IMG/VR virus record: IMGVR_UViG_3300020733_000010 | Coordinates: 114,145 to 178,144 of that record | Length of the DNA: 64,000 nucleotides | Strand: one strand, 5' to 3' | Source of the DNA: a virus | Part shown: positions 1 to 64,000 of the stretch, piece after piece | How positions within the stretch are numbered: the stretch's first letter is position 1 | Layout: each line of letters begins with the position of its first letter | The notes under the pieces: generated by a model | Seen by the model: the letters and a program-made list of their open reading frames with translations, nothing else | Database searches by the model: none | What the model was told of the DNA's origin: nothing | Translations under genes and position numbers: made by a program

Positions 1-2
1 TT

Positions 3-1751
3 ACTGGTACAGGTGTTAACATAGCCGGAACATTAAACGTTACAGGTGTAAGTAATTTAGGTCCTAACGGAAACGTTGTAATTACAGGTGGCGTCACAGG
101 ACAATATCTACAAACTAACGGCTCAGGTGGTTTATCTTGGTCTACAATTGCATCAGTTGCAATAAGTAACGGTACAAGTAACGTCACTGCTGGTACATTG
201 AACGGTAACATAACAGTGAGCGTCAGTGGTACTGCTAATACTGTTGTTTTTACAAATACAGGTGTAAACGTTGCAGGTTATGTGAATGCTACTGCAAACG
301 TAACCGGTAGTAACTTAACAACTGCTGGTATTGTTGTATCTAGTATTGCTACGGGTACTGCACCATTGACGGTATCAAGTACAACTCGTGTTTCTAACTT
401 GAACGTTTCATATGCAAACGTAAGTGATTATGGCGTTGTTACTGCACAAACAACCGGAACATTCTATCCAGTATTTGTGAATGGTAGCACAACAGGTAAC
501 TATGCTCATGCAAGTAATACAAACATAAACGTAAGTATTGCTACTGGTGCATTTAATTCAACCCTATTGGGTGGTACATTAACAACTGCTGCCCAACCAA
601 ACGTAACAAGTGTTGGCTCATTAACTAGCTTATCAATGGCTGCAAATAGTAATATAACATTGAGTGGCAGTTTATCACAAATTTTTGGTGCAAACTTGTT
701 GAGTGGTGCCTATGTAGCAGGCACATTGACTACATCAAGTCAACCAAATATTACTAGCGTAGGTTCATTATCTAGCTTATCAATGGCTGCAAATAGTAAT
801 ATAACGTTGAGTGGATCATTGAGTCAAATTTCTGGTGCAAACTTAGTTTCTGCTACATATCATGCTGGTACATTAACTACAGCAGCACAACCTAATATTA
901 CAAGTTTGGGCACATTGACAGCACTAAACGTTAATGGAGTAAGCAACGTAGGTCCAGTTGGAAACTTGATTATTACAGGTGGAACTAGTGGTTATGTATT
1001 GACTACAAACGGATCAGGTACATTGTCTTGGACTAACCCTGTAACAGATGTAGTTGCAGGATCAAATACACAAGTTCAATATAACAATGCTGGAAACTTT
1101 GGTGCAAGCGCAAACTTCACATTTAATAACACAAGTAACACATTAACTGTTGATAACTTAGTTACAAACGCTAATGCTAATATCGGTGGAAATGGTATCA
1201 TTTCCGGTGGATATTTGACATTGAGTGGCGGTATTATTGCAGTTTCTGGAACTAGTGCAGGTATCTTTACTAGCACAACGACTCAAGTTAACATGGCTTT
1301 GGCCGGTAATGTCACAATGGGTTCTACTACTGGAAATGTACTAGCCCGTGGTAACTTTACAGCCAACACAATTACATCAAATACAACCGTTTCAGCCAAC
1401 ACAATTACATCAAATAACATGGCTGCGAACAGTTTTTACACTAATCGTACACAGATATCGGCTGCTCTCACTACTACTACAGTTATTGACACCTTCCCAC
1501 TATCTTTGTACAGAACAGCTAAATACACTATAAGAGTGAACAGTGATGCGGGCTATCAGTCAATTGAAGCACTATTGGTGCATAATTCAACAGACTCATT
1601 TATCACGGTTTACGGAAGTATTTCAACGTCAGGAAGCGATATTGTATTGCTTTCTAGCGATGTTAGTTTGGGGAATGTGGAATTACTAGCAATTTCTAGT
1701 AGCACCGGTACAACAATCAATTTGATAGGAACTTATATAGCAGACACATAA
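3..1751 (+). CDS. Long repeat-rich tail fibre/virion protein, 5'-truncated by the window edge
   Basis: Frame is open from base 3 (TGTGVNIAGTLNV...) into the listed ORF 198..1751. Contains (A/S)QPN(I/V)TS(V/L)G repeats and GxxGxVLxTNGxGxLSW motifs. C-terminal IDTFPxxxYRTAKY domain is shared with the next gene. Confidence 0.8.
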   Translation, partial: TGTGVNIAGTLNVTGVSNLGPNGNVVITGGVTGQYLQTNGSGGLSWSTIASVAISNGTSNVTAGTLNGNITVSVSGTANTVVFTNTGVNVAGYVNATANVTGSNLTTAGIVVSSIATGTAPLTVSSTTRVSNLNVSYANVSDYGVVTAQTTGTFYPVFVNGSTTGNYAHASNTNINVSIATGAFNSTLLGGTLTTAAQPNVTSVGSLTSLSMAANSNITLSGSLSQIFGANLLSGAYVAGTLTTSSQPNITSVGSLSSLSMAANSNITLSGSLSQISGANLVSATYHAGTLTTAAQPNITSLGTLTALNVNGVSNVGPVGNLIITGGTSGYVLTTNGSGTLSWTNPVTDVVAGSNTQVQYNNAGNFGASANFTFNNTSNTLTVDNLVTNANANIGGNGIISGGYLTLSGGIIAVSGTSAGIFTSTTTQVNMALAGNVTMGSTTGNVLARGNFTANTITSNTTVSANTITSNNMAANSFYTNRTQISAALTTTTVIDTFPLSLYRTAKYTIRVNSDAGYQSIEALLVHNSTDSFITVYGSISTSGSDIVLLSSDVSLGNVELLAISSSTGTTINLIGTYIADT

Positions 1752-1769
1752 TGCTAAAGGAATAAAAAC

Positions 1770-4700
1770 ATGACAACAAAATATTTTAACGTTAAAGTTG
1801 GTATAACAACTGGTAATATCACACTAGATGCTGCATCCGGTAATATTACTGCTAGTAACGCTGCACTTGGTAACATTGCAACTGCTAATTACTTTAGCGG
1901 CAACGGTAGTTTACTAACTGCAATCGCTGGATCAAGTGTTACTGGACAAGTTGGTAATGCACTGATTGCTGGAACAGTCTACTCAAATGCACAACCTAAT
2001 ATTACAAGCGTTGGTACACTAACAAGTTTAACTGTTACTGGTAACGTATCTGGTGGAAACTTAACGACAGGTGGTATAGTTAGTGCGACGGGTAACGTAT
2101 CTGGTGGAAACTTAACGACACTTGGTGCGATTACTGCTATTGGTAATATTTCTGGTGGAAACTTATCAGGTACATTGATTTCTGGTACATTGAGTACTGC
2201 TGCACAACCAAATATTACAAGTACAGGTACACTTACATCACTAACAGTAACTGGTAACGTAAGTGCAGGAAATGTAAGTGGTACTTATCTAACTGGTACA
2301 TTAACTACAGCAAGTCAACCAAATGTAACAAGTTTGGGAACACTAACTAACTTGATTGTTAGCAACGGTTCTGCATACTCTAATATTTATGGTAACGGTT
2401 CTATCAATACTAGTGGTAATATTTCTGCCCCATACTTCATTGGTAACTTCCAAGGTAACATCAGCGGTAACATCGTTGTACCTGGCTCAAATACTAACGT
2501 ATTGTTTAACAATAATGGTAATGCTGGTGCAAGTTCAAACTTCTCTTATAATTACGGAACAAACATTTTAACATTGACTGGTAACTTAGTTACCGGTAAT
2601 GCAAACTTAGGTAATTTAGCATATGCTAATTATCATCAAGGTGATGGTAGTTTATTAACAAATATCACAGGTGGCAATGTAACTGGTCAAGTAGGCAACG
2701 CATTGGTTGCGGGTACAGTTTATGGTGCAACACAATCTGCAATTACTAGTGTTGGTACACTAACTAGCTTGACGGTAAGCGGAAACATCACCGGTGGTAA
2801 CATTGATACTGCTGGTGTACTAAACGTACATAATACATTGAATGCAACTGGCACAGGTACTGGTGCATTGATTGTAACAGGTGGTGCAAGTGTTACTAAA
2901 GATTTGTATGTTGGCGGTAACATTTACGTACCAAACTTAATCTCTACAAACTCAACAACTCTTGAAGTTCTTGATCCGTTGTTATATTTGTCATCTAACT
3001 CAACATATCCATACAGTTATGACATTGGTTTCTATAGTCACTTTACAGGTGGTACTGGTAATATCTATCAACACACTGGTTTGGTTCGTGACCATGCTGA
3101 CGGTGCATGGTACTTGTTCAGTAATGCAGCAGAACCAAGTGGCGGTACAGTTGATTTAGGTAACGCAAACGTAGTATTTGATACATTGAAATTGGGTAAC
3201 ATTGTTGCTACTGGATTTGCAAACGCAGCAAGTGCAAACATTACAGGTAATATTGTTGCAGGTAATATTAATGGTGGTAACTTAGTTACAGCTAATTATA
3301 TTAGTGGTAACGGTAGCTTATTGACAGCTATTGCTGGTTCAAGTGTTACGGGTCAAGTAGGTAATGCAGTAATTGCAGGTACAGTCTATACAGCAGCACA
3401 ACCTAACATTACAAGTGTAAGCACATCATTCACTGGTTTGACATTTGCTTCAAACGGCAACATCACAATGAGTGGTACATTGAGTCAGTTGAGTGGAGCT
3501 AACTTAGTTTCTGCAACATATGTAGCAGGAACATTGACTACAGCAGCACAACCTAACGTTACTAGCGTAGGCACACTAACTAGCTTAAGCGTTACTGGTA
3601 ATGTGACTACTGGTAACGTAAGTGGTACTTATTTAACTGGTACACTAACTACAGCAAGTCAACCAAATGTAACTAGCTTAGGTACATTGACTGGTTTGAA
3701 CGTCAATGGTGTAAGTAACGTAGGTCCAGTTGGTAATTTGATTATTACAGGTGGTAGCTCAGGATACTTATTACAAACTAACGGTTCCGGTGTACTAACT
3801 TGGGTAGCACCTCCTTCAACTTCTTCATTAGTTAACGGTACAAGTAATGTCAATATTCCATCAAGTGGTGGAAATGTTAATACAAGTGTTGGCGGAACTG
3901 CTAACGTATTGGTTGTTACAAGTACTGGTGCTAACGTAACTGGTACAGTTAATGTAAGTGGCAATGTAATTGCACAAAGTAAATTACTAGTTGGAACAAC
4001 TTCAACTTCATTGACTAATCCAGTCGCAGTATTTACTGGCTCTGGTGCAACTTATTCACAATTGTCAATGCAAAATCCAACCGGTACCGGTTCTGCTGAT
4101 ATTTCAGCATATGGTAATAACGGTGACGATACACAGAGTTGGGCAGACATGGGCTTTACTGGAAACAGTTTCAGTGATGCTAACTATACAGTAACAGCAG
4201 CAGGTGATGGTTACTTTTTTGTACAAGGTAATACAAGTTTTGGTGGTAACATGGTTATCGCTACTGGTAACACCGGTACTACAAAAGATATTATCTTTGC
4301 TACAGGTGGATTCCAAACAGCTAACATCAAAGCAAGATTATATAATGCAAACGGTGCATTCAGTGTAACAGGCAACATTAATGCAGGTAATGTATCAGGT
4401 GGCAACTTAGTTTCTGCTAACTACGTTTCAGGTAACGGTTCATTACTAACATCAATTACAGGAGCTAACGTTACTGGTACAGTAAGTGCAGCAACAACAG
4501 CAGGAACTGTAACAACAAATGCACAACCTAATATTAATAGTGTTGGTACACTAACAAGCGTAGCGGTTACAGGCAATGCAACAGTTGGTAACGTTAAGGT
4601 TAACGGTGGTATATTAAGTAATAGAAGTAACGTATCAATTCCTGGTACAAGTACTGATACAATTATTGATCAATTCCCTACAAGCAGTTTTAGAAGTGCT

Positions 4701-4937
4701 AAATATTACATCACTGGTAAAGGTACAGACGGATATCAATCTGCTGAAATTTTGCTAGTACAAGACGGCACGAACAGTTACATTACAATTTATGGAAGTA
4801 TCTGTTCAAATGCTACTGCGGATCTATTGAACTTCTCAAGTAACGTTGATGGAGTTAGTGGAAACGTAAGAGTATATGCAAACTCTGCAAGTGCAAGTAC
4901 AACGGTTAATTTAATACCAATCTACTTGAACGACTAA
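1770..4937 (+). CDS. Long tail fibre/virion structural protein (1055 aa)
   Basis: About 8 QPNITSxGTL-type repeats; G/N/T-rich beta-fibre composition; C-terminal IDQFPxSSFRSAKY domain paralogous to the upstream gene; SD aagga upstream. Confidence 0.8.
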   Translation: MTTKYFNVKVGITTGNITLDAASGNITASNAALGNIATANYFSGNGSLLTAIAGSSVTGQVGNALIAGTVYSNAQPNITSVGTLTSLTVTGNVSGGNLTTGGIVSATGNVSGGNLTTLGAITAIGNISGGNLSGTLISGTLSTAAQPNITSTGTLTSLTVTGNVSAGNVSGTYLTGTLTTASQPNVTSLGTLTNLIVSNGSAYSNIYGNGSINTSGNISAPYFIGNFQGNISGNIVVPGSNTNVLFNNNGNAGASSNFSYNYGTNILTLTGNLVTGNANLGNLAYANYHQGDGSLLTNITGGNVTGQVGNALVAGTVYGATQSAITSVGTLTSLTVSGNITGGNIDTAGVLNVHNTLNATGTGTGALIVTGGASVTKDLYVGGNIYVPNLISTNSTTLEVLDPLLYLSSNSTYPYSYDIGFYSHFTGGTGNIYQHTGLVRDHADGAWYLFSNAAEPSGGTVDLGNANVVFDTLKLGNIVATGFANAASANITGNIVAGNINGGNLVTANYISGNGSLLTAIAGSSVTGQVGNAVIAGTVYTAAQPNITSVSTSFTGLTFASNGNITMSGTLSQLSGANLVSATYVAGTLTTAAQPNVTSVGTLTSLSVTGNVTTGNVSGTYLTGTLTTASQPNVTSLGTLTGLNVNGVSNVGPVGNLIITGGSSGYLLQTNGSGVLTWVAPPSTSSLVNGTSNVNIPSSGGNVNTSVGGTANVLVVTSTGANVTGTVNVSGNVIAQSKLLVGTTSTSLTNPVAVFTGSGATYSQLSMQNPTGTGSADISAYGNNGDDTQSWADMGFTGNSFSDANYTVTAAGDGYFFVQGNTSFGGNMVIATGNTGTTKDIIFATGGFQTANIKARLYNANGAFSVTGNINAGNVSGGNLVSANYVSGNGSLLTSITGANVTGTVSAATTAGTVTTNAQPNINSVGTLTSVAVTGNATVGNVKVNGGILSNRSNVSIPGTSTDTIIDQFPTSSFRSAKYYITGKGTDGYQSAEILLVQDGTNSYITIYGSICSNATADLLNFSSNVDGVSGNVRVYANSASASTTVNLIPIYLND

Positions 4938-4940
4938 AAA

Positions 4941-4966
4941 TATAGGGCTGAAAAGCCCTATAAATA
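4941..4966 (+). terminator. GC-rich hairpin (tatagggct-GAAA-agccctata) overlapping a TATAAATA late-promoter motif
   Basis: Perfect 9-bp stem 4941-4949/4954-4962 with GAAA loop right after the 1770..4937 stop; TATAAATA at 4959-4966. No clear U-tract, so it could be a processing or stability hairpin. Confidence 0.5.
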
Positions 4967-4995
4967 CAATTTGATTATACAGGGAATATGGAACT

Positions 4996-6930
4996 GTGAC
5001 AACGGGTTTTACGAAGAATTTCGTAGTTAAGAATGGCTTAACTACCGGAAATATCATTTTGGATGCTGGTAGCAGCAATATTACAGCAAACACCGTTGTC
5101 GCAAACCTGTCTGTCCCTGCATCGGCAAATCTAGGTGCTGTTGGAAATATCATCATCACCGGTGGCTCTAGTGGTCAATATCTACAAACAAATGGTGCAG
5201 GTGGATTAACTTGGGCATCAGCTGGATCATCCGGTGCTATTGTTAACTCTGCTTTCATATTCAACGAATTCACTGCAAACGGTGTACAAAATGCATTTAC
5301 ATTGAGTTCAACCCCTGATAGTATTAACCAGATTCTAGTTAACTATAACGGTGTATTACAAAATCAATCAGCATATACACTAAGCGGAAACATAGTTACA
5401 TTCACAGAAACACCTGTTAATACTGCAAAAATTGATGTTATGGTTGTCACAGGTACTGCACCTGCAAATAGCCTATATATCCCACAAGGTTCTTCGGGAT
5501 CAATACAATTTACAAATAGCAGTGGTGCCCTTGCTGCTAGTGCTAACTTAACTTTTGCCACATCATCTAACACATTATCAACTGGAAACTTAGTACTATC
5601 CGGTACAGCAAACGTACATGATGTTAACATAACTGGTAACATGGTACCAACTGTTGCGAATACTTATAATTTGGGTAGTCCTACTAACTATTATAAGAGT
5701 ATCTACGTTGGTCCCGGATCGTTATATGTTGATGGACAAAAAGTTTTACAGTCAAATTCAGGAACAATCGTTGTTTCTGCTGATGTAAACCAAGATTTAG
5801 ATATTTCAACTTCAGGATCAGGTGGCATTCGTTTGAATCCAACTGGTTCTGGCATTATTTCATTGCAGGGTACAATTCAAATCCAAGGTGGTAATCATGT
5901 TACAAGTAGTGACGGTAACCCTATTGTGTTTACTAATGCAATTGACGTAGATAATATAGGTGCAACTACTACAAACGGTGATTTAACATTAGCAGGTAAT
6001 GGGTCAGGTAATGTTCACATAAACTCTAATTCAGTTGTAACTGGTACATTGTCTATCACAGGTACCGGTAACTTAGTAGTTGGGAATACAATTACTGCGG
6101 CTTATTACATAGGTAACGGAAGTCAATTAACTGGAATTGTAGCATCAACTGCTACAACCGCTAATACAGTTACGGGTAACTCACAATCAAATATTACAAG
6201 TGTCGGCACACTAACAAGTTTAACAGTTAGTGGTTTAACAACTGCTACTGGTAATATAAGAACAGCAGCAATACAAGATACATCAGGTACAACTACACTA
6301 TTAACCAAATACAATAACAATTCAGGTGATATCGGTGTTTATGGAAATATTGTAGCGGGAACTAGCGGTACAGGTAATGTAACTGCATCATATCATATTG
6401 GTAATGGTAGTTTACTATCAAGTATCACAGGTAGTAACGTAACTGGTCAAGTAGGTAATGCACTAGTTGCAGGAACAGTATACACGGCAGCACAACCAAG
6501 TATTACAAGTCTAGGTAACTTAACTATTGCTAACGTAACAGGAAACTTAACTACAACTGGTTGGTTAAGTATGCAGCAAGCAACCGAAACATTGAACACC
6601 AAAACCGGTGCTACTGGAACAGTTAACCATGATATTTCTACTGGCGCAGTGTTTATTCACACAGGGATTTCTGCGAACTTTACAACAAACTTGCAAAACG
6701 TGCCAACTACTAATAGTCAGGTTATCAGTGTTACATTATTCTTAAATCAAGGATCAACACCGTATTATGCGAATGCTGTTCAAATTAACGGTGGCGCAGC
6801 AACATTGTTGTGGCCTAGTGCAACTGCACCAACACCCACTGCAAACAGATACGAGACAGAGACATTTACATTAGTGAGAACGTCGGGCGGCGCATGGCAA
6901 GTGTATGGATCATATAACTCATTTGGATAA
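4996..6930 (+). CDS. Tail fibre/virion protein (644 aa)
   Basis: N-terminus (KNFVVKNGLTTGNI) resembles that of 1770..4937; FTANGVQNAFTL beta-repeat; C-terminal domain nearly identical in pattern to 21527..22075. Confidence 0.75.
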   Translation: MTTGFTKNFVVKNGLTTGNIILDAGSSNITANTVVANLSVPASANLGAVGNIIITGGSSGQYLQTNGAGGLTWASAGSSGAIVNSAFIFNEFTANGVQNAFTLSSTPDSINQILVNYNGVLQNQSAYTLSGNIVTFTETPVNTAKIDVMVVTGTAPANSLYIPQGSSGSIQFTNSSGALAASANLTFATSSNTLSTGNLVLSGTANVHDVNITGNMVPTVANTYNLGSPTNYYKSIYVGPGSLYVDGQKVLQSNSGTIVVSADVNQDLDISTSGSGGIRLNPTGSGIISLQGTIQIQGGNHVTSSDGNPIVFTNAIDVDNIGATTTNGDLTLAGNGSGNVHINSNSVVTGTLSITGTGNLVVGNTITAAYYIGNGSQLTGIVASTATTANTVTGNSQSNITSVGTLTSLTVSGLTTATGNIRTAAIQDTSGTTTLLTKYNNNSGDIGVYGNIVAGTSGTGNVTASYHIGNGSLLSSITGSNVTGQVGNALVAGTVYTAAQPSITSLGNLTIANVTGNLTTTGWLSMQQATETLNTKTGATGTVNHDISTGAVFIHTGISANFTTNLQNVPTTNSQVISVTLFLNQGSTPYYANAVQINGGAATLLWPSATAPTPTANRYETETFTLVRTSGGAWQVYGSYNSFG

Positions 6931-6960
6931 AATACTAGTATAGGAACAAATAAATACATT

Positions 6961-9900
6961 ATGTCATTATTAAAAGTACCCGGTTTTGCGTTAGACAGTA
7001 CAAGCAATTTTACGTTTGCTAATGCTACCGTCACGAGTAATCTGGTATCAGGTAACGCTAATCTAGGTAATGTTGTTATTGCAAACTACTTTGTTGGTAA
7101 CGGGTCACTATTGACTGGCTTACCTGCAAGCTACTCAAACACCAACGTAGCAGCATATTTACCAACATATACCGGTAATCTAACAAGTGGTAATGCTAAC
7201 TTAGGTAATTTAGTTGTTGCTAACTACCATAGTGGTAATGGATATTTGTTATCTGGAATCACTGGTGCTAATGTAACTGGACAAGTAGGTAATGCATTAA
7301 TAGCCGGTACTGTATATACTAATGCACAACCCAACATCACAAGTGTTGGTACATTAACGAGTTTAAGTGTAACTGGAAACGTATCTGCAAGTTACTTTAT
7401 TGGTAACGGTAGTCAACTAACAGGTTTACCAGCAAGCTATTCAAATACAAACGTAGCAGCATATTTACCAACATATGCAGGTGCATTGAGTGCAACAGAC
7501 ACAACAATTACTGGTAACTTGACAGTTTCTGGTAACTTTGAATATGTAAATTCAACCATACTACGAATTGAAGATCCAGTTATTGAACAAGGTGGCGGAC
7601 CAAACGCTACTGCATTGTCAAGTAACGATGGAATGGATCGTGGTCAATTATTACATTACTATACAACAACACCTGTTGATGCATTCATGGGTTGGAAAAA
7701 TAGTGCTGGTGAATTTGTATTTGCTAGTAATGCATCATTGGCAAACAATGTTGCAACAATCAACACATATGGTAATATTCACACCGGTAATGCTAACTTA
7801 GGTAACTTAGTAACCGCAAATTACTACACAGGTAATGGTTATCTATTGTCAGGCATTACTGGTGCTAATGTAACAGGTACTGTAGCAACTGCAAATAATG
7901 CAAGCTATCTAGGTGGTACAGCAGCGGCAAGTTATTTATTAACAACAGGTACAGGTAGTTCACTTACAGCACCCAATGGTGCTAATGTAACCGGAACTGT
8001 TTCATATGCAAACAACGCAAACTACTTAGGCGGTACTGCTGCTTCAGGATACTTATTGATTACTGGTACAGGAAGTTCACTAACTGCACCAAACGGAGCG
8101 AATGTCACGGGTACAGTAGCAAATGCAAATTATGCATTATATGCGGGTACAGTAACGACTAATGCACAGCCTAATATTACAAGTTTGGGTAATCTAACCA
8201 GTGCTAATATTACAGGTAACTTAACTGTAGGTAACATCAGTGGTGCAAATGCAATTAGTGCAAACTATTTTGTAGGTAATGGTAGTTTATTGACTGGATT
8301 ACCAGCAAGCTATTCAAATACAAACGTTGCAGCTTATCTACCAACATATACAGGTAACTTCAGTGCAGGTAATATATCAGTAACTACAACTGCAAACGTA
8401 AGTAACTTAGTTGTCACAAGTAATGCTAACTTAGGCGCTGTTGGTAATGTTCATATTTCAGGCGGTAGTTCTGGTTATGTATTGAGCACAGACGGTTCTG
8501 GATCATTAAGTTGGGTAGCACAAAGCGGTAGCGGCGGCGGAAGTGTAACTCCAAGTCAATATATTACAAAATATGATTTGGGAACTAATCAGTCACTAAC
8601 TAATAACACAGATAACACGGTTCACTTTGACACTTCGGTGTATGATCCGCAAAGTTGGTTCAACACAGGTACATATCAGTTTAAGCCTACTATTGCAGGC
8701 TACTATAAAATAACATTTGGTGCTTGGTTCACTACTGGTTCTAATGGTACTGGCCAACAATTCAACGTCCAGATTCGTAAAAACGGGTCAGGTCTTACTA
8801 TTGTACAACAACCTGAACTTGGAAACGTAGGTCAGGGTTTAATCGCAACTGACACTATCTACTTGAATGGTGGAAGTGATTACTTGACATTCACCGCATA
8901 TGCTAGTACAGGAACAATTTCATTAACTTCAGGCAATGGTACTTATTTTGAAGCATTCTTAATTGGTTCTGCAAGTGCAACATCGAATATTGGTAACGGC
9001 AACAGCAACATAAACGTTGCAAGTGCAAACGCCAACGTTACTGTCAGTGTCAATAATACTTCAAACATAGCAGTATTTGCAAATACTGGTGTTACTATAA
9101 ATGGTAACATAACAACATCTGCAAATAGTAATATTAATGTAGGTGGTGAGTTAGTAGTCAACAACTATAATCAACATGGTGGCGCAGGATATGCTGGTAT
9201 CATCACAATGACAAACAGTGGTGGTGGTTCTAATCCTAACAAGTTTTTACGTTTAAATAGTACTGGATCAATAGAAATAATAAACAGTGGTTATTCAGCA
9301 ACTATATTCACTTTGACTGACAGTGGTAATCTAACTGTACCCGGAAACGTTAGCGCATCAAATTATATAGGTAACGGTAGTGCTTTATCTAGTTTAACTG
9401 GTGCAAACGTAACTGGACAAGTATCTAATAGTCTAGTAGCCGGTACAGTATATACTAATGCTCAACCAAATATTACAAGTGTTGGTACATTAACTAGTTT
9501 AACCGTAACTGGAAACATCTCTAGCGGTAACGCTAATTTAGGCAATCTAGTAACTAGTAACTACTTTACTGGTAATGGCAGTTTATTAACAAGTTTAACC
9601 GGAGCTAATGTAATTGGCACAGTAGCTAATGCAACATATGCGGCTAGTGCAGGAAGTGCAACTACATCAGGTACAGTTACTACAAACGCTCAACCAAATA
9701 TTACAAGTGTTGGTACATTAACTAGTCTAACTGTTACTGCAAACATTACATCAGGTAATGCAAACTTAGGTAACTTAGTATATGCTAATTATCATCAAGG
9801 TGACGGTAGTTTACTAACAAATATTACAGGTGCCAATGTAACTGGCACTGTTGCAACAGCAAATAACGCAAGTTATCTGGGTGGCACAGCGGCAGCAAGC

Positions 9901-11994
9901 TACCTGTTAACGACAGGTACAGGTAGTTTACTTACAGCTCCTAACGGAGCGAACGTAACAGGTACAGTTGCCAATTCAAATTACTCAATATTTGCTGGCA
10001 CTGTATTAACTAATGCACAACCTAATATTACTAGTGTCGGTACACTAACTGGCTTAACAGTATCAGGTAACACAACAATTACAGGTAACTTGTCAGTCAC
10101 TGGTTCATTAGAATATATAAACAGCAACGCAATCTATCTTCAAGATCCAGTCATTCAACAAGGTGGCGGTGCAAATGGTGCGGCACTATCAACTAATGAT
10201 GGATACGACCGTGGTACATTATTACATTATTACACCACTTCAACAGTCGATGCATTCATGGGTTGGAAAAATAGTGCTGGTGAGTTTGTATTTGCTAGTA
10301 ACGCTTCATTAGCTAACAATGTAGCAACTATAAACACGTATGGTAACATACACACAGGTAATGCTAACTTAGGTAACTTAGCAACAAGTAACTACTTTAC
10401 TGGTAATGGATATCTATTAGCCGGCATCACAGGCGCAAATGTGACCGGTCAAGTTGCTAATGCATTACTAGCAGGAACGGTTTATACAAATGCACAGCCT
10501 AACATTACTAGTGTTGGATCACTAACTAACTTGACACTAGCTGCAAATGGCAACATCACACTAAGTGGTTCATTAAGTCAAGTTACCGGTGCTAATTTAC
10601 TAAGTGGTACGTATTTAGCAGGTACGTTGACCACAGCAGCACAACCCAACATCACTAGCTTAGGTAACTTGACTAGTGCTAACGTTGCAGGTAACTTAAT
10701 TGTAGGTAATGTCAGTGGTGCAAATGCAATTAGTGCAAACTATTTTGTAGGTAACGGATCATTACTTACTGGATTACCTGCAAGTTATTCAAACGCAAAC
10801 GTAGCAAGTTATTTACCAACTTATACTGGGAACATAACTGCCGGTAACATTACTACAACTAGTTTAGAAACTGTAGGTAATTTGACTACAACCGGTAACG
10901 TCAGTGCAGGCAACTTATTAACAAATAACATATTGTATGCAAACGGTGTTGCTTGGAGCTTTAGTAATTCATCAGGCAATGCAAACTATGCTAACTTTGC
11001 CGGTACTGTATTAACTAGTGCTCAGCCTAATATTACTAGTGTTGGTACATTAACAAGTTTAACAGTTAGTGGATTAGTAACTGCAACCGGTACCGGCATC
11101 AAAGTTGCTAATATACAAGACACAACTGGTACTATTACTATTGCAACAAACTATGGTAGTAAAGCCGGGGACGTGGGTATTTATGGAAACTTAACTGTAG
11201 GTACAAGTGGAACTGGAAACACAACTACTAGCGGTTTAACTGCAACCGGTAACGTTACATTCACCAGTAGTCCAAACGTAAGTTTAGGAGCAGTTGGTAA
11301 TGTAAAAATTACTGGTGGTACTACAGGACAATATTTAAAAACAGATGGAACTGGTAACTTAAGTTGGGCTACTGTTTCAGGTGGTAGTGGTAGTGGCATT
11401 ACATATACTGCTAACGTAACACCACCAGGAACTGCAAACATTGCCGATCAATGGTTTAATACATCAACCAACACTTTATATGAGTATATAAATGATGGTG
11501 TTGCTAATTATTGGGTAGATATTCAAACACCAACCGTTTCATCAAGTTCAACTAATGTAACAATTGCAGGGTTTGTGTCAAGAACATACACAGGTGATGG
11601 TTCTACTGTTAATTTTACTATCAGTTCTAACTTATCCGCAGCCTCAGTAATAGTAACAGAAAACGGTGTTGTTCAAGTACCAACTACTGATTACACAGTA
11701 TCAGGAACAACATTAACATTTATATCTGCACCGTTAACCGGGGTGGTTATTCAAATTCGTGAATTAGCTTATGCTACTCCACAAGTAAACAATCTGACAG
11801 CAACAGGTAATGTTGCAGTTAGTAACTTAACTATTTCAGGAACAGCAAACTTGGGACCAATAGGTAATGTAAAAATAACAGGTGGAACTTCAGGTCAATT
11901 AATTTCAACTGACGGAACAGGTAACTTAAGTTTCATAACTCCAGTATCTAGCAATGCTAGAATAGTTGGATATAATTTAGTATTCGGGATGTAA
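6961..11994 (+). CDS. Very long repeat tail fibre (1677 aa)
   Basis: About 8 AQPNITSxG repeats, duplicated 44-aa block, LPASYSNxNVAxYLPTY repeats, internal C1q/TNF-like beta domain (FxPTIAGYYKITF), C-terminal hydrophobic ...NLVFGM tip; ATAAATA at 6950-6956. Confidence 0.8.
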   Translation: MSLLKVPGFALDSTSNFTFANATVTSNLVSGNANLGNVVIANYFVGNGSLLTGLPASYSNTNVAAYLPTYTGNLTSGNANLGNLVVANYHSGNGYLLSGITGANVTGQVGNALIAGTVYTNAQPNITSVGTLTSLSVTGNVSASYFIGNGSQLTGLPASYSNTNVAAYLPTYAGALSATDTTITGNLTVSGNFEYVNSTILRIEDPVIEQGGGPNATALSSNDGMDRGQLLHYYTTTPVDAFMGWKNSAGEFVFASNASLANNVATINTYGNIHTGNANLGNLVTANYYTGNGYLLSGITGANVTGTVATANNASYLGGTAAASYLLTTGTGSSLTAPNGANVTGTVSYANNANYLGGTAASGYLLITGTGSSLTAPNGANVTGTVANANYALYAGTVTTNAQPNITSLGNLTSANITGNLTVGNISGANAISANYFVGNGSLLTGLPASYSNTNVAAYLPTYTGNFSAGNISVTTTANVSNLVVTSNANLGAVGNVHISGGSSGYVLSTDGSGSLSWVAQSGSGGGSVTPSQYITKYDLGTNQSLTNNTDNTVHFDTSVYDPQSWFNTGTYQFKPTIAGYYKITFGAWFTTGSNGTGQQFNVQIRKNGSGLTIVQQPELGNVGQGLIATDTIYLNGGSDYLTFTAYASTGTISLTSGNGTYFEAFLIGSASATSNIGNGNSNINVASANANVTVSVNNTSNIAVFANTGVTINGNITTSANSNINVGGELVVNNYNQHGGAGYAGIITMTNSGGGSNPNKFLRLNSTGSIEIINSGYSATIFTLTDSGNLTVPGNVSASNYIGNGSALSSLTGANVTGQVSNSLVAGTVYTNAQPNITSVGTLTSLTVTGNISSGNANLGNLVTSNYFTGNGSLLTSLTGANVIGTVANATYAASAGSATTSGTVTTNAQPNITSVGTLTSLTVTANITSGNANLGNLVYANYHQGDGSLLTNITGANVTGTVATANNASYLGGTAAASYLLTTGTGSLLTAPNGANVTGTVANSNYSIFAGTVLTNAQPNITSVGTLTGLTVSGNTTITGNLSVTGSLEYINSNAIYLQDPVIQQGGGANGAALSTNDGYDRGTLLHYYTTSTVDAFMGWKNSAGEFVFASNASLANNVATINTYGNIHTGNANLGNLATSNYFTGNGYLLAGITGANVTGQVANALLAGTVYTNAQPNITSVGSLTNLTLAANGNITLSGSLSQVTGANLLSGTYLAGTLTTAAQPNITSLGNLTSANVAGNLIVGNVSGANAISANYFVGNGSLLTGLPASYSNANVASYLPTYTGNITAGNITTTSLETVGNLTTTGNVSAGNLLTNNILYANGVAWSFSNSSGNANYANFAGTVLTSAQPNITSVGTLTSLTVSGLVTATGTGIKVANIQDTTGTITIATNYGSKAGDVGIYGNLTVGTSGTGNTTTSGLTATGNVTFTSSPNVSLGAVGNVKITGGTTGQYLKTDGTGNLSWATVSGGSGSGITYTANVTPPGTANIADQWFNTSTNTLYEYINDGVANYWVDIQTPTVSSSSTNVTIAGFVSRTYTGDGSTVNFTISSNLSAASVIVTENGVVQVPTTDYTVSGTTLTFISAPLTGVVIQIRELAYATPQVNNLTATGNVAVSNLTISGTANLGPIGNVKITGGTSGQLISTDGTGNLSFITPVSSNARIVGYNLVFGM

Positions 11995-11996
11995 AC

Positions 11997-12368
11997 ATGG
12001 CAGCACCAAATTTAATAGCAGGTAATGTGATTACCGGTAACACAGTAGGAGTAAGTTTAACAAATACTTCTGCTACATCAATTTTAAGCAATCCTTCAAG
12101 TAGCGGGCATTGTTATAAAGTAAACACACTTAACGTAAGCAATGGCACAGGATCAGCAGCGAACATTACGGTTGCATGGTATAATGCAGCATCAATCGGT
12201 GGCACGGCATTCCCGATAGCAAACACAATGTCAGTTCCTGCATATTCTACAATTAACATCATTGACAAAACTAGTCAATACTATCTTGCAGAAAATACAA
12301 GTATAGGTGCAACCGCAGGAACAAGCAATGCACTCACAGTTACATTAAGTTATGAGGATATTAGCTAA
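11997..12368 (+). CDS. Small virion adaptor protein (123 aa), paralog of 15904..16260 and 13563..13892
   Basis: MAAPN...YKVNTLNVSN...SYE pattern shared with 15904..16260; coupled to the next gene (TAATG). Confidence 0.65.
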   Translation: MAAPNLIAGNVITGNTVGVSLTNTSATSILSNPSSSGHCYKVNTLNVSNGTGSAANITVAWYNAASIGGTAFPIANTMSVPAYSTINIIDKTSQYYLAENTSIGATAGTSNALTVTLSYEDIS

Positions 12369-13342
12369 TGTCTAAAAGATATGATGGAGGAATAATGGGA
12401 GGTACCTTAGGGTTACCAACTTCTAGTTCTCAATCCGGTATGTGGTCTCTATCATTGGCTTCTCAGATAGCAGGGTCCAATGCTTGGGGTGGTGTTGGCG
12501 CACAATCTATTTCAACTACTGTTATGCTTGCTGGTGGCGGTGGTGCCGGCGGTGGCGGTACACTTTATTGGGGTGCCGGCGGTGGCGGTGGCGGATATGT
12601 TTACCAAACAGTTTCTTTTATAAAAGGTATAACTTACACTATATCTATTGGCGCAGGTGGAACAAATTCTTCAGGCACTGGTAATGGAATAGGTGGCAAC
12701 ACAACACTAACAATGGCTGGTGGATTTACAATGACCGCCCTGGGTGGTGGCGGTGGAGGGATGACCGACGCCTCTCCTTACCTATACATAGCAGGCACCG
12801 CTGGCGGATGTGGTGGAGGAAGTATAGCAGACGCTGGCGGATCTACTGGTGTTCTTGGTGGTGTTGGTTTTCAAGGTAATGTTGGCGGTACTGGTACAGT
12901 GGGTGTCAATCGCGGTGGTGGTGGCGGTGGTGCTGGTACAGCTGGCGGCGCTGCCGTGAGTGCAGGTGGTGCCAAAGGAGGCGACGGACTTTCTAACTCG
13001 CTATTAGGGGGAACAAGTTATTATTGGTGTGGTGGCGGAGCATCCTCTGGCGGCACATCAACAACCAAAAATGGCGGACTTGGTGGCGGGGCTGCTTCGG
13101 GAACCGGCACTAGTAGTCCAGGTGGCAGTGGCATAAATACAGGATCTGGTCGCAATGGTGGAACAAATACTGGAGGCGGAGGGGGTAGCAATCAAACTGG
13201 TGGCCAAGGTGGGTCGGGCGCATTGATAGTATCATATCCATCAACATTAAGTCCTACTCTTACTGGTACTTATACATCATATTCTGCATATAGTGGAAAT
13301 ATTGCTGTGTTATTCACTGGATCTGGAACAATTACATTCTAA
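12368..13342 (+). CDS. Polyglycine-rich adhesin-like protein
   Basis: Many GGGGG runs with intervening variable segments; ending GxGALIVSYP...ILFTGSGTITF is shared with 13892..14764. Confidence 0.65.
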   Translation: MSKRYDGGIMGGTLGLPTSSSQSGMWSLSLASQIAGSNAWGGVGAQSISTTVMLAGGGGAGGGGTLYWGAGGGGGGYVYQTVSFIKGITYTISIGAGGTNSSGTGNGIGGNTTLTMAGGFTMTALGGGGGGMTDASPYLYIAGTAGGCGGGSIADAGGSTGVLGGVGFQGNVGGTGTVGVNRGGGGGGAGTAGGAAVSAGGAKGGDGLSNSLLGGTSYYWCGGGASSGGTSTTKNGGLGGGAASGTGTSSPGGSGINTGSGRNGGTNTGGGGGSNQTGGQGGSGALIVSYPSTLSPTLTGTYTSYSAYSGNIAVLFTGSGTITF

Positions 13343-13351
13343 GGATAAACA

Positions 13352-13552
13352 ATGACAACATTAGTAACAACAACTTTACTAGATCAAACAGGTAACATAA
13401 ATATGACTGGTGCTAATATTACATTAGGTCCAGCAGCAAATATCCACATATCAGGTGGTTCAAAAAATCAAACGTTGATTTCGGATGGCGCAAATAATCT
13501 ATCATGGGTAGATGTTGATATTATTAATCCATTCATGTTAATGGGGGCATAA
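13352..13552 (+). CDS. Short fibre-tip protein (66 aa)
   Basis: NITLGxxANIHISGG..LISDGANNLSW motif like the fibre genes; ends in INPFMLMGA; SD aagga. Confidence 0.6.
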   Translation: MTTLVTTTLLDQTGNINMTGANITLGPAANIHISGGSKNQTLISDGANNLSWVDVDIINPFMLMGA

Positions 13553-13562
13553 GGAAAAATAT

Positions 13563-13892
13563 ATGGCAATAACATACAAAGTTTTAGGACAATCAATACC
13601 ATCAGCATCAACTAATACCGATGTATACACTGTAGGTGCAGGGAAAAGCGCAGTAGTTTCTACTATTAATATATGCAATCAAGCAGCTTCATCAAGTGCT
13701 GCGACTGTTGCAGTTAGACCAAGTGGCGCAGCATTGTCAACATCACAGTATATTGTTTATCAAACTCCAGTTGCTGCAAATGACGCATTAGCATTAACGA
13801 TTGGTGTAACGTTGGCTGCTACGGATGTTATTACCGTTAGTTCAAACACAGGCAATGTTAGTTTCTCAGTATTTGGTAGTGAGTTAAGTTAA
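13563..13892 (+). CDS. Small virion adaptor protein (109 aa)
   Basis: MAITYKVLGQ..P...TDVYTV..GKSAVVSTINICNQ beta-sandwich pattern; SD aagga; coupled to the next gene. Confidence 0.65.
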   Translation: MAITYKVLGQSIPSASTNTDVYTVGAGKSAVVSTINICNQAASSSAATVAVRPSGAALSTSQYIVYQTPVAANDALALTIGVTLAATDVITVSSNTGNVSFSVFGSELS

Positions 13893-14764
13893 TGGGAATT
13901 AAAAGAGCAATTTATAGTAATATCCTTCAAAAGGATACACAGTATAATAATGTACCTTTTAATCAACTTGGTGCTCAATATATTACTGTTACTTTAATGT
14001 TGGCTGGTGGTGGATCACACGGCGGCGGTGGTTATGTCTATCAAAGTGCACAGTTTGTAAAAGGTGTTACATATACAGTGGTTGTTGGTGCAGGTGGAGC
14101 AAGCGGTTCAAGCGGTGGTAACACCACGGTGACCATGGCTGGCGGCCTTACTGTAACTGCTTATGGCGGAGGTTACAACGGAACTCCTCAAAATACTTAT
14201 GGAGCACCAGCGAGCTTTGCTGGATCAGGGGGCGGTTGTGGTGGCGGAAGCGCTGACAACAACTATAGTGGGGGCTATTCTGTACCATACGGCGGTACAG
14301 GCTTGCAAGGCGCCAACGGCGGTATCAGTGATGGTACCGGACGCATTGGCGGCGGAGGCGGAGCAGGAGCCAACGGTGGTACTGCCAGTGCTACTGGAGC
14401 GTCTGGCGGCAACGGACTGTCAAACACATTGTTGGGTGGTAGTACATACTACTGGTGTGGCGGTGGCGGCGCGAGCGGCAACTTGGGACAAACTGGCAAC
14501 AAAGGTGGCTTTGGTGGTGGAGGTGCCACTGGGTCAGGTTCTGTACCAGATACCACACACGCCATCAATGCCGCAACAGCACAAGGTGCAACCAATACTG
14601 GTGGTGGTGGTTCAGCTGGCTACACCGGTGGCAGTGGTGCAGTAATAATATCTTATCCAACTACGTCTTCGGCTCCTACATTAACAGGAACATATACAAT
14701 TTATGCTGCATCAGGTGGATACATTGGTATATTATTCACCGGATCAGGAACAATAAAATTCTAA
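13892..14764 (+). CDS. Polyglycine-rich adhesin-like protein
   Basis: Paralog of 12368..13342 (MLAGGG, GGGYVYQ, NGLSNTLLGGSTYYWCGGG, ILFTGSGTIKF). Confidence 0.65.
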   Translation: MGIKRAIYSNILQKDTQYNNVPFNQLGAQYITVTLMLAGGGSHGGGGYVYQSAQFVKGVTYTVVVGAGGASGSSGGNTTVTMAGGLTVTAYGGGYNGTPQNTYGAPASFAGSGGGCGGGSADNNYSGGYSVPYGGTGLQGANGGISDGTGRIGGGGGAGANGGTASATGASGGNGLSNTLLGGSTYYWCGGGGASGNLGQTGNKGGFGGGGATGSGSVPDTTHAINAATAQGATNTGGGGSAGYTGGSGAVIISYPTTSSAPTLTGTYTIYAASGGYIGILFTGSGTIKF

Positions 14765-14775
14765 AGGAAATAAAA

Positions 14776-15150
14776 ATGAGTCATTATGCACAAATAGATG
14801 AAAACAACATTGTTAAACAAGTACTTGTCATTGAACAAGACGTTATAGATACAGGTTTATTTGGAGACCCCAAAACATTTATTCAAACTAGTTACAATAC
14901 TAGAGGAAATGTACACTATGGATCCGATGGTAACCCAGACGGTGGCGTAGCACTACGTGGAAATTATGCTGGTATAGGATATACATACGATCCAGTAAAT
15001 GATGTATTCTATCCACCTAAACCTTTTTCAAGTTGGACGATCAGTGCTGAAACAAATTGGGTATGGACTAGCCCTACCCCATATCCAACAGACGGCAAAG
15101 ATTATAGTTGGGATGAAGATACCACTAGTTGGGTAGTCATAAATACATAA
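14776..15150 (+). CDS. Conserved small phage virion-associated protein (MSHYAQIDENNIVKQV...), 124 aa
   Basis: True start taken as ATG 14776 after SD aagga; the longer ORF-track start lies in an alternative frame of the Gly-rich gene. RGNYAGIGYTYD..DVFYPPKPF.SW motif. Confidence 0.7.
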   Translation: MSHYAQIDENNIVKQVLVIEQDVIDTGLFGDPKTFIQTSYNTRGNVHYGSDGNPDGGVALRGNYAGIGYTYDPVNDVFYPPKPFSSWTISAETNWVWTSPTPYPTDGKDYSWDEDTTSWVVINT

Positions 15151-15161
15151 TAAGGTAAAAA

Positions 15162-15902
15162 ATGTCATTTCCAAGTAGTCCAATTAACGGTCAAGTAGCG
15201 ATACTTAACGGTATATATTATACATATACCTCGACAACCAACAGTTGGACTAGAAGTGCCGCCTCTCAACCTACCATGAGTGTAAATGTTGATACATTTA
15301 CGAGTGACGGTGTTACACTTGCTTTTACATTGAGTGTAACCCCAGTTAACATAAACTTAATAACAGTTAATATTGATGGCGTATTCCAACAAAAAACATC
15401 TTTTACATTAACAAATAATGTTCTAACTTTAACAGGTGCACCATTCGTAGGTGCAATCATAGAAGTAAGAACTATGGTTGCGGCACCTGCAAGTGTAATA
15501 ACTGGTTTGGTATTAGATACATTTACCGGCGACGGTTCTACCGTTAACTTTACGTTAAGCCAAGCACCTACATCAAAGAATTTTACCTTAGTAACAACAG
15601 GCGGTGTAGTACAACAGAAATCAACATATTCACTGCTTGGTACAACAATAACATTTTCAACTGCTCCTGCAAATACTGCACCCATTGAAGTTATGACATT
15701 TGGTCCTGCAATTAATACTTCTTTAGCTGCGGGTTCAAATTCACAGGTTCAAATTAATAACAACGGTGCTCTAGGAGCATCTACTAATTTAACATTCAAC
15801 ACTTCAACTAATACATTGAATGCAACTAATATCACACAGAATAGTGTACCCGTAGCAACAAACGGAAAAGCCATTGCTCTAGGCATGGTATTCGGAGGAT
15901 AA
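15162..15902 (+). CDS. Short fibre/virion protein (246 aa)
   Basis: MSFPSSPINGQ N-terminus; two DTFT(S/G)DG.T..FTL beta-repeats; ends in KAIALGMVFGG tip. Confidence 0.7.
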   Translation: MSFPSSPINGQVAILNGIYYTYTSTTNSWTRSAASQPTMSVNVDTFTSDGVTLAFTLSVTPVNINLITVNIDGVFQQKTSFTLTNNVLTLTGAPFVGAIIEVRTMVAAPASVITGLVLDTFTGDGSTVNFTLSQAPTSKNFTLVTTGGVVQQKSTYSLLGTTITFSTAPANTAPIEVMTFGPAINTSLAAGSNSQVQINNNGALGASTNLTFNTSTNTLNATNITQNSVPVATNGKAIALGMVFGG

Positions 15903-15903
15903 C

Positions 15904-16260
15904 ATGTCAGCACCAAATATAGTAAACGTACAAACAATTACAGGTACACTAGCAGTTCAGCAGGTTACAACATCTGCTACAGCAATTGTAACTAATAGTT
16001 CAAGTAGTAGCCAAGTATATAAAGTCAACACATTAACTATTAGTAACGTTGGCGCTAGTGCGGCAACTATTACAGTAGATGTTTATAGATCATCTACGCC
16101 ATATCGTATTTCATATAATGTCAGTGTACCAGTCAATGCAACATTTACACCTATTGATAGAACAGCAATGTTATATTTGAATGAAGGTGACGTATTGCGA
16201 TTAACTGCAAGTGCAGCAAACATATTAGAAGCAACATGCAGCTATGAGGTAATCAGTTAA
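15904..16260 (+). CDS. Small virion adaptor protein (118 aa)
   Basis: Paralog of 11997..12368; coupled to the LamG gene (TAATG). Confidence 0.65.
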   Translation: MSAPNIVNVQTITGTLAVQQVTTSATAIVTNSSSSSQVYKVNTLTISNVGASAATITVDVYRSSTPYRISYNVSVPVNATFTPIDRTAMLYLNEGDVLRLTASAANILEATCSYEVIS

Positions 16261-19200
16261 TGTATAACGGTGGTATCAGAGGCAAACGTGCTGGTGATGG
16301 TTTTGGTACATTGTCAGCAAGAGACCAATTCAATCAAAGTGTTTTACAAATCCCTGCATTGACTGGATGGCAACCTACTGATGGCAGCTATAATATTTTG
16401 ACCGGACAAAATGCGGTAGCACCCGGTGCAATTGTAGTTGTGTATGGAACTGGGTTCTCTAGTACAGCAACATATACAGTTTATTTGGGTAATGTACAAA
16501 TTGGATCATATACAGTAGTAGATACTGGACGCCTTGCTTTTACAATTCCTAGCGCACAAAGTTCAGGTGTTTACACATTAGTAATATATTCAAGCACCGG
16601 TGGCGCAGCAGCATTGGTTCCCGGCATACAAGTTTCAGGTTTCCCTACTTGGACATTTACATCGTATTCTCAAGCAACTATCCAATCAGTCAGTATTCAG
16701 TTACAAGCAACAGGTAATGCACCATTGACATATGCATTACAAACACCAAATACGTTACCTGCAGGATTATCATTAAGTTCAACCGGTTTGATTAGCGGGT
16801 CACTTACTGTTGCTATCAATACACTATCAACATATACAGTCAATGTTATCGTTTATGACGCAGCAAATCAACCCACAACACAAACAATAACAATTACGTT
16901 AATTGTAAATGATACATATTTCTCAAACACAACTATGGTATTGACTGGTGAAGCAAACAACACACCGTTCATCGCCGATGCAAGCACTAACAATTTTCAG
17001 TTAACATTAAATGGTAACCCAAAACCAACATATACTACACCCTACTTGGGTGATGGTTACTACAGCAACTTGTTTGACGGCTCTAGTGGGTACTTAAATT
17101 TAGGTACCCCCAGCGCACTACAAGTAGGCAGCAACAACTTTACCATTGAGGCTTGGATATTTCCTATGAGCACTGGACCAATGCTGATACTGGGAAACTT
17201 AAATAACGGTAGTGGAACTGGTTCTTATTGGCTTATTGTTAATTCAACATTCAGCGGTGGTAGCCTATTCCAATTGGGATACAACTCTAGTAGTACAGGT
17301 TATAACATTCAAGTTGGAACAGGCACACTGACAACATATACTTGGCATCATGTTGCAGTGTCTAGAAGTGGATCCAATGTTTACTTCTTCTTAGATGGAG
17401 CGCAAGTTGGTGCAACAAACACCAGCATTGGTTCAAGAGTAATAGACTCCAATTCCAACACATTTTATATTGGATACGCAGTGTCTGGTTCATATTATGT
17501 CAACGGTTACCTCTCTAACTTGAGATTGGTCAACGGCGCAGCACTATACACCGCAAACTTTACTCCAAGCACAACATCACTGACCTCAGTGGCAAATACA
17601 GCACTATTGACCAGCCAATCAACTAGTATTGTTGACAAAAGTGCAAACAACCTCGCAATAACCAAGTCTGGTACAGTAAACATCTCACCAGCAACACCGT
17701 TTGCCACACCAACAAGTGTAACAGTGAATACTGGTTATAGTGTTAACTTTAGTAGTCAAACTGATTATTTGACAGTAGCATCTAACGCAGTTTTTGCTTT
17801 TGCTGGAGCATTTACAGTAGAAGGATGGTTCTATTGGCCAACTATTCCATCAGCGGGTAGTTTGCTTGGTACCTTGACTGCTAACGGATTTAACTTTTAT
17901 ACAGACGGTACTACCTTAGGACTTAACAGCTATGGATCAGGTAATGTATGCTCAGTGGCATTCCCATCGAGAAATACTTGGCATCACATTGCAATGACCA
18001 GAGATGCATCAAATAATTGTACAATATGGGTAGATGGAGCAAGTTCCGCTACTGGCACAAGCGCACAGAGTTTTGTGCAGGCTGCTTGGACAATATATGG
18101 TGGTAGCAACAACGGAGGTAGTGGATATATTAGTAACCATAGAGTCGTAAAGGGAACTGCTGTATATACATCAGCATTTACACCTAGTACTACACCGTTA
18201 ACAGCAATCGCCAATACGCAATTGTTAACTTGCCAAGGTAATCAAATAGTAGATGCAAGCACTAACGCATTTGCCATCACTTTAGGTGGCTCACCTAAAG
18301 TACTTAACAATGCTTATCCATTCACAATGCCAACATCAACGGTATCTAACTTAAGTAATCTTGGTACAACATATTTTAATGGTAGTACGGATTACCTACA
18401 ATCAACTGTTACAGGACCCGGCACAGGTGATTTTACGATTGAAGGGTGGGCATACGCAACGACATTAGTTTCAGGATCTTCCAACCTATTCAGTATTGTG
18501 GCTAGCGGTAGCAGTAATGGATTCCAAGTCTATATGAGTTCAAATAATGGATTTGGTATAAGAAGCAACTCGGCTAATATTACACCAAATAATTCTGGCG
18601 GTATTACACCGGTAACCAACAGTTGGTATCATGTGGCAATGGTCAGAAAATCCGGAACTATATCTTTGTACATCAACGGTGTACTTGCAGCCAGTACAAC
18701 CACATCGTATACATTCAGTGATACACAGTTTAACGTTGGTTATAGTCCAATTGGAACTTATTTTGCAGGATATATCAGTGACATAAGATATGTTAACGGC
18801 ACAGCGTTATACACTAATACCTTTGCCCCAACATATCAACCACTAACAGCAGTAACTAATACAAGTCTATTGACATTACAATATAATGGTGGTTCAACCA
18901 ACACAGCAATTGCCGATAACAGCATATTCAATAATGTAATAACTACCGTAGGAAACCCCTCTCAAGGTAACTTTAGTCCATATAGTCAAAACGGTTGGAG
19001 TAATTACTTCAATGGTAGTACAGATTATTTTTCTTTATCATCTTCAACGTTAACACTAGGTACTACCTCATGTACAATTGAAGGATGGTTCTACCCTATT
19101 AGTACTTCTGGTAGTTATAACCTCATATGTTCAAATAGAACTTCAGCTGGAACTGACGGTATCTCACTAACGGTCACCAGCGCAAATAAATTTGCTATAA

Positions 19201-21518
19201 CAACTTCTGGAACTTTGTTATACACATCAACTACAACTATAAACAATAATGTTTGGACACATTTTGCGTTTGTTCGCACTGGTTCACAAAGTTGTAGCCT
19301 GTATATTAATGGTGTTTTAGATGGTTCTTTTACTGATAACAGAAATTTTGCAGGTACAGGTTTATTAATTGCTGGCGGCGAAACAGGAAATAACGATTGG
19401 ACTGGATACATCTCAAACTTACGTATACTTAAAAATACAGCCCTCTACACCAGCAACTTTACGCCATCTACTACACCATTAACTACAATATCAAATACAG
19501 CAATATTGACCTGCCAATCAAATAGATTTATTGATAACTCAAGTAGTCTATTGGCTATAACTACTTCAGGAGCACCTAGTATTCAAGCATTCAGTCCTTT
19601 TCAAAGTATGAATGTGATCCCAACATATTATAGTACATACTTTGGTGGCAGTAGTAACTATCTAACTATAACCGGTGCTAGTATTCCAGCAACACAAACA
19701 ACTTTTACTATTGAGTGTTTTATATACATGACACAGTTACCTACATCAACGACTGGTAACTCTTCTCCATTGATTGGTGATTTTACTCCTTCATCGACCA
19801 GTGATTATTGGGCTTTTGGACCAATAGCCAGTGGTGTGTTATCTTTTTATTGGTATGACGGTGCTATTAAAACAGTAACAGGTAATACTGTTATGTCAAT
19901 TAATACTTGGTATCATATCGCTTTATCTGTAAATAGTAGCTCTATAAGTTTGTATGTTAACGGTGTTGCACAAACTCTTACAGGTACTACTACACTAACC
20001 AACAGAACCGGTACATTATCAAGTCTTTACATGGGTCAGTTTAATTCAACAACCAATATATATTATGGTTATGTGAGCAGTCTTAGAATCCTAAATACTA
20101 CAGCATTGTATTCTAGTTCCTTTGTAATACCTACCTCACCTTTGACAGCCATCGCAACAACATTGTTACTAACATGTCAAACAAATAAGATAGTTGACCT
20201 TTCAACTAACTCATACGCAATTACTAGTACTGGAACAATTAGAGTAGCTACAATTAACCCATTCGGTTCACAGTATACTATCACAACACCAGTAGCATAC
20301 AATCCATCTATTAATGGTGGTAGTTGTTATTTTAACGGTACTACAGATTATCTGACTGTACCAAGTACAACCACGCTACAGGGCATTGCCAATCGCAACA
20401 TGACCATTGAGTTTTGGGTCAACTTCTCTAGTACTTGGAGTAACACCAACTACAACCTAATACAAAAAGGTCGTACCGGCACCAGCGACTACGAATGGGG
20501 TGTATACTTGACTGGATCTGCTAGCGGTGGTACAGCAGGGGTGATTAGCTGGCAACCACAATCTGGCGGAAGTGGAACAAGTAACGGCACCTACAACTCA
20601 AGCACAGTCAACATTTATGCAAGTACTTGGAATCATATTGCCATCAGTGTCTCGGGCACAACAGTCTACTTCTTCTTAAACGGTGTTGCTGCTGGTACAG
20701 CGTCGGTAACTTTATCTTCATTTACTGGCGCTGGGGTACTATCTGTTGCCAACAACAACAACGGTAGCAATGCCTACTTCCCGGGATACATCAGTGATGT
20801 AAGAGTAACTCCCAACGTGGCCATTTACACTAACACCTTCTTCCCACCGGTTGCACCATTAACATCAGCACCTACAACAATTTCACAACCGTCAAACTTG
20901 TTGTTAAACTTCAACAACGGTGCAATAGTTGATGCACATAGCACAAATAACTTAGTAGGTGCTGGTACTGCTGGGTTAAGCACTAGTATTAAAAAGTATG
21001 GAAGCAGTAGTTTGAGTTTTAGTGGATCATCACAATATTTTTATTCTCCAAGTAATCCATTATATGCATTTGGTGTTGGTGATTTCACAATTGAAGCATG
21101 GTTCTATCTAAATGCATTGACTAATATTCAACCAGTTTGTCAAAGTGATGCTGTTGGTACTAGTACTAACGATAAGTGGTTCTTTGGGTACACTTCGTCA
21201 ACATTAGTATTCAACACACATTCAACTGGCGGTTTTACTAGTTCAATTCCTTGGTCACCGTCAACCGGCACATGGTATTATGTTACAGTGGTAAGACAAA
21301 GTGGTACAATGAGATTGTATGTGAATGGTGTTGCTGGAACAGTAACAGTAACAGGAACACCTAGCGGATACACATTAAATCAAAACGGTATCACGGTGGG
21401 CGGAATGAGTACCCCATATTACTTAAATGGTTATATTGACGATTTGAGAATTACTAAAGGATACGCTCGCTACACTGGTGCCTTCAGTGTACCAGCTAGT
21501 CAAGTTTTAACACGATAA
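16260..21518 (+). CDS. Large multi-LamG/concanavalin A-like lectin receptor-binding protein with N-terminal Ig-like domains (1752 aa)
   Basis: Repeated FTIE.W.Y ... WxHxAxxRSG..xxxYxNG ... GYISNLRI LamG motifs; LPAGLSLSSTGLISG putative Ig (He_PIG-type) motif. Confidence 0.8.
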   Translation: MYNGGIRGKRAGDGFGTLSARDQFNQSVLQIPALTGWQPTDGSYNILTGQNAVAPGAIVVVYGTGFSSTATYTVYLGNVQIGSYTVVDTGRLAFTIPSAQSSGVYTLVIYSSTGGAAALVPGIQVSGFPTWTFTSYSQATIQSVSIQLQATGNAPLTYALQTPNTLPAGLSLSSTGLISGSLTVAINTLSTYTVNVIVYDAANQPTTQTITITLIVNDTYFSNTTMVLTGEANNTPFIADASTNNFQLTLNGNPKPTYTTPYLGDGYYSNLFDGSSGYLNLGTPSALQVGSNNFTIEAWIFPMSTGPMLILGNLNNGSGTGSYWLIVNSTFSGGSLFQLGYNSSSTGYNIQVGTGTLTTYTWHHVAVSRSGSNVYFFLDGAQVGATNTSIGSRVIDSNSNTFYIGYAVSGSYYVNGYLSNLRLVNGAALYTANFTPSTTSLTSVANTALLTSQSTSIVDKSANNLAITKSGTVNISPATPFATPTSVTVNTGYSVNFSSQTDYLTVASNAVFAFAGAFTVEGWFYWPTIPSAGSLLGTLTANGFNFYTDGTTLGLNSYGSGNVCSVAFPSRNTWHHIAMTRDASNNCTIWVDGASSATGTSAQSFVQAAWTIYGGSNNGGSGYISNHRVVKGTAVYTSAFTPSTTPLTAIANTQLLTCQGNQIVDASTNAFAITLGGSPKVLNNAYPFTMPTSTVSNLSNLGTTYFNGSTDYLQSTVTGPGTGDFTIEGWAYATTLVSGSSNLFSIVASGSSNGFQVYMSSNNGFGIRSNSANITPNNSGGITPVTNSWYHVAMVRKSGTISLYINGVLAASTTTSYTFSDTQFNVGYSPIGTYFAGYISDIRYVNGTALYTNTFAPTYQPLTAVTNTSLLTLQYNGGSTNTAIADNSIFNNVITTVGNPSQGNFSPYSQNGWSNYFNGSTDYFSLSSSTLTLGTTSCTIEGWFYPISTSGSYNLICSNRTSAGTDGISLTVTSANKFAITTSGTLLYTSTTTINNNVWTHFAFVRTGSQSCSLYINGVLDGSFTDNRNFAGTGLLIAGGETGNNDWTGYISNLRILKNTALYTSNFTPSTTPLTTISNTAILTCQSNRFIDNSSSLLAITTSGAPSIQAFSPFQSMNVIPTYYSTYFGGSSNYLTITGASIPATQTTFTIECFIYMTQLPTSTTGNSSPLIGDFTPSSTSDYWAFGPIASGVLSFYWYDGAIKTVTGNTVMSINTWYHIALSVNSSSISLYVNGVAQTLTGTTTLTNRTGTLSSLYMGQFNSTTNIYYGYVSSLRILNTTALYSSSFVIPTSPLTAIATTLLLTCQTNKIVDLSTNSYAITSTGTIRVATINPFGSQYTITTPVAYNPSINGGSCYFNGTTDYLTVPSTTTLQGIANRNMTIEFWVNFSSTWSNTNYNLIQKGRTGTSDYEWGVYLTGSASGGTAGVISWQPQSGGSGTSNGTYNSSTVNIYASTWNHIAISVSGTTVYFFLNGVAAGTASVTLSSFTGAGVLSVANNNNGSNAYFPGYISDVRVTPNVAIYTNTFFPPVAPLTSAPTTISQPSNLLLNFNNGAIVDAHSTNNLVGAGTAGLSTSIKKYGSSSLSFSGSSQYFYSPSNPLYAFGVGDFTIEAWFYLNALTNIQPVCQSDAVGTSTNDKWFFGYTSSTLVFNTHSTGGFTSSIPWSPSTGTWYYVTVVRQSGTMRLYVNGVAGTVTVTGTPSGYTLNQNGITVGGMSTPYYLNGYIDDLRITKGYARYTGAFSVPASQVLTR

Positions 21519-21526
21519 ATACCATT

Positions 21527-22075
21527 ATGGCACAAACACTTATTGAACCCTACTCATTAGATTCGTCAAATAGTTATACAATGACTAATTTGACAGTTAC
21601 TGGAAACGTCACTGTTTCTGGAAACGTTATTGCTACTGGAAACGTAACCACTTCAGGAACATTAAATGGTAGTATTGGTACATTGTCAAATGTAACATTA
21701 GGTGGATATACGACTCAAGGACAGACTGCTGAAATTGTATCTACTGCGATTACAGGTGCTACTGGTGTAGTCACGCATGATACAAGCACAGGAACTACGT
21801 TCTATCATACTAGTATTGCAGCAAACTTCACTGCAAACTTTACAAACGTACCTACAACAAATAATAGAACCATCACTGTTGCATTGATATTAGTTCAGGG
21901 TTCTACTCCATATTACCCAAATGCAATACAAATTAACGGCACAGCTCAAACAATTAAATGGGCGAATGCAACTGCACCTACCCCAACAGCAAGTAGAGTT
22001 GAACTAGTAACATTCTCATTGATCTATATGAGTAGCACTTGGACTGTTATCGGTCAATTGGGTACATTCGGATAA
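21527..22075 (+). CDS. Short fibre protein (182 aa)
   Basis: C-terminal domain matches that of 4996..6930 (GATGVVTHD..TG..F.H....ANFT.N..NVPTTN...QGSTPYY.NA.QING); ATAAATA at 21515-21521. Confidence 0.7.
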   Translation: MAQTLIEPYSLDSSNSYTMTNLTVTGNVTVSGNVIATGNVTTSGTLNGSIGTLSNVTLGGYTTQGQTAEIVSTAITGATGVVTHDTSTGTTFYHTSIAANFTANFTNVPTTNNRTITVALILVQGSTPYYPNAIQINGTAQTIKWANATAPTPTASRVELVTFSLIYMSSTWTVIGQLGTFG

Positions 22076-22079
22076 AAAT

Positions 22080-24146
22080 ATGAGTAGACTTGGGTCAATC
22101 GGTTCACCTATTGAACGAACAAAGTTAGCCACTTTTCAAAATCCTATATATGGTACAGGTGGAACAATTACCATTAATAATGGCTATGTGACACATACAT
22201 TTACTAGTGGCGGAACATTTACAACACCTGCAACTGGTTTAGTAGGAGTAAACATTTTAGTTGTTGCTGGTGGCGGAGGTGGGGGCGCTGGACCCGGTGG
22301 TGGCGGAGGTGGCGCCGGAGCTTATATTACTTCAACATATTCATCGTTAGCAAGTAGTCTTTCTTTAACCGTATCAATAGGTGGCGGGGGTGCAGCTGGA
22401 CCTGCAACTACTAACGGCAATGGATCAAATGCAAGTCCTGGAGTCAATTCATCAATTAGTGGTACTGGATTCTCAACATTAACTGCAACCGGTGGTGGTT
22501 TCGGTGGTGGTGGTGATAAAAACATCAACGGTGGTAGTGGTGGTAGTGGTGGCGGAGGTGGCTCTAGTAATGCTAACGCAGGATCATCGGGTACAGCTGG
22601 ATCTGGAACTACTGGAGGAAATAACGGTGGCGCAGGCGGTGGCTCAAATAGTGCTGGCTTTGCAGCGGGTGGAGGCGGCGGCGGAGCCGGCCAAGTTGGT
22701 CAAACAGGTACGAGCACATTGTTAACTGGTGCAGGTGGTAATGGATTAACATGGGTTGATGGTAACACATATGCCGGTGGCGGCGGCGGTGGACAAAATA
22801 ACACTGGAACATATGCAGCAATAGGCGGTACTGGTGGCGGTGGCACTGGTGCAGGATATCCTTCAGTTGCTGGTACTGATCCTGTTTCAGGAGTAAACGG
22901 AACAGCATACACCGGAGGAGGTGGAGGTGGTGGCGCACAACATAACGGCAGTCCATATAATCGTGGTGCCGGTGGTCAAGGTGGAGCTGGAGTGGTAATT
23001 ATTAGATACCCTGTCAGTTCCTATGCAGATACACGTCCACCTGCTTGGCAAACAACATTGCCTTTGTTGGAATTTGGTTCAGCCACTTTGGTAAGTTATC
23101 AGTTCAATGCAACTAGTCCCGCAGGATACTCGTTGACGTATTCATATACAGGAACATTGCCCTCAGGTCTATCGTTAAGTTCAAGTGGTTTACTGTCAGG
23201 AACAATGCCACTTATAGCACTTATAGACAATTATTACAATAATATTGTTGTTACTGCAACTGATTCTGTAGGTAACACAAACTCTCTGACTATTACTATA
23301 AGAAATATTAGCTTGTCTTATAAAGCAGTTAGTAGCGGAAACGTCACTGTTTCATATTCTGGTGGGTATACATACCACACTTTTACCGGTTCAGGAACTT
23401 TTACCTCATATGGTCCGTTAACTGCTGACTATCTTGCAATAGCAGGTGGAGGCGGTGGTGGCGGAAAACGCGGGGGAGGTGGAGGTGCTGGTGGGGTAAT
23501 AATTGGAACAAGCGTTTCTATACCAGCTACAACACTAACCGTAATAGTCGGCGGTGGCGGAGCAAATTCATCTCCTGGATTCTTTCAAGGTGGTAAAGGA
23601 TCAAACACTACAATTACTGGAACAGGATTTACCTCGGTTGGTCCAGAAGGTGGCGGTAGTGGTGGTTCAAATGCTAGTGGTCAAGGAGCCGGAGGCGGCG
23701 GTAGTGGCGGTGGTGTGGGATCAAGTGACAGTGTAAACGGTAGCGGCCCAGGAGTTGGTGATAGTGGTCAAGGTAACAACGGTGGTAACTCAACCGGTGG
23801 TTACGGTGGAGGCGGTGGTGGAGGTTATGGTAGTGTAGGTCAGTCTATTAGCACAGGTGGTGGCGGTGGCAATGGTGGTAATGGTGGTACTGGTTATCTT
23901 AGTCCCTGGACCGGTAATTATTATGCCGGCGGTGGTGGCGGTGGGCAAGCTATCTACAACAATGGTAATGGTGGTACAGGCGGCTCTGGCGTTGGTGGCA
24001 ATGGCGGCGGATTAGGTGGTAGTAGTAGTAATGGATTCCCCGGATCACCGTATACCGGTGGTGGTGGTGGCGGTGGTGGTGACGGACCCACACTATACGG
24101 CGGATCAGGTGGTTCTGGCATTGTTATCATTAGATATCTAACATAA
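22080..24146 (+). CDS. Double polyglycine-domain adhesin-like protein with central Ig-like domain (688 aa)
   Basis: Two HTFT..GTF...VAGGGGGG...GGSGxVIIRY modules flanking GTLPSGLSLSSSGLLSGT. Confidence 0.7.
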   Translation: MSRLGSIGSPIERTKLATFQNPIYGTGGTITINNGYVTHTFTSGGTFTTPATGLVGVNILVVAGGGGGGAGPGGGGGGAGAYITSTYSSLASSLSLTVSIGGGGAAGPATTNGNGSNASPGVNSSISGTGFSTLTATGGGFGGGGDKNINGGSGGSGGGGGSSNANAGSSGTAGSGTTGGNNGGAGGGSNSAGFAAGGGGGGAGQVGQTGTSTLLTGAGGNGLTWVDGNTYAGGGGGGQNNTGTYAAIGGTGGGGTGAGYPSVAGTDPVSGVNGTAYTGGGGGGGAQHNGSPYNRGAGGQGGAGVVIIRYPVSSYADTRPPAWQTTLPLLEFGSATLVSYQFNATSPAGYSLTYSYTGTLPSGLSLSSSGLLSGTMPLIALIDNYYNNIVVTATDSVGNTNSLTITIRNISLSYKAVSSGNVTVSYSGGYTYHTFTGSGTFTSYGPLTADYLAIAGGGGGGGKRGGGGGAGGVIIGTSVSIPATTLTVIVGGGGANSSPGFFQGGKGSNTTITGTGFTSVGPEGGGSGGSNASGQGAGGGGSGGGVGSSDSVNGSGPGVGDSGQGNNGGNSTGGYGGGGGGGYGSVGQSISTGGGGGNGGNGGTGYLSPWTGNYYAGGGGGGQAIYNNGNGGTGGSGVGGNGGGLGGSSSNGFPGSPYTGGGGGGGGDGPTLYGGSGGSGIVIIRYLT

Positions 24147-24166
24147 ATACACAATAGGATTAAAAT

Positions 24167-24595
24167 ATGTCATTAACCGTCATTAAATCATCAGGAACAG
24201 ACTTTGTAGCAAACAATGTCTCAATATCCTCACTTTATGCAGGGGGTATTGAACCTCCCTATCTACTAGATGATATTAGCAATTATTTTGACGGCGCAAC
24301 TACCGTATTTCCCTTGACGGTGAACACAGGCAGCATAAATACTATAGTGGATTCAAAAGATATTCAAGTTGTAATTAACGGGCAGTTATTAGTTCCTTAT
24401 GTAAAAGAACAAAAATTTCCTTGGTACGCTGAATTTGATTCCAGCAGAGGATACAGAGTTAGTAGTGGTAATTTGATTATATATAACGCACCTGATTCAG
24501 GAGATGTTGCAGTAGTCACTTTAGTAAACACTAGTAGAACACAACAGGTTAGAAAATACCCATATTCAGCGAATACAGTCGCACTCGGAGATTAA
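24167..24595 (+). CDS. Virion structural protein (142 aa)
   Basis: LDDISNYFDG..TVFPL motif; SD agga; lies within the structural block. Confidence 0.55.
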   Translation: MSLTVIKSSGTDFVANNVSISSLYAGGIEPPYLLDDISNYFDGATTVFPLTVNTGSINTIVDSKDIQVVINGQLLVPYVKEQKFPWYAEFDSSRGYRVSSGNLIIYNAPDSGDVAVVTLVNTSRTQQVRKYPYSANTVALGD

Positions 24596-24598
24596 ATA

Positions 24599-27500
24599 AT
24601 GGCAAAGCACGTAATACAAGAAAACTATACATTCACACCGTCTACAAAGACGTTAGTGATTAACAACAAATGGATTCGTCAAGAACAGTTGTTATTGATT
24701 ACCAACGTTACACGTAACACAGTGTTGTTTAACTTCAGCGACCCAACATTAGTTGCAACAAGCTATACAAACACAATAGTAAACAACACACCGCAAACAA
24801 CAATTGTGTTTACTTATAACACTGCAAGTCAAGCAAGTACTGATAAGATTAGTATTCTTGTTGAAGAAATCAACGAAACAATACAAGCAAGTGATTTGTT
24901 AACTGACCCAGTTGGTAAATTGCGTACTAGCACCCCGCAAGCATTGATTGATACTGACTTTGAGTATTCTACTCAGGCTACTAAGTGGGAATCATTGGCG
25001 ATGATTAACAATCGTCCTTATGGTTATTACTCAGTTTTTAACCCATTAACAATCACTGATATTCAAGCAACAAACGGTTCAAGAACTTATACAGTCTCAA
25101 CTACAACCCCTCCGTCCGCGGGTACTCCTGCTTACATTCAAGATACATTGTTTAACGGTGCTGAAGGTTTATTTCAAGTTGACTCTGTTGTAGCAAGTAC
25201 TAGTTTCTCATATACTGGTCGTAACATTTTTACTGGTACTACTGGTTCAATTTATAACAGTGCAACTCCAAGTGCAGTATATACAGGTTCAGTGTATAGT
25301 AACGCAAGCATTGGTGCAACAGGTAGTGCAACATTTACTCCTGGTACAGGTAACGCTATTGCAGTTGTAACAAGTGTACCACACGGATTAGTTGTAGGTA
25401 ATGAGATTGCAGTTACTGGTATTACTGGTACTAACCCACCAAACGGTAGTTGGATTGTTGCAACAGTTACTAGCCCAACAGCATTCACATTCTATTCAAC
25501 ATTAACTGCAAGTGGCTTGACAGTAACAAGTGCTATCTTGTATGTTCGTCCACAGGGTAACGCAATACATAGACCATATGACGGTGGTGTTTTCTTTAGT
25601 ACCAATGCTGCAAGTCACAATCAACAATTGATTCGTCAGACCCGTCGCTACTTCCGTTATCAATCTGGTAAAGGTATTCAAATGAGTACTGGTACTATTT
25701 TGAAACCAAGTTTGTTACTAGATCAAATTTCTAGTTCAGGTACTACAGTTACAGTAACATCAAAATTACAACACAACGTCAACGTTGGTATTAGTATGCA
25801 AGTTACAGGTTGTAACGAAACAGCATATAACGGTACATTTGTTGTAACATCAGTATTAAACGCATATCAATTTACATATACCGCACTAACAGCACCAAGT
25901 GCAACACCAGCAAGTGGTTTACCAATTGTTAGTGCAAATAGCTGGTATGGTGCATCAACTCGTGTTGGTATGTTTGACCAACAAAACGGTATTTTCTTTG
26001 AGTTTGATGGTCAAACATTATGGGCAGTACGTAGAAGCAGCACATATCAATTAGATGGTTTCGCAAGTGTAACAAACGGTAGCTCAACAGTATCTGGTGT
26101 TACATTGAACGGTGTTACGACTACATTCAGTAAACAACTAAGCCCTAACGATTTTATTGTTATCAAGGGTATGAGTTATCGTGTTGTTACTATTAGTAGT
26201 GATACATCAATGACAATTTCACCTTCATACAGAGGTGTTACTGGTTCTCAAGTATTGATTACAAAAACAGTTGATACAAAAACAGCACAAAGTAGTTGGA
26301 TCATTGATAAGTTTGACGGTACAGGACCTTCAGGCTTTAATATGGACTTGACTAAAATGCAAATGTTCTACTTAGACTATACATGGTATGGCGCTGGTGC
26401 AATACGTTGGGGCTTTAGAACAATTGACGGCTCAATATTCTATGGTCATAAGTTAGCAAACAACAACGTTAACGATAGAGCATATATGCGTTCTGGTAAC
26501 TTACCAGCACGTTATGAAACAAATACTTTCCCACCTTATACAATAACCACATCAACTGTTAATTCAGGTGACTCAACTGTTAACGTTGCAAGTACAACTG
26601 GTTTCCCAAGTGCAGGTATCTTGTTGATTCGCGGTGCAAGTGCATATGAATATGTTAACTATACTGGGCTAACATCAACATCATTTACTGGTTTAACTCG
26701 TGGTCAAGCAGGTAACACTGGTTTAAGTGCAACTACCATTACAGCAGGTAATCCAACTATTACTTTTGCAAGTACAACTGGTGTTCAAGTTGGACAGATT
26801 GTAAGTGGTACAGGTTTACAGCCAGGTACAACAGTTGTTTCATTTGTTGCAAACACAAGTGTAACAGTAAGTCCTGCTCCATACGCAGGTGGTTCAAGTG
26901 TTAGTTGTGTATTTGCTCCATTAGCAAATACTGGTACTACATTCACGTATTCAAGTACAGCACCTGTTTCAGTCGAACTACATGCTCCTAACTTTGCAAG
27001 TACAATCAGTCATTGGGGTACTAGTGTTATCATGGACGGACGTTTTGACGATGATAAGGCCTACGTTTTCACTAAAGGTTTAACAAGTTCAACATTGTTA
27101 TCTGTTGCAGGTGCTGCAACTAACGCAGTTTTGAGTATTCGTATTTCTCCTTCTGTTAGTTCAGGTATTGGCTCAAGTACGTTAGGTACTCGTGAATTAG
27201 TTAACCGCATGCAGTTGGTTCTACGTCAGATGGACGTTTATGCTAACGGTCCGTTCTATATCTCATTGATTCTAAACGGTGTACCAAGTGCTGCAACAGC
27301 ATTTACAAACGTTGGTGGTTCTAGTTTGGCTCAAACTATCACACACGTTTCTACTACAACAATTACAGGTGGTGAATCAGTTTATGGTTTCTTCGTTAAC
27401 ACATCAGGTGGTTCAACAAACTATACAACAACTACAACTGATTTGTCATTAGTTCGTGATATGGGTACAAGTATTTTATCAGGTGGCAATGCTGCAGGTA

Positions 27501-27616
27501 ACGTGAACATTTATCCAGACGGCCCTGACGTTATTACAATCATGGCAACTAACTTAACAGCATCAACCGCAGCTAACATTGCTATTCGTTTATCTTGGAC
27601 AGAAGCTCAAGCGTAA
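24599..27616 (+). CDS. Large virion structural protein (1005 aa)
   Basis: Long ORF with GKLRTSTPQALIDTDFEY and RQTRRYFRYQSGKG motifs typical of T4-like aquatic phage virion proteins; tandem beta-barrel repeats. Confidence 0.7.
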   Translation: MAKHVIQENYTFTPSTKTLVINNKWIRQEQLLLITNVTRNTVLFNFSDPTLVATSYTNTIVNNTPQTTIVFTYNTASQASTDKISILVEEINETIQASDLLTDPVGKLRTSTPQALIDTDFEYSTQATKWESLAMINNRPYGYYSVFNPLTITDIQATNGSRTYTVSTTTPPSAGTPAYIQDTLFNGAEGLFQVDSVVASTSFSYTGRNIFTGTTGSIYNSATPSAVYTGSVYSNASIGATGSATFTPGTGNAIAVVTSVPHGLVVGNEIAVTGITGTNPPNGSWIVATVTSPTAFTFYSTLTASGLTVTSAILYVRPQGNAIHRPYDGGVFFSTNAASHNQQLIRQTRRYFRYQSGKGIQMSTGTILKPSLLLDQISSSGTTVTVTSKLQHNVNVGISMQVTGCNETAYNGTFVVTSVLNAYQFTYTALTAPSATPASGLPIVSANSWYGASTRVGMFDQQNGIFFEFDGQTLWAVRRSSTYQLDGFASVTNGSSTVSGVTLNGVTTTFSKQLSPNDFIVIKGMSYRVVTISSDTSMTISPSYRGVTGSQVLITKTVDTKTAQSSWIIDKFDGTGPSGFNMDLTKMQMFYLDYTWYGAGAIRWGFRTIDGSIFYGHKLANNNVNDRAYMRSGNLPARYETNTFPPYTITTSTVNSGDSTVNVASTTGFPSAGILLIRGASAYEYVNYTGLTSTSFTGLTRGQAGNTGLSATTITAGNPTITFASTTGVQVGQIVSGTGLQPGTTVVSFVANTSVTVSPAPYAGGSSVSCVFAPLANTGTTFTYSSTAPVSVELHAPNFASTISHWGTSVIMDGRFDDDKAYVFTKGLTSSTLLSVAGAATNAVLSIRISPSVSSGIGSSTLGTRELVNRMQLVLRQMDVYANGPFYISLILNGVPSAATAFTNVGGSSLAQTITHVSTTTITGGESVYGFFVNTSGGSTNYTTTTTDLSLVRDMGTSILSGGNAAGNVNIYPDGPDVITIMATNLTASTAANIAIRLSWTEAQA

Positions 27617-27625
27617 GAGGAAACA

Positions 27626-28261
27626 ATGTCATTTAAGAATACGCAAAAGTTTTATCAGTCACCCATTCAACCTTCAAACCCTAACGCAGGTGATGAATGG
27701 GTGAATACCGCAACTAATAGAACTTATCAGTTTATGACTCTTGCTGGTGCAACACCAGCATGGATTGAAAAAGCAATAGCACCAACTGCAAACGTATTCA
27801 ACTTGCAGAACTTAAACGTTGTTGGCACAACAACAATGCCGGGCACAACAACAGCAATGTCATTGTCATTGACTAATATTGCTGAAACAGTAAACTTGTC
27901 TACGACTGCATTGTCCGGGGTATTCAACTATAACGTAACATCACAAACTGTATTCTATGTTACTGCTAGTAGTACAGGTAACATTATTGTTAATATTCGT
28001 GGTGGTGATTTTAATGCATTAAATAACTTACTAAGTGTGGGACAAAGTGTCACTGTAGCGTTAATGTTTACTAACGGTTCAACTGGGTATTATGTTTCAG
28101 GTATTCAAGTAGATGGTGCAGCCCCTGCATTAACTAAATGGCAAGGTGGTACTGCTCCTAGTTACGGAAACGCAAACTCAATTGATAGTTATACATTCAG
28201 TGTTATTAAAACAGCAACATCAACATACACGGTTCTTGCAGCACGTGTTCAATTTGCTTAA
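27626..28261 (+). CDS. Short fibre protein (211 aa)
   Basis: C-terminal YYVSGIQVDG..KWQGGTAP..GNANSIDSYTF domain is distantly related to the 21527 domain; SD gagga. Confidence 0.65.
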   Translation: MSFKNTQKFYQSPIQPSNPNAGDEWVNTATNRTYQFMTLAGATPAWIEKAIAPTANVFNLQNLNVVGTTTMPGTTTAMSLSLTNIAETVNLSTTALSGVFNYNVTSQTVFYVTASSTGNIIVNIRGGDFNALNNLLSVGQSVTVALMFTNGSTGYYVSGIQVDGAAPALTKWQGGTAPSYGNANSIDSYTFSVIKTATSTYTVLAARVQFA

Positions 28262-28273
28262 GGGGTACTAATC

Positions 28274-31200
28274 ATGCCAATGATTGCAAGTATCGCATCA
28301 GCAGCAAGCAAAGCATTAGGTTTTATTGGATATACAGTTTTTGCATATTTAAAAGAAACTTATTTCAGCTATGTGTCTTTGTTAGTTAAGGCTAACTGGA
28401 ATAGTGTACTTGCTCCTAATCCACTTAGTGGGGTAAACAGCCCAAGTACTACACCCTTTATCAGTGATGCTGGGCTAAACAATGCATTACAACTTGCAAC
28501 TGCTGATGCAAGAAATGATATTTTTAATCCATATATGGGTGGATATTACAGTATCTACTTTAATACTGGTGATAAATTAACATTCCCTTCATCTTCACAG
28601 TTTGATTTTTCAGGTGGCTCTTGGACTATTGAATGTTGGTTCTATTCATTAACTCAGCCTGCTTCAGGTAATGCTACCCGACTGTTTATGTTTGGTGTTA
28701 ACGGTAGTAGCCCTGCATGGGGTTATGGATTTGGTCCTACAAATCAGATTAACTCAGGTCCAGCTTATTCTGGCACTGGATTAGCTACAGCTACTAATAT
28801 CTATTCGCTTAACACTTGGAATCATGTTGCTTGGAGCGTTAATTCAGGTAACATGTCAATTTATGTTAACGGTGTACTTTCTGCAGGTCCAACTGCAATT
28901 TCAGTACCTGTGTCAGGTGCAACTACATTAATCATTGGTTACGATACTGCTAGTACAGTTAGCTTTCAATATAACGGTTACTTAAGTAATGTTCGTATTA
29001 CGAAAGGTGTTGGTTTATATACATCAAACTTTACACCAAGTGCAACTCCGTTAACAACATCAGTTGGTACTGGTACAATCAGTGTCTTCACTGCTAATAG
29101 TAATAGATTTATTGATACATCAAGTAATGCATTTGCAATCACACTAACCGGTTCTCCTGCAATTTCACAAAATGTACCATTTACTGTACCGTCAACATAT
29201 TCAACTTATGGTAGTGGATATTTTACTGGTAGTTCAAGTACTTACATATCAGGTACGATTAGCGCATTAAATTTTGGTTCCCAACAGTTATCAGTCGAAA
29301 TGTGGATTTATCCAACCAATATTACAGTCAATAACCAAAGTTTATTTACAGCTGGCTCAGGTAACCTGGCTATTTTAATGGTAAGCCTCAACGGAACTAT
29401 ACAGCCTGGGCAATATGGTACCGCTAGTATAAGCAATAGTACAGGTACATGTACACCACTCGCATGGAATCATGTAGTAGTAACTAGAGATGGTAGTAAC
29501 AACTGGAGAACTTTTATTAATGGAGTGTTGCAAGGATATGGTTCTAAAACATTTACACCAAATAATAGTAGTTATTTAATTGGATATGGAACTGTAAGTA
29601 CCGTCGCATTTTATGGTTATATATCTGATTTACACGTGGTAGTAAATAATATACCCACAGCATATAACACAAGTGCAACAACTGTACCAACTACGGTGTT
29701 TATTCCACCTACTAGCCCTAATACACAAACACCTTATTCACAATTATTAACATTACAGTATAATGGTGCAAGTACAAATACAAGTGCATTAGATAGTGGA
29801 CCATATAACTTTCCTATTGGAAGGAGTGGTAGAGCGTTAACTGGAAGTTTTAGTCCTTATAGTGAAAATGGATGGAGTACATTGTTTAATGGTACCACAG
29901 ACTACTTGTCTGTATCCAATACTAACACAATGAACTTTGCCACAACCGGCGTTAATTTTACGATTGAAGTATGGGTATTCCCCTACACAACATCAGCCAC
30001 CTTGTCATCTATTATAGCAATGTGGACTCAAGGCGGAGCCGGAGCAGGGGACCAGTGGCTGATATATGTTGCAAGTAACGTTCTTTATTTTTATTGGCAG
30101 CCCTTCAGTGAATCTCTTCCTTGGTTAAGTGGCGGCTCAGTTCCAAACTATACTTGGACACATATTGCAGTAACAAGAAGTGGTACTACTTTCACCGTGT
30201 GGATTAACGGAGTTTCTATAGCTAGTGGCACAAATAGCGGAACAACAACAGGTAGTGGATATGCAGTCACAATTGGTTATTATGGTTCAGGTGCTGGTGC
30301 AAGCGCAACCAGTTATTGGAATGGATATATCAGCAACGTTCGTATTGTGACCGGTACCGCACTATATTCATCAACATTTGCCCCGTCAACAACACCATTA
30401 ACTCCTATTGCAGGAACTACATTGTTAACATGTCAATATAATAGATTTATTGACAATAGTAGTACAGTTGGTTATGCAATTACTGCTACAGGTACACCTA
30501 GAATAAAAGCCTATAATCCTTTTGGATCACATACATTTCTTCCAGCCACTAACACACAGAGTTTTAGTTATATAACAGGTGGATCAAACTGGTTTACTGT
30601 TGCTTCTAGTGGTACTAGTGCTTTTAACTTTGGTACAAACAATTTCACAATTGAATGTTGGGTTTATACTACTGCGTTTGGTAATGGCAATGCTGTTATA
30701 GTAATCTGGGACGGTGGTGGATCTACCGCACGATTTACACTAGGTTTATCTGCAAGTGGCGTAGGTAGTGATACTAGTAATGGTTTAAGTTTTTCATATA
30801 CTAATCCTAACACAGTAACACTCTCATTAAATACTTGGGCTCATGTTGCTATCACTAGAAGTGGTAATAATTGGTATTGGTATACGAACGGAGTATGCAA
30901 TCAAACTGCAACTAATTCGGCATCATTTACTCCTTCGAGCGTTAACATGACTATAGGAAACTATAGCAGTAGTTATAGTACAGGTACACAATATGTAAGT
31001 AACGTAAGAGTGGTTAACGGTACTGCACTTTATTCAGGTACAGCATCATTTACACCACCTACTACTGCATTATCTCTAGTACCTAACACCACCTTATTGT
31101 GGAATACTGCTGCATTAACCGACCAATCAACTAACAAACTAGCCATTACCGTTGGATCAGGAACACCTACATTAAGTAGAGCAAATCCATTTCTACTATC

Positions 31201-32470
31201 ATATACCTCTTCATTAGCAGCAACAGGAGTTCCTTATTCTGTGGCAATTGCTAGTGGCAGTATGTTTTTTGACGGTGCTTCATACTATAATGTTAACTCA
31301 ACCACTGCAATTACTTTTGGTACAGGTAACTTTACTATTGAATTCTGGATGTATAATTTAAGTTCTACTACAACTACACGTATGATGGGTAATACAGTTC
31401 CTTTAGGCACTTTCACTACAAATGGTTGGGTTATTGCACCAAGTTATAACCAATCAGGTAGCAATTATTTTATAGGAATGTCAGTATACAATTACAGTTC
31501 TAGTGCATTCATTGCAGTTAGTTCAATAAATATCCCATTATATACTTGGGCACATGTTGCTTTTGTAAGAAATGGTACAACACTTACTAGCTTTGTCAAT
31601 GGTGTGCTTGCAGGCACGACCACAAGTTTTTCAGTAAGCATGGACGGCGGCACTTTACCATTCAGAGTAGTTGGATTTAGTGGTATTAGTACTGATACTG
31701 GTTTTAATGGATACTTAACAGATGTTCGTGTAACCGTGGGTACTGCGTTATATAGTAATGGGTTCTATCCATCAGCGGCACCGTTAACAAATGCAACAAC
31801 AGGTGCCGCTGTATTATTAACTGGATCAAGTGCAGGAGTAATTGATTCAAGTACTAAAACAGATTTGATACCTGTTAATGGTACAGGTACAAACGTATAT
31901 CCGCAAGTTGTTCCTAACATTAAAAATAATAGTACAGGTAGTATTTATTTCTCCGGTACTAGTCCTCAAGCACTAAAACTCTCTGACCAATCAGTGGGTG
32001 ATTTTAACGCAGGTAATTTTACTGTTGAACTTTGGGTTTACTTCTTAACAGTTAGTGCTGGTTACCAACCTTTGATACATTACACTAATGGTTCAGCAGA
32101 CAAAAACGGATGGGCATTATATATTGAAACTAATAATACTATTGCGTTTGCAGCCTCTGCCGCATCAAACACCTGGAGTGTTGCATTGAATACAAGTGGT
32201 GTAGTTCCAAACATTAATGCTTGGAATCATGTAGCAATAGTACGAAATGGATCAACATGGACATTATATTTAAATGGTAATAGTGTTCAAACAACTTCAA
32301 GTAGTGTAAGTATAACGACACAAACAGGTGGTATGTATATTGGATATTATCCTTATTTCACAGGTGGCGCACGTTCGTTTAACGGATATATGGATGAAAT
32401 TAGAATCACTATGGGTATCGCAAGATATACTAGTAACTTTACGACACCTGGTGCAATGACAACTCAATAA
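28274..32470 (+). CDS. Multi-LamG/ConA-like lectin receptor-binding protein (1398 aa)
   Basis: Repeated LamG motifs (WTIECWFY, FTIEFW, WNHVAIVRNG, GYMDEIRIT); paralog of 16260..21518. Confidence 0.8.
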   Translation: MPMIASIASAASKALGFIGYTVFAYLKETYFSYVSLLVKANWNSVLAPNPLSGVNSPSTTPFISDAGLNNALQLATADARNDIFNPYMGGYYSIYFNTGDKLTFPSSSQFDFSGGSWTIECWFYSLTQPASGNATRLFMFGVNGSSPAWGYGFGPTNQINSGPAYSGTGLATATNIYSLNTWNHVAWSVNSGNMSIYVNGVLSAGPTAISVPVSGATTLIIGYDTASTVSFQYNGYLSNVRITKGVGLYTSNFTPSATPLTTSVGTGTISVFTANSNRFIDTSSNAFAITLTGSPAISQNVPFTVPSTYSTYGSGYFTGSSSTYISGTISALNFGSQQLSVEMWIYPTNITVNNQSLFTAGSGNLAILMVSLNGTIQPGQYGTASISNSTGTCTPLAWNHVVVTRDGSNNWRTFINGVLQGYGSKTFTPNNSSYLIGYGTVSTVAFYGYISDLHVVVNNIPTAYNTSATTVPTTVFIPPTSPNTQTPYSQLLTLQYNGASTNTSALDSGPYNFPIGRSGRALTGSFSPYSENGWSTLFNGTTDYLSVSNTNTMNFATTGVNFTIEVWVFPYTTSATLSSIIAMWTQGGAGAGDQWLIYVASNVLYFYWQPFSESLPWLSGGSVPNYTWTHIAVTRSGTTFTVWINGVSIASGTNSGTTTGSGYAVTIGYYGSGAGASATSYWNGYISNVRIVTGTALYSSTFAPSTTPLTPIAGTTLLTCQYNRFIDNSSTVGYAITATGTPRIKAYNPFGSHTFLPATNTQSFSYITGGSNWFTVASSGTSAFNFGTNNFTIECWVYTTAFGNGNAVIVIWDGGGSTARFTLGLSASGVGSDTSNGLSFSYTNPNTVTLSLNTWAHVAITRSGNNWYWYTNGVCNQTATNSASFTPSSVNMTIGNYSSSYSTGTQYVSNVRVVNGTALYSGTASFTPPTTALSLVPNTTLLWNTAALTDQSTNKLAITVGSGTPTLSRANPFLLSYTSSLAATGVPYSVAIASGSMFFDGASYYNVNSTTAITFGTGNFTIEFWMYNLSSTTTTRMMGNTVPLGTFTTNGWVIAPSYNQSGSNYFIGMSVYNYSSSAFIAVSSINIPLYTWAHVAFVRNGTTLTSFVNGVLAGTTTSFSVSMDGGTLPFRVVGFSGISTDTGFNGYLTDVRVTVGTALYSNGFYPSAAPLTNATTGAAVLLTGSSAGVIDSSTKTDLIPVNGTGTNVYPQVVPNIKNNSTGSIYFSGTSPQALKLSDQSVGDFNAGNFTVELWVYFLTVSAGYQPLIHYTNGSADKNGWALYIETNNTIAFAASAASNTWSVALNTSGVVPNINAWNHVAIVRNGSTWTLYLNGNSVQTTSSSVSITTQTGGMYIGYYPYFTGGARSFNGYMDEIRITMGIARYTSNFTTPGAMTTQ

Positions 32471-32502
32471 TATACCAACACTTTAACTACTGATAAGTAC
32501 TA

Positions 32503-32940
32503 GTGATGAATGTATTTCAACTCAACTATGAAGCCAGACTCAGTAGCTGGTATGAACTAAGAGTACAATTAGAAAACTCTGATTTAGAAAACATGTGCGT
32601 AGAGATAGATAAATGGTGGCAACATGCCCCATTAGTCACGCACCATTTACACCTACTTGACAGTGAAAGTTGGCCCGATCCTTGGGAACTTTTGGTAGAA
32701 AACACCTATTGTGAGGTTGCAAGAGCACTAGGAATGTGTTATACTTTGTTATTACTAGGTGTAGAATGTGTTGAAATAGCAGAAGCAACTAACAGTTTGG
32801 GCGATGATGTGGTCATAGTCCTAGTTGATAACGCAAAATATGTGATGAATTACTACCCAAACATGGTACTAAGTATATCATCACACGATTTTAACATCAA
32901 GCGCACGGTCAGTTTAGACAAAATAAAAACAAAAATTTAA
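32503..32940 (+). CDS. Hypothetical protein (145 aa)
   Basis: Intact ORF directly upstream of nrdA; WWQHAP, WPDPWELL and YC..ARALGMCYTL motifs; no family recognised. Confidence 0.6.
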   Translation: MMNVFQLNYEARLSSWYELRVQLENSDLENMCVEIDKWWQHAPLVTHHLHLLDSESWPDPWELLVENTYCEVARALGMCYTLLLLGVECVEIAEATNSLGDDVVIVLVDNAKYVMNYYPNMVLSISSHDFNIKRTVSLDKIKTKI

Positions 32941-32951
32941 GGTAAAAGATA

Positions 32952-35288
32952 ATGAATAACACCAACGTAATTAAACGTGATGGGACTAGTGTCCCTCTAG
33001 ATATTTCAAAGATACAAAGACAAGTTAGTTACGGATGCAAGGGGATAGAAAATGTATCTCCTAGTATGATAGAAATCAAAGCACAAATTGAGTTACATGA
33101 TGGCATGACAACTGAAACAATTGACGAACTATTGCTTAAAGCAATGGTTGACTTGATTGATGAAACAGAAAACCCAGATATTAACAACGTCAATTATCAA
33201 TATGTAGCAGGACGTCAAAAGGTCTCAATGCTACGTAAAGAAGTATATGGTACATATTCACCACCAAGACTATACGAGATTGTAAAGAAGAACACTGACT
33301 TGGGTATGTATACCCCAGAACTATTACAATGGTATACAGAAGATGAGTGGGATATAATTGACTTATTCATTGACCATAGCAAGGACGAAAATTATACCTA
33401 CGCGGCTATCGCACAACTTGCAGAAAAGTACTTAGTTCAGAACCGTGCTACTGGTCAAATCTTTGAGACACCTCAAGTACGTTATGCAATTGCAGCCGCC
33501 ACTGCATTCCATAATGAACCAAAAGATAAGAGACTAAAATATGTTAAAGAATATTATGAATGCGCTAGTGAAGGGCATTTCACATTGGCTACCCCCGTTC
33601 TTGCTGGTCTTGGTACAACTACTAAACAATTTAGTAGTTGTGTACTTATATCGTCCGATGACACACTAGACAGTATCTTTGCTGCTGGTGAAATGATGGC
33701 TAAGTATGCTAGTAAACGTGCTGGCATTGGCTTAGAACTAGGACGCATTCGCCCACTAGGTGCACCTATTCGTAACGGTGAAATCAAACATACTGGCATG
33801 ATTCCTTTCTTAAAGAAATGGTTTGGTGACTTGCGTAGTTGCAGTCAAGGCGGTGTGCGTAATGCAAGTTGTACAGTTACATTCCCTATCTGGCACTATC
33901 AGTTTGAAGACTTAATTGTATTAAAGAACAATCAAGGTACAGAAGAAACTCGTGTACGACAAATGGACTACTCAGTAGTCACAAGTAAGTTTTTCTTTAA
34001 CCGTTACAAGAACCAAGAAAATATCACATTGTTTGACCCACATGAAGTACCTGATCTTTATGAAGCATTCTATCGTGATACAGAAGAATTTGAAAAATTA
34101 TACACAATGTATGAACACAAACGTGGCATCAAAAAGAAAGTGTTGCCAGCAGTTGAAGTGTTCAAAAACGGTATTCTCAAAGAACGAACAGATACAGGTC
34201 GTATCTATTTGGTCTTTATTGACAATGTAATTAAACAAGGGCCTTTTGATACAAAACTAGACCCTATTTACCAGAGTAATCTATGTCAAGAGATACTATT
34301 ACCCACAAAGCCATTCCAACGTATTGAAGACGAGGCAGGTCGTATTGCCCTCTGTACATTGGGCAGTCAGAACTGGGGAGCGTTTAAGACGCCCCAAGAA
34401 ATGCGTAAGAGTGCTAGGGTACTAGTAAGAAGTTTAAGTAATCTCCTTAGCTATCAAGACTTCCTTTCTGTGCAAAGTAAGTTAGCTAACTTAGACTTTG
34501 AGCCTCTTGGTATAGGTATTACAAATTTAGCTTACTGGCATGCAAAACGCAGTTTCAAGTATGGGACACCAGAAGCACTAGCAGAAGTAAAACGCTGGAT
34601 GGAACATCAAGCATTCTATCTAACAGAAGCAAGCGTAGAACTAGCACAAGAAAAAGGTGCATGCGGTAAAAGTCAGCAAACATTCTATGGTCAAGGTATT
34701 TTCCCTTGGGAACGTAGAAGTGAGGGTGTTAACGAATTAACAGACTTTACTCCAAGCACTACATTAGATTGGGAAGGCTTGCGCCAAAAATTATTGAAGT
34801 ATGGTATTCGTAATGCTACACTAATGGCTGTAGCACCAGTAGAGTCCAGCAGTGTTGTGTTAAACTCCACCAACGGTATTGAAATGCCGATGGAATTGAT
34901 TAGTGTTAAGGAATCTAAAGCTGGATCGTTTGTGCAGGTTGTACCAGAGTACAAACGACTAAAGAACCGTTATCAACTAATGTGGGATCAAAAAGATTGT
35001 GCAGACTATCTTAAAACAGCAGCAGTATTGGCAGTATATATTGACCAATCACTAAGTACTAACACATTCTATAACCCTGCATATTTTGAAGGCGGCAAAG
35101 TTCCAGGTACATTGATTAGCAAGAACATTATGCTTGCATGTAAATGGGGAATCAAAACTCTATACTATAGCTTAATCAATAAAGTAGGTAGTAAGGCTCA
35201 ATTGAATGAACAAGATAATGTTATCCCGTTTGTTAAACAAGATTCAGTTGAGTTAGAAGATTTTGACTGTGAAGCATGTAAACTTTAA
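32952..35288 (+). CDS. nrdA: Ribonucleotide reductase class Ia alpha subunit
   Basis: N-terminal ATP-cone (VIKRDG), LATPVLAG, QFSSCVL, SNLCQEI, APVESSS, C-terminal CEAC; normal length with no intein or intron visible. Confidence 0.97.
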   Translation: MNNTNVIKRDGTSVPLDISKIQRQVSYGCKGIENVSPSMIEIKAQIELHDGMTTETIDELLLKAMVDLIDETENPDINNVNYQYVAGRQKVSMLRKEVYGTYSPPRLYEIVKKNTDLGMYTPELLQWYTEDEWDIIDLFIDHSKDENYTYAAIAQLAEKYLVQNRATGQIFETPQVRYAIAAATAFHNEPKDKRLKYVKEYYECASEGHFTLATPVLAGLGTTTKQFSSCVLISSDDTLDSIFAAGEMMAKYASKRAGIGLELGRIRPLGAPIRNGEIKHTGMIPFLKKWFGDLRSCSQGGVRNASCTVTFPIWHYQFEDLIVLKNNQGTEETRVRQMDYSVVTSKFFFNRYKNQENITLFDPHEVPDLYEAFYRDTEEFEKLYTMYEHKRGIKKKVLPAVEVFKNGILKERTDTGRIYLVFIDNVIKQGPFDTKLDPIYQSNLCQEILLPTKPFQRIEDEAGRIALCTLGSQNWGAFKTPQEMRKSARVLVRSLSNLLSYQDFLSVQSKLANLDFEPLGIGITNLAYWHAKRSFKYGTPEALAEVKRWMEHQAFYLTEASVELAQEKGACGKSQQTFYGQGIFPWERRSEGVNELTDFTPSTTLDWEGLRQKLLKYGIRNATLMAVAPVESSSVVLNSTNGIEMPMELISVKESKAGSFVQVVPEYKRLKNRYQLMWDQKDCADYLKTAAVLAVYIDQSLSTNTFYNPAYFEGGKVPGTLISKNIMLACKWGIKTLYYSLINKVGSKAQLNEQDNVIPFVKQDSVELEDFDCEACKL

Positions 35289-35296
35289 GGTTAAAT

Positions 35297-35479
35297 ATGA
35301 TAGACGCATACAATATTAGTTATATGTTAATGGATTCATGGCGTAAGTATGCTATGCGTTCTAGTGGGTCAATTTCAAAATTAGGAACAGTTCCTGTTTA
35401 TGTAGAAGTAAACGGTGAACTGAAACTTATCACAGACCTCGTTGAAGACGACGGTAAGATTTTATTAAAGACAGAATAA
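35297..35479 (+). CDS. Hypothetical protein (60 aa)
   Basis: Small ORF between nrdA and nrdB, coupled to the next ORF (TAATG). Confidence 0.5.
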   Translation: MIDAYNISYMLMDSWRKYAMRSSGSISKLGTVPVYVEVNGELKLITDLVEDDGKILLKTE

Positions 35480-35703
35480 TGGACGATCTAGTAACTGAAT
35501 CAGTGTCAGCAGATGACACTATCAAAAGCCTTCTCCTAAGTCACGGTATCACCGATGATTTAGTAATTGAGAACGAAGAAGAAAAAATAATGGTTATCAT
35601 GGCATTAACACAGACTGATATTATCGCTGTAAAGATTGATAACGAGGGTGCATTGTGCATCCAATATGAAGGTGAAAATTGGGAGAATAATAGTGAGCAT
35701 TGA
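35479..35703 (+). CDS. Hypothetical acidic protein (74 aa)
   Basis: Small ORF overlapping the nrdB start. Confidence 0.45.
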   Translation: MDDLVTESVSADDTIKSLLLSHGITDDLVIENEEEKIMVIMALTQTDIIAVKIDNEGALCIQYEGENWENNSEH

Positions 35704-36793
35704 ACAATATAATTTAACAAAACAAACAAACTATCTACAACGAAAAATGTTTCTAGACCCTGCAGGGCCTGTAACTGTACAAAGGTTTGAAGAAGTCAAG
35801 TATCCACGCATTGCTAAATATGAAGAAACAGCACGTGGCTTCTTCTGGGTCCCAGAAGAAATCAGTTTAACGAAAGACAAGATTGACCACAAAGAATCTA
35901 GTGATGCTATCAAGCATATCTTTACTAGCAATCTATTACGTCAAACAGCATTAGACAGTATTCAAGGTCGTGCTCCTAGTCAAGTATTCAGTCCTGTTAT
36001 CAGTATTCCAGAACTAGAAGCATTAGTAAGTAATTGGAGTTTCTTTGAGACAAACATACATAGCAAGAGTTATTCACACATTATTCGTAACATCTACGGA
36101 GTTCCAAAAGAAGAATTCAACAAAATCCACGATACCCAAGAAATCATCGGGATGGCAGCTAACGTTGGAAAGTATTACGAGGAGTTACATCAACTTAATT
36201 GTCGTAAAGAACTCGGAGAGGATGTTGATGTTATATCGCATAAAAAAGCGATTTGGCTTGCCCTTCATGCGTCATATGCGCTTGAAGCATTACGCTTCAT
36301 GGTCTCGTTCGCAACAAGTTTAGCAATGGTAGAGAACAAGATTTACATAGGCAATGGGAACATTATCTCATTGATTTTACAAGATGAATTACTCCACACA
36401 GAATGGACAGCTTGGCTTATCAACAATGTCGTCAAAGACGATATTGACTTTATACAGATTCAGGCTGCTACATATCGTGACGTTTATGATTTGTATATGG
36501 AGGTCATTAATGAAGAAAAACAGTGGGCTGACTATCTATTCAGTAGGGGTGTCGTTATTGGACTCAACGCCGACATTCTCAAGGATTTTGTTGACTTTAC
36601 TGCTTACACCAGACTTAAAGACATTGGTATAAAATATAACGAATCTTATCCAAAACACAGTCCTATTCCATGGTTCAATAAGCATGTGAATATCAACAAA
36701 AAGCAAAGTGCTTTACAAGAAACAGAATCAACTAACTACGTTATTGGCGTTATGAGTGACATAGTTGAATTCGATGAATTACCGCAACTATAA
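35693..36793 (+). CDS. nrdB: Ribonucleotide reductase class Ia beta subunit
   Basis: FWVPEEI, QTALDSIQ, ETNIHSKSY, EALRF and DELLH diiron/tyrosyl-radical motifs; start placed at GTG 35693 after gggag. Confidence 0.95.
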   Translation: MSIEQYNLTKQTNYLQRKMFLDPAGPVTVQRFEEVKYPRIAKYEETARGFFWVPEEISLTKDKIDHKESSDAIKHIFTSNLLRQTALDSIQGRAPSQVFSPVISIPELEALVSNWSFFETNIHSKSYSHIIRNIYGVPKEEFNKIHDTQEIIGMAANVGKYYEELHQLNCRKELGEDVDVISHKKAIWLALHASYALEALRFMVSFATSLAMVENKIYIGNGNIISLILQDELLHTEWTAWLINNVVKDDIDFIQIQAATYRDVYDLYMEVINEEKQWADYLFSRGVVIGLNADILKDFVDFTAYTRLKDIGIKYNESYPKHSPIPWFNKHVNINKKQSALQETESTNYVIGVMSDIVEFDELPQL

Positions 36794-36802
36794 GGAAATA
36801 TT

Positions 36803-37057
36803 ATGGCAGCTTGGCATCAATTCCCATCACCTAAGTTTCCGAATGATCCCTGGAACATGCCCAAGTTTGGTATGTTATGCTTAGTTGGATCAACTGAAAA
36901 CGACCCCAACCCAGTGCAGGGAGTATATGTTTATCCTGACTTTGGGAACACACTATTTGTAACTCCTGACAAGGATCAAACACCTATTGATATTAAATCA
37001 GGGTATTGGTGCGAGCCAGGATTGACAGAGCATTTTGTATATCATATTCATAGATAA
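36803..37057 (+). CDS. Hypothetical protein (84 aa)
   Basis: SD aagga; intact ORF between nrdB and glutaredoxin. Confidence 0.55.
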   Translation: MAAWHQFPSPKFPNDPWNMPKFGMLCLVGSTENDPNPVQGVYVYPDFGNTLFVTPDKDQTPIDIKSGYWCEPGLTEHFVYHIHR

Positions 37058-37067
37058 GGAGAAAATA

Positions 37068-37298
37068 ATGAAAGCAATTGTATGGAGTAAGTATCATTGC
37101 CCATATTGTGACCAAGCGAAAGCATTGCTCACAAGTAAGGGTATTGAATTTGAAGAACGTAAAATCGGCGACGGTTATACAAAAGAGGATCTACTAGAAG
37201 CAGCCCCTACAGCACGTTCAGTTCCACAAATCTTTTTAGATGGTGAATTGATCGGTGGGTTCACTGAACTCAAAACAAAACTAACAGAAGGCATTTAA
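37068..37298 (+). CDS. Glutaredoxin
   Basis: CPYC active site, SVPQIF, IGGF; start placed at ATG 37068 after SD aaggag. Confidence 0.93.
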   Translation: MKAIVWSKYHCPYCDQAKALLTSKGIEFEERKIGDGYTKEDLLEAAPTARSVPQIFLDGELIGGFTELKTKLTEGI

Positions 37299-37591
37299 TG
37301 GAAACAGGAAAAATCTACACATTTAAGTTGAACAGTGGTGAAGAAGTCATTGGAAAATATATCGACCAAGTTGATAATTATATGACAATTCAATCACCTG
37401 TAAGCATTATGGCAGGACCAAAAGGGGTTCAACTAATGCCCTCAATGTTCACTGTAGACCCAGACAGTCAAGTTACGCTAAATATTAATAGTGTTTCAAT
37501 TTATGCTGACACGGACGAAAGCGTTCAAAACAAGTATATTGAAGCAACAACAGGAATTCAAGTTCCTGACAAGAAAATATTAGTAGGATAA
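37298..37591 (+). CDS. Conserved phage protein, possible Sm-like fold (97 aa)
   Basis: KIYTFKLNSGEEVIGK pattern; coupled to glutaredoxin. Confidence 0.55.
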   Translation: METGKIYTFKLNSGEEVIGKYIDQVDNYMTIQSPVSIMAGPKGVQLMPSMFTVDPDSQVTLNINSVSIYADTDESVQNKYIEATTGIQVPDKKILVG

Positions 37592-37592
37592 T

Positions 37593-37874
37593 ATGGCAAA
37601 ATTAAGTCGTAAGGGTGATAGAAATCAGGAAGGTGGTGCGATTATCCGCGGCGCTGGTACTGTGTTTGCTAACGGAATAAATGTCGGACTACACGTTAGT
37701 AAAATTACACCACACGCTCCATGGGGTGACAGTCACGGACCACATGAAGCAGCGACAACAACACAAGGATCTCCAACTGTTTTCGCCGAGGGAGTACCCG
37801 TACTCCGTGTAGGATCAGGAAACAGTTGCGGGCATTCTATTGTTGAAGGTAGTCCCGACGTATTTGTACCATGA
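37593..37874 (+). CDS. PAAR-motif baseplate spike tip protein (T4 gp5.4-like)
   Basis: LSRKGD..GGAI..G..TVFANG, His-rich HAPWGDSHGPH, GSPTVFAEG.PV.RVG, CGH, GSPDVF. Confidence 0.85.
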   Translation: MAKLSRKGDRNQEGGAIIRGAGTVFANGINVGLHVSKITPHAPWGDSHGPHEAATTTQGSPTVFAEGVPVLRVGSGNSCGHSIVEGSPDVFVP

Positions 37875-39919
37875 GTTTATCAGGACAACATACACCCCTA
37901 CAGTTAAACACATTTGCTAGTCTGTTACAGAACCAAGGCTTGAATATCAACGCCAATGCAGTAACATACATGGGTTCTAGCAACAGTGTCAGTAACTATA
38001 CGTATGGAACAATAACTACGGGTACAGTACTAGATAAACTAACAAAAGCAATTAGATTAGGTTATGGACTGATCGGTAGTGGTGCAAGTCATATATCACA
38101 AGCAACATACAATAATCTAATTAGTATCGGATCCGCAGATATTCCAGCATTAGGAAATAGTGTTCCATCAAGTTATACAGGAACATATACTGGTGAATTA
38201 ACTAGTTATGGATTCTTAAGATTATTTTCACTACAAGCATATAACGAATTTTATTTGAATAATGGAAGTTACAGTGATTTCCTACAGTCATTTAGTGTTT
38301 GTCATAGTTATGCAGTTCAACAAAACAACTTAATTAATAGCATGATTGCTAGTCAAACATTCATGGATGGTGCATACAGCAACATGAATGACTTAACCAC
38401 AGGTGATATCACAGGTGTAACACTAGCGACACTATATTGGGGACAAGATTTAATTGCTAGTGGACGATCTATTGATTTGAGTAGTATTGATAGATTTGGT
38501 AGTCCTGACGTATTACTAAAAACATTAAGCAAAAACAAAGCAATTACACCCGCGGTAAGTTTAGCATTATTAAGTGCGGGATTAGAAACGTCACAGATAC
38601 TAGATATTATTAATAGTAAAACTACACCCACCCCAGATCAACAAAAACGCATCTATCTAGCATTACATGTAATATTAGGTAAAGACTTATCGGACGTTTG
38701 TACAATACTTAACTGTCAAACACCTAATCTCAATACACTAGCGGATTTACTAGATCCTAAGAAACTATTCCCTAACAGTTATACAACACTAACTGTCCCA
38801 GTATATAACACTAGCAAAGTACCTACAAATAGCAAAACATACTATTTGATTTACACAAACACGGGGGTTAATAAACTACCCGGATACAATTTTGGTAGTT
38901 ATTTGACTGGTGTATTACCCGATGATATTGCATATGCTTGTGGTGCATTCAGCACAAGCATGATGCAGATTAAACATATTCAATCCACGAATATTGAAAA
39001 CTTCAGCCAAGTTGTCACACACTTGGAAAACGTATCAGATTTAACAATACCTAACAGTTCAAAACCAACAGGAGATCATGTTGCTGGTGCAGTATCAATC
39101 ATAGCATTAGGATCGGGACCTAACGGTACATACACAATGGGTGACTTTTTTGGTGCAATGACGGATGTACACTATGATTGGATGAATTTACAGCAACAAA
39201 TCATTGGATTACAGTCAACTACATTAATTACAATATATAATGAAATATACACGCTACTCAATGGCTCTAGTCCATATACGGGGCTACAGGCTCTTATTGA
39301 TGCAGCAAACACAGAAATACACAATATTAGCCTTGCTAATGCACAAGCAGCACAGAATTTGAATTCTTTGTATAGTCAATTTGGTGACTATTTACTAAAA
39401 GAACAAAACGCTAGGAGTTTAGCGATTTCCAATCCTAGCGGTATAACTTCTACCACGAATGATGTTTCAGCTTTCATAGATAGCTTAAATCAATATGGTA
39501 CTCAAACTGAGGATGATGGCACTGTTCTCATACTTGAGTCAATCGCAGACCAGACTAACATAGGAGGAAACAGTCTAATAGGTGCTATGCGTGAGATCCG
39601 TAACGCAACTCGCTTAGGATTAGCAGGATTAAGATTGGATAACGATATTCAAACGAATACACTTCAATTGCCTAGGGTTCCAGGAACCACTAGCGGAGAA
39701 AGTCCTGTATCAAATTATACTGGTATTATAAATAACGTTCCTATTATTACAGGTGCCAGTACAACGCCGGGAAGCCTAGGAGGTAGTCCCGCAACATCAC
39801 TAGTTCCCACCAATTTAAGTATCTTTGATACCGGTGTAAAACCTAGTGTTCTCTCTCCTGCAAGTGCAGTTGATACAACAGTGTTGTGCAATTGTGATTG
39901 CTGGGACTTAATAAAATGA
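37871..39919 (+). CDS. Large hypothetical virion protein (682 aa)
   Basis: Long intact ORF coupled to the PAAR gene; ends in Cys-rich CNCDCW. Confidence 0.6.
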   Translation: MSLSGQHTPLQLNTFASLLQNQGLNINANAVTYMGSSNSVSNYTYGTITTGTVLDKLTKAIRLGYGLIGSGASHISQATYNNLISIGSADIPALGNSVPSSYTGTYTGELTSYGFLRLFSLQAYNEFYLNNGSYSDFLQSFSVCHSYAVQQNNLINSMIASQTFMDGAYSNMNDLTTGDITGVTLATLYWGQDLIASGRSIDLSSIDRFGSPDVLLKTLSKNKAITPAVSLALLSAGLETSQILDIINSKTTPTPDQQKRIYLALHVILGKDLSDVCTILNCQTPNLNTLADLLDPKKLFPNSYTTLTVPVYNTSKVPTNSKTYYLIYTNTGVNKLPGYNFGSYLTGVLPDDIAYACGAFSTSMMQIKHIQSTNIENFSQVVTHLENVSDLTIPNSSKPTGDHVAGAVSIIALGSGPNGTYTMGDFFGAMTDVHYDWMNLQQQIIGLQSTTLITIYNEIYTLLNGSSPYTGLQALIDAANTEIHNISLANAQAAQNLNSLYSQFGDYLLKEQNARSLAISNPSGITSTTNDVSAFIDSLNQYGTQTEDDGTVLILESIADQTNIGGNSLIGAMREIRNATRLGLAGLRLDNDIQTNTLQLPRVPGTTSGESPVSNYTGIINNVPIITGASTTPGSLGGSPATSLVPTNLSIFDTGVKPSVLSPASAVDTTVLCNCDCWDLIK

Positions 39920-39950
39920 TTATCTAATCATTAAAATTTAGGAGTCAATT

Positions 39951-40586
39951 ATGACATACATAAACATTATTAAAATGTTTCTGTTGTTGCCTATAATTGT
40001 AACAGGTACATATCTGGCGAATGTGTACAACAAAATGCAACAACCGATCCCAAAAGAGCCAGTCAAGGTGGCTAAAGTTGTGGATCAAAAACAATTAAGT
40101 TGTTTAGCGGACAACATCTACTATGAAGCAGGCTCGGAAATAACTGAGGGCAAAGCTGCCGTCGCTCGTGTAGTATTAAACCGTATTAACAACGGAGGAT
40201 TTGGGTCAACACCATGTAAAGTTGTATACCAAATGACACAAGTAAAACAAATCAATACTGATACAGAAGAACCATTTTGGATAAAAGTCTGTCAATTTAG
40301 TTGGGTTTGTGAGGGTAAGGGTAACCCAAACAAACGTGACCCACGTTACCAAAAGAGTTTACAGGTGGCATATGATGTGTTAGCATATGATGCATATAAG
40401 GATATAATTCCACGTAGTGTATTATATTTTCACAACACAAGCATAACACCTGATTGGCCGCATGAAGTTGTGAAGAAAATAGGAAATCACATATTCTATA
40501 GAAAATCGCATAAACATGGACATAACCAAACGCATAAATATAACACGGTCACCACAACGCAATCTTTTCCAGAAGAAAAGGTATAA
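39951..40586 (+). CDS. SleB/CwlJ-family cell wall hydrolase with N-terminal membrane anchor
   Basis: CLADNIYYEAGSE, AVARVVLNR, CQFSW, LYFHN, IGNHIFY motifs; SD aggag. Confidence 0.88.
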   Translation: MTYINIIKMFLLLPIIVTGTYLANVYNKMQQPIPKEPVKVAKVVDQKQLSCLADNIYYEAGSEITEGKAAVARVVLNRINNGGFGSTPCKVVYQMTQVKQINTDTEEPFWIKVCQFSWVCEGKGNPNKRDPRYQKSLQVAYDVLAYDAYKDIIPRSVLYFHNTSITPDWPHEVVKKIGNHIFYRKSHKHGHNQTHKYNTVTTTQSFPEEKV

Positions 40587-41103
40587 GGATAAGTTGCTAT
40601 TAGATCCAAATAATGAAGTTGCAAAAGATATGTTAGAAAATATAGATTTTGAAGAACATCGTAAATTAGATTTGGAAAATGACCCAGAGTGGCGTAAAGA
40701 CAATTTAGAATATGACTTGCGTACCAATGAATATATGGTAAATAAAGTTAGAACTGATATAGTCTATGCCCAACATCTGTATGCTGCATTGTGTAACAAC
40801 GACTATCAAAAGAATGATGTGTGGCCTATACTACAGGATAAACGCTGGAGTTGCAGTTGGCGGTATGCTGGTGGCATACTTGCTAACATGTGCGGTGAGG
40901 GCGATTACATGGATTGGTACTGTAGTGGAATTACCTCGTCTACGGATATAACTGATGAAGAATTTGCCCAAATGACAAAAGAAAGGCAAGAAAGTTACCT
41001 AACAAGTAAACGGTTTGTCAGTGAAGGCGTTATAAGTAGTGAGATACTTGAAGATTTGTTTAATTTGGGTTGGAAGCCCGTAGGAGATAACAATGAGTTT
41101 TAA
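40516..41103 (+). CDS. Hypothetical protein (start uncertain)
   Basis: Acidic ORF with LYAALCNN and WSCSWRYAGG..A...GEGDYMDWYCSG motifs. Confidence 0.6.
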   Translation: MDITKRINITRSPQRNLFQKKRYKDKLLLDPNNEVAKDMLENIDFEEHRKLDLENDPEWRKDNLEYDLRTNEYMVNKVRTDIVYAQHLYAALCNNDYQKNDVWPILQDKRWSCSWRYAGGILANMCGEGDYMDWYCSGITSSTDITDEEFAQMTKERQESYLTSKRFVSEGVISSEILEDLFNLGWKPVGDNNEF

Positions 41104-41386
41104 AAAGATTTTAATTGGTACTACACTATTAATTAGTGTTTCAGCGTTTGCCCAACATGGACATTGGGAACGTCACGGTGGTGGTTGGGGCTGGGTAGCT
41201 CCTGTAGTTATCGGTGGCGCAATCGGCTATGAACTAGCACGTCCTGTAGCACCTGTAGTTATTACTCAGCAACCACCGGTTGTTATTCAACAACCGCAAG
41301 TTGTGCAAACACAAAACTGTAGCCCATGGACTGAAATTCGTAACCCTGACGGTACTGTAACTGTTACCCGTACTTGCACACAGTAA
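41093..41386 (+). CDS. Small secreted/membrane Pro-rich protein (97 aa)
   Basis: Signal-peptide-like N-terminus, GGGWGWVAP, and a C-terminal Cys pair (CSPW...TC). Confidence 0.6.
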   Translation: MSFKKILIGTTLLISVSAFAQHGHWERHGGGWGWVAPVVIGGAIGYELARPVAPVVITQQPPVVIQQPQVVQTQNCSPWTEIRNPDGTVTVTRTCTQ

Positions 41387-41409
41387 TTTGTTAGCACAGA
41401 CGTACTATA

Positions 41410-41416
41410 TTAAATA
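41410..41416 (+). promoter_or_regulatory. T4-type late promoter motif heading the + strand enzyme operon
   Basis: TTAAATA immediately upstream of the FkbM start; the same motif precedes many genes in the window. Confidence 0.55.
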
Positions 41417-41417
41417 G

Positions 41418-42251
41418 TTGATGGCATTTAATATAAACGACTATTTTAACGAAATTAAACCCAACTTGGTTGAAGTAGAGACTAAAGTTGGGAGTATGGC
41501 AGTATATAACCATGACCAAATCATTAGCACAGCATTATTGTTGTATGGTGAATATTGTCATGCAGAAGTAGATATACTCTGTAGATATCTCAATAATAAA
41601 TCCGTTTATTTAGACGTTGGAACTAATATTGGCTATCAGTTACGTGCAGTATACTTTCAATCAAAAGCAAACTGTATTGGATTTGAGCCACACATCACAC
41701 ATTTTACGGTTGCAGCATACAACTGTCAACATTTCCCCATTAAGATTATCAATAGTGCGTTAGGTAACGGTAAGGGTAAAACCATTATCAGCGACTTTGA
41801 CTTAGAAGTAACTAGCAATTATGGGGAAGTTCATATCTGTGACGAGGGTATTGAAGCAAATATATCACGCATAGACGACTTGAAACTAGCGGGGTTAGAC
41901 GCAATTAAGATAGACACTGAGGGTACGGAACTTGATGTACTTAAGGGTGGATTAAGAACTATTAAAAAGTATCGTCCAGTTATATTATTTGAAGCTAACA
42001 CAGATTATACAAAATCCGTAAAGTACTTAGAAAAGCAAAATTATAGTTTTTATTGGGTCAGTTGTAGATATAGCCCAATGAGTGCTAACTTTAAAGGAAA
42101 TATGAATAATCCTTTTGGACGTGCGGGAAGCACAAACATATTAGCAGTACCCGTTGAACGTGAGCAACCTACAGATTTATTGCCCCTAGTTGGTGGTGAG
42201 AATCATAGTGAAACAGTCACACGAATAGAAAATTACAAGTTAGTATTTTAA
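41418..42251 (+). CDS. FkbM-family SAM-dependent methyltransferase
   Basis: YLDVGTNIGY, IGFEP, ALG, IKIDTEG.ELDVLKG, PVILFE motifs. Confidence 0.9.
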   Translation: MMAFNINDYFNEIKPNLVEVETKVGSMAVYNHDQIISTALLLYGEYCHAEVDILCRYLNNKSVYLDVGTNIGYQLRAVYFQSKANCIGFEPHITHFTVAAYNCQHFPIKIINSALGNGKGKTIISDFDLEVTSNYGEVHICDEGIEANISRIDDLKLAGLDAIKIDTEGTELDVLKGGLRTIKKYRPVILFEANTDYTKSVKYLEKQNYSFYWVSCRYSPMSANFKGNMNNPFGRAGSTNILAVPVEREQPTDLLPLVGGENHSETVTRIENYKLVF

Positions 42252-42785
42252 ATGATAATACACAAAATACATGATAATTCCAACAGTCACGTGATGAAAC
42301 TACTAACTGACGAGTTTAGTACAATCACGGATACTGATATCATCAAAAACTATCATCCAGACTATATGAATGAACCCAGCAACATCTTTTATATACTGAA
42401 TGATAGAAATGGAAGATATCACAATGGGGCATATTATGTTATTGAAGAAGATGGATTTGTTGCTAGTGCAGGATATAATGAGTACGACCAAGACACAATA
42501 TTAGCCATAACACGCATGTATGTGTCAGTTAATTATAGGGCTAAGTTTTATATAGGAAAATATGTCTTGCCCACTATACTTGAAGACACAAAACACTATA
42601 GTAAGATTTGGATAACATTCAACGACTATAATCATATATTGTATCAGTATTTTGTAAGAACTAGTCAGGATAAACGAACCGGCTTATATGCACCCTGGCC
42701 TGATATCTATAAACAATTTAAACCCATAGGAAAAAAGACAATAAATCATACTGAGCAGTATGTAGTTGAAAAGAGGAACATATGA
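42252..42785 (+). CDS. GNAT-fold acyltransferase-like protein
   Basis: YYVIEEDGFVASAG...ITRMYVSVNYR motif-A-like segment; fold is inferred by eye. Confidence 0.55.
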   Translation: MIIHKIHDNSNSHVMKLLTDEFSTITDTDIIKNYHPDYMNEPSNIFYILNDRNGRYHNGAYYVIEEDGFVASAGYNEYDQDTILAITRMYVSVNYRAKFYIGKYVLPTILEDTKHYSKIWITFNDYNHILYQYFVRTSQDKRTGLYAPWPDIYKQFKPIGKKTINHTEQYVVEKRNI

Positions 42786-43000
42786 CAGACCAAGAAAAGA
42801 TTGAATTTTTGCAGACAGCAATCAAAGAGTTGTTTAACCGTAGTGTAAACATAAGTCCTGACAACTTATTGATTGACCTAAAACTAGACTCACTAGATAT
42901 TGTCGAGTTACAAGTATATTATGAAGAACAGTCCGGTATTGAGTTATCTGACGATACCAAACTGGTTACCGTTAAAAACTTAATGGATTTGATGAAATGA
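42782..43000 (+). CDS. Acyl carrier protein 1
   Basis: Acidic 72-aa protein with LxLDSLDIVEL phosphopantetheine-serine motif. Confidence 0.9.
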   Translation: MTDQEKIEFLQTAIKELFNRSVNISPDNLLIDLKLDSLDIVELQVYYEEQSGIELSDDTKLVTVKNLMDLMK

Positions 43001-43920
43001 ACTATACGTTCAATAACCACTTAAAATATACGATAGGTGGCAGACTTTATGGAGCAAGAACTAGTCCAACGGAAAAGTTTGAAGTATCTGTGGGTCAAAT
43101 TGATGTTGAACAATATAAAAATAGTACGTTCCGTGACGAGTTATTACGAACCGCAGATTTAGTCTATAAAGACTATGGTAAAGACTTTGCATTGTTTCTA
43201 AGTGGTGGTACTGATTCTGAGATTGTTTTAAGAAACTTTTTAGATATTGGGGTTAAACCACAATGCTATACGATTTGTTTTGAGAATGAATATAACAGAA
43301 CCGATGTTAATGAAGCAATAGACCTAGCTAAGGAATTAGACGTTAAATTAAATATCATTGACTTTAACGTAAAAGACTTTCTATACAGCGGGGAAGCAAG
43401 TGAGTTTGGAAACAAGATACAATGTACACAGATTACATATCTTATGGTCTATCGTTGTATCAAACAGTTGGGTTTGCCCAGTGTCATGGGCGGAGAATTA
43501 TTACTTAAACGAAACATATATACTGAACCGACTACTTGGTACTATTGTTTCCGTGAAAATGAAGATGCTAGTGCAATTAGATTCAGTGAAACATACAATA
43601 TCCCATTGGTCAACGAATGGTTCAGTTATACCCCTGAACTAATGTTGTTCTATTTAGAACAACAAGCTATACACAGTTTGGTCAACGAAAAATACAATTA
43701 TAAATTAACTTCGGTAAGTAGCAAAAATGCTATTTTAAAACAGTTATTACCCGAAATCCGTGTACGTAAAAAGACGCATGGATTTGAAAAGTTATTGGGT
43801 TTTAACTATGAAGCATATAGACAATTATCCAGTGAGCAAATTCCCAGACTTGAGCAAAGTTTAGATGGCATCGAATTCTATACACTATTAGATAGGTTAA
43901 AAGGTAATGAAGGTAATTAA
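42997..43920 (+). CDS. PP-loop ATP pyrophosphatase (asparagine-synthetase-like C-terminal domain)
   Basis: LFLSGGTDSE PP-loop; no N-terminal glutaminase domain. Confidence 0.75.
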   Translation: MNYTFNNHLKYTIGGRLYGARTSPTEKFEVSVGQIDVEQYKNSTFRDELLRTADLVYKDYGKDFALFLSGGTDSEIVLRNFLDIGVKPQCYTICFENEYNRTDVNEAIDLAKELDVKLNIIDFNVKDFLYSGEASEFGNKIQCTQITYLMVYRCIKQLGLPSVMGGELLLKRNIYTEPTTWYYCFRENEDASAIRFSETYNIPLVNEWFSYTPELMLFYLEQQAIHSLVNEKYNYKLTSVSSKNAILKQLLPEIRVRKKTHGFEKLLGFNYEAYRQLSSEQIPRLEQSLDGIEFYTLLDRLKGNEGN

Positions 43921-44503
43921 GTTATCAAGTGAGCACGTAAACACAGTTAGACCATTGTTTGAGGGTCCTAACTTCATGGGCGTGGATAGTACAACCAACT
44001 ATTTTATAGATAGTACAGAGAACTTTGTTGACTTTTACCATGAAGCATTTTGTCACGCATACTTAACCAATTTAACTAACTATCAAAGTTTTGCGGTATT
44101 GGATGACAATGATACAATTGAGTGCTTGATTGCGTTTTATGAGAGTATTGACGATGCCAGCTGGTACTGGACTCAAATACGTAGTAGAGGGAACAAACAT
44201 GCAATTAGATTATGTTTGGACAGTGTAATTGACTATAATGAAAACAACAATAGATTTAAGTTCTATAGCATGTTTCCTAGCAAATATATTGAGTTATACC
44301 GTAGATTAGCATTCAGCGAAACAAACCGTGAACGCTATGATAGTTTTGATGAATATTTGGTTGAGCCAAGAACACAGTGCCCGTTTAGTCTAGCATGGCA
44401 TATATTGTACAATAGAACATTAGTTCCTGTAGAAACAGTAGTTCGCTGCACATACTTAAAAAGACAATATAGAAACACTGTTCCTAACTTGGGGAAACTA
44501 TAA
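43907..44503 (+). CDS. GNAT-like hypothetical protein, paralog A
   Basis: Shares FMG, (I/L)xFYESxDxxxWY, VIxYNExNxRxKFY, RYxxFDExLV and VVRCxxLK motifs with the next gene. Confidence 0.55.
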   Translation: MKVIKLSSEHVNTVRPLFEGPNFMGVDSTTNYFIDSTENFVDFYHEAFCHAYLTNLTNYQSFAVLDDNDTIECLIAFYESIDDASWYWTQIRSRGNKHAIRLCLDSVIDYNENNNRFKFYSMFPSKYIELYRRLAFSETNRERYDSFDEYLVEPRTQCPFSLAWHILYNRTLVPVETVVRCTYLKRQYRNTVPNLGKL

Positions 44504-45072
44504 TGCCGGTGATTAAACTAGACCAATCACACAGAGAGTTATGCAAAGATATATTTAACCATGATAAATTCATGGGTTTGGAAGTGAATGAGCAGGTTAA
44601 TAATGTACTTTATGATAGATTTTGCAATACATATCTATTTGACTTAAAAAACTTCCATTGTTTTGCGAATGTAATTGATGAACAAATCAAAGCACTGATT
44701 ACCTTTTATGAGAGTGTTGACGAACCCGCTTGGTATTATACACTGTACAGAAGCATGGGTGATAACAACTTGTTGCGTGAAGTATTAGATACAGTCATAG
44801 AATATAACGAAAAGAACGGAAGATTGAAGTTTTACACACTTGTGCGTAGTAACCATTCAAAGTTACTTAGAAGATTTCATTGGAGTAAATACAATAATGA
44901 GCGTTATGGATATTTTGATGAGTGTCTAGTTCCTGCAAGACATAAAAGCTATTACAATAATCACTGGGAATTGTTGTTTAAAAATATCTTGTTACCAGAA
45001 GATTCTGTTGTACGTTGTAACTTTCTCAAGCAGGAATATAGAAAAACATTGCCGATAGGTGGGAATTTATGA
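44503..45072 (+). CDS. GNAT-like hypothetical protein, paralog B
   Basis: Tandem paralog of 43907..44503; coupled by TAATG. Confidence 0.55.
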   Translation: MPVIKLDQSHRELCKDIFNHDKFMGLEVNEQVNNVLYDRFCNTYLFDLKNFHCFANVIDEQIKALITFYESVDEPAWYYTLYRSMGDNNLLREVLDTVIEYNEKNGRLKFYTLVRSNHSKLLRRFHWSKYNNERYGYFDECLVPARHKSYYNNHWELLFKNILLPEDSVVRCNFLKQEYRKTLPIGGNL

Positions 45073-45860
45073 ATTTAAAGAGTGTTGCACAAGCGTTTTG
45101 GTTTCAGTTCTTTCCAGCAATATTGCTAGGATCGACAACCATCGTGTTATTGTGCATGGGTATTATTCCAATATACTATTTGTGTTATACATTTATCATG
45201 TGGGTATTGGTATGTGGATTGGGCATTGCTGTAGGATATCATAGGGTATTTGCACATAGAACACATAAACTTCCACAATGGAAAGAAAACATTATATTAT
45301 TCTTTGCGGTGTTTGCAGGTCAAGGTGCAAGCATATTTTGGGTGGCTATGCATAGAGGATATCATCATCCATACAGCGACACAATAAAAGACTATCATAG
45401 TCCAGTTGCATATAACAAATTTACTGCATTTGTGGGCTGGTATTTTAGAATTACTGAAACTGAGAACCTTGTTAACTTAAAGGGTTCTATTGACTTGTTA
45501 CGCAAAAAGAACCATCTATTCTTCCACAACTATTATAAAAGAATACTATGGGGTGTTCCTTTATTAGTTGCATGTATTGACTGGAAGTTTGCATTGACTG
45601 GATTCTGTCTAGTCACTATGATTGGATCACTACAAGATAATCTTGTAAATGTCTATGGGCATTACAAGGGACTATTAGGTTATAGAAACTTTGAAACCAG
45701 AGATAACTCACATAATAACTTTATTCTTGGATATCTAGCATGGGGACAGGGCTGGCACAATAATCACCATTATGCCCCCTCATCATTTGACTTTGGATCA
45801 GGTGTAAGCGGAAAATGGTACGAGTTTGATCCTTGTAGGTTACTAAAACCTTTATTATAA
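45069..45860 (+). CDS. Membrane-bound fatty acid desaturase 1 (delta-9-like)
   Basis: His boxes HRVFAH, HRGYHH and HNNHH; hydrophobic helices; GQGWHNNHH. Confidence 0.9.
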   Translation: MNLKSVAQAFWFQFFPAILLGSTTIVLLCMGIIPIYYLCYTFIMWVLVCGLGIAVGYHRVFAHRTHKLPQWKENIILFFAVFAGQGASIFWVAMHRGYHHPYSDTIKDYHSPVAYNKFTAFVGWYFRITETENLVNLKGSIDLLRKKNHLFFHNYYKRILWGVPLLVACIDWKFALTGFCLVTMIGSLQDNLVNVYGHYKGLLGYRNFETRDNSHNNFILGYLAWGQGWHNNHHYAPSSFDFGSGVSGKWYEFDPCRLLKPLL

Positions 45861-46762
45861 TGGATACATTCTATAACAATTGGTTTGTACATGGGTACAA
45901 CAATGACCCAACGATAACCAAAAGACAAACAAAAACTGATAAGTTCTGTGTTGAGTTTGAACAAAATACCAATGATATTCTACCATTGCGTGAAGCAGTT
46001 AGACATAACAATAACTGTATCAAAGAATGTGCAGGGGATAGTGATATCTATGTGATGCTAAGTGGCGGGTACGACAGCCAATCTATCGCCAAAACAATGG
46101 TCGAAGATAATATAAAATTCACAGCATTAACGTTTGATTTTGGAAGAAACTTAAACGAGTTTGATGTGTCTGAAAGCAAAAGATTATGCGACCAGTATAA
46201 TATCCCACTAAAGATTGTGTCCTTTGACTTAATTGACTATTTCAGTACAGGAGAGTTTAAGCAATATTGCGAAATGACACACTGTAACTATCAATATAAC
46301 TATGTGTACATGCATGGGTTACGTGATATCAATGGGGTAGTTGTTAGTGGGCATGGTGACCAAGAGTTTGAGTTCAATGATAACGGTAAGTATTGGGTAT
46401 TTGAAGAACAACTATTCACTATGTTTGAATATGTAAAACATAGTAAAATGGATAGGTACATACGCTATCATGCATTTACCAAAGAATTGTGGTATAGCAC
46501 GTATGAACTGTATTGGAAACACTTGACTAACAAAAAAGAACACTATACAATAAAGACTAGATTATACAATGATTTAGGATTAACTGAGCGTGTTAAATAT
46601 ACAGGGTTCGAGCCGTATGTAACAGATATCCTTGACCCATATAAACAGTTAAGACATTCGGTGCATAGGTATTTGATAAATCGTTTTCCTAGCTCACAGA
46701 ATGATATTGAAAACTTACTTGCTGAAAAAGCAACAGGTGACTTATTTTTAGTAAAATGTTAA
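45860..46762 (+). CDS. PP-loop ATP pyrophosphatase, second paralog
   Basis: VMLSGGYDSQ PP-loop; ending KYTGFE mirrors KTHGFE of 42997..43920. Confidence 0.72.
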   Translation: MDTFYNNWFVHGYNNDPTITKRQTKTDKFCVEFEQNTNDILPLREAVRHNNNCIKECAGDSDIYVMLSGGYDSQSIAKTMVEDNIKFTALTFDFGRNLNEFDVSESKRLCDQYNIPLKIVSFDLIDYFSTGEFKQYCEMTHCNYQYNYVYMHGLRDINGVVVSGHGDQEFEFNDNGKYWVFEEQLFTMFEYVKHSKMDRYIRYHAFTKELWYSTYELYWKHLTNKKEHYTIKTRLYNDLGLTERVKYTGFEPYVTDILDPYKQLRHSVHRYLINRFPSSQNDIENLLAEKATGDLFLVKC

Positions 46763-47535
46763 ATCACATTCCAAAATACGTTTGTTTCAGTTTTGTGCCA
46801 TTTGTGATGGCGAGTTTAGTTACGGTTGTTTTATACTGCATTGGTGTCATACCCACATACTATCTAATCTATACACTGATTGGATGGATATTGATACCCG
46901 GTCTAGGATTAGCAGTGGGCTATCATAGAATGTTTTCACATCAAAACTATCAGAATATTCCATTATGGAAAGAAAACATTATATTGTTTCTTGGAACATT
47001 GTCAGGACAGGGTTCAAGTATCACATACTCAGCACTACATCGTGGATATCATCATCCATACAGTGACACAGAGAAAGATATACATAGCCCAATACATGGT
47101 AAATACAATAGCTTTATAGGATGGGCTACAAAACTAACTGAATCAAATCCCGTCATCAAGTTAAAGTTTGCGGGCAGACTATTGAGTAAAAGTAACCATG
47201 TTTGGTTTCACAAACATCACTTAAAAATAATGTATATTGTTCCATTAACAGTTGCATTGTTTGACTGGAAACTAAGTCTAGCACTATTATGCTTACCTGC
47301 AGGTATTGCTATGCTACAAGATAACACGGTCAATGTATTCTGTCATATAAAGACATTTATGGGATATAAAAACTTTGAAACAAAAGACAATTCAGAGAAC
47401 AATTTTATTCTAGGTTATTTGGGCTGGGGACAGGGCTGGCACAATAATCATCATCACGATCCTAAAATGTTTAGTTTTAGAGTAACGTGGTATGAGTTTG
47501 ATCCCTGTGTTATTTTTATACCATTACTAAAATGA
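46756..47535 (+). CDS. Membrane-bound fatty acid desaturase 2
   Basis: His boxes HRMFSH, HRGYHH and HNNHH; close paralog of 45069..45860. Confidence 0.9.
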   Translation: MLNHIPKYVCFSFVPFVMASLVTVVLYCIGVIPTYYLIYTLIGWILIPGLGLAVGYHRMFSHQNYQNIPLWKENIILFLGTLSGQGSSITYSALHRGYHHPYSDTEKDIHSPIHGKYNSFIGWATKLTESNPVIKLKFAGRLLSKSNHVWFHKHHLKIMYIVPLTVALFDWKLSLALLCLPAGIAMLQDNTVNVFCHIKTFMGYKNFETKDNSENNFILGYLGWGQGWHNNHHHDPKMFSFRVTWYEFDPCVIFIPLLK

Positions 47536-47891
47536 TAGTTGGAATCGGAACAGACATTACAAACAGTGATAGGTTTCAAGTTGACGGGAAACCTAAAGAT
47601 AAACTTGCACTAAAGATAATGACCTTTAGAGAGCATGTTATATATTGTACATTACCTGATAACTTAAAGATAATTTATCTTGCAAAGATTTGGTCTATTA
47701 AAGAAGCAGCAAGCAAAGCATATGGTACGGGTATTGGTAAGTTATTGTACTGGACAGATATTGAAGCATCCAAAGACCAATTGGGTAAACCTACATTAAG
47801 ACTAATAAACTATCCCAAGATAAATGCACATGTTTCTACATCGGATGAAAAGAACATGGTTGTTTCTATGGTGTTATTAGAGACTGACTGA
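47532..47891 (+). CDS. acpS: Holo-ACP synthase (4'-phosphopantetheinyl transferase)
   Basis: IVGIGTDI, WSIKEAASKAYGTGIG, DQLGKP and HVSTSDE motifs; 119 aa. Confidence 0.92.
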   Translation: MIVGIGTDITNSDRFQVDGKPKDKLALKIMTFREHVIYCTLPDNLKIIYLAKIWSIKEAASKAYGTGIGKLLYWTDIEASKDQLGKPTLRLINYPKINAHVSTSDEKNMVVSMVLLETD

Positions 47892-48476
47892 CTAGTGTGT
47901 TTAAATAAACAATCAACATAACTGATATCGTTGTTTGTAAATACCAATTCAATTTTGATTCGTGTCGTTTCGACATTTTCTACACTGTGAAAAACTCTTG
48001 GGTTCCAGTAGTACCAGTTATCGGGTTCTAATATCTGACACTACTGGTTTCACTTTGTTATAGCGAATAATATCACTATATTCTTTGTCGTTGTTTTTCT
48101 TATCGTATAACACAGTTTCTACGTTTGAGCCACCGGTATCAATCACATAGCTAAATGCAACCTTTCTATCCTGATCTGTGTGTACGGGGAAACACGCAAC
48201 ACTATCTCTATAGTTTGTAACACATAACACCAGACTCATTAGTTCTCTACCTATGATAGGTTGTATATGTTGATTAACATAATCTGACAATATATCATCA
48301 TGTGGGATTCTTATTCTGTCAACATAGTTATAATCACTGTGATATCTTTTACAAATTATTCTAAACTTATCATCAAACTCACCGGCAGAAACTAAATTCC
48401 TGACATGGTTTTTAACATCGTCAGTAAGTTTAGGTAGATTCAGTGTATAGAAGTTATAATCAATATCCGAATTCAT
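47810..48476 (-). pseudogene. 2OG-Fe(II) oxygenase split by a frameshift
   Basis: ORF 48476->48018 has HTD and stops; the adjacent frame continues ILEPDNWYYWNPRVFHSVENVETTRIKIEL, supplying the distal His and Arg, and ends at 47810. Confidence 0.75.
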
Positions 48477-49326
48477 TTTCTTTTACATGTTCAAAAAAGG
48501 GAGCAATTTTAAAGTCTGGTGTAACTCTACCCCTTCTCATGCTACCTGGATCAGGGATATCACTATCTTCGGGTGACCAGTCAGTTACTTTGATCCAAAT
48601 CTTTGAGTCAGGAACTTGGAATAGTATGTTATGATCTTCCTCATATCCATCAATTACATTGTTTTCTTTTGCTTTTACTGGATCGACTCCCGCAGTAGTT
48701 GCAACTAGATTAATCAAATCATCGTATGAATAGTTTTCATCTTTTTCTAATGAATATCTACCCAATTGACCTACGTTTCTAAAACGTATCACAATCTTGG
48801 TATCAAGTTCTTTTGCCATTTGAATCAGTCTACCCACAGCAAGTTCATTGACACCCTTCATAATCAAACAATTGATATTAACAAACATATTCATTTCGGC
48901 ACAAAGTTTCAGTGCCTTTACTTTACGTTTGGCACACATTAAATTGTCTGTTTTTAAGTATAGACTATCTAAGTCTGCACCATTCATGCTGAGAGATAAA
49001 ACTCGTAACCCACTATCAATCAACTTTTTCACATAGTCTTTGTTTGCTAGTTTCAATCCATTAGTGTTTAGCATAGGTCTATGACCCAAACTACGAATCA
49101 TTTTAATGATTTGTGGTAAGTCTTTTCTAACTGTAGGCTCTGCACCAATAATACGAATCTCAGTACGCTTTTTAAATTTACTAATGCATTCTTCAAGTTT
49201 AATAATGTCCATGTCAGGTATATCACGATTAGGGATATAACAGTTGACACATTCCATATTACAGCGATGTGTAACATCAACTGCAACATACGTAAACTCA
49301 TGTTCTTCGGGTTCGTAATATTTCAT
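48460..49326 (-). CDS. Radical SAM protein (MoaA-like core)
   Basis: CNMECVNC (CxxxCxxC), IIGAEPT, LNTNG; no C-terminal Cys cluster visible. Confidence 0.9.
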   Translation of the reverse strand: MKYYEPEEHEFTYVAVDVTHRCNMECVNCYIPNRDIPDMDIIKLEECISKFKKRTEIRIIGAEPTVRKDLPQIIKMIRSLGHRPMLNTNGLKLANKDYVKKLIDSGLRVLSLSMNGADLDSLYLKTDNLMCAKRKVKALKLCAEMNMFVNINCLIMKGVNELAVGRLIQMAKELDTKIVIRFRNVGQLGRYSLEKDENYSYDDLINLVATTAGVDPVKAKENNVIDGYEEDHNILFQVPDSKIWIKVTDWSPEDSDIPDPGSMRRGRVTPDFKIAPFFEHVKENEFGY

Positions 49327-50105
49327 ATCTTAGCTTGGTTGATTAAGTCAATCAAATCATCTTGACTTGTATAGTGTTCGTATACTGATAAGTTTACACT
49401 TAGCGTTAAACGATCCTCTGATCCTTGATTAGTAACTGCATGATTGCGCCCAGTATCAAACCAATAGAAGTTGCCATCTGCTGGAATTTGAAATTTCTCG
49501 CCCTCAATTTGAAACCAAACATCATCATTAGAATATATTGCAGCATGTACTCTAATTTGTTGATAGTATGGAAAGTCAACATGTGCAGGAACAACTCCCC
49601 TAGGTCTTAAATTAAGTAGTCTGCATTTTGTAGTTGTTGTATGGAACTTGTTAATAACCTCAGCAATGTAACCTCTGTATGCTTTAGTTGGAGTGTTAAA
49701 CAGTTTTTCATTCAGTACAGGAAGTTTATCTGGACCTTCAGTACCCTCACCAAAATAAGTTTTGAATGTGTCTCTGATATGTATTTCGTTTGTGTTAGAT
49801 GGTGCATCTTCATAAGCAAACAATCTCATACCATCATACTCTGGATTCTCAATGTTTGGTCTAGATGTTAAACACAATCCTTCATATGTTAAACGTTTGC
49901 GACCATCAGGTGTTAACACAAATGGTTTAAAGGGAAAATCTTCTTTGAGTAATTCAACTTCTTGTCTAAGTTTCTCTAAATCAAAACTATAATAGTCGGG
50001 TAACTTACACATTTTGATACGTGGTCTTTCCCATTCTGTTTTTGGGCTATACCAGTTTTGTTCGTATCTTGTTTCTTGTGTAGTGTCAATATCTATGTTA
50101 ATCAT
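49323..50105 (-). CDS. Aspartyl/asparaginyl beta-hydroxylase-family 2OG-Fe(II) oxygenase
   Basis: RLLNLRPRGVVPAHVD, RVHAAI, FDTGRNHAVTN..RL motifs. Confidence 0.8.
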   Translation of the reverse strand: MINIDIDTTQETRYEQNWYSPKTEWERPRIKMCKLPDYYSFDLEKLRQEVELLKEDFPFKPFVLTPDGRKRLTYEGLCLTSRPNIENPEYDGMRLFAYEDAPSNTNEIHIRDTFKTYFGEGTEGPDKLPVLNEKLFNTPTKAYRGYIAEVINKFHTTTTKCRLLNLRPRGVVPAHVDFPYYQQIRVHAAIYSNDDVWFQIEGEKFQIPADGNFYWFDTGRNHAVTNQGSEDRLTLSVNLSVYEHYTSQDDLIDLINQAKI

Positions 50106-50845
50106 TTCTGCCTCTGTATCATTCTAATAAAATACCATCCCCAATCAAACTCGTTTTTGAATATTGATAGTTTTGCCATATTGGGAAACTTATGATGGTT
50201 GTTATGTAATCCTTCTCCTGCACTTAGTAATGCAACGATGGTGTTGTTTGTACTTTTGTCCTTTGTCTCAAAGTTTCTATAGCCATATTTATGACATATT
50301 GAATCTACCATGCCTGTGCTATGAAACAAAAACATACTAGGTATACTATAGAACAACATACCTACTAACGGGTCAATAGAATAAAGTACAATAATGTATA
50401 GTAATAAAAACTTTATATAGTGTTTGTGAATAGTTTTGATTGTGTTGTTCTTTGTAAGGTCTGAAACAACTGAACCACTGATCTTAAGATTATTCCAATT
50501 ATGAATGTAACTGTTAAAGAACCCTATGGCATGTGGACTTTGATGGTCATTGACTTCATCAGAAGTTGCATGATGTATTCTATGTGCAGCTACCCAAGTA
50601 ATAGGTGTTCCAACAGTAGCAGGTACACTTATGAATAGCATAACCTTTTCCCAGAACGGTGTTGTGTTATATGATTTGTGAGTGAAGTATCTATGTAATC
50701 CTGCTGAAACACCTATGCCACCATAGACGTTGTACATGATAAACGGAATCAACATATACCAATATGAGTATTGTGAAAATAAAAACCAAACTAAGACGCA
50801 ATGATTGAAGATGTGAATCACATTCAATTGCGTTTTAAGATTCAT
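50102..50845 (-). CDS. Membrane-bound fatty acid desaturase 3 (delta-9-like)
   Basis: His boxes HRYFTH, HRIHH and GEGLHNNHH. Confidence 0.92.
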   Translation of the reverse strand: MNLKTQLNVIHIFNHCVLVWFLFSQYSYWYMLIPFIMYNVYGGIGVSAGLHRYFTHKSYNTTPFWEKVMLFISVPATVGTPITWVAAHRIHHATSDEVNDHQSPHAIGFFNSYIHNWNNLKISGSVVSDLTKNNTIKTIHKHYIKFLLLYIIVLYSIDPLVGMLFYSIPSMFLFHSTGMVDSICHKYGYRNFETKDKSTNNTIVALLSAGEGLHNNHHKFPNMAKLSIFKNEFDWGWYFIRMIQRQK

Positions 50846-50848
50846 AGT

Positions 50849-51085
50849 TTACTTGTTGTTGATTTTGTTGGCAACGTATTCATATAGTTTTGCAAACGTA
50901 GTCAACTGATTCTCGTCTTCTTCTTCGATTTTGATATTAAAATGGTCGTTGACTTCCATCATAATTTCAATGGTATCTAAGCTATCAATGCCTGCAGCTT
51001 TCCAATTTTTTGCGTTACGAATTACTTCAGGCGAAGTTGCGCTGAGTTTACAAATTAAGTCTAGTAACTCTTTTTCCAAATCCAT
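50849..51085 (-). CDS. Acyl carrier protein 2
   Basis: Acidic 78-aa protein with AGIDSLDTIEI motif; SD aagga. Confidence 0.9.
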   Translation of the reverse strand: MDLEKELLDLICKLSATSPEVIRNAKNWKAAGIDSLDTIEIMMEVNDHFNIKIEEEDENQLTTFAKLYEYVANKINNK

Positions 51086-51139
51086 GTTATGTTCCTTACG
51101 ATATACTAGTATATATCATGTTAAGGACTGTTGGTAAAA

Positions 51140-51511
51140 TTAGCTAATAGTTATTTCAAGAGAAACGTTTTTTGTGTCAACTGATGAGTTGAAGTCAGTT
51201 CCAAAAATAGTCATCAAATCATTTTTGTATTCATCGTAAGCACTACTAGAACTAAACACACCTACCCAATCATAACAAGTTTCAGATACTTGTTTCATTT
51301 CATTGACAAGGATGTTTCCAGACAAGTGATGCGGAACCTTCATTGTTTTTAGTGTTTCTAAATAGTCTTTTGGTTGTACTTTTGGATCTTTCAATATACC
51401 GTCACTAATCAACAAACTATAGAATGAATTGATGAAATCCAACATGTCCCCGCTAATGATGTATTTTGAGTCTTTGATTGTAAATTTTTTGTTAATAGTT
51501 ACTTTTTCCAT
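51140..51511 (-). CDS. Hypothetical protein (123 aa)
   Basis: SD aggag and its own ATAAATA motif (51527-51533, minus strand). Confidence 0.6.
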   Translation of the reverse strand: MEKVTINKKFTIKDSKYIISGDMLDFINSFYSLLISDGILKDPKVQPKDYLETLKTMKVPHHLSGNILVNEMKQVSETCYDWVGVFSSSSAYDEYKNDLMTIFGTDFNSSVDTKNVSLEITIS

Positions 51512-51532
51512 GATGATCTCCTAATGTATTTA

Positions 51533-52123
51533 TCAAAATTTTCTCCTAGAATTCAATGCAGTAGCACTGCGAATGAACACAGGATTGTTTTGCCATGTTT
51601 CCCCTATTCTTAGTTTTAACATGTTGTTGAATGCATCAAAGTCAGATAATTCATTTGGCATTATTTTAGCTTCGGTCACATATACGTACTCTTGTAGTTT
51701 GGGTATGTACTTTTGAAAAATCGTCATAGCACGTTCACTGTTGTACTGACGTTCAGAGACAATGGTATAGAATTTGTAGTAGCCTCTACTCTCTGCATAG
51801 TCAATCAACAATTCCGTTGCACTGGCTACCCCGTTTTCTCTTAAGTTTAGATTTACTGTGCGTTTGTTTGTGATTAGACTAGACAGAAACCAGTTTGGAA
51901 CACCCTTCCAGAATGTTCCTGTCACCGACGCAATCATCTTATCATCTTCCCATGTACCCGTAATACATACTAATGGGTTGGAAATCATTCGTTCAATTTG
52001 TTCTGGATCAGTCCATACATCAAATTTTTCATTGGGCTGATGTTTGTTCTGGGACAATTTTGCCTCACTATACATAGCAATTATGCTTGGTATATCATCT
52101 ATTGTACATACTTTAGTTAACAT
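51533..52123 (-). CDS. GNAT-like hypothetical protein, paralog C
   Basis: CITGTWEDDKMIASV, WFLSSL, LIDYAESRGYYKFYT and YVYVTE..I match the 43907/44503 pattern; CTAAATA at 52128-52134 (minus strand). Confidence 0.55.
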   Translation of the reverse strand: MLTKVCTIDDIPSIIAMYSEAKLSQNKHQPNEKFDVWTDPEQIERMISNPLVCITGTWEDDKMIASVTGTFWKGVPNWFLSSLITNKRTVNLNLRENGVASATELLIDYAESRGYYKFYTIVSERQYNSERAMTIFQKYIPKLQEYVYVTEAKIMPNELSDFDAFNNMLKLRIGETWQNNPVFIRSATALNSRRKF

Positions 52124-52168
52124 GTTTTATTTAGTTTCATGGTTTATACAACACAAAAAACATAACTG

Positions 52169-52197
52169 TTGACAACTAAACAGAACCCTGTTACATT
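52169..52197 (+). promoter_or_regulatory. Sigma70-type promoter P1
   Basis: TTGACA-17 nt-TACATT. Confidence 0.75.
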
Positions 52198-52268
52198 ACA
52201 TCATGGACTGAAAAATCAGTTAACGAAAACAAGTTGTATGTTTTGGGCAACAAGATTGAAAATAGTTG

Positions 52269-52297
52269 TTGACAACTAATCAAATCGGTAGTACACT
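52269..52297 (+). promoter_or_regulatory. Sigma70-type promoter P2, 100 bp downstream of P1
   Basis: TTGACA-17 nt-TACACT; shares gttgacaactaa with P1. Confidence 0.75.
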
Positions 52298-52374
52298 ACA
52301 TACTTCAAAAACAAAAAGTGAAGAAAAACACTATAAAATTGAAAGAATTTTTAACCAGGACTAAATAGATTACT

Positions 52375-52551
52375 ATGAAAACAATTATCTGTCAAACGCT
52401 GAAACATACAGGGATGTGGTCAACATTACCACAAGCTCAAGTGTCAGCCTTTGCGGGTAATAATGTACAACCCAGTATTCGCGGCTCAGAGTATAATGAT
52501 CCAAGAATGCCAGGGAGTTTCATAGAAGGAGAGAAGATTCCAAGAATCTAA
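52375..52551 (+). CDS. Putative 58-aa leader peptide (MKTIICQTLKHTGMWSTLPQAQVSAFAGNNVQPSIRGSEYNDPRMPGSFIEGEKIPRI)
   Basis: Translated by hand (below the 60-aa ORF cutoff); all 20 amino acids within codons 1-42; overlaps an antiterminator strand; agga 14 nt upstream and CTAAATA at 52361. Confidence 0.65.
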   Translation: MKTIICQTLKHTGMWSTLPQAQVSAFAGNNVQPSIRGSEYNDPRMPGSFIEGEKIPRI

Positions 52552-52609
52552 TCTCAAAAAGAATCTAAGAAACCCCTGGGAAACTAAACAGTCTCAGGGG
52601 TTTTTGTTT
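52510..52609 (+). terminator. Intrinsic terminator with overlapping antiterminator (attenuator)
   Basis: Terminator stem 52570-52581/52592-52603 plus TTTTTGTTT. Alternative helix 52510-52526/52564-52579 (15 bp, one bulge, one mismatch) consumes the terminator 5' arm. Confidence 0.8.
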
Positions 52610-52635
52610 GTGTAGTGAAAAAACAACGAAAGAGT

Positions 52636-52664
52636 TTGACAAGAAATGAAAGTTGAATTACAAT
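52636..52664 (+). promoter_or_regulatory. Sigma70-type promoter-like element downstream of the attenuator
   Basis: TTGACA-17 nt-TACAAT. Confidence 0.6.
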
Positions 52665-52801
52665 CTGGCACTTCTGATAATGCGAATTGGTTGAAAGAAA
52701 ATACGCTTACAGATGATGAAAGAAAAAAGTTGATTGAGGACAAGTTAATACGAGGTCTCAATCAGATAGAGTTAAACAGAAAAGTCCCAGTGACCGAGTA
52801 A
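52646..52801 (+). CDS. Small hypothetical protein (51 aa, MKVELQSG...VPVTE)
   Basis: Hand-translated ORF directly after the terminator; weak RBS. Confidence 0.35.
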   Translation: MKVELQSGTSDNANWLKENTLTDDERKKLIEDKLIRGLNQIELNRKVPVTE

Positions 52802-53035
52802 GTTTAACAAGCGTGAATAGGCAACGAGAGCCGTAATACAGCGCATAAATGTATAGAATGGGCGGACAGTAGGATGAAGTCTATGGCGATAACGTAGATT
52901 GTAAAATCACTGGGTAGGGTATTAACCCTATCATAGCATGGATGTTGAAAGATACATCATGCTATTCTAAAACATACTGGCCCCGAGAGCAGTCCTAACC
53001 GACAGAGGGTACGGATCAAGTGTGTTTTAGAATAG
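52786..53035 (+). ncRNA. Candidate structured RNA upstream of the first tRNA
   Basis: Helices 52786-52793/52907-52914, 52878-52885/52893-52900, 52933-52945/52954-52965 and a 17-bp stem 52962-52978/53019-53035. Confidence 0.45.
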
Positions 53036-53094
53036 TTGATGCGTGGAACATAAGCCCTCATGATGGGTGAAAGTACGCACTGCTTAGACATTGT

Positions 53095-53170
53095 TGGGGT
53101 GTAGTGTAATGGCTTATCACAGCGGGCTTTGAACTCGCTAATCTTGGTTCGATTCCAAGCACCCCTACCA
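53095..53170 (+). tRNA. tRNA-Gln(TTG)
   Basis: Cloverleaf, ctTTGaa loop, TTCGATT T-loop, CCA; 1:72 mismatch. Confidence 0.9.
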
Positions 53171-53179
53171 ACAAGTTAT

Positions 53180-53255
53180 ACCGTAGAGTTCAACTGGGGT
53201 TGATATCTCACTGTCTATGAGACTGCGGCGGGTTCGATTCCCGTCTACGGTGCCA
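53180..53255 (+). tRNA. tRNA-Asp(GTC)
   Basis: tctca-ctGTCta-tgaga arm, G73, CCA. Confidence 0.85.
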
Positions 53256-53260
53256 GTATT

Positions 53261-53337
53261 GCCTCAATAGCTCAGTTGGTTAGAGCACCGTCTTGATAAG
53301 GCGGGGGTGCCTAGTTCGAATCTAGGTTGAGGCACCA
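53261..53337 (+). tRNA. tRNA-Ile(GAT)
   Basis: Canonical cloverleaf, ttGATaa loop, CCA. Confidence 0.93.
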
Positions 53338-53342
53338 ATCAT

Positions 53343-53416
53343 GCCCGGTTAGTTAAAAAGTATAACACACCCCTGATAAGGGTGAATCAGAGGAGCGTTA
53401 CCTCTACTGGGTACCA
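53343..53416 (+). tRNA. tRNA-Ile(GAT), atypical copy
   Basis: caccc-ctGATaa-gggtg arm; T-loop AGCGTTA; D-loop lacks GG; CCA. Confidence 0.75.
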
Positions 53417-53424
53417 ATTTTTAT

Positions 53425-53503
53425 TCCGTAGAATTCGAGCATGGTGCACGGACTTGACTGTTAATCAATGACTAGCTGGGATCGTTACCCAGATACGGAG
53501 CCA
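53425..53503 (+). tRNA. tRNA-Asn(GTT), atypical copy
   Basis: ttga-ctGTTaa-tcaa arm, G73, T-loop ATCGTTA, CCA. Confidence 0.75.
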
Positions 53504-53510
53504 ATTTTAT

Positions 53511-53589
53511 CTGTGTGTAATGTCAGTCAGGTCAGACGGCTCGCCTTGGAAGTGAGAGGTCGCAGGTTCGAATCCTGCCACACAGACCA
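53511..53589 (+). tRNA. tRNA-Pro(TGG)
   Basis: Cloverleaf, ctTGGaa loop, CCA. Confidence 0.92.
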
Positions 53590-53600
53590 AACAATTTAAT

Positions 53601-53675
53601 GGGGGCAGTAGCGGGCTACGGGTGATCCTTGCAAGATTGCTGACTAGAAGGGTTCAACTCCCTCGGCTTCCACCA
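53601..53675 (+). tRNA. tRNA-Ala(TGC) with short D arm
   Basis: G3.U70 pair, A73, ctTGCaa loop, CCA; D arm gtag-cggg-ctac. Confidence 0.75.
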
Positions 53676-53681
53676 AACAAT

Positions 53682-53757
53682 ACCTCCTTCGCCAAGTTGG
53701 TAAGGCATCGGATTTTGATTCCGACATTCGGTGGTTCGAGTCCATCAGGGGGTGCCA
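53682..53757 (+). tRNA. tRNA-Gln(TTG), second copy
   Basis: tcgga-ttTTGat-tccga arm, CCA. Confidence 0.9.
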
Positions 53758-53777
53758 AATTATTTAAGGAGACTCAT

Positions 53778-53867
53778 ATGAGTTGGAATCAATCATTAGA
53801 AAAACATAAACAAGAGATTGAAGCATGGACAAAACTTTGTAATGTCTACAAGGAGTCTCTTTACTAA
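53778..53867 (+). CDS. Small protein (29 aa, MSWNQSLEKHKQEIEAWTKLCNVYKESLY)
   Basis: Strong SD aaggag 7 nt upstream of ATG 53778. Confidence 0.5.
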   Translation: MSWNQSLEKHKQEIEAWTKLCNVYKESLY

Positions 53868-53869
53868 AG

Positions 53870-54095
53870 AAATTAGCGGAGTCGCTCTCCGCAAAGAAAG
53901 CACTGCGACCTTAGCTTGCCCGGGCGGTATGTCAGTTACGAAACAGTTGAGTAAAAGTCTCTATGGGTAGGCACAAATAAAAGAATTGATCGGAAAGCAA
54001 GAGCCGAAGAGTAGACACTAGCGGATGATGGGTCATCATGTCCGTATAAGTCGGGATAACTGACTAGTGGGGTAAGAGTCCCTAATGTGCTCAGA
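53870..54095 (+). ncRNA. Candidate structured RNA
   Basis: Helices 53876-53881/53887-53892, 53931-53938/54057-54064 and 54022-54030/54034-54044 in a GC-richer non-coding gap. Confidence 0.4.
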
Positions 54096-54102
54096 AATTT
54101 AT

Positions 54103-54178
54103 ATCCTGTTAGTTTATCGGTTAAGAACAGTGGCCTTTCAAGTCGCAGAGACGGGTTCGATTCCCGTACAGGATGCCA
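54103..54178 (+). tRNA. tRNA-Glu(TTC)
   Basis: gtggc-ctTTCaa-gtcgc arm, CCA. Confidence 0.9.
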
Positions 54179-54725
54179 TTTCATTTTGAAAAATCTTTTT
54201 TGCTTTTTCAAATGTGATAAAAGATGTTGTGCTAATCTCTTTTACAAACACAGAGATACACAACCTATCACTGGTTATATTAGATATGTCATGCGGTAAG
54301 CCCACTTGAACTATACTAGGAAAGCCAACACGCTGACTATGTATAAGTTCAACATCATCACGTTTGTAATATTCGTATGTGATGCCTATCGCACTTGTGT
54401 TGGTTTGTATGTTATCAACTTTGGGTTGATACCAATTCATCACACTATCACCGCCTCCGTATACCCAGTTGATTTTTGTTGCGTCAGTCAATCCTGGTGC
54501 ATCTTTGTGAATGTTTGGGACAGCAATGTCCTCGGGCATTCTATAAAAACTTTCTGCAAGAGTAATTTGTAAGTTTTTGTTTTTAAAGAAATCAATGATT
54601 TTTGTATTGATAGTACTAGGATCAATTTTGTTATGTCGTTTATACTTTGACCTCAGTGAGTTCAAATAAACTTCATCCTCAATAAAAGGTATAGAGATAT
54701 TTAGGTCAATACAAAAGTCATTCAT
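54138..54725 (-). CDS. 2OG-Fe(II) oxygenase-like protein
   Basis: IHKD, INWVYGG, VQVGLPHDISN..RLCISV; 3' end runs antisense into tRNA-Glu. Confidence 0.7.
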   Translation of the reverse strand: MNDFCIDLNISIPFIEDEVYLNSLRSKYKRHNKIDPSTINTKIIDFFKNKNLQITLAESFYRMPEDIAVPNIHKDAPGLTDATKINWVYGGGDSVMNWYQPKVDNIQTNTSAIGITYEYYKRDDVELIHSQRVGFPSIVQVGLPHDISNITSDRLCISVFVKEISTTSFITFEKAKKIFQNEMASCTGIEPVSAT

Positions 54726-54729
54726 GCTG

Positions 54730-54747
54730 TATTTAACAAACTAAATA
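54730..54747. promoter_or_regulatory. Back-to-back late promoter motifs
   Basis: TTAAATA (minus, 54730-54736) and CTAAATA (plus, 54741-54747) in a 27-bp gap between divergent oxygenase genes. Confidence 0.65.
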
Positions 54748-54752
54748 ACATA

Positions 54753-55331
54753 ATGTTAGTAAAAACTTTATGTGAAGTTCCTATTGAACTTTTCAACAAT
54801 TCATTAATTGAAGTCAATAATATTGATTGGTCAAGTGTTGTTGATCCTTCACGCAAAGCAAGTGATGTGTTTTCAACAAGCACTGCGATTCACATGCGAG
54901 TTCATAAAGTTACAGATGACACACCAAAAACACTACGTGGATATTGTTCAGTAGTAGAGTGTGTTGATTCTTTACCTAACTCATTGCTATATCCAGAAGC
55001 ATACAAACTTGCAAACTGGATTTACAAACATGTTAATGGGTTACGTTTAGGTAGAATCATGTTAGTTAGGCTTGAAGCAGGTGGTTCTGTAGGATTACAC
55101 ATTGATCCATTTGAGTACTTTAAAGTATACTCACGATATCATGTACCCATCATTACAAATAGTAATGTACTATTCAGCGGCGGTGATGATTCAGAAAAAG
55201 AACACATGCCTGTAGGAATGTTAAGCAGACTTAACAATCGCAAGCCTCACATGCTAGTTAACGGTGGTTCAGATTTTAGAGTTCATTTGATTGTTGACGT
55301 TGAAACTGAAGGTGGAAACATCATATTTTAA
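54753..55331 (+). CDS. Aspartyl/asparaginyl beta-hydroxylase-family oxygenase
   Basis: GRIMLVRLEAGGSVGLHID, RYHVPIITN, LNNRKPHMLVN..RVHLIVD. Confidence 0.85.
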   Translation: MLVKTLCEVPIELFNNSLIEVNNIDWSSVVDPSRKASDVFSTSTAIHMRVHKVTDDTPKTLRGYCSVVECVDSLPNSLLYPEAYKLANWIYKHVNGLRLGRIMLVRLEAGGSVGLHIDPFEYFKVYSRYHVPIITNSNVLFSGGDDSEKEHMPVGMLSRLNNRKPHMLVNGGSDFRVHLIVDVETEGGNIIF

Positions 55332-56178
55332 TGTGGTCAATGTTCATCCTATAGAATTTACGTTCATTATCAGATACATCACTACCTAGAACTAGTTTTG
55401 TTCTACCATGAATAAAACTGTAGTTGTCATAGATTGCAATATCATACGTATCCCAAACATGTTTGTGATATAGTTCAGGATGTTCCAGTAACTCATCTAT
55501 GTATGTTTGTATCAAAGAACAATCAAGTTGTTTGATGTTATCAATATACACTTCCTTAATCCACGCATTCAAGTGTCCGTGTCTAACATAATAGTTAAGA
55601 CGCAATGACTTGTTGCCTGTAACAGGGTGTATCTTAATAAAATCATGCAGTTGTTCGTCAGTACCCATACTGTACCAACTTTGTTGTAATATAGTAACTC
55701 GGCTAATCAATTCTTTGAGTTTAGGTGAAAGGTACTCAATACCATCTTCAATGTTCAGCCAATATGTATTGCCTGATTCAACATTGTTGGGGTTCTTAAC
55801 GATCCATAATGCACGATGAGGGAATGGATTTTCTTTACGATTTGGTATATCAGCATGCCAAGCCATTACATCATTGCTAATGATCTTGGTTGAATGTATC
55901 TTGTTACTGAATTCAGTTATGTGATATGTCTTGTCGTTTTCTGATAGAGTAATACTACGTTCATTGCTATAGATGTAATCTTGTTGATTCCAAGGCTTGC
56001 CAAAACTGTGTCCAAACTTTGCATAGTCTAGTTCAGTAAAATTCATCTTTTTAAAAACAAGAAGTTTTCTTTGATAAATCAATTGTCTCCAGTAGTCAGT
56101 TGACTCATTAAAGAAATCTAATGGGTTATCAAATTCAACGATTGTTCCCCAAGATTTATGTATGGGTGTTAATCTCAT
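55321..56178 (-). CDS. TauD/TfdA-family dioxygenase
   Basis: WHAD, HPVTG..SL and DNYSFIHGR motifs; start moved to ATG 56178 (MRLTPIHKSWG), preceded by ATAAATA at 56184-56190, because the longer ORF start lies inside tRNA-Gly. Confidence 0.85.
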   Translation of the reverse strand: MRLTPIHKSWGTIVEFDNPLDFFNESTDYWRQLIYQRKLLVFKKMNFTELDYAKFGHSFGKPWNQQDYIYSNERSITLSENDKTYHITEFSNKIHSTKIISNDVMAWHADIPNRKENPFPHRALWIVKNPNNVESGNTYWLNIEDGIEYLSPKLKELISRVTILQQSWYSMGTDEQLHDFIKIHPVTGNKSLRLNYYVRHGHLNAWIKEVYIDNIKQLDCSLIQTYIDELLEHPELYHKHVWDTYDIAIYDNYSFIHGRTKLVLGSDVSDNERKFYRMNIDHIKI

Positions 56179-56192
56179 ACTGATATTTATAT

Positions 56193-56266
56193 GCGTGGTT
56201 AGTTTAACGGTAAAATCAAACATTGCCAATGTTTAGTCAAGGGTTCGACTCCCTTACCCCGCACCA
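56193..56266 (+). tRNA. tRNA-Gly(GCC)
   Basis: aaaca-ttGCCaa-tgttt arm, CCA. Confidence 0.88.
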
Positions 56267-56271
56267 GTTTT

Positions 56272-56329
56272 AGGATCGGTTCAGCAAACATAAAGCTAAC
56301 TTTGGATGTCTAGCGACAAAAACGATCCT
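56272..56329 (+). ncRNA. Small inter-tRNA stem-loop element
   Basis: aggatcg/cgatcct 7-bp closing stem enclosing gttCAGCAAacataaa. Confidence 0.35.
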
Positions 56330-56338
56330 GTTATATAT

Positions 56339-56415
56339 GCGACCTTAGCTCAGATGGATAGAGCACCAGGCTACGAACTTGGGGGTCAGGAGTTCGACTC
56401 TCTTAGGTCGCGCCA
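56339..56415 (+). tRNA. tRNA-Arg(ACG)
   Basis: Canonical cloverleaf, ctACGaa loop, CCA. Confidence 0.93.
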
Positions 56416-56416
56416 T

Positions 56417-56490
56417 GCTCTTTTAGTATAAAGGTATTACAATACATTGGTAATGTATAGACACTGGATCGTTACCAGTAAGGAGCACCA
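56417..56490 (+). tRNA. tRNA-Thr(GGT), atypical T-loop
   Basis: ataca-ttGGTaa-tgtat arm; T-loop ATCGTTA; CCA. Confidence 0.8.
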
Positions 56491-56505
56491 GCTATAAATA
56501 TTCAC

Positions 56506-57054
56506 ATGTTTCAAAAACTCAATGTGGATATCAACGTAGGTAACTTTTCTCATGGCAACAAAATTACTGAATATTCGTATACTGTATTAAATGACAAATC
56601 AGTACCGCTTATTCAGTATCATGTTGCGTTAGGAGAATGCCGCGAAAAAATGTTACAACTTCTTCCGGAGAGATTCCGTTCTGCATTCGTTATTAACATA
56701 ATGAATATAGCAGGTATAGTTGTACCACACACTGATAGTAACATTAGGTGTACTATCAATCACTATGTCCAAACGAATGATGAGGAAACTATTTTCTTTG
56801 CATTCAAAGAAAATGCTGAGGGTTTTCAAATAACAAATCAAACGAATGGTAGGTTATTTAAACTTGATGAAGTGAATCGTGTTGATTCTTTTATAGCAAA
56901 AGCCGGAGAAACATGGATACTAGATGTTACCAAACCTCACGGTGTTAAGGGTCAAATGCCTATTAAAGATTATCGTGTTGCGATAGTTATGAATACTAAT
57001 ACCTATTCGTATCAAGAGGTATTAGAAATGTTGAAAGAAACAAATTCAATTTAA
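56506..57054 (+). CDS. 2OG-Fe(II) oxygenase-like protein
   Basis: VVPHTD, INHY, WILDVTKPHGV..RVAIV; TATAAATA at 56493-56500. Confidence 0.7.
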   Translation: MFQKLNVDINVGNFSHGNKITEYSYTVLNDKSVPLIQYHVALGECREKMLQLLPERFRSAFVINIMNIAGIVVPHTDSNIRCTINHYVQTNDEETIFFAFKENAEGFQITNQTNGRLFKLDEVNRVDSFIAKAGETWILDVTKPHGVKGQMPIKDYRVAIVMNTNTYSYQEVLEMLKETNSI

Positions 57055-57055
57055 T

Positions 57056-57133
57056 GTGTCGGTGGCAGAGTGGTCCAATGCAACGGATTGCAAATCCGTA
57101 AAACCGTGAGTTCAAATCTCACCCGACATTCCA
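57056..57133 (+). tRNA. tRNA-Cys(GCA)
   Basis: acgga-ttGCAaa-tccgt arm, U73, CCA. Confidence 0.92.
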
Positions 57134-57139
57134 GTTAAT

Positions 57140-57256
57140 GCCGCTGTCGTCTAATGGTAGGACGCTTAAAAAGGTGACTCTGACAAGAGTACATACAGCA
57201 ACATAAAAATTCCATGTTAAGGAAGTTATGGAGGTTCGATTCCTTCCGGCGGCACC
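57140..57256 (+). ncRNA. tRNA-shaped RNA whose anticodon loop is replaced by a 46-nt insert
   Basis: Perfect acceptor, D and T arms plus CCA; cttaa/ttaag anticodon stem encloses 57170-57215. Confidence 0.7.
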
Positions 57257-57261
57257 AATTA

Positions 57262-57336
57262 TGCTCTGTTATTTCATGTGGTAGAATTCCGGTTTTGTAG
57301 TCCGGCGAGGATAGTTCAAGTCTGTCACAGAGCACC
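57262..57336 (+). tRNA. tRNA-Thr(TGT)
   Basis: ttTGTag loop, T-loop TTCAAGT, CCA. Confidence 0.85.
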
Positions 57337-57342
57337 AATTAT

Positions 57343-57409
57343 CCTCTGTGTAGTGTAACGGGAGCACACACGGCGCGCGGTGGTGAAGGTTCAATTCCTT
57401 CCACAGAGG
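57343..57409 (+). pseudogene. Degenerate tRNA-like element
   Basis: Acceptor and T arms intact; anticodon arm shortened and GC-rich with no U33 loop; no CCA. Confidence 0.55.
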
Positions 57410-57421
57410 GCCTAATACAAT

Positions 57422-57496
57422 GGATGTATAGCAAAGTGGTAATGCAGTATCTTCATACGGTACCTATCGCTAGTTCGAATCTAGCTACATCCACCA
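57422..57496 (+). tRNA. tRNA with CAT anticodon (Met or Ile2)
   Basis: gtatc-ttCATac-ggtac arm, CCA; G1-C72 pair argues against an initiator tRNA. Confidence 0.82.
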
Positions 57497-57626
57497 ATTT
57501 ACTGTCAAGTGTTTTGTCTCGTACAAATTCTTTGACATTTGTAGAACGAAGTCGATCTTGGTAAGGCTCTTTATTTTTAAGAGCATACTCATATAATGCT
57601 TTGAGTCCAGGGTTTTCTTTTTCCAT
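57453..57626 (-). CDS. Small hypothetical protein (57 aa, MEKENPGLKALYEYALKNKEPYQDRLRS...)
   Basis: Hand-translated; ATAAATA at 57631-57637 on the minus strand just upstream; 3' end antisense to the CAT tRNA. Confidence 0.45.
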   Translation of the reverse strand: MEKENPGLKALYEYALKNKEPYQDRLRSTNVKEFVRDKTLDSKLVDVARFELAIGTV

Positions 57627-57655
57627 ACAGTATTTATTTTCAAAATAAATATCAG

Positions 57656-58195
57656 ATGCAGTATTACAAGGAATTAGAAGTTAACCATTTTGATGTTATT
57701 GTGAACAAGACAATAACGTACATAAAAGAACGTACTTCTATTCTTGACGTACCTTTTGATTACAACTGGTACGCAGTCAATTTTGTTGACTTAGTTAAGT
57801 ATGTCCCTGAGTTAGATGATGCATTCAAGCAGTATAGTTTGGTTCCAAACTTTGCCGCTTTCTTTGTGGTATACAATAACAAGTCTACACAAATACACAA
57901 AGATATGTACCCATTAACATCACGAGTTAATTTTCCTATATTGAACTGTAAAGGTACATATACTGACTATTATAAAAATGTAGTCTTTCAAAAGACTACT
58001 AATTTGATTACTGGTATAAGTAGCTACCAAGTAACAAACACTGATTATGAATTAGTAGATTCTGTTGAGATTAAAAAGGCAACTTTACTAAATGTACAAG
58101 AAGCACATAAAGTTGAAGTGCCCGACGGAAATCCTATACCTAGAATAACATTGACTATTGGCTTTGACAAAGATCCTACATTTTTGTTAAATTGA
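57656..58195 (+). CDS. 2OG-Fe(II) oxygenase-like protein
   Basis: IHKD..RVNFPI, LLNVQEAHKV..RITLTI; ATAAATA at 57645-57651. Confidence 0.7.
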   Translation: MQYYKELEVNHFDVIVNKTITYIKERTSILDVPFDYNWYAVNFVDLVKYVPELDDAFKQYSLVPNFAAFFVVYNNKSTQIHKDMYPLTSRVNFPILNCKGTYTDYYKNVVFQKTTNLITGISSYQVTNTDYELVDSVEIKKATLLNVQEAHKVEVPDGNPIPRITLTIGFDKDPTFLLN

Positions 58196-58212
58196 TAATA
58201 GTTCGTTAAAAA

Positions 58213-58360
58213 GTTTTGAGATAGACGGTGAGATTGAGTCCCTTGTATGCTAGGTCCCTATTCTTGTGACTGACACGCCAGTAGCAGTATGAGGTTGTTA
58301 AACTCTCTCATTCGAGACAATCAGTTGAGTCCTTGAGAAAGATAGACTGGCGCTCAAAAA
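58213..58360 (+). ncRNA. Candidate structured RNA
   Basis: Adjacent helices 58214-58220/58353-58359 and 58276-58282/58346-58352; TTGAGTCC occurs twice. Confidence 0.3.
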
Positions 58361-58369
58361 CCTATACAT

Positions 58370-58445
58370 GGGTCGTTAACTCAGTGGACAGAGTACTTGG
58401 CTTCGAACCAAGGAGTCAGGGGTTCAAATCCTCTACGACCCTCCA
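58370..58445 (+). tRNA. tRNA-Arg(TCG)
   Basis: cttgg-ctTCGaa-ccaag arm, CCA. Confidence 0.9.
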
Positions 58446-58451
58446 AACAAT

Positions 58452-58544
58452 GGAAAGTAATGCAGGCGCGATGGTGTGCCGACTAGCCTTGAAAACTAGG
58501 TTCTCCGATAAGGGGATGGGGTTCGACTCCTCTGCTTTCCGCCA
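58452..58544 (+). tRNA. tRNA-Ser(TGA)
   Basis: ctTGAaa loop, long variable arm, G73, CCA. Confidence 0.85.
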
Positions 58545-58555
58545 AAATCATAAAT

Positions 58556-59104
58556 ATGAACATGTTACTATATTGTTATCCATTGTCTCATAACATCATA
58601 ACTCTTGATGAAGTTGAGTCAATTCAATTGATGAGTCAAAAAAATGAAAGTAAGTTCATTGACTATGTAAGTCAGTATGGTCATCGTGATAACAATAAGT
58701 TTTTAACACCGTTCAAGTTTCATTCTTTCTACCATGAACTACCTTTTATAAAAAAGTTAGTTAGTGGTTGTTCGCTAAAAACTTTCCCAGTCATTATGAA
58801 ACATACTGCTGGTTCAACGGTACGTAGACACATTGATGACCACAAAGATAGGCGAACATTGTTGAGCATACCTATTTGCCCTGAGGTAAATTATCCGCCC
58901 ACATATTTTTGGGAAACAATGGAATCAATAGAACCAATAGCAATAGCAACATTTGACACGATGTTACCTTGCTTGTTTAATACTACTCTTATTCATGGGT
59001 TGACAAATACACATGAAAGTGATAGAATAAACCTTCAATTTTGTTTCAGCGAACCCATTGAATTGGTAGCTGAACTGTTCAACAGCAAAAAACTGTTCAA
59101 CTAA
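58556..59104 (+). CDS. 2OG-Fe(II) oxygenase-like protein
   Basis: VRRHIDD..LLSIPI, LFNTTLIHGLTN..RINLQF; the ATG overlaps the last base of ATAAATA (58550-58556). Confidence 0.7.
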   Translation: MNMLLYCYPLSHNIITLDEVESIQLMSQKNESKFIDYVSQYGHRDNNKFLTPFKFHSFYHELPFIKKLVSGCSLKTFPVIMKHTAGSTVRRHIDDHKDRRTLLSIPICPEVNYPPTYFWETMESIEPIAIATFDTMLPCLFNTTLIHGLTNTHESDRINLQFCFSEPIELVAELFNSKKLFN

Positions 59105-59114
59105 AATAATTTAT

Positions 59115-59190
59115 GTTGTCCTTAGTGTAGTGGCCTGCACCCCATGTTGTGACCTTGGTAGTAAGAGTTCGATCCTCTTAGGACAACCCA
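59115..59190 (+). tRNA. tRNA-His(GTG)
   Basis: G-1:C73 pair, ttGTGac loop, CCA. Confidence 0.88.
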
Positions 59191-59201
59191 AACAATTTAA
59201 T

Positions 59202-59277
59202 GTCGCTTTAGCTGATGTGGTCATAGCGGTGGGCTGAAAACTCATGGAAGTTGGTTCGATTCCAACAGGCGACACCA
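59202..59277 (+). tRNA. tRNA-Phe(GAA)
   Basis: ctGAAaa loop, CCA. Confidence 0.92.
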
Positions 59278-59283
59278 AACAAT

Positions 59284-59358
59284 AGTTCCTTATTTCAGTG
59301 GTAGAATATCACATTGACATTGTGAAGGTCACTGGTTCGAACCCAGTAGGAACTACCA
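59284..59358 (+). tRNA. tRNA-Val(GAC)
   Basis: tcaca-ttGACat-tgtga arm, CCA. Confidence 0.9.
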
Positions 59359-59362
59359 TTAG

Positions 59363-59437
59363 CTCGTTATAGTTCAATGGATAGAACATATTCCTCCTAA
59401 GAATAGGATTCAGGTTCGATTCCTGGTAGCGAGACCA
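59363..59437 (+). tRNA. tRNA-Arg(CCT)
   Basis: tattc-ctCCTaa-gaata arm, CCA. Confidence 0.9.
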
Positions 59438-59451
59438 AGATAAATATCTGC

Positions 59452-59862
59452 ATGACGAAAAGAATATTAGCAACTTTATTCATCACAATCATGTGTGGTA
59501 TTTGTCATGCTAACTCAATTGAAGATTCAAAAAATCGTGCAATGATTGCAACTGTAACAGATGCAGTTACAACATCACTTGTGCTTTCACACGGTGGACA
59601 TGATTTGAATCCATTGATAGGAACAAGTCAGTCAAGAATTGTTCCTATAACTTTAGCTAAACTAGCATTGATAGGTGTTCTTGCAACATCTAACTTGCCA
59701 GAAAAAGAAAAAGAACAAAGTTTAAATGTTATTACATCAGTTTGGGCCGGAGGTTCTATTAACAACTTGTTAGTACTTGCAGGCGCTGCAAACCCAGTAA
59801 TTCTAATAGTTGGTACTATTAGTGCTTTTGTAATATACGATAAAATCTCAACTACACCTTGA
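59452..59862 (+). CDS. Membrane/secreted hypothetical protein (136 aa)
   Basis: Signal-like N-terminus, GGHDLNPLIG motif, hydrophobic helices; ATAAATA at 59440-59446. Confidence 0.6.
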   Translation: MTKRILATLFITIMCGICHANSIEDSKNRAMIATVTDAVTTSLVLSHGGHDLNPLIGTSQSRIVPITLAKLALIGVLATSNLPEKEKEQSLNVITSVWAGGSINNLLVLAGAANPVILIVGTISAFVIYDKISTTP

Positions 59863-59887
59863 CAATTATTCATAATTGTCATATACT
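59859..59887 (+). promoter_or_regulatory. Sigma70-type promoter with a palindromic operator in the spacer
   Basis: TTGACA-17 nt-TATACT; perfect inverted repeat TGACAATTA-N4-TAATTGTCA at 59860-59881. Confidence 0.7.
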
Positions 59888-59928
59888 ATGAAAGTAAATA
59901 CATGTAGAACATACACAAAGGAGTAAAC

Positions 59929-60489
59929 ATGGCTGTTCTAGCACTTGATATTTCCGGAGTACCCCGACAGTGGATCTCCAACGATGATGCAATCTCATAC
60001 CACGCAACTAACAGTGTTGCATGGAGTATGGGTGACATTGTGGCAAAATACCGCGGTGGTGTTCAAAACGATGGCTCACTAAGTTACATCGAATCACCAA
60101 GTATCATTGCTATCAAGGGTCATGGATTTAACCCACACAAACATGCACATGTTGCATTAAGCAACAAAACATTGTTCGGTCGTGACCGTTATGTTTGTGC
60201 ATACTGTGGAGATCACTTCCCTAACTACCATGATTTGAGTCGTGACCATATTTTGCCACGCTTTCATGGTGGTGAAAACACTTGGATGAACGTGGTTACT
60301 GCATGTAAAGAATGCAACAGTAAGAAGGGTCATAAGACACTAAAAGAATCACGAATGGAACTTCTTTATGTACCTTACGAACCTAACCACTTTGAAAACA
60401 TGATTCTACAGAACCGCAACATTCTTGCGGATCAAATGGAATACTTGATGACAGGTGTCCCTAAGCATTCAAGGATTTTGTTGTCTTAG
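59929..60489 (+). CDS. HNH endonuclease
   Basis: CAYCG, SRDHILPRFHGG..W.NVVTACKECNSKKG; SD aggag. Confidence 0.9.
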   Translation: MAVLALDISGVPRQWISNDDAISYHATNSVAWSMGDIVAKYRGGVQNDGSLSYIESPSIIAIKGHGFNPHKHAHVALSNKTLFGRDRYVCAYCGDHFPNYHDLSRDHILPRFHGGENTWMNVVTACKECNSKKGHKTLKESRMELLYVPYEPNHFENMILQNRNILADQMEYLMTGVPKHSRILLS

Positions 60490-60972
60490 AAAGAGTTTAT
60501 TGATTCTATATAGAGTTGATAAAGTCTGAAAACTTTGAATGAAGAAGGGTACAAACAACATGTACCTTTCTTCGTTTGTATCATTTTGTAAATTGTGATT
60601 CACATGTGTATCAAACATGTAAGCACAGTTCTCGCTCCAATCTATCTTGTATGTTGGCTTGTGATCCTCATCATAGAAAAATGTAGGAGTTGATTCGCAG
60701 TTGTATAATGGAATTTGTATAACTGCTTTGCGACGGTTGTCTTTGTGTATAGGTAAGCCAGTACCAGGACTAAATCGCATAACCATCATAGGAGTTTCAT
60801 ATAGTTGTATGACTGGATGAAATTTTTGTTTAATAACGGTACAATCAAGATTTTTAAATATTGATTGACCCCATTCAAGTTTTTCCCAATCGTCTTGATT
60901 AGATGATAAAACTTGTGATAGAATTTCTTTTGTGTTTAATTGTAGTTCGGGAAGTTTGATGTAAGGTAACAT
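60469..60972 (-). CDS. 2OG-Fe(II) oxygenase-like protein
   Basis: LPIHKD..VIQIPL, MFDTHVNHNLQN..RYMLFV; GTAAATA at 60977-60983 (minus strand). Confidence 0.7.
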   Translation of the reverse strand: MLPYIKLPELQLNTKEILSQVLSSNQDDWEKLEWGQSIFKNLDCTVIKQKFHPVIQLYETPMMVMRFSPGTGLPIHKDNRRKAVIQIPLYNCESTPTFFYDEDHKPTYKIDWSENCAYMFDTHVNHNLQNDTNEERYMLFVPFFIQSFQTLSTLYRINKLFLRQQNP

Positions 60973-60983
60973 CTACTATTTAC

Positions 60984-61012
60984 TTGACAAAAAAGTTGCC
61001 GTATGATAAACT
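60984..61012 (+). promoter_or_regulatory. Sigma70-type promoter
   Basis: TTGACA-17 nt-TAAACT upstream of tRNA-Thr. Confidence 0.65.
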
Positions 61013-61056
61013 ACATTAAATAAAGATACAGTGAGTAACTTCACTGTTTCACAATC

Positions 61057-61131
61057 GCCCTTGTATCCTTAGTGGTAGAGGTCCTGTTTTGTAAGCAGGG
61101 TGTGGTGGTTCGATTCCATCCTGGGGCACCA
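61057..61131 (+). tRNA. tRNA-Thr(TGT), second copy
   Basis: cctgt-ttTGTaa-gcagg arm, CCA. Confidence 0.88.
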
Positions 61132-61139
61132 AAGATTAT

Positions 61140-61216
61140 TCCCTAGTAGCTCAGTCGGTAGAAGCGCCAAACTGTTAATTTGGATGTCGGAAGTTCGAGC
61201 CTTCCCTGGGGAGCCA
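61140..61216 (+). tRNA. tRNA-Asn(GTT), canonical copy
   Basis: ccaaa-ctGTTaa-tttgg arm, G73, CCA. Confidence 0.92.
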
Positions 61217-61222
61217 ATAAAA

Positions 61223-61276
61223 TATAACCTCTAACCAACGTATAGGCATAAATACTTATACAGGTTAGAGGTTATA
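61223..61276 (+). promoter_or_regulatory. RBS-sequestering hairpin with a late promoter in its loop
   Basis: Perfect 14-bp inverted repeat 61223-61236/61263-61276; ATAAATA at 61248-61254; GAGG SD lies in the 3' arm. Confidence 0.8.
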
Positions 61277-61282
61277 CATCAA

Positions 61283-61849
61283 ATGTCAATATCATCAAAT
61301 AGAGTTAAAGCATGGCGCCATCGCACTAAAGAACGAATGGTTGAGGCTATGGGCGGAAAGTGTCAGTGTTGCGGATACGATGCATGTAAAGAAGCATTAG
61401 CATTCCACCACATAGATCCTTCACATAAAGAATTAGCGTTTGGAAATTTACGAGCCAATCCTCAAACTTGGATTAAGGTAGTCGAAGAATTAAAAAAATG
61501 TATATTAGTGTGTCATAATTGCCATAGTGAAATACATGCCGGGTTTCGTGAAGTCCCTGAGGTGTATACTGCGTTTGATGAATCATTCGCTGATTATAGA
61601 CAACTAAAAACAGAATACGATTCTTGCCCTCATTGTGGTATAGAAAAACCAAAATCTAATAAGTTTTGTAGCCCAAAATGTGCATCATCTAACCGTCGAA
61701 AGGTTGACTGGAATAGCATTAATGTGTTAGAATTACTAGAAGAACACGGTATAACAAAACTAGAAGAAATGCTAGGAGTTTCTAATGCCGCAATTTATAA
61801 ACAGCGAAACAAAATCCTAAAAGGAAAACAACATGCTAATTGCAGATAA
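61283..61849 (+). CDS. HNH endonuclease, probable free-standing homing endonuclease
   Basis: CQCCGY..ALAFHHIDP..KCILVCHNCHSEIH; C-terminal CPHC..FCSPKC zinc motif and HTH-like tail. Confidence 0.85.
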   Translation: MSISSNRVKAWRHRTKERMVEAMGGKCQCCGYDACKEALAFHHIDPSHKELAFGNLRANPQTWIKVVEELKKCILVCHNCHSEIHAGFREVPEVYTAFDESFADYRQLKTEYDSCPHCGIEKPKSNKFCSPKCASSNRRKVDWNSINVLELLEEHGITKLEEMLGVSNAAIYKQRNKILKGKQHANCR

Positions 61850-62027
61850 CGGTGGACATAAAACTTTTTGCGAAGTGAAAAAGATTCACGTAGGTGAAAA
61901 CAATAACCATGTTCGTATCTATACCACATTTGATGGCTCTCGTGAGCCAGACTATCAGCAAACTAAGTTTGAGGCATTTTTAACTGACCAAGAACTTGAC
62001 GCACTAAGACAAACGCTAAACGCCTAA
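61833..62027 (+). CDS. Hypothetical protein (64 aa)
   Basis: SD aagga; overlaps the HNH stop. Confidence 0.55.
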   Translation: MLIADNGGHKTFCEVKKIHVGENNNHVRIYTTFDGSREPDYQQTKFEAFLTDQELDALRQTLNA

Positions 62028-62032
62028 TATAT

Positions 62033-62107
62033 CTGGCTGTAGCACAATGGACAGTGCAGTAGCCTTCTAAGCTATTGATCCAGGTTCGATTCCTGGCAGC
62101 CGGACCA
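62033..62107 (+). tRNA. tRNA-Arg(TCT)
   Basis: gtagc-ctTCTaa-gctat arm, CCA. Confidence 0.92.
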
Positions 62108-62138
62108 AACACTGTTGTAAAAATACAACAAAAAAGAT

Positions 62139-62222
62139 TTGACAATAAATCATTTTGGTGCTATACTACTTGTATTGAAGTTGATAAAGCAATCTTGCTT
62201 ATCACGAAGGCTCATTAAAATT
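62139..62222 (+). promoter_or_regulatory. Sigma70 promoter followed by a hairpin and a boxA-like element
   Basis: TTGACA-17 nt-TATACT (62139-62167); hairpin about 62183-62203; GCTCATTAAAATT at 62210-62222. Confidence 0.65.
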
Positions 62223-62313
62223 TTGTAAAGTACTTTAGGCTGATGACGGCAATCAGAAAGCAGTCTGAAATCTGACCCCATTGCAGTAGCTTTGCCGAGC
62301 AAATGTGAAGGGA

Positions 62314-62397
62314 GTTGATATGATGAAAGTGGTAGACATGGGGGCTTTAGAGGTCCCCGCAGTAAACAGCGTGTAGGTTCGAATCCTACTATCATTT
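62314..62397 (+). tRNA. tRNA-Leu(TAG), imperfect acceptor stem, no encoded CCA
   Basis: ggggc-ttTAGag-gtccc arm, long variable arm, gtagg-TTCGAAT-cctac; lies inside a 24-bp inverted repeat. Confidence 0.65.
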
Positions 62398-62433
62398 ATC
62401 AGATATCAGCCTAAAGTATTTTACAAAAATCTA

Positions 62434-62520
62434 TTGACAATAAATGCAAGTGGTGTTATACTACTTGTATTGAAGTTAAGAAAGTGATCGTGCTTTCTTA
62501 CAAACAGTCTTTAACAATTT
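62434..62520 (+). promoter_or_regulatory. Sigma70 promoter followed by a hairpin and an rrn-type boxA
   Basis: TTGACA-17 nt-TATACT (62434-62462); hairpin 62478-62485/62492-62499; TCTTTAACAATTT at 62508-62520. Confidence 0.7.
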
Positions 62521-62569
62521 AAATTTTGTATAGACCCTGTTAAGTTCAGGGCTCTATACGAGAATGTAT

Positions 62570-62975
62570 TAGGTTAACAACCCCACTAGGTTGTTTACTG
62601 TCTTTTAAAGTACCCGCCGGGGTACACACAGTAAATGACATGAAGCAGGGTCAGTAGCTTAGGCTATGTAGACTCGGAGTCGCGGTGGACAAGTTGCAAG
62701 TAATATGTTTAGTGTCTTATCGGTAGACGGTACCGTGAGAAGGCTGCGGCGCAGTTGCGACATTAAGCACCCCAATATGTTTTCGTATAGAGTTTATATG
62801 CAAACGACTTACGATATTGTAAGGAAGATTCAGCGTTACGCACTGAATAACCTTGATGGTATTCGTATAAAGTTTATTACAACTTGCATGAGTAGGTCGT
62901 TTACTTATAAGTTTGTATCACTGTACCGAGAAGTGCCTTAGAGCCCATTTTAAGATTATGAGTACAGTGATACTT
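62570..62975 (+). ncRNA. Candidate large (about 400 nt) structured RNA
   Basis: Helices 62594-62601/62628-62635, 62610-62615/62620-62625, 62695-62701/62882-62888, 62802-62812/62892-62902 and a perfect 12-bp 62915-62926/62962-62973; no convincing CDS. Confidence 0.55.
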
Positions 62976-62977
62976 TT

Positions 62978-63052
62978 GGAGCATTCGTCTATCGGTTAGG
63001 ACATCAGGTTTTCATCCTGAGAAGAGGAGTTCGACTCTCCTATGCTCTTCCA
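62978..63052 (+). tRNA. tRNA-Glu(TTC), second copy
   Basis: tcagg-ttTTCat-cctga arm, CCA. Confidence 0.9.
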
Positions 63053-63059
63053 AGTTTTT

Positions 63060-63138
63060 GCAGTGATGGAGAAGACAGACGCCCGAAAGAGCGTTTCATA
63101 CTAGTTGTCACAGTGGTTCGAGTCCACTGGCTGCGCCA
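63060..63138 (+). ncRNA. tRNA-like RNA with T arm and CCA but no D or anticodon arm
   Basis: cagtgg-TTCGAGT-ccactg, short acceptor gcagt/gctgc, CCA; interior gacgc-ccgaaaga-gcgtt hairpin. Confidence 0.5.
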
Positions 63139-63143
63139 AACAG

Positions 63144-63385
63144 ACACGAGGGTGGCAGTAGACACTGTCCAAGATGGTACCCATGTAAAAGCTCATCAAC
63201 AATACTAAGGCAATAGTTAGTACTAGAGTAACTGAAAACCGACCCGGGGGAGACTTCCCGGGCTTCACGAAAGTGACGAACGATAAGCAAAGTCGGTCCA
63301 GGTAGGGTAAGGAAAAGTATTGTCAGCGGAAAGACTGTAACAAGGACAGAAGTTATGGGTTGCGTAGCACTCAATAACGCCGTGT
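63144..63385 (+). ncRNA. Candidate structured RNA (about 240 nt)
   Basis: Nested helices 63144-48/63381-85, 63199-206/63316-323, 63238-43/63292-97, cccggg hairpin and cac-GAAA-gtg, plus crossing helices 63165-70/63344-49 and 63179-84/63355-60. Confidence 0.55.
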
Positions 63386-63404
63386 ATTCCTTGAACAAAT
63401 TTAT

Positions 63405-63480
63405 GCTTCGTTAGCTCAATCGGGAGAGCGCCACCCTGTCACGGTGGAGGCAAGGGGATCGAAACCCCTACGAGGCGCCA
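63405..63480 (+). tRNA. tRNA-Asp(GTC), second copy with A54 T-loop
   Basis: ccacc-ctGTCac-ggtgg arm; T-loop ATCGAAA; G73; CCA. Confidence 0.88.
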
Positions 63481-63485
63481 TAATT

Positions 63486-63582
63486 GGAGAGTTGGGTGAG
63501 CTGGCTGAAACCACCTTCCTGCTAAGAAGACATATGGAGCAAAAACTCTGTATCGAGGGTTCGAATCCCTCACTCTCCGCCA
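63486..63582 (+). tRNA. tRNA-Ser(GCT)
   Basis: ctGCTaa loop, long variable arm, G73, CCA. Confidence 0.9.
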
Positions 63583-63679
63583 GAGCAAATAGTAGTCTCC
63601 TGTTATATGACTACTCAATGTTTGTTAGTTTCAATGGGTGTTATAGAAACTAACATTTTTTAAACAAAAGGAAATTGAC

Positions 63680-63700
63680 ATGAAACGTAGTAAACGTTAG
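63680..63700 (+). other. Mini-ORF MKRSKR* with SD, embedded in a hairpin
   Basis: aagga SD, then ATG AAA CGT AGT AAA CGT TAG, flanked by ttgaca/tgtcaa. Confidence 0.4.
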
Positions 63701-63759
63701 TGTCAATCTTGATCCCGTATTGGTCAAGGTTGGCACGTAAAATCAATTAATTACGACAA

Positions 63760-63834
63760 CCCTTGGTAGCGCAGTGGTAGCGCAACGGACTCTTAATCCG
63801 CTGGTCGTCAGTTCGAATCTGACCCAAGGGACCA
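63760..63834 (+). tRNA. tRNA-Lys(CTT)
   Basis: ctCTTaa loop, CCA. Confidence 0.9.
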
Positions 63835-63838
63835 ATAT

Positions 63839-63913
63839 GGGGGTATAACTTAACGGCTAAAGTAAGGGGCTTTTAACCCCGAAATCAGAGTTCGATTCTC
63901 TGTGCCCCTACCA
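63839..63913 (+). tRNA. tRNA-Lys(TTT)
   Basis: gggg-ctTTTaa-cccc arm, CCA. Confidence 0.9.
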
Positions 63914-64000
63914 TATAAAAACACATTGACTTGCCTCCAGGTAATAGTCAAATTGAAGCCGAGCCAGGATGCAGAGTCTCGGATTAAAGACTAAGTGTGT

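Follow-up and report, generated by a model that had tools for sequence, protein, structure and literature searches.

Why would a virus carry two converging operons of carrier proteins, membrane desaturases, GNAT-type proteins and PP-loop synthetases, and what could these genes make together? The locus belongs to an uncultured giant phage represented by a 178-kb IMG/VR virus record (IMGVR_UViG_3300020733_000010, CheckV completeness 51%) and was analyzed in a 64,000-nt stretch of that record (the window, to which all coordinates refer).

Gene Organization of the Locus

A first-pass annotation made from the sequence alone had described a two-operon gene set between positions 41418 and 52123, and all of its ORFs (17 out of 17) were found there as tightly packed enzyme genes (table 1). 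The gaps between successive genes of the plus operon (g01-g10) are 0, -4, -4, -14, -1, -4, -1, -7, and -4 nt, with overlapping stop and start codons throughout, and gaps of 0 to -14 nt indicate that the genes are translationally coupled. The gaps within the minus operon (g17-g11) are 21, 54, 3, -4, -4, and -17 nt. The genes form a real unit, each half of which has its own ACP, desaturase and GNAT gene as originally proposed. Nearly all of the initial family assignments are supported by HMM or fold; g11, called a 2OG oxygenase, is a frameshifted small cupin. The sequence TAAATA is located 10 nt before the ATG of both g01 (whose true start is probably the ATG at 41421) and g17, and had been taken as a sign of a late product such as virion lipidation. 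Late expression and virion lipidation are no more than possibilities; the motif is common in this genome and precedes many kinds of genes. It is enriched across the genome, lying within 40 nt upstream of 46 out of 167 ORFs where the genome-wide frequency predicts 0.016 occurrences for each ORF, and its position peaks at -10/-11.

Table 1. Genes of the locus and of its right-hand continuation, with the basis of each assignment
Gene	Assignment	Coordinates	Strand	Basis
g01	FkbM-family methyltransferase	41418..42251	+	PF05050 E 9e-11; TIGR01444 57.9 bits vs 37.7
g02 (G2)	Probable GNAT acyltransferase, first gene of the conserved core	42252..42785	+	Acetyltransf_1 16.8 bits (cut-off 20.7)
g03	ACP1	42782..43000	+	PF00550 24.8 bits (cut-off 20.8)
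g04	Stand-alone AsnB/beta-lactam-synthetase-like PP-loop synthetase	42997..43920	+	AF2 fold; SGGxDSE motif
g05 (G5)	GNAT-fold acyltransferase, virus-restricted family	43907..44503	+	AF2 and VIA
g06	g05 paralog, GNAT fold by homology	44503..45072	+	39% identity to g05 over full length, E 3e-48
g07	SCD/DesA-type membrane desaturase, core type	45069..45860	+	PF00487 E 2e-12
g08	Second PP-loop synthetase, same family as g04	45860..46762	+	SGGxDSE; family profile E 5e-51; 27% identity to g04
g09	Second core-type desaturase	46756..47535	+	PF00487 E 2e-10; 53% identity to g07
g10	AcpS-type 4'-phosphopantetheinyl transferase	47532..47891	+	PF01648 E 2e-15; TIGR00516 78.5 bits (equivalog cut-off 59.8)
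g11	Small cupin/2OG-type oxygenase, frameshifted	47810..48476	-	Alignment to intact homolog
g12	Radical SAM enzyme	48460..49326	-	PF04055 E 2e-15; CxxxCxxC
g13	AspH-type Fe/2OG beta-hydroxylase	49323..50105	-	PF05118 E 1.4e-8
g14	Accessory-type SCD/DesA-family desaturase	50102..50845	-	PF00487 E 2e-13; NF049918 110 bits
g15	ACP2	50849..51085	-	PF00550 37.7 bits (cut-off 20.8); DSLD motif
g16	123-aa protein	51140..51511	-	No match in Pfam, NCBIfam, PHROGs
g17	Distant g05-family GNAT, first gene of the minus operon	51533..52123	-	Profile E 2e-14 to g05, 1e-16 to g06
	Further island-family ORFs among tRNA genes	54138-54725, 56506-57054, 57656-58195	-, +, +	Homologs c51, c48, c37
	AspH-type hydroxylase	54753-55331	+	PF05118 E 3e-8
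	TauD-family dioxygenase	55321-56229	-	PF02668 E 2e-18
	Third AspH-type cupin, within the tRNA array	60469..60972	-	PF05118 E 6e-6

Enzyme Families and Folds

The two PP-loop proteins (g04 and g08) lack a glutaminase domain. The AF2 model of g04 (pLDDT 96.6) aligns with the C-domains of ASNS, AsnB, beta-lactam synthetase and carbapenam synthetase over 235-258 residues (VIA Z 15.2 to 12.9), whereas other PP-loop enzymes reach a Z of about 10 (LarE, NAD synthetase) or only about 9 (the tRNA-acting TtuA and TilS/MesJ). The family comprises 621 representatives, and the ESM Atlas clusters closest to g04 by sequence features and structure are 93-100% viral.

Four proteins are of the GNAT type: one by fold (g05), two by homology (g06 and g17), and one by a weak match (g02). 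The score of g02 lies below the model cut-off; among its orthologs 11 out of 32 match Acetyltransf_1 and 10 out of 32 match Acetyltransf_7. The g05 protein (AF2 pLDDT 84.8), a GNAT of compact form whose pyrophosphate-binding position is occupied by an R-x-x-G-x-N loop, aligns with GNAT acetyltransferases over 151 residues (VIA Z 15.2, rmsd 2.5 Å). Its closest structural neighbors are N-acetyltransferases that use acetyl-CoA (e.g., RimI, Naa, EctA, and SpeG), and no known acyl-ACP-dependent GNAT relative is among the top 50.

The desaturases g07, g09 and g14 are the only membrane proteins of the cluster. Hydrophobic segments were detected in g07, and its alignment to mouse SCD1 reveals the complete set of SCD1 metal ligands (HRxxxH, HRxHH, N..H, and HNNHH); the three His boxes (HRxxxH, HRxHH, and HNNHH) recur in g09 and g14. 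The core desaturases found at other loci share 55-62% identity with g07, and g14 shares 33% identity with g07 and g09. To our knowledge, the SCD/DesA-type family acts only on acyl chains.

Both carrier proteins score above the model cut-off, and the residues D36-S37-L38 of ACP1 are invariant in a 20-sequence alignment. The presence of a phage AcpS agrees with the earlier idea of one phosphopantetheinyl transferase for both ACPs and, judged by family membership, this enzyme could prime the two.

Among the putative tailoring enzymes, g12 lacks an auxiliary-cluster domain and, among solved structures, is closest to the tetraether lipid synthase GDGT-MAS (7TOL, E 1e-20; MoaA 2e-13), a radical SAM enzyme that works on membrane lipid tails. 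The best solved relative of g13 is Cpz10 (7V4F, E 4e-6), a small-molecule aminoacyl beta-hydroxylase of a liponucleoside pathway (PMC9814697). The called ORF of g11 (48018-48476) has no HMM match and is missing the distal His; the missing C-terminal strand was found in the +1 frame (47810-48040) and the gene is therefore frameshifted. When read through, with an X at the break, g11 aligns over 126 aa to an intact homolog in a related locus (L017:18302-18790:-, E 8e-8). No homolog of g16 was found in the 66 related loci.

A Conserved Core in Related Phages

The first-pass annotation had named a lack of co-occurrence in related phages as the first argument against its reading, and this objection is removed by the comparison with 66 related phage loci. 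A PP-loop synthetase gene followed by a G5 gene (PP-G5) is adjacent in 60 of these loci, 32 of which show a 4-nt overlap, and a desaturase gene abuts the pair in 51 out of 66 (42 with the desaturase immediately downstream of G5, 9 with it immediately upstream of PP). Orthologs of g02 are present in 43 loci, and homologs of g05 form 92 clusters at 90% identity. The core set is found again in dozens of related phages and is nearly absent from bacteria: the g05 family has one match among 185,579 species genomes, on a 4-kb MAG contig. Neither g04 nor g05 was found in GenBank phages.

The constant core of the relatives consists of the AsnB-like synthetase and the GNAT (plus the desaturase), and the ACP is not part of it. 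An ACP was detected in only 29 out of 66 loci and is truly missing from the operon in some relatives (e.g., L005), and the core enzymes are therefore not strictly dependent on a phage ACP. An AcpS is rarer still (one out of 66 loci, L014); what sets the locus studied here apart is its phage AcpS, a second ACP module and the duplication of the core. Distant phages contain GNAT-PP fusions, a GNAT-PP-GNAT sandwich, and a GNAT/AsnB-like/AspH set without desaturase or ACP. The pathway is therefore centered on the amide synthetase rather than on the ACP, and its ancestral substrate was not necessarily a lipid.

Possible Products of the Pathway

The ACP and desaturase genes had been likened to the jamABC and polyyne pathways, with the reservation that ketosynthase, FAAL and thioesterase were not visible. 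That reservation extends to the entire 178-kb record, in which searches for AMP-binding, ketosynthase and thioesterase families were negative. The comparison breaks down at two defining components, the ANL ligase and the thioesterase; without these and a ketosynthase the locus is not a JamABC or polyyne cassette, and nothing in the cluster points to alkyne formation. A search of the record for an enzyme known to load acyl groups onto an ACP (ANL ligase, acyltransferase, or ketosynthase) was also negative.

Tentatively, and with somewhat less than even confidence, we favor a phage-encoded, carrier-protein-dependent pathway active in infection whose product, newly built or edited, would be an amide-linked fatty-acyl compound with double bonds and probably also hydroxyl and methyl groups, such as a lipoamino acid or lipoamide. 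AcpS would convert apo-ACP1 and apo-ACP2 to their holo forms, an acyl chain from the host pool would be carried as a thioester, and the SCD-type di-iron desaturases would add double bonds at the inner membrane. The GNAT-fold proteins g02, g05, g06 and g17 would then transfer acyl groups from thioester to amine, and the AsnB-like g04 and g08 would form a further amide bond after adenylating a carboxylate or, alternatively, would ready the acid for loading by activating it. Decoration of the product would fall to the AspH and TauD oxygenases, the radical SAM enzyme and the FkbM protein. The order of these steps, desaturation of the thioester-bound chain, the source of the chain and the nature of the acceptor are what we infer from the gene set. 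By analogy, an Asp/Asn-like amino acid is a candidate acceptor, since the archetypes of the AsnB and AspH families both act on Asp or Asn. The relationships of g12 to GDGT-MAS and of g13 to Cpz10 are leads that would fit a lipid product. Counting against this reading are the missing loading enzyme, the loci that lack an ACP, the desaturase-free set of distant phages and the acetyl-CoA-using structural neighbors of g05.

Modification of a virion protein, a host protein or a RiPP-like ribosomal peptide appears unlikely. The GNATs would acylate an N-terminus or Lys, possibly with the unsaturated acyl group borne by an ACP. The AsnB-like enzymes would act in the manner of lasso cyclases, amidating or cross-linking the side chains of Asp/Glu, and AspH and TauD would hydroxylate residues. 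The structural neighbors of g05 include RimI (Z 14.1), Ard1 (13.9) and Naa60/NatA/NatC (12.5-12.9), but these scores tie with those of small-molecule acetyltransferases. The name of AspH refers to the hydroxylation of Asp/Asn in proteins, two gene families typical of peptide maturation (radical SAM-SPASM and ATP-grasp-like) occur in related islands, and the set in distant phages is free of desaturases. However, no conserved small precursor gene was found in or beside the core, and the operon leaves no space for one. Unless the modification is a lipidation, the desaturases, ACPs and AcpS would also have to be explained separately.

Remodeling of host envelope lipids (phospholipids, aminolipids, or lipid A), for membrane function or a change of the cell surface in infection, is likewise rather improbable. 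It would combine in situ DesA-type desaturation, LpxO/OlsC-type acyl hydroxylation and GNAT-type N-acylation of head groups. The best-scoring model for the desaturases is indeed the DesA-family NF049918 (46-110 bits), LpxO and OlsC are AspH family members, and the best solved relative of g12 works on membrane lipid tails. In contrast, lipid editing in place needs no dedicated ACPs or phosphopantetheinyl transferase, g13 scores 11.8 bits against the LpxO model (cut-off 500) with no membrane segment found, and the OlsB/NAS-type family PF13444 was not found. Relatives carry up to six consecutive desaturase paralogs, once together with a ketosynthase, which exceeds the needs of fluidity and favors a dedicated polyunsaturated chain over a membrane-fluidity function.

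Probable Continuation of the Island into a tRNA Array

The genes of the cluster are present between 41418 and 52123 as first described, but position 52123 is not its right-hand boundary. The cluster adjoins an array of 28 tRNA genes, and tRNA genes as well as an HNH endonuclease lie between the genes of the island. The AspH and TauD genes at 54753..56229 are orthologs (47% and 54% identity) of an AspH_a/TauD pair that adjoins PP-G5 in ~27 related loci, and are probably a continuation of the island. Families c51, c48 and c37 are found inside the islands of related loci.

This interleaving, together with the highly variable gene content around the core of the relatives, would fit a hypervariable island of independent auxiliary genes, stand-alone desaturases and oxygenase arrays rather than one pathway. 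Stand-alone desaturases, as in cyanophages and pelagiphages, are found in Pelagibacter phage Mosig and Acinetobacter phage MD-2021a (28% identity). Such an assembly is nonetheless very unlikely given the conserved adjacency of PP, G5 and desaturase, the fused GNAT-PP proteins, and the stop/start overlaps along the whole plus operon.

Least probable of all, and very unlikely, is a modification of nucleic acid or tRNA in which the PP-loop, GNAT and radical SAM enzymes act on a base in the manner of TilS, QueC or TmcA: the PP-loop N-terminus matches QueC, TilS and MnmA by sequence (QueC, ATP_bind_3 and Asn_synthase for g08), the tRNA array is adjacent and one relative (L004) carries a GTP cyclohydrolase I gene upstream of the core, but we know of no role for membrane desaturases, ACPs or AcpS in nucleic acid modification, and the whole-protein fold of g04 is AsnB/beta-lactam-synthetase-like (Z 15).

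Organization and Genomic Setting of the Cluster

The window forms the final 64 kb of an IMG/VR virus record that spans 178 kb and has a completeness of 51% (CheckV), and since the record is only half complete at this length the source is a giant phage. A total of 17 ORFs are arranged in two convergent blocks, g01–g10 on the plus strand and g11–g17 on the minus strand, in a neighborhood that encodes ribonucleotide reductase and an endolysin-like protein and that also has very large ORFs. The intergenic gaps are 0, −4, −4, −14, −1, −4, −1, −7, and −4 nt in the plus block, indicating translational coupling along the whole of it, and 21, 54, 3, −4, −4, and −17 nt in the minus block. ORF positions and gap lengths thereby confirm the two convergent operons, the plus one translationally coupled, that were proposed in the first-pass annotation from the sequence alone. 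The TAAATA motifs that it placed at the head of both operons were also recovered, 10 nt ahead of the ATG codons of g01 (probably ATG 41421) and g17, and another copy lies 21 nt ahead of the g16 ATG.

In the whole genome record, TAAATA occurs within 40 nt upstream of 46 out of 167 ORFs (0.016 expected per ORF from the genome-wide frequency), with 19 occurrences at −10/−11, and in many genes it ends 4–5 nt before the ATG. This spacing points to a phage-specific promoter whose transcripts are leaderless or almost so. Auxiliary genes and large ORFs with a structural look have the motif ahead of them, and the ribonucleotide reductase genes do not. The late product, such as virion lipidation, that the first-pass annotation saw favored by the motifs is conjectural. 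Enrichment is confined to the shorter TAAATA; the complete T4 late box TATAAATA, with 4 occurrences against 8.75 expected, shows none, and sigma-70 promoter-like and terminator-like sites within the cluster show no excess over the shuffled expectation.

Two small ORFs precede the cluster. The 97-aa ORF immediately upstream has no homologue in related loci; its N-terminus resembles a signal peptide, its middle is rich in Gly, Pro, Val, and Gln, and two Cys residues lie at the C-terminal end. The Cys-rich 195-aa protein is kept just upstream of the core (the PP-loop, GNAT, and desaturase genes) in 20 related loci, where it is often preceded by a DUF2452 gene and an endolysin-like gene.

Positions of the cluster and of associated features in the window
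Feature	Position	Strand	Remark
Cys-rich 195-aa protein	40516-41103	plus	
97-aa ORF	41093-41386	plus	
TAAATA ahead of g01	41410-41415		
Cluster (g01–g17)	41418-52123		
g11, frameshifted small cupin oxygenase	47810-48476	minus	break near 48020-48043
TAAATA ahead of g17	52128-52133		
28 tRNA genes	53095-63913		several blocks, interleaved with AspH, TauD, and other island-family ORFs
AspH_a/TauD pair	54753-56229		first block of the tRNA array lies between pair and cluster
HNH endonuclease	59929-60489		within the tRNA region; protein 81% identical to one in related locus L014
Third AspH gene	60469-60972		

PP-Loop Synthetases

By sequence, g04 and g08 have only an SGGxDSE N-terminus in common with QueC, NAD synthetase, and MnmA, and the PP-loop residues S69, G70, G71, D73, S74, and E75 show little or no variation across 69 sequences. 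A model of g04 based on a 69-sequence alignment (pLDDT 96.6) resembles over its whole length the synthetase domains of ASNS, AsnB, beta-lactam synthetase, and carbapenam synthetase (Z 12.9–15.2, 235–258 residues). Human ASNS scored highest (Z 15.2, rmsd 3.7 Å, 250 aligned residues), followed by beta-lactam synthetase (Z 14.9) and E. coli AsnB (Z 14.7), whereas LarE, NAD synthetase, and TtuA reached only about Z 9–10. The N-terminal Ntn glutaminase domain is absent from both proteins (307 aa in g04, 300 aa in g08, no GATase Pfam match). With the class of AsnB, beta-lactam synthetase, carbapenam synthetase, and TsnB9, g04 shares the SGGxDS PP-loop and the synthetase-domain fold (Z 11–15.2), and the chemistry in common would be adenylation of a carboxylate followed by amide formation; unlike that class, it is a stand-alone protein of ~300 aa without glutaminase domain, at 12–15% identity, from a family that is nearly all viral. 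An exhaustive search placed 621 representative clusters in the g04 family, and the ESM Atlas clusters closest to g04 in sequence features and structure are 93–100% viral. LarE makes a thioester through an adenylated carboxylate, and thioester formation by a PP-loop enzyme, as a way to bring the acyl chain onto the ACP, is thus chemically conceivable. A complex prediction for g04 with the carrier ACP1 scored 0.01 against a mark of 0.32 and is informative neither way.

GNAT-Type Proteins

The g05 protein has no HMM match, and its model (pLDDT 84.8) is a compact GNAT fold (Foldseek probability 1.0; VIA Z 12.5–15.2 against GNATs, best Z 15.2, rmsd 2.5 Å, 151 residues) that is as close to RimI/Naa-type enzymes as to small-molecule acetyltransferases. 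Through homology to g05, a GNAT fold is also assigned to g06, its paralogue with 39% identity, and to g17, a distant member of the family (profile E 2e-14); g05, g06, and g17 all lack a Pfam match. The g02 protein scored 16.8 bits against a cut-off of 20.7, with weak matches to Acetyltransf_1 in 11 of 32 orthologues, and is probably also a GNAT. At strand 4–helix 3 the g05 family carries the loop R92-x-x-G95-x-N97, in which Asn occupies the final position of the GNAT consensus Q/R-x-x-G-x-G/A.

No match was found to PF13444 (OlsB/NAS) or to PF00765 (LuxI), the LuxI control ringing in no genome, and HlyC (PF02794) gave a lone 11-bit match elsewhere in the genome. A LuxI-type AHL synthase and a FeeM-type N-acyl amino acid synthase were considered for g05 and set aside, with no HMM match and neither type among the top 50 structural neighbors. 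Profile–profile comparison detected no relationship between the g02 and g05 families, nor was kinship to either detectable for the fused protein P0216 in its GNAT domain; both family profiles, run against solved structures, returned nothing useful, and a search that gives weak evidence on this point found no longer, fused forms of the g05 family. The g05 family comprises 92 clusters at 90% identity, every one metagenomic; it is absent from deposited phages and is represented in 185,579 species genomes by a single 4-kb MAG contig.

Carrier Proteins, AcpS, and Desaturases

Both g03 (ACP1) and g15 (ACP2) are PP-binding carriers (PF00550) of the type II acyl carrier protein kind, with the D-S-L serine that is invariant in 20 phage ACP homologues. 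Their scores against the housekeeping AcpP model TIGR00517 (30.4 and 43.8 bits) are well under the equivalog cut-off of 70.45, which argues for divergent, dedicated carriers. The g10 protein is an AcpS-type PPTase (TIGR00516, 78.5 bits vs. a cut-off of 59.8). With its own AcpS and two ACPs, this genome provides the strongest evidence within the family for phosphopantetheine-dependent chemistry. Among 66 related loci a phage AcpS was found only in L014, which further shares the second PP-loop gene, a minus-strand ACP, and a g17-type GNAT. AcpS-like sequences occur in just eight GenBank phage records, all unannotated and most of them small fragments, and a scan with the AcpS protein returned just two viral relatives, both weak. 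An AcpS-like gene followed by an ACP gene was observed on two unrelated IMG/VR contigs (L077:8001-8863 and L078:2026-2868), and phage PPTase/ACP pairs are therefore not unique to the giant-phage clade.

The three desaturases g07, g09, and g14 score above the PF00487 cut-off and belong to the SCD1/DesA class. In an alignment of g07 to mouse SCD1 (4YMK) the HRxxxH, HRxHH, N..H, and HNNHH motifs are all in place, and g09 and g14 contain the same three His boxes. The three are the sole cluster proteins with hydrophobic segments, in line with the four hydrophobic helices expected of the SCD1/DesA type. Scores against the DesA equivalog NF049918 were 64, 46, and 110 bits vs. 400 required, covering approximately positions 4–232 of 385. 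Both g07 and g09 are of the type found in the core and g14 is of an accessory type; a single-protein pattern scan with g14 gave no matches.

Other Enzymes

Pfam and NCBIfam models identify g01 as an FkbM methyltransferase, g12 as a radical SAM enzyme, and g13 as an AspH-type hydroxylase, and PHROGs contains almost no matches for the cluster genes. Among solved structures, g12 is closest to GDGT-MAS, a tetraether lipid synthase (E 1e-20; MoaA 2e-13), but against NF045702 (Tes/GDGT-MAS) g12 scored 82 bits vs. 450 over core residues 13–197 only, and it has no Cys-rich C-terminal region for extra Fe-S domains. For g13, which scored 11.8 bits vs. 500 against NF033391 (LpxO/OlsC) and has no hydrophobic segment, the closest solved relative is Cpz10 from the caprazamycin liponucleoside pathway, where it acts as a beta-hydroxylase (PMC9814697). 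As weak leads, these relatives would point to lipid or aminoacyl substrates for g12 and g13.

The g11 protein, previously listed as a 2OG oxygenase, has no HMM match, and in the called ORF the H-x-D motif is kept and the distal His is missing. The missing strand (W..N...FHSV.N...R) was found in the +1 frame, from 48040 to 47810. When the two parts were joined with an X at the break, 126 residues aligned to an intact 162-aa homologue with E 8e-8, compared with 1e-3 for the called ORF alone, and the improvement identifies g11 as a frameshifted small cupin (a pseudogene or an assembly error). The +1-frame C-terminal part runs ~80 nt into the convergent AcpS gene at its 3′ end.

Conservation in Related Loci and Extent of the Island

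A total of 66 related loci, some of them near-duplicates, were retrieved and annotated with profiles built from the window genes. A PP-loop gene of the g04/g08 family is followed by an adjacent g05-family gene on the same strand in 60 out of 66 loci, and in 32 the two genes overlap by 4 nt; a desaturase is located directly after the g05-family gene in 42 loci and directly before the PP-loop gene in nine. The commonest gene order is g02 family, ACP, PP-loop, g05 family, desaturase, with the g02 family present in 43 and an ACP detected in 29 of the 66 loci. The operon of locus L005 truly lacks an ACP (the g02-family gene overlaps the PP-loop gene), as do some other loci. Many loci occupy the same genomic place as the cluster in the window, after ribonucleotide reductase, an endolysin-like gene, and a 190-aa protein. 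The adjacency of the PP-loop and g05-family genes and the neighboring desaturases bear out the expected co-occurrence of the genes in related phages, and the cluster is a real, conserved, virus-restricted enzyme set. A DNA-level search of GenBank phages gave no match, and the literature searched contains no description of the PP-loop–GNAT–desaturase module. Part of the core is present twice in this genome (g04-g05-g06-g07, then g08-g09), and the opposite strand bears a second module with a separate GNAT, ACP, and accessory-type desaturase; each half accordingly possesses an ACP, a desaturase, and a GNAT-like gene of its own, as the first-pass annotation had described.

Around the core, other loci encode several AspH-like cupins, a TauD-family dioxygenase, radical SAM and radical SAM-SPASM enzymes, ATP-grasp-like proteins, TctC, and epimerases. 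An AspH_a/TauD pair adjoins the PP-loop and g05-family genes in about 27 relatives. In the window, this pair, a third AspH gene, and three further island-family ORFs between them lie to the right of the cluster, and the island therefore reaches ~61 kb. An amphiphilic siderophore was considered as a product and dropped, its sole basis being the TctC, TauD, and AspH genes in relatives. On a 319-kb phage contig (L004:8331-20506) six paralogous desaturases and a ketosynthase (PF00109/PF02801) come after the core, with carbamoyltransferase and GTP cyclohydrolase I genes upstream.

Three further loci, from distant phages, carry the PP-loop gene in a different context: a GNAT fused to the PP-loop protein, the second gene downstream of which is AspH-like (L079:8001-10410), a GNAT–PP-loop–GNAT sandwich with both GNATs clear in Pfam and an AspH-like gene just upstream (L083:4594-8246), and a PP-loop gene with an AspH-like gene 1 kb away (L082). 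No desaturase or ACP was found within 6–8 kb in any of them. These contexts indicate that the set of GNAT, AsnB-like synthetase, and AspH predates the desaturase and ACP parts and is spread more widely than they are; the latter were added in the giant-phage clade.

Comparison with Known Systems

In the JamABC (terminal alkyne) and cay/pgn polyyne clusters a dedicated small ACP lies beside SCD-type desaturases, JamA/CayA is an ANL acyl-AMP/ACP ligase, and in the polyyne clusters a thioesterase frees the polyyne acid. The phage cluster likewise has dedicated ACPs adjoining PF00487 desaturases, with several paralogues in one operon. Within the 178-kb record (~51% complete), however, no match was found to the ANL ligase model PF00501 (E ≤ 0.01; the control rang in 12 out of 14 genomes) or to the thioesterase model PF00975 (E ≤ 0.1), and a ketosynthase is absent. 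The reported lack of ketosynthase, FAAL, and thioesterase in the window thus extends to the whole record, and of the analogy drawn with jamABC and polyyne pathways the ACP beside SCD-type desaturases survives while the ligase and thioesterase are missing. AsnB-like PP-loop synthetases and several GNATs are present instead, the system is virus-restricted, and nothing in the phage cluster points to alkyne formation; we know of no sequence rule for acetylenase (triple-bond) activity.

The mbt-2 mycobactin lipidation module consists of the GNAT MbtK, the ACP MbtL, the ligase MbtM, and the acyl-ACP dehydrogenase MbtN, and the ACP-borne chain is desaturated and then transferred by the GNAT to an amine, resulting in an amide-linked unsaturated lipid tail. 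The logic of the phage cluster appears to match this module, which provides a lead, but desaturation would use di-iron membrane enzymes rather than a flavin dehydrogenase, a FAAL is lacking, and there is no sequence kinship beyond the superfamilies. With the ornithine-lipid enzymes OlsB, OlsC/LpxO, and OlsE the cluster shares the combination of a thioester N-acyltransferase, an AspH-family hydroxylase, and a membrane di-iron enzyme, which would likewise make up a membrane-associated, amide-linked lipid system. It differs from the Ols system in that PF13444 is absent, g13 is soluble and far below the LpxO cut-off, and the di-iron enzymes are SCD-type desaturases and not of the FA_hydroxylase family. 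As in the stand-alone desaturases of cyanophages and pelagiphages, a PF00487 member is phage-encoded, but here it has 28% identity to the nearest deposited phage genes and is set in a conserved operon with AsnB-like, GNAT, and ACP genes. Overall, the cluster would work most like the thiotemplated acyl-tailoring cassettes (JamABC, polyyne, mbt-2), and it is not a member of any of these because it lacks the ligase and thioesterase and has AsnB-like synthetases and GNATs in their place.

Proposed Mechanism and Alternatives

The enzyme families and folds, the coupled operons, and the conserved core are direct results, and the most likely working of the cluster that would connect them is the following sequence of steps. 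AcpS would prime ACP1 and ACP2, an acyl chain from the host pool would be bound as a thioester and gain its double bonds at the membrane, and the GNATs would pass acyl groups on to an amine. The AsnB-like synthetases may then adenylate a carboxylate to form a further amide, and the oxygenases, the radical SAM enzyme, and FkbM may decorate the product. An Asp/Asn-like head group is a reasonable guess but no more than that, made because the archetypes of both families, AsnB and AspH, have Asp or Asn as their target.

A more far-reaching reading, which taken as a whole we regard as rather doubtful, is a natural-product-like pathway found only in viruses, without cellular counterpart, with a virus-restricted triad of GNAT, AsnB-like synthetase, and GNAT as its core. 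In giant phages this triad would have recruited dedicated ACPs, its own PPTase, and membrane desaturase arrays, the PP-loop synthetase would replace the usual ANL ligase by activating a carboxylate for thioester or amide formation, and the product, made in infected cells only, might be a polyunsaturated lipoamide of a new class or else a protein modified with lipid.

Phage auxiliary genes are mostly single enzymes that boost host metabolism, in contrast to the multienzyme cluster described here, whose five-gene core operon, or the PP-loop–GNAT–desaturase part of it, is kept in dozens of phage loci and includes two key families that are almost entirely viral. Identification of the product would reveal the role of a virus-made lipid or lipoamide in infection (membrane function, signaling, phage exclusion, or virion modification), a function for the AsnB-like synthetase family, and possibly carboxylate activation without ANL enzymes.

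A serious alternative to a carrier-dependent acyl pathway is modification of a protein or peptide, with which the equal distance of g05 from RimI/Naa-type and small-molecule enzymes, the peptide-maturase-type families in relatives, and the ancestral set without desaturases are all consistent. Remodeling of bulk host lipids is possible, although it leaves the dedicated ACPs and the PPTase unexplained. An accumulation of independent genes conflicts with the synteny, as nucleic-acid modification does with the fold of g04 and with the membrane desaturases.

Follow-up and report, generated by a model that had tools for sequence, protein, structure and literature searches.

A leader ORF containing all 20 amino acids, with competing antiterminator and terminator folds, at the head of a phage tRNA array: a candidate attenuator sensing general decoding failure

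Among the closest described systems is the short upstream ORF (uORF) of mycobacterial whiB7, where efficient translation leads to termination and a stalled ribosome leads to read-through (PMC10274678). That uORF senses solely the amino acids it contains and has been activated experimentally by knock-down of tRNAs and of tRNA synthetases (PMC10274678); in M. smegmatis it contains all amino acids but Cys (PMC10274678). A stall in a short leader ORF is reported to turn a terminator off in bmrB-bmrCD of B. subtilis (PMC4191407) and in mef/mel (PMC4335068). The leaders of the amino-acid operons, trpL, hisL, leuL, thrL, pheL, and ilv, are made up of a translated leader, a terminator, and an antiterminator that uses the terminator 5' arm. 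Their stop codon lies just before the terminator, and the genes they regulate remedy what is sensed. The viral locus described here resembles them in all of these respects, and a full-text literature search found no published description of it.

The window, by which we mean the whole stretch of 64,000 nucleotides that was analyzed, forms the final 64 kb of a viral contig of 178 kb with a CheckV completeness of about one half, and it encodes virion proteins and ribonucleotide reductase. The coordinates of the features discussed are collected in Table 1. Neither blastn nor tblastn finds a match for the region or for the leader peptide in the GenBank phages (50,697 records), hence no cultured carrier is known. 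The gene adjoining the leader ORF upstream encodes a 196-aa protein in the window, and a back-translated search with this neighbor yields no relatives. Elsewhere the upstream neighbor is an unknown protein of 360 to 417 aa or a SPASM radical SAM enzyme, and it varies by locus. Further upstream in the window, positions 41418-52123 hold a cluster encoding an FkbM methyltransferase, a GNAT, three fatty-acid desaturases, a PP-loop ATPase, and a phosphopantetheinyl transferase, together with an acyl carrier protein, a radical SAM enzyme, and an Asp/Arg hydroxylase. This is a biosynthetic or modification module, which is uncommon for a phage.

Table 1. Positions, strand, and particulars of the features of the leader and its surroundings (numbering of the window)
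Feature	Positions	Strand	Particulars
Promoter P1, sigma-70 type	52169..52197	+	TTGACA-17-TACATT with TG extension, 10/12
Promoter P2, tandem with P1	52269..52297	+	TTGACA-17-TACACT, 10/12
Near-invariant box AACCAGGACTAAATA	52353..52367	+	7 nt 5' of leader ATG
Leader ORF, 58 codons plus stop	52375..52551	+	56 distinct homologues
Sensor part (putative), codons 1-42, all 20 amino acids	52375..52500	+	51/56 complete; simulation P<0.001
Long imperfect hairpin in ORF	52381..52466	+	-27.3 kcal/mol; paired cells 71.6% vs about 40% in slid controls
seg2, antiterminator 5' strand	52510..52526	+	Codons 46-51, Pro-Gly-Ser-Phe-Ile-Glu
Stop-codon hairpin	52529..52555	+	Stop (52549-52551) in 3' side or loop; joins seg2 and seg3
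seg3, antiterminator 3' strand	52564..52579	+	Overlaps terminator 5' arm
Intrinsic terminator	52570..52612	+	12-bp stem 52570-52581 / 52592-52603, 10-nt loop, U-tract to 52612
Promoter P3, directly past terminator	52636..52664	+	TTGACA-17-TACAAT, 11/12
Second small ORF (ORF2), 51 aa	52646..52801	+	Conserved; no known family
tRNA array, 28 genes (ARAGORN)	53095..63913	+	Array cut by contig end

A protein search for the leader peptide gives 12 homologues. Three anchored DNA scans were run as well, one for the pattern of seg2 followed by seg3 in viral contigs, one in viral contigs for the 5'-UTR box together with the terminator arm, and one for this latter pattern in metagenome contigs, where the anchor of box plus arm constrains neither the ORF nor seg2. 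Combined, the searches give about 90 related loci with 56 distinct peptides of 47 to 59 residues. The frame that opens at the conserved ATG stays open in every homologue (56 distinct, in ten lengths). Between the ATG and seg2, 15 of 15 gap runs are multiples of three, being 3, 6, 9, or 12 nt long; gaps in the UTR and after seg2 are of 1 to 7 nt and are multiples of three in 7 of 27 cases. On this sequence evidence, the leader ORF is predicted to be translated, and we have no direct translation data.

The leader peptides have diverged to about 50% identity and carry the conserved motifs MWS..P, PSIR, and PGSFIEG. Neither the leader peptide nor ORF2, the neighboring small protein, has a family in Pfam or PHROGs. 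As a mark of the leader, dN/dS had to be discarded, as it does not separate the leader (about 0.47) from ORF2 (0.46). Because the motifs PSIR and PGSFIEG are conserved and the dN/dS is like that of ORF2, a role of the leader peptide itself is not excluded. Codon rarity (CAI-like value 0.58, the 6.6th percentile of gene windows) and the count of distinct codons (30 of 42, in the top 4.3%) were tried as marks too and set aside as only mildly unusual; several of the rare leader codons fall in paired segments. The phage's own tRNAs can read nearly all leader codons, save the TCN serine codons, so there is no telling whether host or phage tRNAs would be sensed. Directly past seg2 and still within the ORF, at 52526-52531, there is a consensus Shine-Dalgarno sequence, AAGGAG, which has no start codon behind it and is kept in most relatives; it may keep the ribosome in place, or slow it, close to the stop codon.

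The locus came to attention through a sequence-only reading, which had described a 58-codon ORF at 52375-52551 reaching all 20 amino acids by codon 42, with 30 distinct codons to that point and 36 overall, and those counts are correct. The same reading credited the first 42 codons with all four Gly and all three Ile codons, which does not hold, as the fourth Gly codon (gga) is codon 52 and the third Ile codon (ata) is codon 50, though the 30 distinct codons stand. For a single sequence, such coverage is not significant alone. An ORF has a 0.3-1% chance of covering all 20 amino acids within 42 codons, and 2.5 to 8 such ORFs are therefore expected among the 808 genome ORFs of at least 42 codons, against the 1 seen. 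It is across the family that coverage goes beyond chance. All 20 amino acids occur in 51 of the 56 peptides, with completion at residue 39 to 44, and the incomplete peptides (5 of 56) each lack exactly one amino acid, Cys in four cases and Val in one. Independent draws from the family's own composition are complete in 0.9% of cases at 42 residues, 2.4% at 48, and 5.6% at 55. In the null simulation, which is conditioned on the window peptide, each site evolves independently along the family tree under its own frequencies and rate; of 55 relatives, 21.3 ± 7.6 then stay complete, and no more than 45 in any of 1000 runs, versus 50 observed. As a control from the same loci, ORF2 (53 aa there), which matches the leader in length and dN/dS, has 14 to 19 kinds of amino acid and is complete in 0 of 37.

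That the coverage should survive divergence was a check which the sequence-only reading had itself proposed, and the way it survives is that the rare residues move to other positions. Cys, His, and Trp are single-copy in about 90% of the peptides, and no amino acid is enriched in runs. The sole residue makes use of 5 alignment columns for Cys, 5 for His, 2 for Trp, 4 for Tyr, and 5 for Val. At locus L005 the change C6L is offset by a new Cys33, and H11Q is offset by a new His19 at L013 and by a new His7 at L008. L067 is without the one Val it had, and in its sister L084 a Val is found at a different site. In one subgroup of leaders, Cys, His, and Trp are permuted among four positions. The 20-amino-acid set of the leader is kept by selection. 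The set is complete 3-4 codons 5' of seg2 in all lineages, with most of its codons well upstream and the last one or two borderline. A ribosome footprint reaches about 12-15 nt ahead of the A site, and since the last residue of the set (Asp or Glu) is 3-4 codons from seg2, a ribosome stalled there would cover the first seg2 bases.

The pairing of 52510-52526 with 52564-52579 is as it had been read from the letters, 15 bp interrupted by a bulged A and an A.A mismatch, and the duplex has a predicted energy of -22.5 kcal/mol. Also present as read are the small stop-codon hairpin and the 12-bp terminator of 52570-52603 with its U-tract; the terminator stem is G+C-rich, at -20.4 kcal/mol. Folding of the two states, another of the proposed checks, finds them isoenergetic in the window at 52500-52612, with -32.3 kcal/mol for the antiterminator state and -32.5 kcal/mol for the terminator state. 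The window's transcript without the terminator 3' arm folds as the antiterminator. Means over the 57 distinct relatives are -29.8 for the antiterminator and -32.4 for the terminator, and -14.2 with a shuffled ORF end (z -5.6). The ORF end is the partner of the terminator arm in 55 of 57 relatives. In these models, the antiterminator and terminator folds are conserved and mutually exclusive.

Covariation of the two helices had been proposed as a check also, and the outcome differs between them: compensatory changes support the antiterminator, but the terminator, with 98.8% of cells paired over 57 sequences and few changes, all of them pairing-compatible, is almost invariant and so supplies consistency and little covariation. 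In the 16-pair antiterminator helix (alignment A3), 89% of cells are standard pairs versus 26-61% in slid controls, and 12 cells are changed on both sides versus 2.5 in shuffles, none of the 500 shuffles being as high. In 9 sequences GCUUC:GAAGC stands in place of GUUUC:GAAAC, and L049 has the U.G intermediate. In the GCUUC:GAAGC sequences the encoded Pro-Gly-Ser becomes Ala-Arg-Gly with the base pairing kept, which argues that pairing rather than peptide is conserved at seg2. The most divergent loci, L042 and L057, keep the CCGGGG:CCCCUGG half of the helix and have the other half rebuilt from unrelated sequence that includes the stop codon, and L045 and L039 have disruptive antiterminator changes. 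The antiterminator covariation rests on few independent events. The stop-codon hairpin recurs at the corresponding place in relatives, with the stop codon within or beside its loop and with different stems (GUUAC/GUAAC, GAUAC/GUAUC, UACG/CGUA).

The leader is more complex than the simple model of two competing folds, having in addition a hairpin in the ORF body, complementarity between the start region and seg2, and a second partner for the terminator arm in the 5' UTR. The stretch 52300-52615 is unusually structured (z -6.2), and there are covarying hairpins at the P1 5' end, in the 5' UTR, and in the ORF body. The core of the 52381-52466 hairpin exhibits G-C to A-U and U-A to C-G swaps, and we infer that this hairpin is a candidate RNA polymerase pause or synchronizing hairpin. 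The CCAGG of the AACCAGGACTAAATA box is a weaker alternative partner for the terminator 5' arm, with a duplex of -12.6 kcal/mol, and is the minimum free energy partner of that arm in some nascent folds. In the longer nascent transcript of the window, the arm favors this 5'-UTR CCAGG box, which counts against the simple model. As to the start of the ORF, the region CUAUGAAA (52373-52380) is perfectly complementary to UUUCAUAG (52518-52525) within seg2. The CUAUGAA:UUCAUAG core of this pairing is unchanged in 46 of 46 sequences, and L042 has CUAUGAU at the start together with a 3' element AUCAUAG. With -8.1 kcal/mol and a family z of -2.2 this is a weak pairing; it could prevent re-initiation on leaders that have been terminated. 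Against Rfam, 52150-52650 has no T-box or other family match at E ≤ 1, the only matches being tRNAs, downstream. The contigs of L003 and L005 end within the terminator hairpin, directly past the leader, and these breaks in the assemblies suggest that strains vary, or that repeats occur, where the tRNA array begins.

The tandem sigma70 promoters at 52169 and 52269 and the promoter-like site at 52636, all three of which had been picked out earlier, are found with the hexamer matches given in Table 1. The P1 hexamers are kept among relatives, and in L008 and L018 both promoters ahead of the leader are 12/12 consensus. P3 is found in most relatives and is missing from L007, L008, L018, and similar loci. 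In all loci anchored by seg2 and seg3, an anchor independent of the box, the AACCAGGACTAAATA box is identical or one base off (C to A), and it is probably a start context or a late-promoter-like TAAATA box. TAAATA lies 3-5 nt 5' of the ATG in 19 of 132 long ORFs of the genome, the others having AGGA or GGAG. The CTAAATA box shortly before the leader ATG is thus a normal start context in this genome, and the caveat of a weak ribosome-binding site, raised in the sequence-only reading, is softened to that extent. Two smaller elements accompany the promoters. The P1 transcript would start with a small hairpin at 52205-52222 (stem ACUGA/UCAGU, loop GAGAAAUC), and in relatives the loop GAGAAAUC is kept, with covariation in the stem (ACUGA/UCAGU, GUUGA/UCAAC, AUUGA/UCGAU, UCUGA/UCAGA); the hairpin may act as a 5'-end stabilizer or a protein site. 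A GGGCAAC box at 52245-52251, about 18 nt 5' of the P2 -35, recurs ahead of P1 or P2 in many relatives, and may be an UP-like element or a factor site.

Downstream of the leader, tRNA genes are present in 69 of the 69 loci that have at least 650 nt of sequence there. All of the tRNAs, 638 of 638, are on the leader's strand, and the first one, usually tRNA-Gln, is 288-1262 nt away. The upstream genes differ by locus and the downstream tRNA array is invariant, and the leader is always linked to the tRNA array. The relative G001, of 359,563 nt and rated 100% complete, has one array of 34 tRNAs for all 20 amino acids, which starts directly past the leader; this array (L094/L095) spans the record ends, and a circular permutation of the assembly is probable for that reason. 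One tRNA-Ile(UAU) call in G001 is 92 nt long and may hold an insert. In the window, a tRNA-like sequence at 58452-58540 scores 34 bits on the Rfam tRNA-Sec model (threshold 47) and has no ARAGORN call; it is probably a missed long-arm tRNA.

Between the terminator and the first tRNA lies ORF2, with the conserved core W..(H/N)(T/S)L(T/S).(E/D)(E/Q)..(K/Q)LI..K..R. In relatives without P3 its start is 7 nt past the terminator U-tract. In the window, the ORF2 ATG falls between the -35 and the -10 of P3, so that the full ORF2 would be readable only from read-through transcripts. With P3 directly past the terminator in the window and in most relatives, the switch would modulate only part of the tRNA transcription. 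The sequence-only reading had entered that caveat on account of the site at 52636, and for the window it remains, but it does not carry over to L008 and L018, which lack P3. Nothing comparable to the consensus promoters of those two loci is found there between the terminator and the first tRNA, hence tRNA expression in them needs read-through. The rest of the interval in the window, 52800-53094, is without a long ORF, has a motif GGGCGGACAGTA in common with L039, and may be a structured RNA.

We consider it probable, with no expression or termination data to draw on, that the element at the head of the phage tRNA array works as a ribosome-mediated transcription attenuator and responds to decoding failure in general. 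The sequence-only reading had inferred such a switch, and the outcomes of its computational checks support that inference. In the mechanism we propose, two strong tandem promoters would transcribe a leader of about 300 nt in which an ORF of about 55 codons is translated; its final codons (seg2) would pair with the terminator 5' arm (seg3). Since seg2 is made first, the antiterminator would be the default in the nascent RNA, and transcription would continue into ORF2 and the tRNA genes. A smoothly translating ribosome that arrives at the stop codon would have melted seg2 and would occupy the connecting hairpin, whereupon the terminator would form and transcription would stop. A ribosome delayed within the first 40 or so codons, or the lack of any ribosome, would leave seg2 free to capture the terminator arm, with read-through as the predicted result. 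As those first 40 or so codons hold every amino acid, the rare ones mostly in one copy, a shortage of any single charged tRNA should raise read-through. It also follows from predicted read-through as the untranslated default that the terminator would work only with tightly coupled transcription and translation in the host. We infer in which direction the switch works, that it responds to stalling, and what triggers it naturally. Candidate triggers could be tRNA cleavage by host defenses, tRNA loss during infection, starvation, or translation inhibitors. A narrower version is offered as a tentative possibility only, and we doubt it more than we believe it: that this is an all-aminoacyl-tRNA phage sensor acting as an inducible counter-defense, in which the loss of any one tRNA species, through a host anticodon nuclease or through tRNA decay brought on by infection, would cause a stall in the leader, the stall would give read-through from the two consensus promoters to a complete tRNA set, and ORF2 would be co-induced.

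The attenuator reading has to be weighed against a small functional peptide that has its own promoters and an ordinary leaky terminator, and that is possibly a precursor modified by the neighbor enzymes, in which case seg2:seg3 would be just mRNA structure at the 3' end. The conserved motifs with a variable C-terminal tail (EKIPRI, GDGYA, GVGSK) do resemble a leader-core layout, genes for radical SAM/SPASM, B12-radical SAM, and Asp/Arg hydroxylase enzymes lie upstream in the window and in several relatives, and the dN/dS, as given above, matches that of the neighboring small protein. Those upstream genes, however, change between loci, and what is invariant is the tRNA array downstream. Nor would a functional peptide explain why Cys, His, Trp, Tyr, and Val, each present singly, shift columns and yet persist, while the replacement of Pro-Gly-Ser by Ala-Arg-Gly without loss of base pairs argues for selection on the RNA, and not the protein, at seg2. 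The lack of a Pfam or PHROG match and the need for read-through in relatives without P3 also tell against it. Constant linkage to a maturase and a known precursor family, the criteria for a RiPP precursor, are not met, and a wider linkage to the enzyme cluster is not excluded. On balance, we hold the functional peptide to be quite unlikely.

The locus might alternatively be a translation-coupled terminator or insulator without any amino-acid sensing, which damps the early promoters to a fixed level or frees a stable leader RNA, with the ORF merely there to load the ribosome. Such a device would go with a whole leader that is so unusually structured, covarying hairpins included, with the start region and seg2 being complementary in every one of the 46 sequences, and with the presence of P3 past the terminator in most relatives. 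What it leaves unexplained is the selection for a complete amino-acid set and the completion of that set just 5' of seg2 in every lineage, and we regard it as unlikely. It might finally be asked if the all-20 composition and the alternative pairing are chance in one small ORF that happens to lie beside a terminator. The number of all-20-in-42 ORFs expected in the genome would allow for that in the window, but the 56 distinct homologues share both properties and show compensated changes, so chance is refuted at the family level and we give it next to no credence.

Phage tRNA arrays are usually treated as constitutive cargo. The element suggests that they are regulated, by direct read-out of decoding capacity, and it ties the tRNA-targeting defenses of hosts to the question of why large phages carry full tRNA sets. 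If the attenuator reading is true, this leader peptide would be the first to be selected for the full 20-amino-acid alphabet and not for a single-residue run, and it would be a natural compact reporter for shortage of any charged tRNA.

In its layout the element is most readily set beside whiB7, which has a short uORF followed by an intrinsic terminator and a competing antiterminator, the uORF holding many kinds of amino acid (PMC10274678). The whiB7 uORF differs in that it belongs to a host gene for a transcription factor and has a species-variable composition, with several amino acids missing in M. tuberculosis and an enrichment in alanine (PMC10274678). In the phage leader the full set is under selection, the setting is viral, tRNAs are what is regulated, and there is no sequence similarity to whiB7. 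That whiB7 works in the direction proposed here makes the model credible, and the class is accordingly a known kind of switch in a new form. In the amino-acid operon leaders the regulatory codons, of one or a few kinds, come in runs, and a 1:2 hairpin leads to termination when there is no translation, whereas the phage leader has no runs, has its rare residues singly, and has read-through as the predicted default when untranslated. To our knowledge, no requirement on amino-acid composition attaches to the bmrB-bmrCD and mef/mel leaders. These are different again in that they are reported to respond to drug-stalled ribosomes and to control resistance genes. T-box riboswitches are similar in that tRNA charging sets the expression of translation genes through a choice between terminator and antiterminator, and are different in that they bind one specific uncharged tRNA directly, with no need of a ribosome. 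The novel points here are selection for the full alphabet, a virus as the setting, and an output that consists of tRNA genes.

What the first reader, a model, noticed from the sequence alone, without database searches (positions are those of the whole stretch)
57140..57256. tRNA-shaped RNA with a branched 46-nt insert in place of the anticodon loop
Seen: perfect 7-bp acceptor, D arm, T arm and CCA, but the cttaa/ttaag anticodon stem encloses 46 nt containing hairpins actct-gaca-agagt and aacat-aaaattcc-atgtt around ACAGCAA. It is far too short for a group I intron and shows no clear bulge-helix-bulge motif or restorable U33 loop. Inference: a tRNA mimic (decoy for anticodon nucleases, synthetases or T-boxes), a tRNA scaffold that stabilises and processes a small functional RNA, or a minimal intron.
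Basis: seen in the sequence. Interest (0 to 1): 0.72.

Follow-up and report, generated by a model that had tools for sequence, protein, structure and literature searches.

The report
tRNA-shaped phage RNA with docking arm
This giant-phage gene encodes a complete, CCA-ending tRNA look-alike whose anticodon stem carries a conserved 44-base side arm; the same arm marks other small RNAs that travel with a ring-shaped Ro60-like phage protein, so it is most likely that protein's RNA partner and not a broken tRNA or one with an intron.

Summary
Window 57140-57257 is a tRNA-shaped gene with a 7-bp acceptor, D arm, T arm, A73 and CCA. ARAGORN and Rfam both miss it.

**Where the insert sits.** The extra 44 nt (57167-57210) do not replace the anticodon loop. 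They lie in the 5' strand of the anticodon stem, between nt 28 and 29. A normal 7-nt loop follows: AUGUUAA, with U33, anticodon GUU and A37.

**What the insert is.** It is a covarying hairpin followed by UAC-NNN-CAGCAA.

**How widespread it is.** I found this module in more than 50 distinct phage tRNA-shaped genes with many anticodons. A circularly permuted, free-standing form occurs in 131 mini-RNAs, and 63 of those display an anticodon-type hairpin. One mini-RNA lies in this window at 56267-56338.

**The protein link.**
- Module-bearing phage records encode a DUF2828 protein in 34 of 50 cases, against 2 of 48 controls.
- Both DUF2828-positive controls turned out to hold module RNAs, against 1 of 45 DUF2828-negative controls.
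- The module sits just upstream of that gene in five diverged lineages.
- The protein's predicted fold matches Ro60.

**Caveats.** This phage's own record is only about 51% complete and lacks the gene. Binding and retention of the arm are inferred, not shown.

This scan has already noted the same family on other genomes. I found no description of it in the papers I searched.

The parts
57140..57146 (+). acceptor stem, 5' strand (GCCGCUG)
   Evidence: Pairs with 57247-57253. All 7 pairs covary and are 100% paired in 51 homologues.
57149..57163 (+). D arm (GUCU-AAUGGUA-GGAC)
   Evidence: 100% paired in 51 homologues, with 3 of 4 pairs showing double changes.
57165..57166 (+). anticodon stem nt 27-28 (CU), lying before the insert
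   Evidence: Pair with 57224-57225 (AG). 48 of 51 paired at each position, with CG/UA/UG/AU and UA/GC exchanges.
57167..57210 (+). 44-nt inserted module (register +-1-2 nt because of repeated U)
   Evidence: Found at the same place in more than 50 phage tRNA-shaped genes. Covariance model R1 scores the whole gene at 117 bits.
57174..57194 (+). handle hairpin GUGACUCU-GACA-AGAGUACAU (bulged A)
   Evidence: Inner 5 bp are 91% paired, with C-G/U-A exchanges in about 20 sequences.
57196..57201 (+). invariant CAGCAA
   Evidence: Invariant in alignments A3 (51 sequences) and A5 (40 mini-RNAs). It was part of the search patterns, so this is partly by ascertainment.
57211..57225 (+). lower anticodon stem, 7-nt loop AUGUUAA (anticodon GUU at 57216-57218) and the 3' strand GGAAG
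   Evidence: Position 36 flips C/U between near-identical copies.
57230..57246 (+). T arm (GGAGG-UUCGAUU-CCUUC)
   Evidence: 99.6% paired.
57247..57257 (+). acceptor 3' strand, discriminator A73, CCA
56267..56338 (+). free-standing, circularly permuted copy of the module (mini-RNA) filling the spacer between tRNA-Gly and tRNA-Arg: AGGAUCG-GUU-CAGCAA-...-CGAUCCU-GU
   Evidence: Model R2 gives 53 bits, E 1e-10. An orthologue lies in G002 at L365:17542-17613.

Best explanation
The gene encodes a tRNA-shaped small RNA. It is probably cut out of the tRNA-array transcript by the ordinary tRNA-end processing enzymes, and it keeps a 44-nt side arm in its anticodon stem.

The arm is a short helix followed by the single-stranded motif UAC-NNN-CAGCAA. 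I read it as a docking handle for a phage protein of the DUF2828/DUF7788 family, which has the ring-plus-vWA fold of Ro60. The tRNA body, and above all its intact anticodon stem-loop, is the part that the complex displays.

The RNA would therefore be an analogue of the tRNA-mimicking Y RNAs of bacterial Ro60, but built the other way round. Here a true tRNA with its own CCA end carries the handle. In YrlA a handle stem carries a closed tRNA-like domain.

**Shown here**
- The anatomy and its conservation.
- The same motif in free-standing RNAs and in the leaders of the protein gene.
- The genomic association between the RNA motif and the protein gene.
- The Ro60-like predicted fold of the protein.

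**Inferred**
- That the protein binds the handle.
- That the arm stays in the mature RNA.
- That the RNA is not a normal decoding tRNA.
- What the complex does. My best guess is tRNA surveillance, or baiting of enzymes that attack anticodon loops.
For: 1. **Real gene.** 51 aligned homologues keep every helix with compensatory changes.
2. **The module is a unit independent of tRNA identity.** It occurs in tRNA bodies with at least 17 different anticodons, and one body recurs with different anticodons.
3. **The motif occurs where no exons exist.** There are 131 distinct free-standing permuted copies. Of these, 63 enclose a hairpin with a 7-nt U33/R37 loop, against a shuffled mean of 6.9 and maximum of 14. 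One copy is in this window.
4. **A permuted copy lies 17-83 nt upstream of the DUF2828 reading frame** in five diverged lineages, with a covarying helix. The background rate is 0.035 per kb per strand. Model R2 finds the G002 and G003 leaders, which were not in its training set, at E 5e-8 and 7e-9.
5. **Co-occurrence.** DUF2828 is present in 34 of 50 module-positive records (9 of 9 that are at least 90% complete), against 2 of 48 controls (1 of 12). Fisher p = 8e-12.
6. **Blind test.** Both DUF2828-positive controls hold module RNAs, against 1 of 45 DUF2828-negative controls; p = 0.003.
7. **Protein fold.** The model has pLDDT 93.7. The 12 best PDB matches are all Ro60/TROVE over the full length (TM 0.5-0.65, E 4e-8 to 5e-6), followed by vWA-only hits. 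The MIDAS residues are invariant.
8. **Gene neighbourhood.** In near-complete relatives the orthologous RNA gene lies 5-7 kb from the DUF2828 gene on the same strand.
9. **Against ordinary decoding.** The element has A73, while the window's canonical tRNA-Asp and tRNA-Asn have G73. Its clade mixes A73 and G73 with GUC and GUU. Sister copies differ only at position 36 plus a one-base length change. Six family members carry Ser anticodons with a 3-4-nt variable loop.
Against: - This phage's own record has neither a DUF2828 nor a TROVE gene. It is only about 51% complete and ends inside the tRNA array, so the partner gene is unproven for this genome.
- No experiment or RNA read shows that the arm is retained or that the protein binds it.
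- Many positive records are related to each other, so the Fisher p-values overstate independence.
- CAGCAA was part of the search patterns, so its invariance is partly ascertainment.
- The strictly canonical anticodon loops, the encoded CCA and the normal T loop are also what a working tRNA would show.
- The second helix seen in the mini-RNAs is not supported in the tRNA-embedded copies, and is absent in this element.
- DUF2828 matches Ro60 by fold only. The sequence-profile match is weak (E 0.03-0.06).
Confidence: 0.6

Rival explanations
1. It is a working decoding tRNA (Asn here, Asp in relatives) that permanently carries the arm. The arm would recruit the Ro60-like protein to a functional tRNA, for example to protect, mark or regulate it.
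For: - The anticodon loop is canonical (7 nt, U33, A37), the T loop is normal and CCA is encoded.
- Anticodon stems covary.
- A C36/U36 switch would be tolerated, because AspRS and AsnRS read the anticodon (established knowledge).
Against: - A73 here, against G73 in the window's canonical tRNA-Asp and tRNA-Asn.
- Family members carry Ser anticodons without a long variable arm, and one carries an unusual A34 anticodon.
- The mini-RNAs carry only an anticodon hairpin and cannot be charged.
- The element duplicates a canonical tRNA-Asn in the same array.
Confidence: 0.15
2. The 44 nt are a new kind of small tRNA intron at position 28/29. They would be removed by an unknown enzyme or by self-cleavage plus ligation to give a normal tRNA-Asn.
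For: - Removing 57167-57210 leaves a perfect 5-bp anticodon stem and a 74-nt cloverleaf.
- The same insertion point is used in many tRNA identities.
Against: - The motif also occurs in RNAs with no exons and in the leaders of a protein gene.
- No Rfam ribozyme or intron match at E up to 10.
- At 44 nt it is far below group I intron size.
- No bulge-helix-bulge motif.
- No tRNA-splicing endonuclease or RtcB in this phage or in four relatives, three of them at least 97% complete; the positive controls responded.
Confidence: 0.12
3. The module is a processing or regulatory signal of tRNA-array transcripts, such as a nuclease entry site or a folding aid. It would be unrelated to DUF2828, whose co-occurrence would only reflect shared ancestry of phages with large tRNA arrays.
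For: - All copies lie in or beside tRNA arrays.
- Positive records include groups of related phages.
Against: - Large tRNA-rich phages without the module lack DUF2828; seven controls of 148-390 kb have neither DUF2828 nor an R2 hit.
- The module sits directly at the DUF2828 start in five lineages.
- The blind test was passed.
Confidence: 0.1
4. It is a decaying tRNA pseudogene with a chance insertion.
For: Standard tRNA finders miss it.
Against: More than 50 distinct homologues carry compensatory changes in every helix, including the insert.
Confidence: 0.01

Closest known systems
YrlA-type Y RNAs bound by bacterial and mycobacteriophage Ro60/Rsr (Chen et al. 2014, PMC4201824; Rfam RF02553)
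   Same: - A small RNA that combines a protein-docking helix with a tRNA-like module.
- Encoded near, and on the same strand as, a Ro60-fold protein gene.
- Recognised by tRNA enzymes.
   Different: - In YrlA the RNA ends lie in the Ro-binding stem and the 'acceptor' is a closed hairpin. Here the acceptor is open, with CCA, and the handle is a capped side arm in the anticodon stem.
- The motif is CAGCAA, not GNCGAAN0-1G.
- The protein is DUF2828/DUF7788, not Pfam TROVE.
- A true 7-nt anticodon loop is kept.
- There is no Rfam match.
Thermus phage phiLo Ro60 with Yrl1/Yrl2 (PMC12135203; PDB 9KOP, 9L5Y)
   Same: - A phage-encoded Ro60-fold protein with small RNAs encoded directly upstream of its gene.
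- 9KOP and 9L5Y are among the best fold matches of the DUF2828 model.
   Different: - Yrl1 and Yrl2 carry CGAA motifs in a stem-bulge-stem and have no tRNA body or anticodon hairpin.
- That protein is a sequence-level TROVE member.
Archaeal non-canonical tRNA introns (bulge-helix-bulge; PMC4090602)
   Same: A short insert at a non-canonical position of a tRNA gene, whose removal would restore a cloverleaf.
   Different: - No BHB motif and no splicing endonuclease.
- A bacterial-phage context.
- The insert is a conserved motif that also exists outside tRNAs.
Bacterial and phage group I introns in tRNA genes (PMC3984707)
   Same: An insert in the anticodon arm of a phage or bacterial tRNA gene.
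   Different: Group I introns are about 200 nt or more, lie in the anticodon loop and have a P1-P9 core. This insert is 44 nt, lies in the stem and has no Rfam match.

Membership tests
tRNA (Rfam RF00005) | Acceptor, D and T arms with conserved loop residues | tested here: met
   7-bp acceptor, 4-bp D stem, 5-bp T stem with UUCGAUU, and CCA.
tRNA (Rfam RF00005) | Uninterrupted 5-bp anticodon stem; recognised by tRNA models | tested here: not met
   The stem is split by 44 nt between nt 28 and 29. There is no ARAGORN call and no Rfam hit, even at E up to 10.
tRNA (functional Asn or Asp acceptor) | Identity elements: the anticodon plus discriminator G73 | tested here: not met
   The element has A73. 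The window's canonical tRNA-Asp (two copies) and tRNA-Asn have G73. The element's clade mixes A73 and G73. Aminoacylation itself is not testable here.
YrlA Y RNA (RF02553) | GNCGAAN0-1G Ro-binding motif near the 5' end, with the RNA ends in the Ro-binding stem | tested here: not met
   No RF02553 match. The ends are at an open acceptor stem with CCA. The conserved motif is CAGCAA.
YrlA Y RNA (RF02553) | Encoded within about 4 kb of a TROVE Ro60 gene on the same strand | tested here: not met
   There is no TROVE or DUF2828 gene in this record. In relatives G002 and G003 the orthologue lies 5-7 kb from a DUF2828 gene on the same strand.
Ro60/TROVE proteins (for the DUF2828 partner in relatives) | HEAT-repeat ring plus a C-terminal vWA domain with MIDAS | tested here: met
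   AF2 model with pLDDT 93.7. The top 12 PDB matches are all Ro60/TROVE over the full length. D275, S277, S279, T349 and D381 are invariant.
Ro60/TROVE proteins (for the DUF2828 partner in relatives) | Match to the Pfam TROVE profile (PF05731) | tested here: not met
   Pfam gives only DUF2828 and DUF7788. The profile search against PDB Ro60 sequences gives E 0.03-0.06.
Ro60/TROVE proteins (for the DUF2828 partner in relatives) | Binds a Y-type RNA helix | not testable with these tools
   Support is genomic association only.
BHB tRNA intron | Bulge-helix-bulge at the exon-intron borders, and a splicing endonuclease available | tested here: not met
   No 3-4-3 BHB motif can be drawn at 57166/57167 and 57210/57211. 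PF01974 is absent from five records while the archaeal controls responded.
Group I intron | A catalytic core of about 200 nt or more, located in the anticodon loop | tested here: not met
   The insert is 44 nt, lies in the stem and has no Rfam match.

The most novel reading that the evidence does not exclude
Phages of many lineages run a Ro60-like ribonucleoprotein system whose RNAs form a repertoire of displayed anticodon stem-loops. These range from mini-RNAs to whole tRNAs, all joined to one CAGCAA handle. The anticodon would be a freely exchangeable 'address'. The complex would bait, sequester or monitor enzymes that act on particular anticodon loops, such as host anticodon nucleases used in anti-phage defence. 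Alternatively it would direct repair or decay of damaged tRNAs.
Probability: 0.25. Interest if true: 0.9.

Novelty: new variant of a known kind. Interest (0 to 1): 0.76.

Why it matters
**For Ro60 biology.** Ro60-Y RNA particles are known in animals, in some bacteria and in a few phages, and what their tRNA-like RNAs do is still an open question. This work links a very large, unnamed protein family to that biology: 6,184 cluster representatives at E <= 0.001. The RNA partner has a defined motif and can be found by sequence search.

**For function.** The RNAs display genuine anticodon stem-loops with exchangeable anticodons. This points to a function tied to anticodon-loop recognition, a current theme in phage-host conflict. 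It can be tested directly by pull-downs, EMSA, small-RNA sequencing and challenge with anticodon nucleases.

**For annotation.** These genes are invisible to ARAGORN and to Rfam's tRNA model, so phage tRNA arrays are being mis-annotated.

Tried and rejected
- **Phage GenBank search.** A BLAST of the region against phage GenBank records found only tRNA-Cys matches.
- **Upstream ORF.** The ORF at 56506-57054 has no relatives in the viral collection and no Pfam or PHROG family.
- **Loose pattern.** The scan with CTTANAAAAG...CAGCAA gave mostly chance hits, which I reused as control records.
- **Comparison with the window's tRNAs.** Alignment with tRNA-Asn and tRNA-Thr showed only generic similarity.
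- **Single-sequence fold.** The first fold of the DUF2828 protein was unusable (pLDDT 42) and was replaced by an alignment-based fold.
- **First blind test.** A strict text pattern failed on controls G079 and G093. The covariance model later found module RNAs in both. The G079 copy is a weak, variant one with CCGCAA (E 2.7e-4).
- **Second helix.** I looked for a helix between the junction strands, as seen in the mini-RNAs. It is not supported in the tRNA-embedded copies.
- **Consensus fold of the mini-RNAs.** RNAalifold recovered only the outer helix.
- **Extending past the contig end.** Both attempts failed, and metagenome records could not be searched as whole records.
Rejected on pair counts.
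- **Known small ribozymes.** Hammerhead, twister, pistol and hatchet were considered, but there is no Rfam match.

Full report
**Context.** The window is the last 64 kb of a 178-kb IMG/VR viral contig that CheckV rates at about 51% complete. It carries 28 ARAGORN tRNA genes between 53 and 64 kb. Interspersed among them are HNH homing endonucleases, 2OG-Fe(II) dioxygenase-like proteins and ORFs of unknown function. Neither ARAGORN nor Rfam, even at E up to 10, reports anything at 57140-57257.

**The observation.** The sequence has a 7-bp acceptor stem, U8, a D arm (GUCU-AAUGGUA-GGAC), a T arm (GGAGG-UUCGAUU-CCUUC), A73 and CCA ending at 57257. The minimum-free-energy fold instead pairs UUCC with GGAA around the 7-nt loop AUGUUAA. 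That loop has U33, GUU and A37.

**Homologues.**
- DNA-pattern scans of the viral, metagenome and genome collections returned many homologues.
- After filtering for a 7-bp acceptor and a T arm, 53 distinct genes carried the module with a canonical anticodon-type loop.
- The closest relatives (L004, L008) differ from the window's element by one extra A and by C instead of U at anticodon position 36.

**Structure, tested by covariation on a MAFFT alignment of 51 sequences (A3).**
- Acceptor and D stems are 100% paired and the T stem is 99.6% paired.
- The inner 5 bp of the insert hairpin are 91% paired, with about 20 C-G/U-A double exchanges.
- No shuffle of 500 reaches the observed covariation.
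- Pairs 27-43 and 28-42 are formed by the two nucleotides before the insert: 48 of 51 paired each, with CG/UA/UG/AU and UA/GC types.
- Pairs 29-41 to 31-39 are formed by the nucleotides after the insert.
- The module is therefore a 44-nt insertion (57167-57210) between nt 28 and 29 of the anticodon stem's 5' strand. The register is ambiguous by 1-2 nt because of repeated U.
- Its parts are an A-rich strand, a bulged hairpin ending in UAC, three variable bases, the invariant CAGCAA, and a 6-11-nt linker.

**The module is independent of tRNA identity.**
- It occurs with anticodon triplets GUC, GUU, CAU, GCC, GCU, GGA, GGU, UCG, UCU, UGU, UCC, UUU, UUC, CUC, UGG, UUA and AUG.
- One body recurs with different anticodons. 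The GCCGCUG body of this element carries GUC, GUU and UCG.
- Sister pairs differ only at position 36 plus a one-base length change: the window versus L004, and L051 versus L045.
- The element has A73, whereas the window's canonical tRNA-Asp (two copies) and tRNA-Asn have G73. G73 as an identity element for AspRS and AsnRS is my own background knowledge, not a tool result.
- Six members carry Ser anticodons with only a 3-4-nt variable loop.
- These points argue against ordinary aminoacylation identity. They do not exclude it for this copy.

**The same motif outside tRNAs.**
- A script scan found a circularly permuted copy in this window at 56267-56338. It exactly fills the spacer between tRNA-Gly and tRNA-Arg and reads AGGAUCG-GUU-CAGCAA-(35 nt)-CGAUCCU-GU.
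- An orthologue lies in relative G002.
- Across all fetched loci there are 131 distinct short permuted copies. Of these, 96 enclose a hairpin with at least a 4-bp stem and a 7-nt loop (shuffled mean 45).
- 63 have U33 and R37 (shuffled mean 6.9, maximum 14). They typically read CU-NNN-AA, with UUU the commonest triplet.
- An alignment of 40 such mini-RNAs supports both helices with many double changes. Those sequences were selected for having both helices, so the paired percentage is partly by construction.
- The window's own mini-RNA has an imperfect inner hairpin.
- A second helix that the mini-RNAs appear to form after CAGCAA is not supported in the tRNA-embedded copies.

**Link to a protein.** Earlier notes of this scan on other genomes suggested a Ro60-like DUF2828 partner. 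I treated that as a lead and tested it.
- This record has no DUF2828 and no TROVE gene.
- Among 50 module-positive viral records, 34 have DUF2828, including 9 of 9 that are at least 90% complete. Among 48 control records, 2 have it, and 1 of 12 near-complete ones. Fisher p is 8e-12, which is overstated because some records are related.
- Seven large, tRNA-rich control phages (148-390 kb) have neither DUF2828 nor a module hit.
- In five diverged lineages a permuted module with a covarying helix lies 17-83 nt upstream of the DUF2828 frame, often with larger module-closed RNAs further upstream. The background rate is 0.035 per kb per strand.
- In the near-complete relative G002, the DUF2828 gene follows the tRNA array on the same strand, and the orthologue of this element lies about 5 kb upstream of it.
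- Blind test: a covariance model of the mini-RNAs (R2) finds module RNAs in both DUF2828-positive controls, clearly in G093 and as a weak variant in G079. It finds them in only 1 of 45 DUF2828-negative controls, and that one is a 36%-complete fragment whose tRNAs are near-identical to G093's.

**What the protein is.**
- Pfam gives DUF2828 plus DUF7788.
- A profile search against PDB sequences gives only weak hits, but the top four are Ro60/TROVE proteins aligned at the MIDAS motif.
- An AlphaFold model built from 131 diverse sequences has pLDDT 93.7 and pTM 0.92.
- Its 12 best Foldseek matches are all Ro60/TROVE proteins over the full length: Xenopus and human Ro60 with RNA, Deinococcus Rsr, and Thermus phage phiLo Ro60. 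After them there is a sharp drop to vWA-only hits.

**Intron rival.** No ribozyme or intron family matches. No tRNA-splicing endonuclease or RtcB is present in this phage or in four relatives, while the controls responded. The motif also exists in exon-less RNAs.

**Copy number.** The whole-gene model R1 finds one copy in this phage and one each in G002 and G003. It finds six in G012 and at least three in G013.

**Literature.**
- YrlA Y RNAs mimic tRNA but have a different motif and the reverse topology (PMC4201824).
- Phage phiLo Ro60 binds upstream Yrl RNAs with CGAA motifs and engages host PNPase (PMC12135203).
- Jumbo phages are noted to carry TROVE proteins 'with a tRNA-like partner' (PMC7824862).
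- A search for 'DUF2828' returned five unrelated papers.
- I found no description of a CAGCAA handle or of a handle embedded in a complete tRNA.

**Verdict.** This is a real member of a widespread, apparently undescribed family of phage RNAs. I read it as a tRNA-shaped partner RNA of a Ro60-like protein (confidence about 0.6). Binding, retention of the arm, and the presence of the protein gene in this particular phage remain unproven.

Noticed in passing
window 56267-56338: A free-standing, circularly permuted CAGCAA module (a mini-RNA of about 72 nt) fills the spacer between tRNA-Gly(GCC) and tRNA-Arg(ACG). It probably becomes free when the two tRNAs are processed. Its inner hairpin (GCUA-AC-UUUGGAU-GU-C-UAGC) is a less perfect anticodon mimic than in most relatives.
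   Followed up: yes
window 57344-57409: A second tRNA-shaped gene that ARAGORN misses. Acceptor, D and T arms are present (Rfam tRNA 42.8 bits in local mode), but the anticodon arm is replaced by a short GC-rich stretch (ACACGGCGCGCGGUGGUG) and there is no CCA. The string was found only in this genome among 369 fetched loci, and the near-identical array of L004 lacks it.
   Followed up: partly
window 53601-53675: ARAGORN places the anticodon of tRNA-Ala(TGC) at position 30 instead of 33-35, which suggests an unusual D region. Rfam does not list this gene at its gathering score.
   Followed up: no
L003:469-558, L006:3046-3135, L009:12730-12819: A different tRNA-like family in other viral contigs. 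It has the same D arm and T loop, no CCA, and about 52 nt in all (a GCAUC/GAUGC stem enclosing about 42 nt) where the anticodon arm should be. There is no CAGCAA, and ARAGORN finds no tRNA in these loci.
   Followed up: no
L007:1344-1431: A tRNA-like gene with a roughly 45-nt extra region after a short anticodon-like hairpin. It contains CUGAUG...GAAA, which superficially resembles a hammerhead core.
   Followed up: no
L368 (G079:63000-71000): A longer DUF2828 protein (536 aa) lies directly downstream of a 17-tRNA array on the same strand. The only module-like RNA there has CCGCAA instead of CAGCAA, so the motif may vary between protein subfamilies.
   Followed up: partly
L182:2330-2507 versus window 56269: The near-identical metagenome contig has about 177 extra bases between tRNA-Gly and the mini-RNA that this window lacks.
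   Followed up: no
window 54753-56229 and 60469-60972: Three 2OG-Fe(II) dioxygenase-like ORFs (Asp/Asn beta-hydroxylase type and TauD type) and two HNH endonucleases are embedded between tRNA genes of the array.
   Followed up: partly
L365:10410-10600 (- strand), relative G002: An RNA of roughly 200 nt, closed by UGGAUGG...CCAUCCA and beginning with AUA-CAGCAA, lies upstream of the DUF2828 leader module. Larger module-closed RNAs of this kind recur in other lineages.
   Followed up: partly
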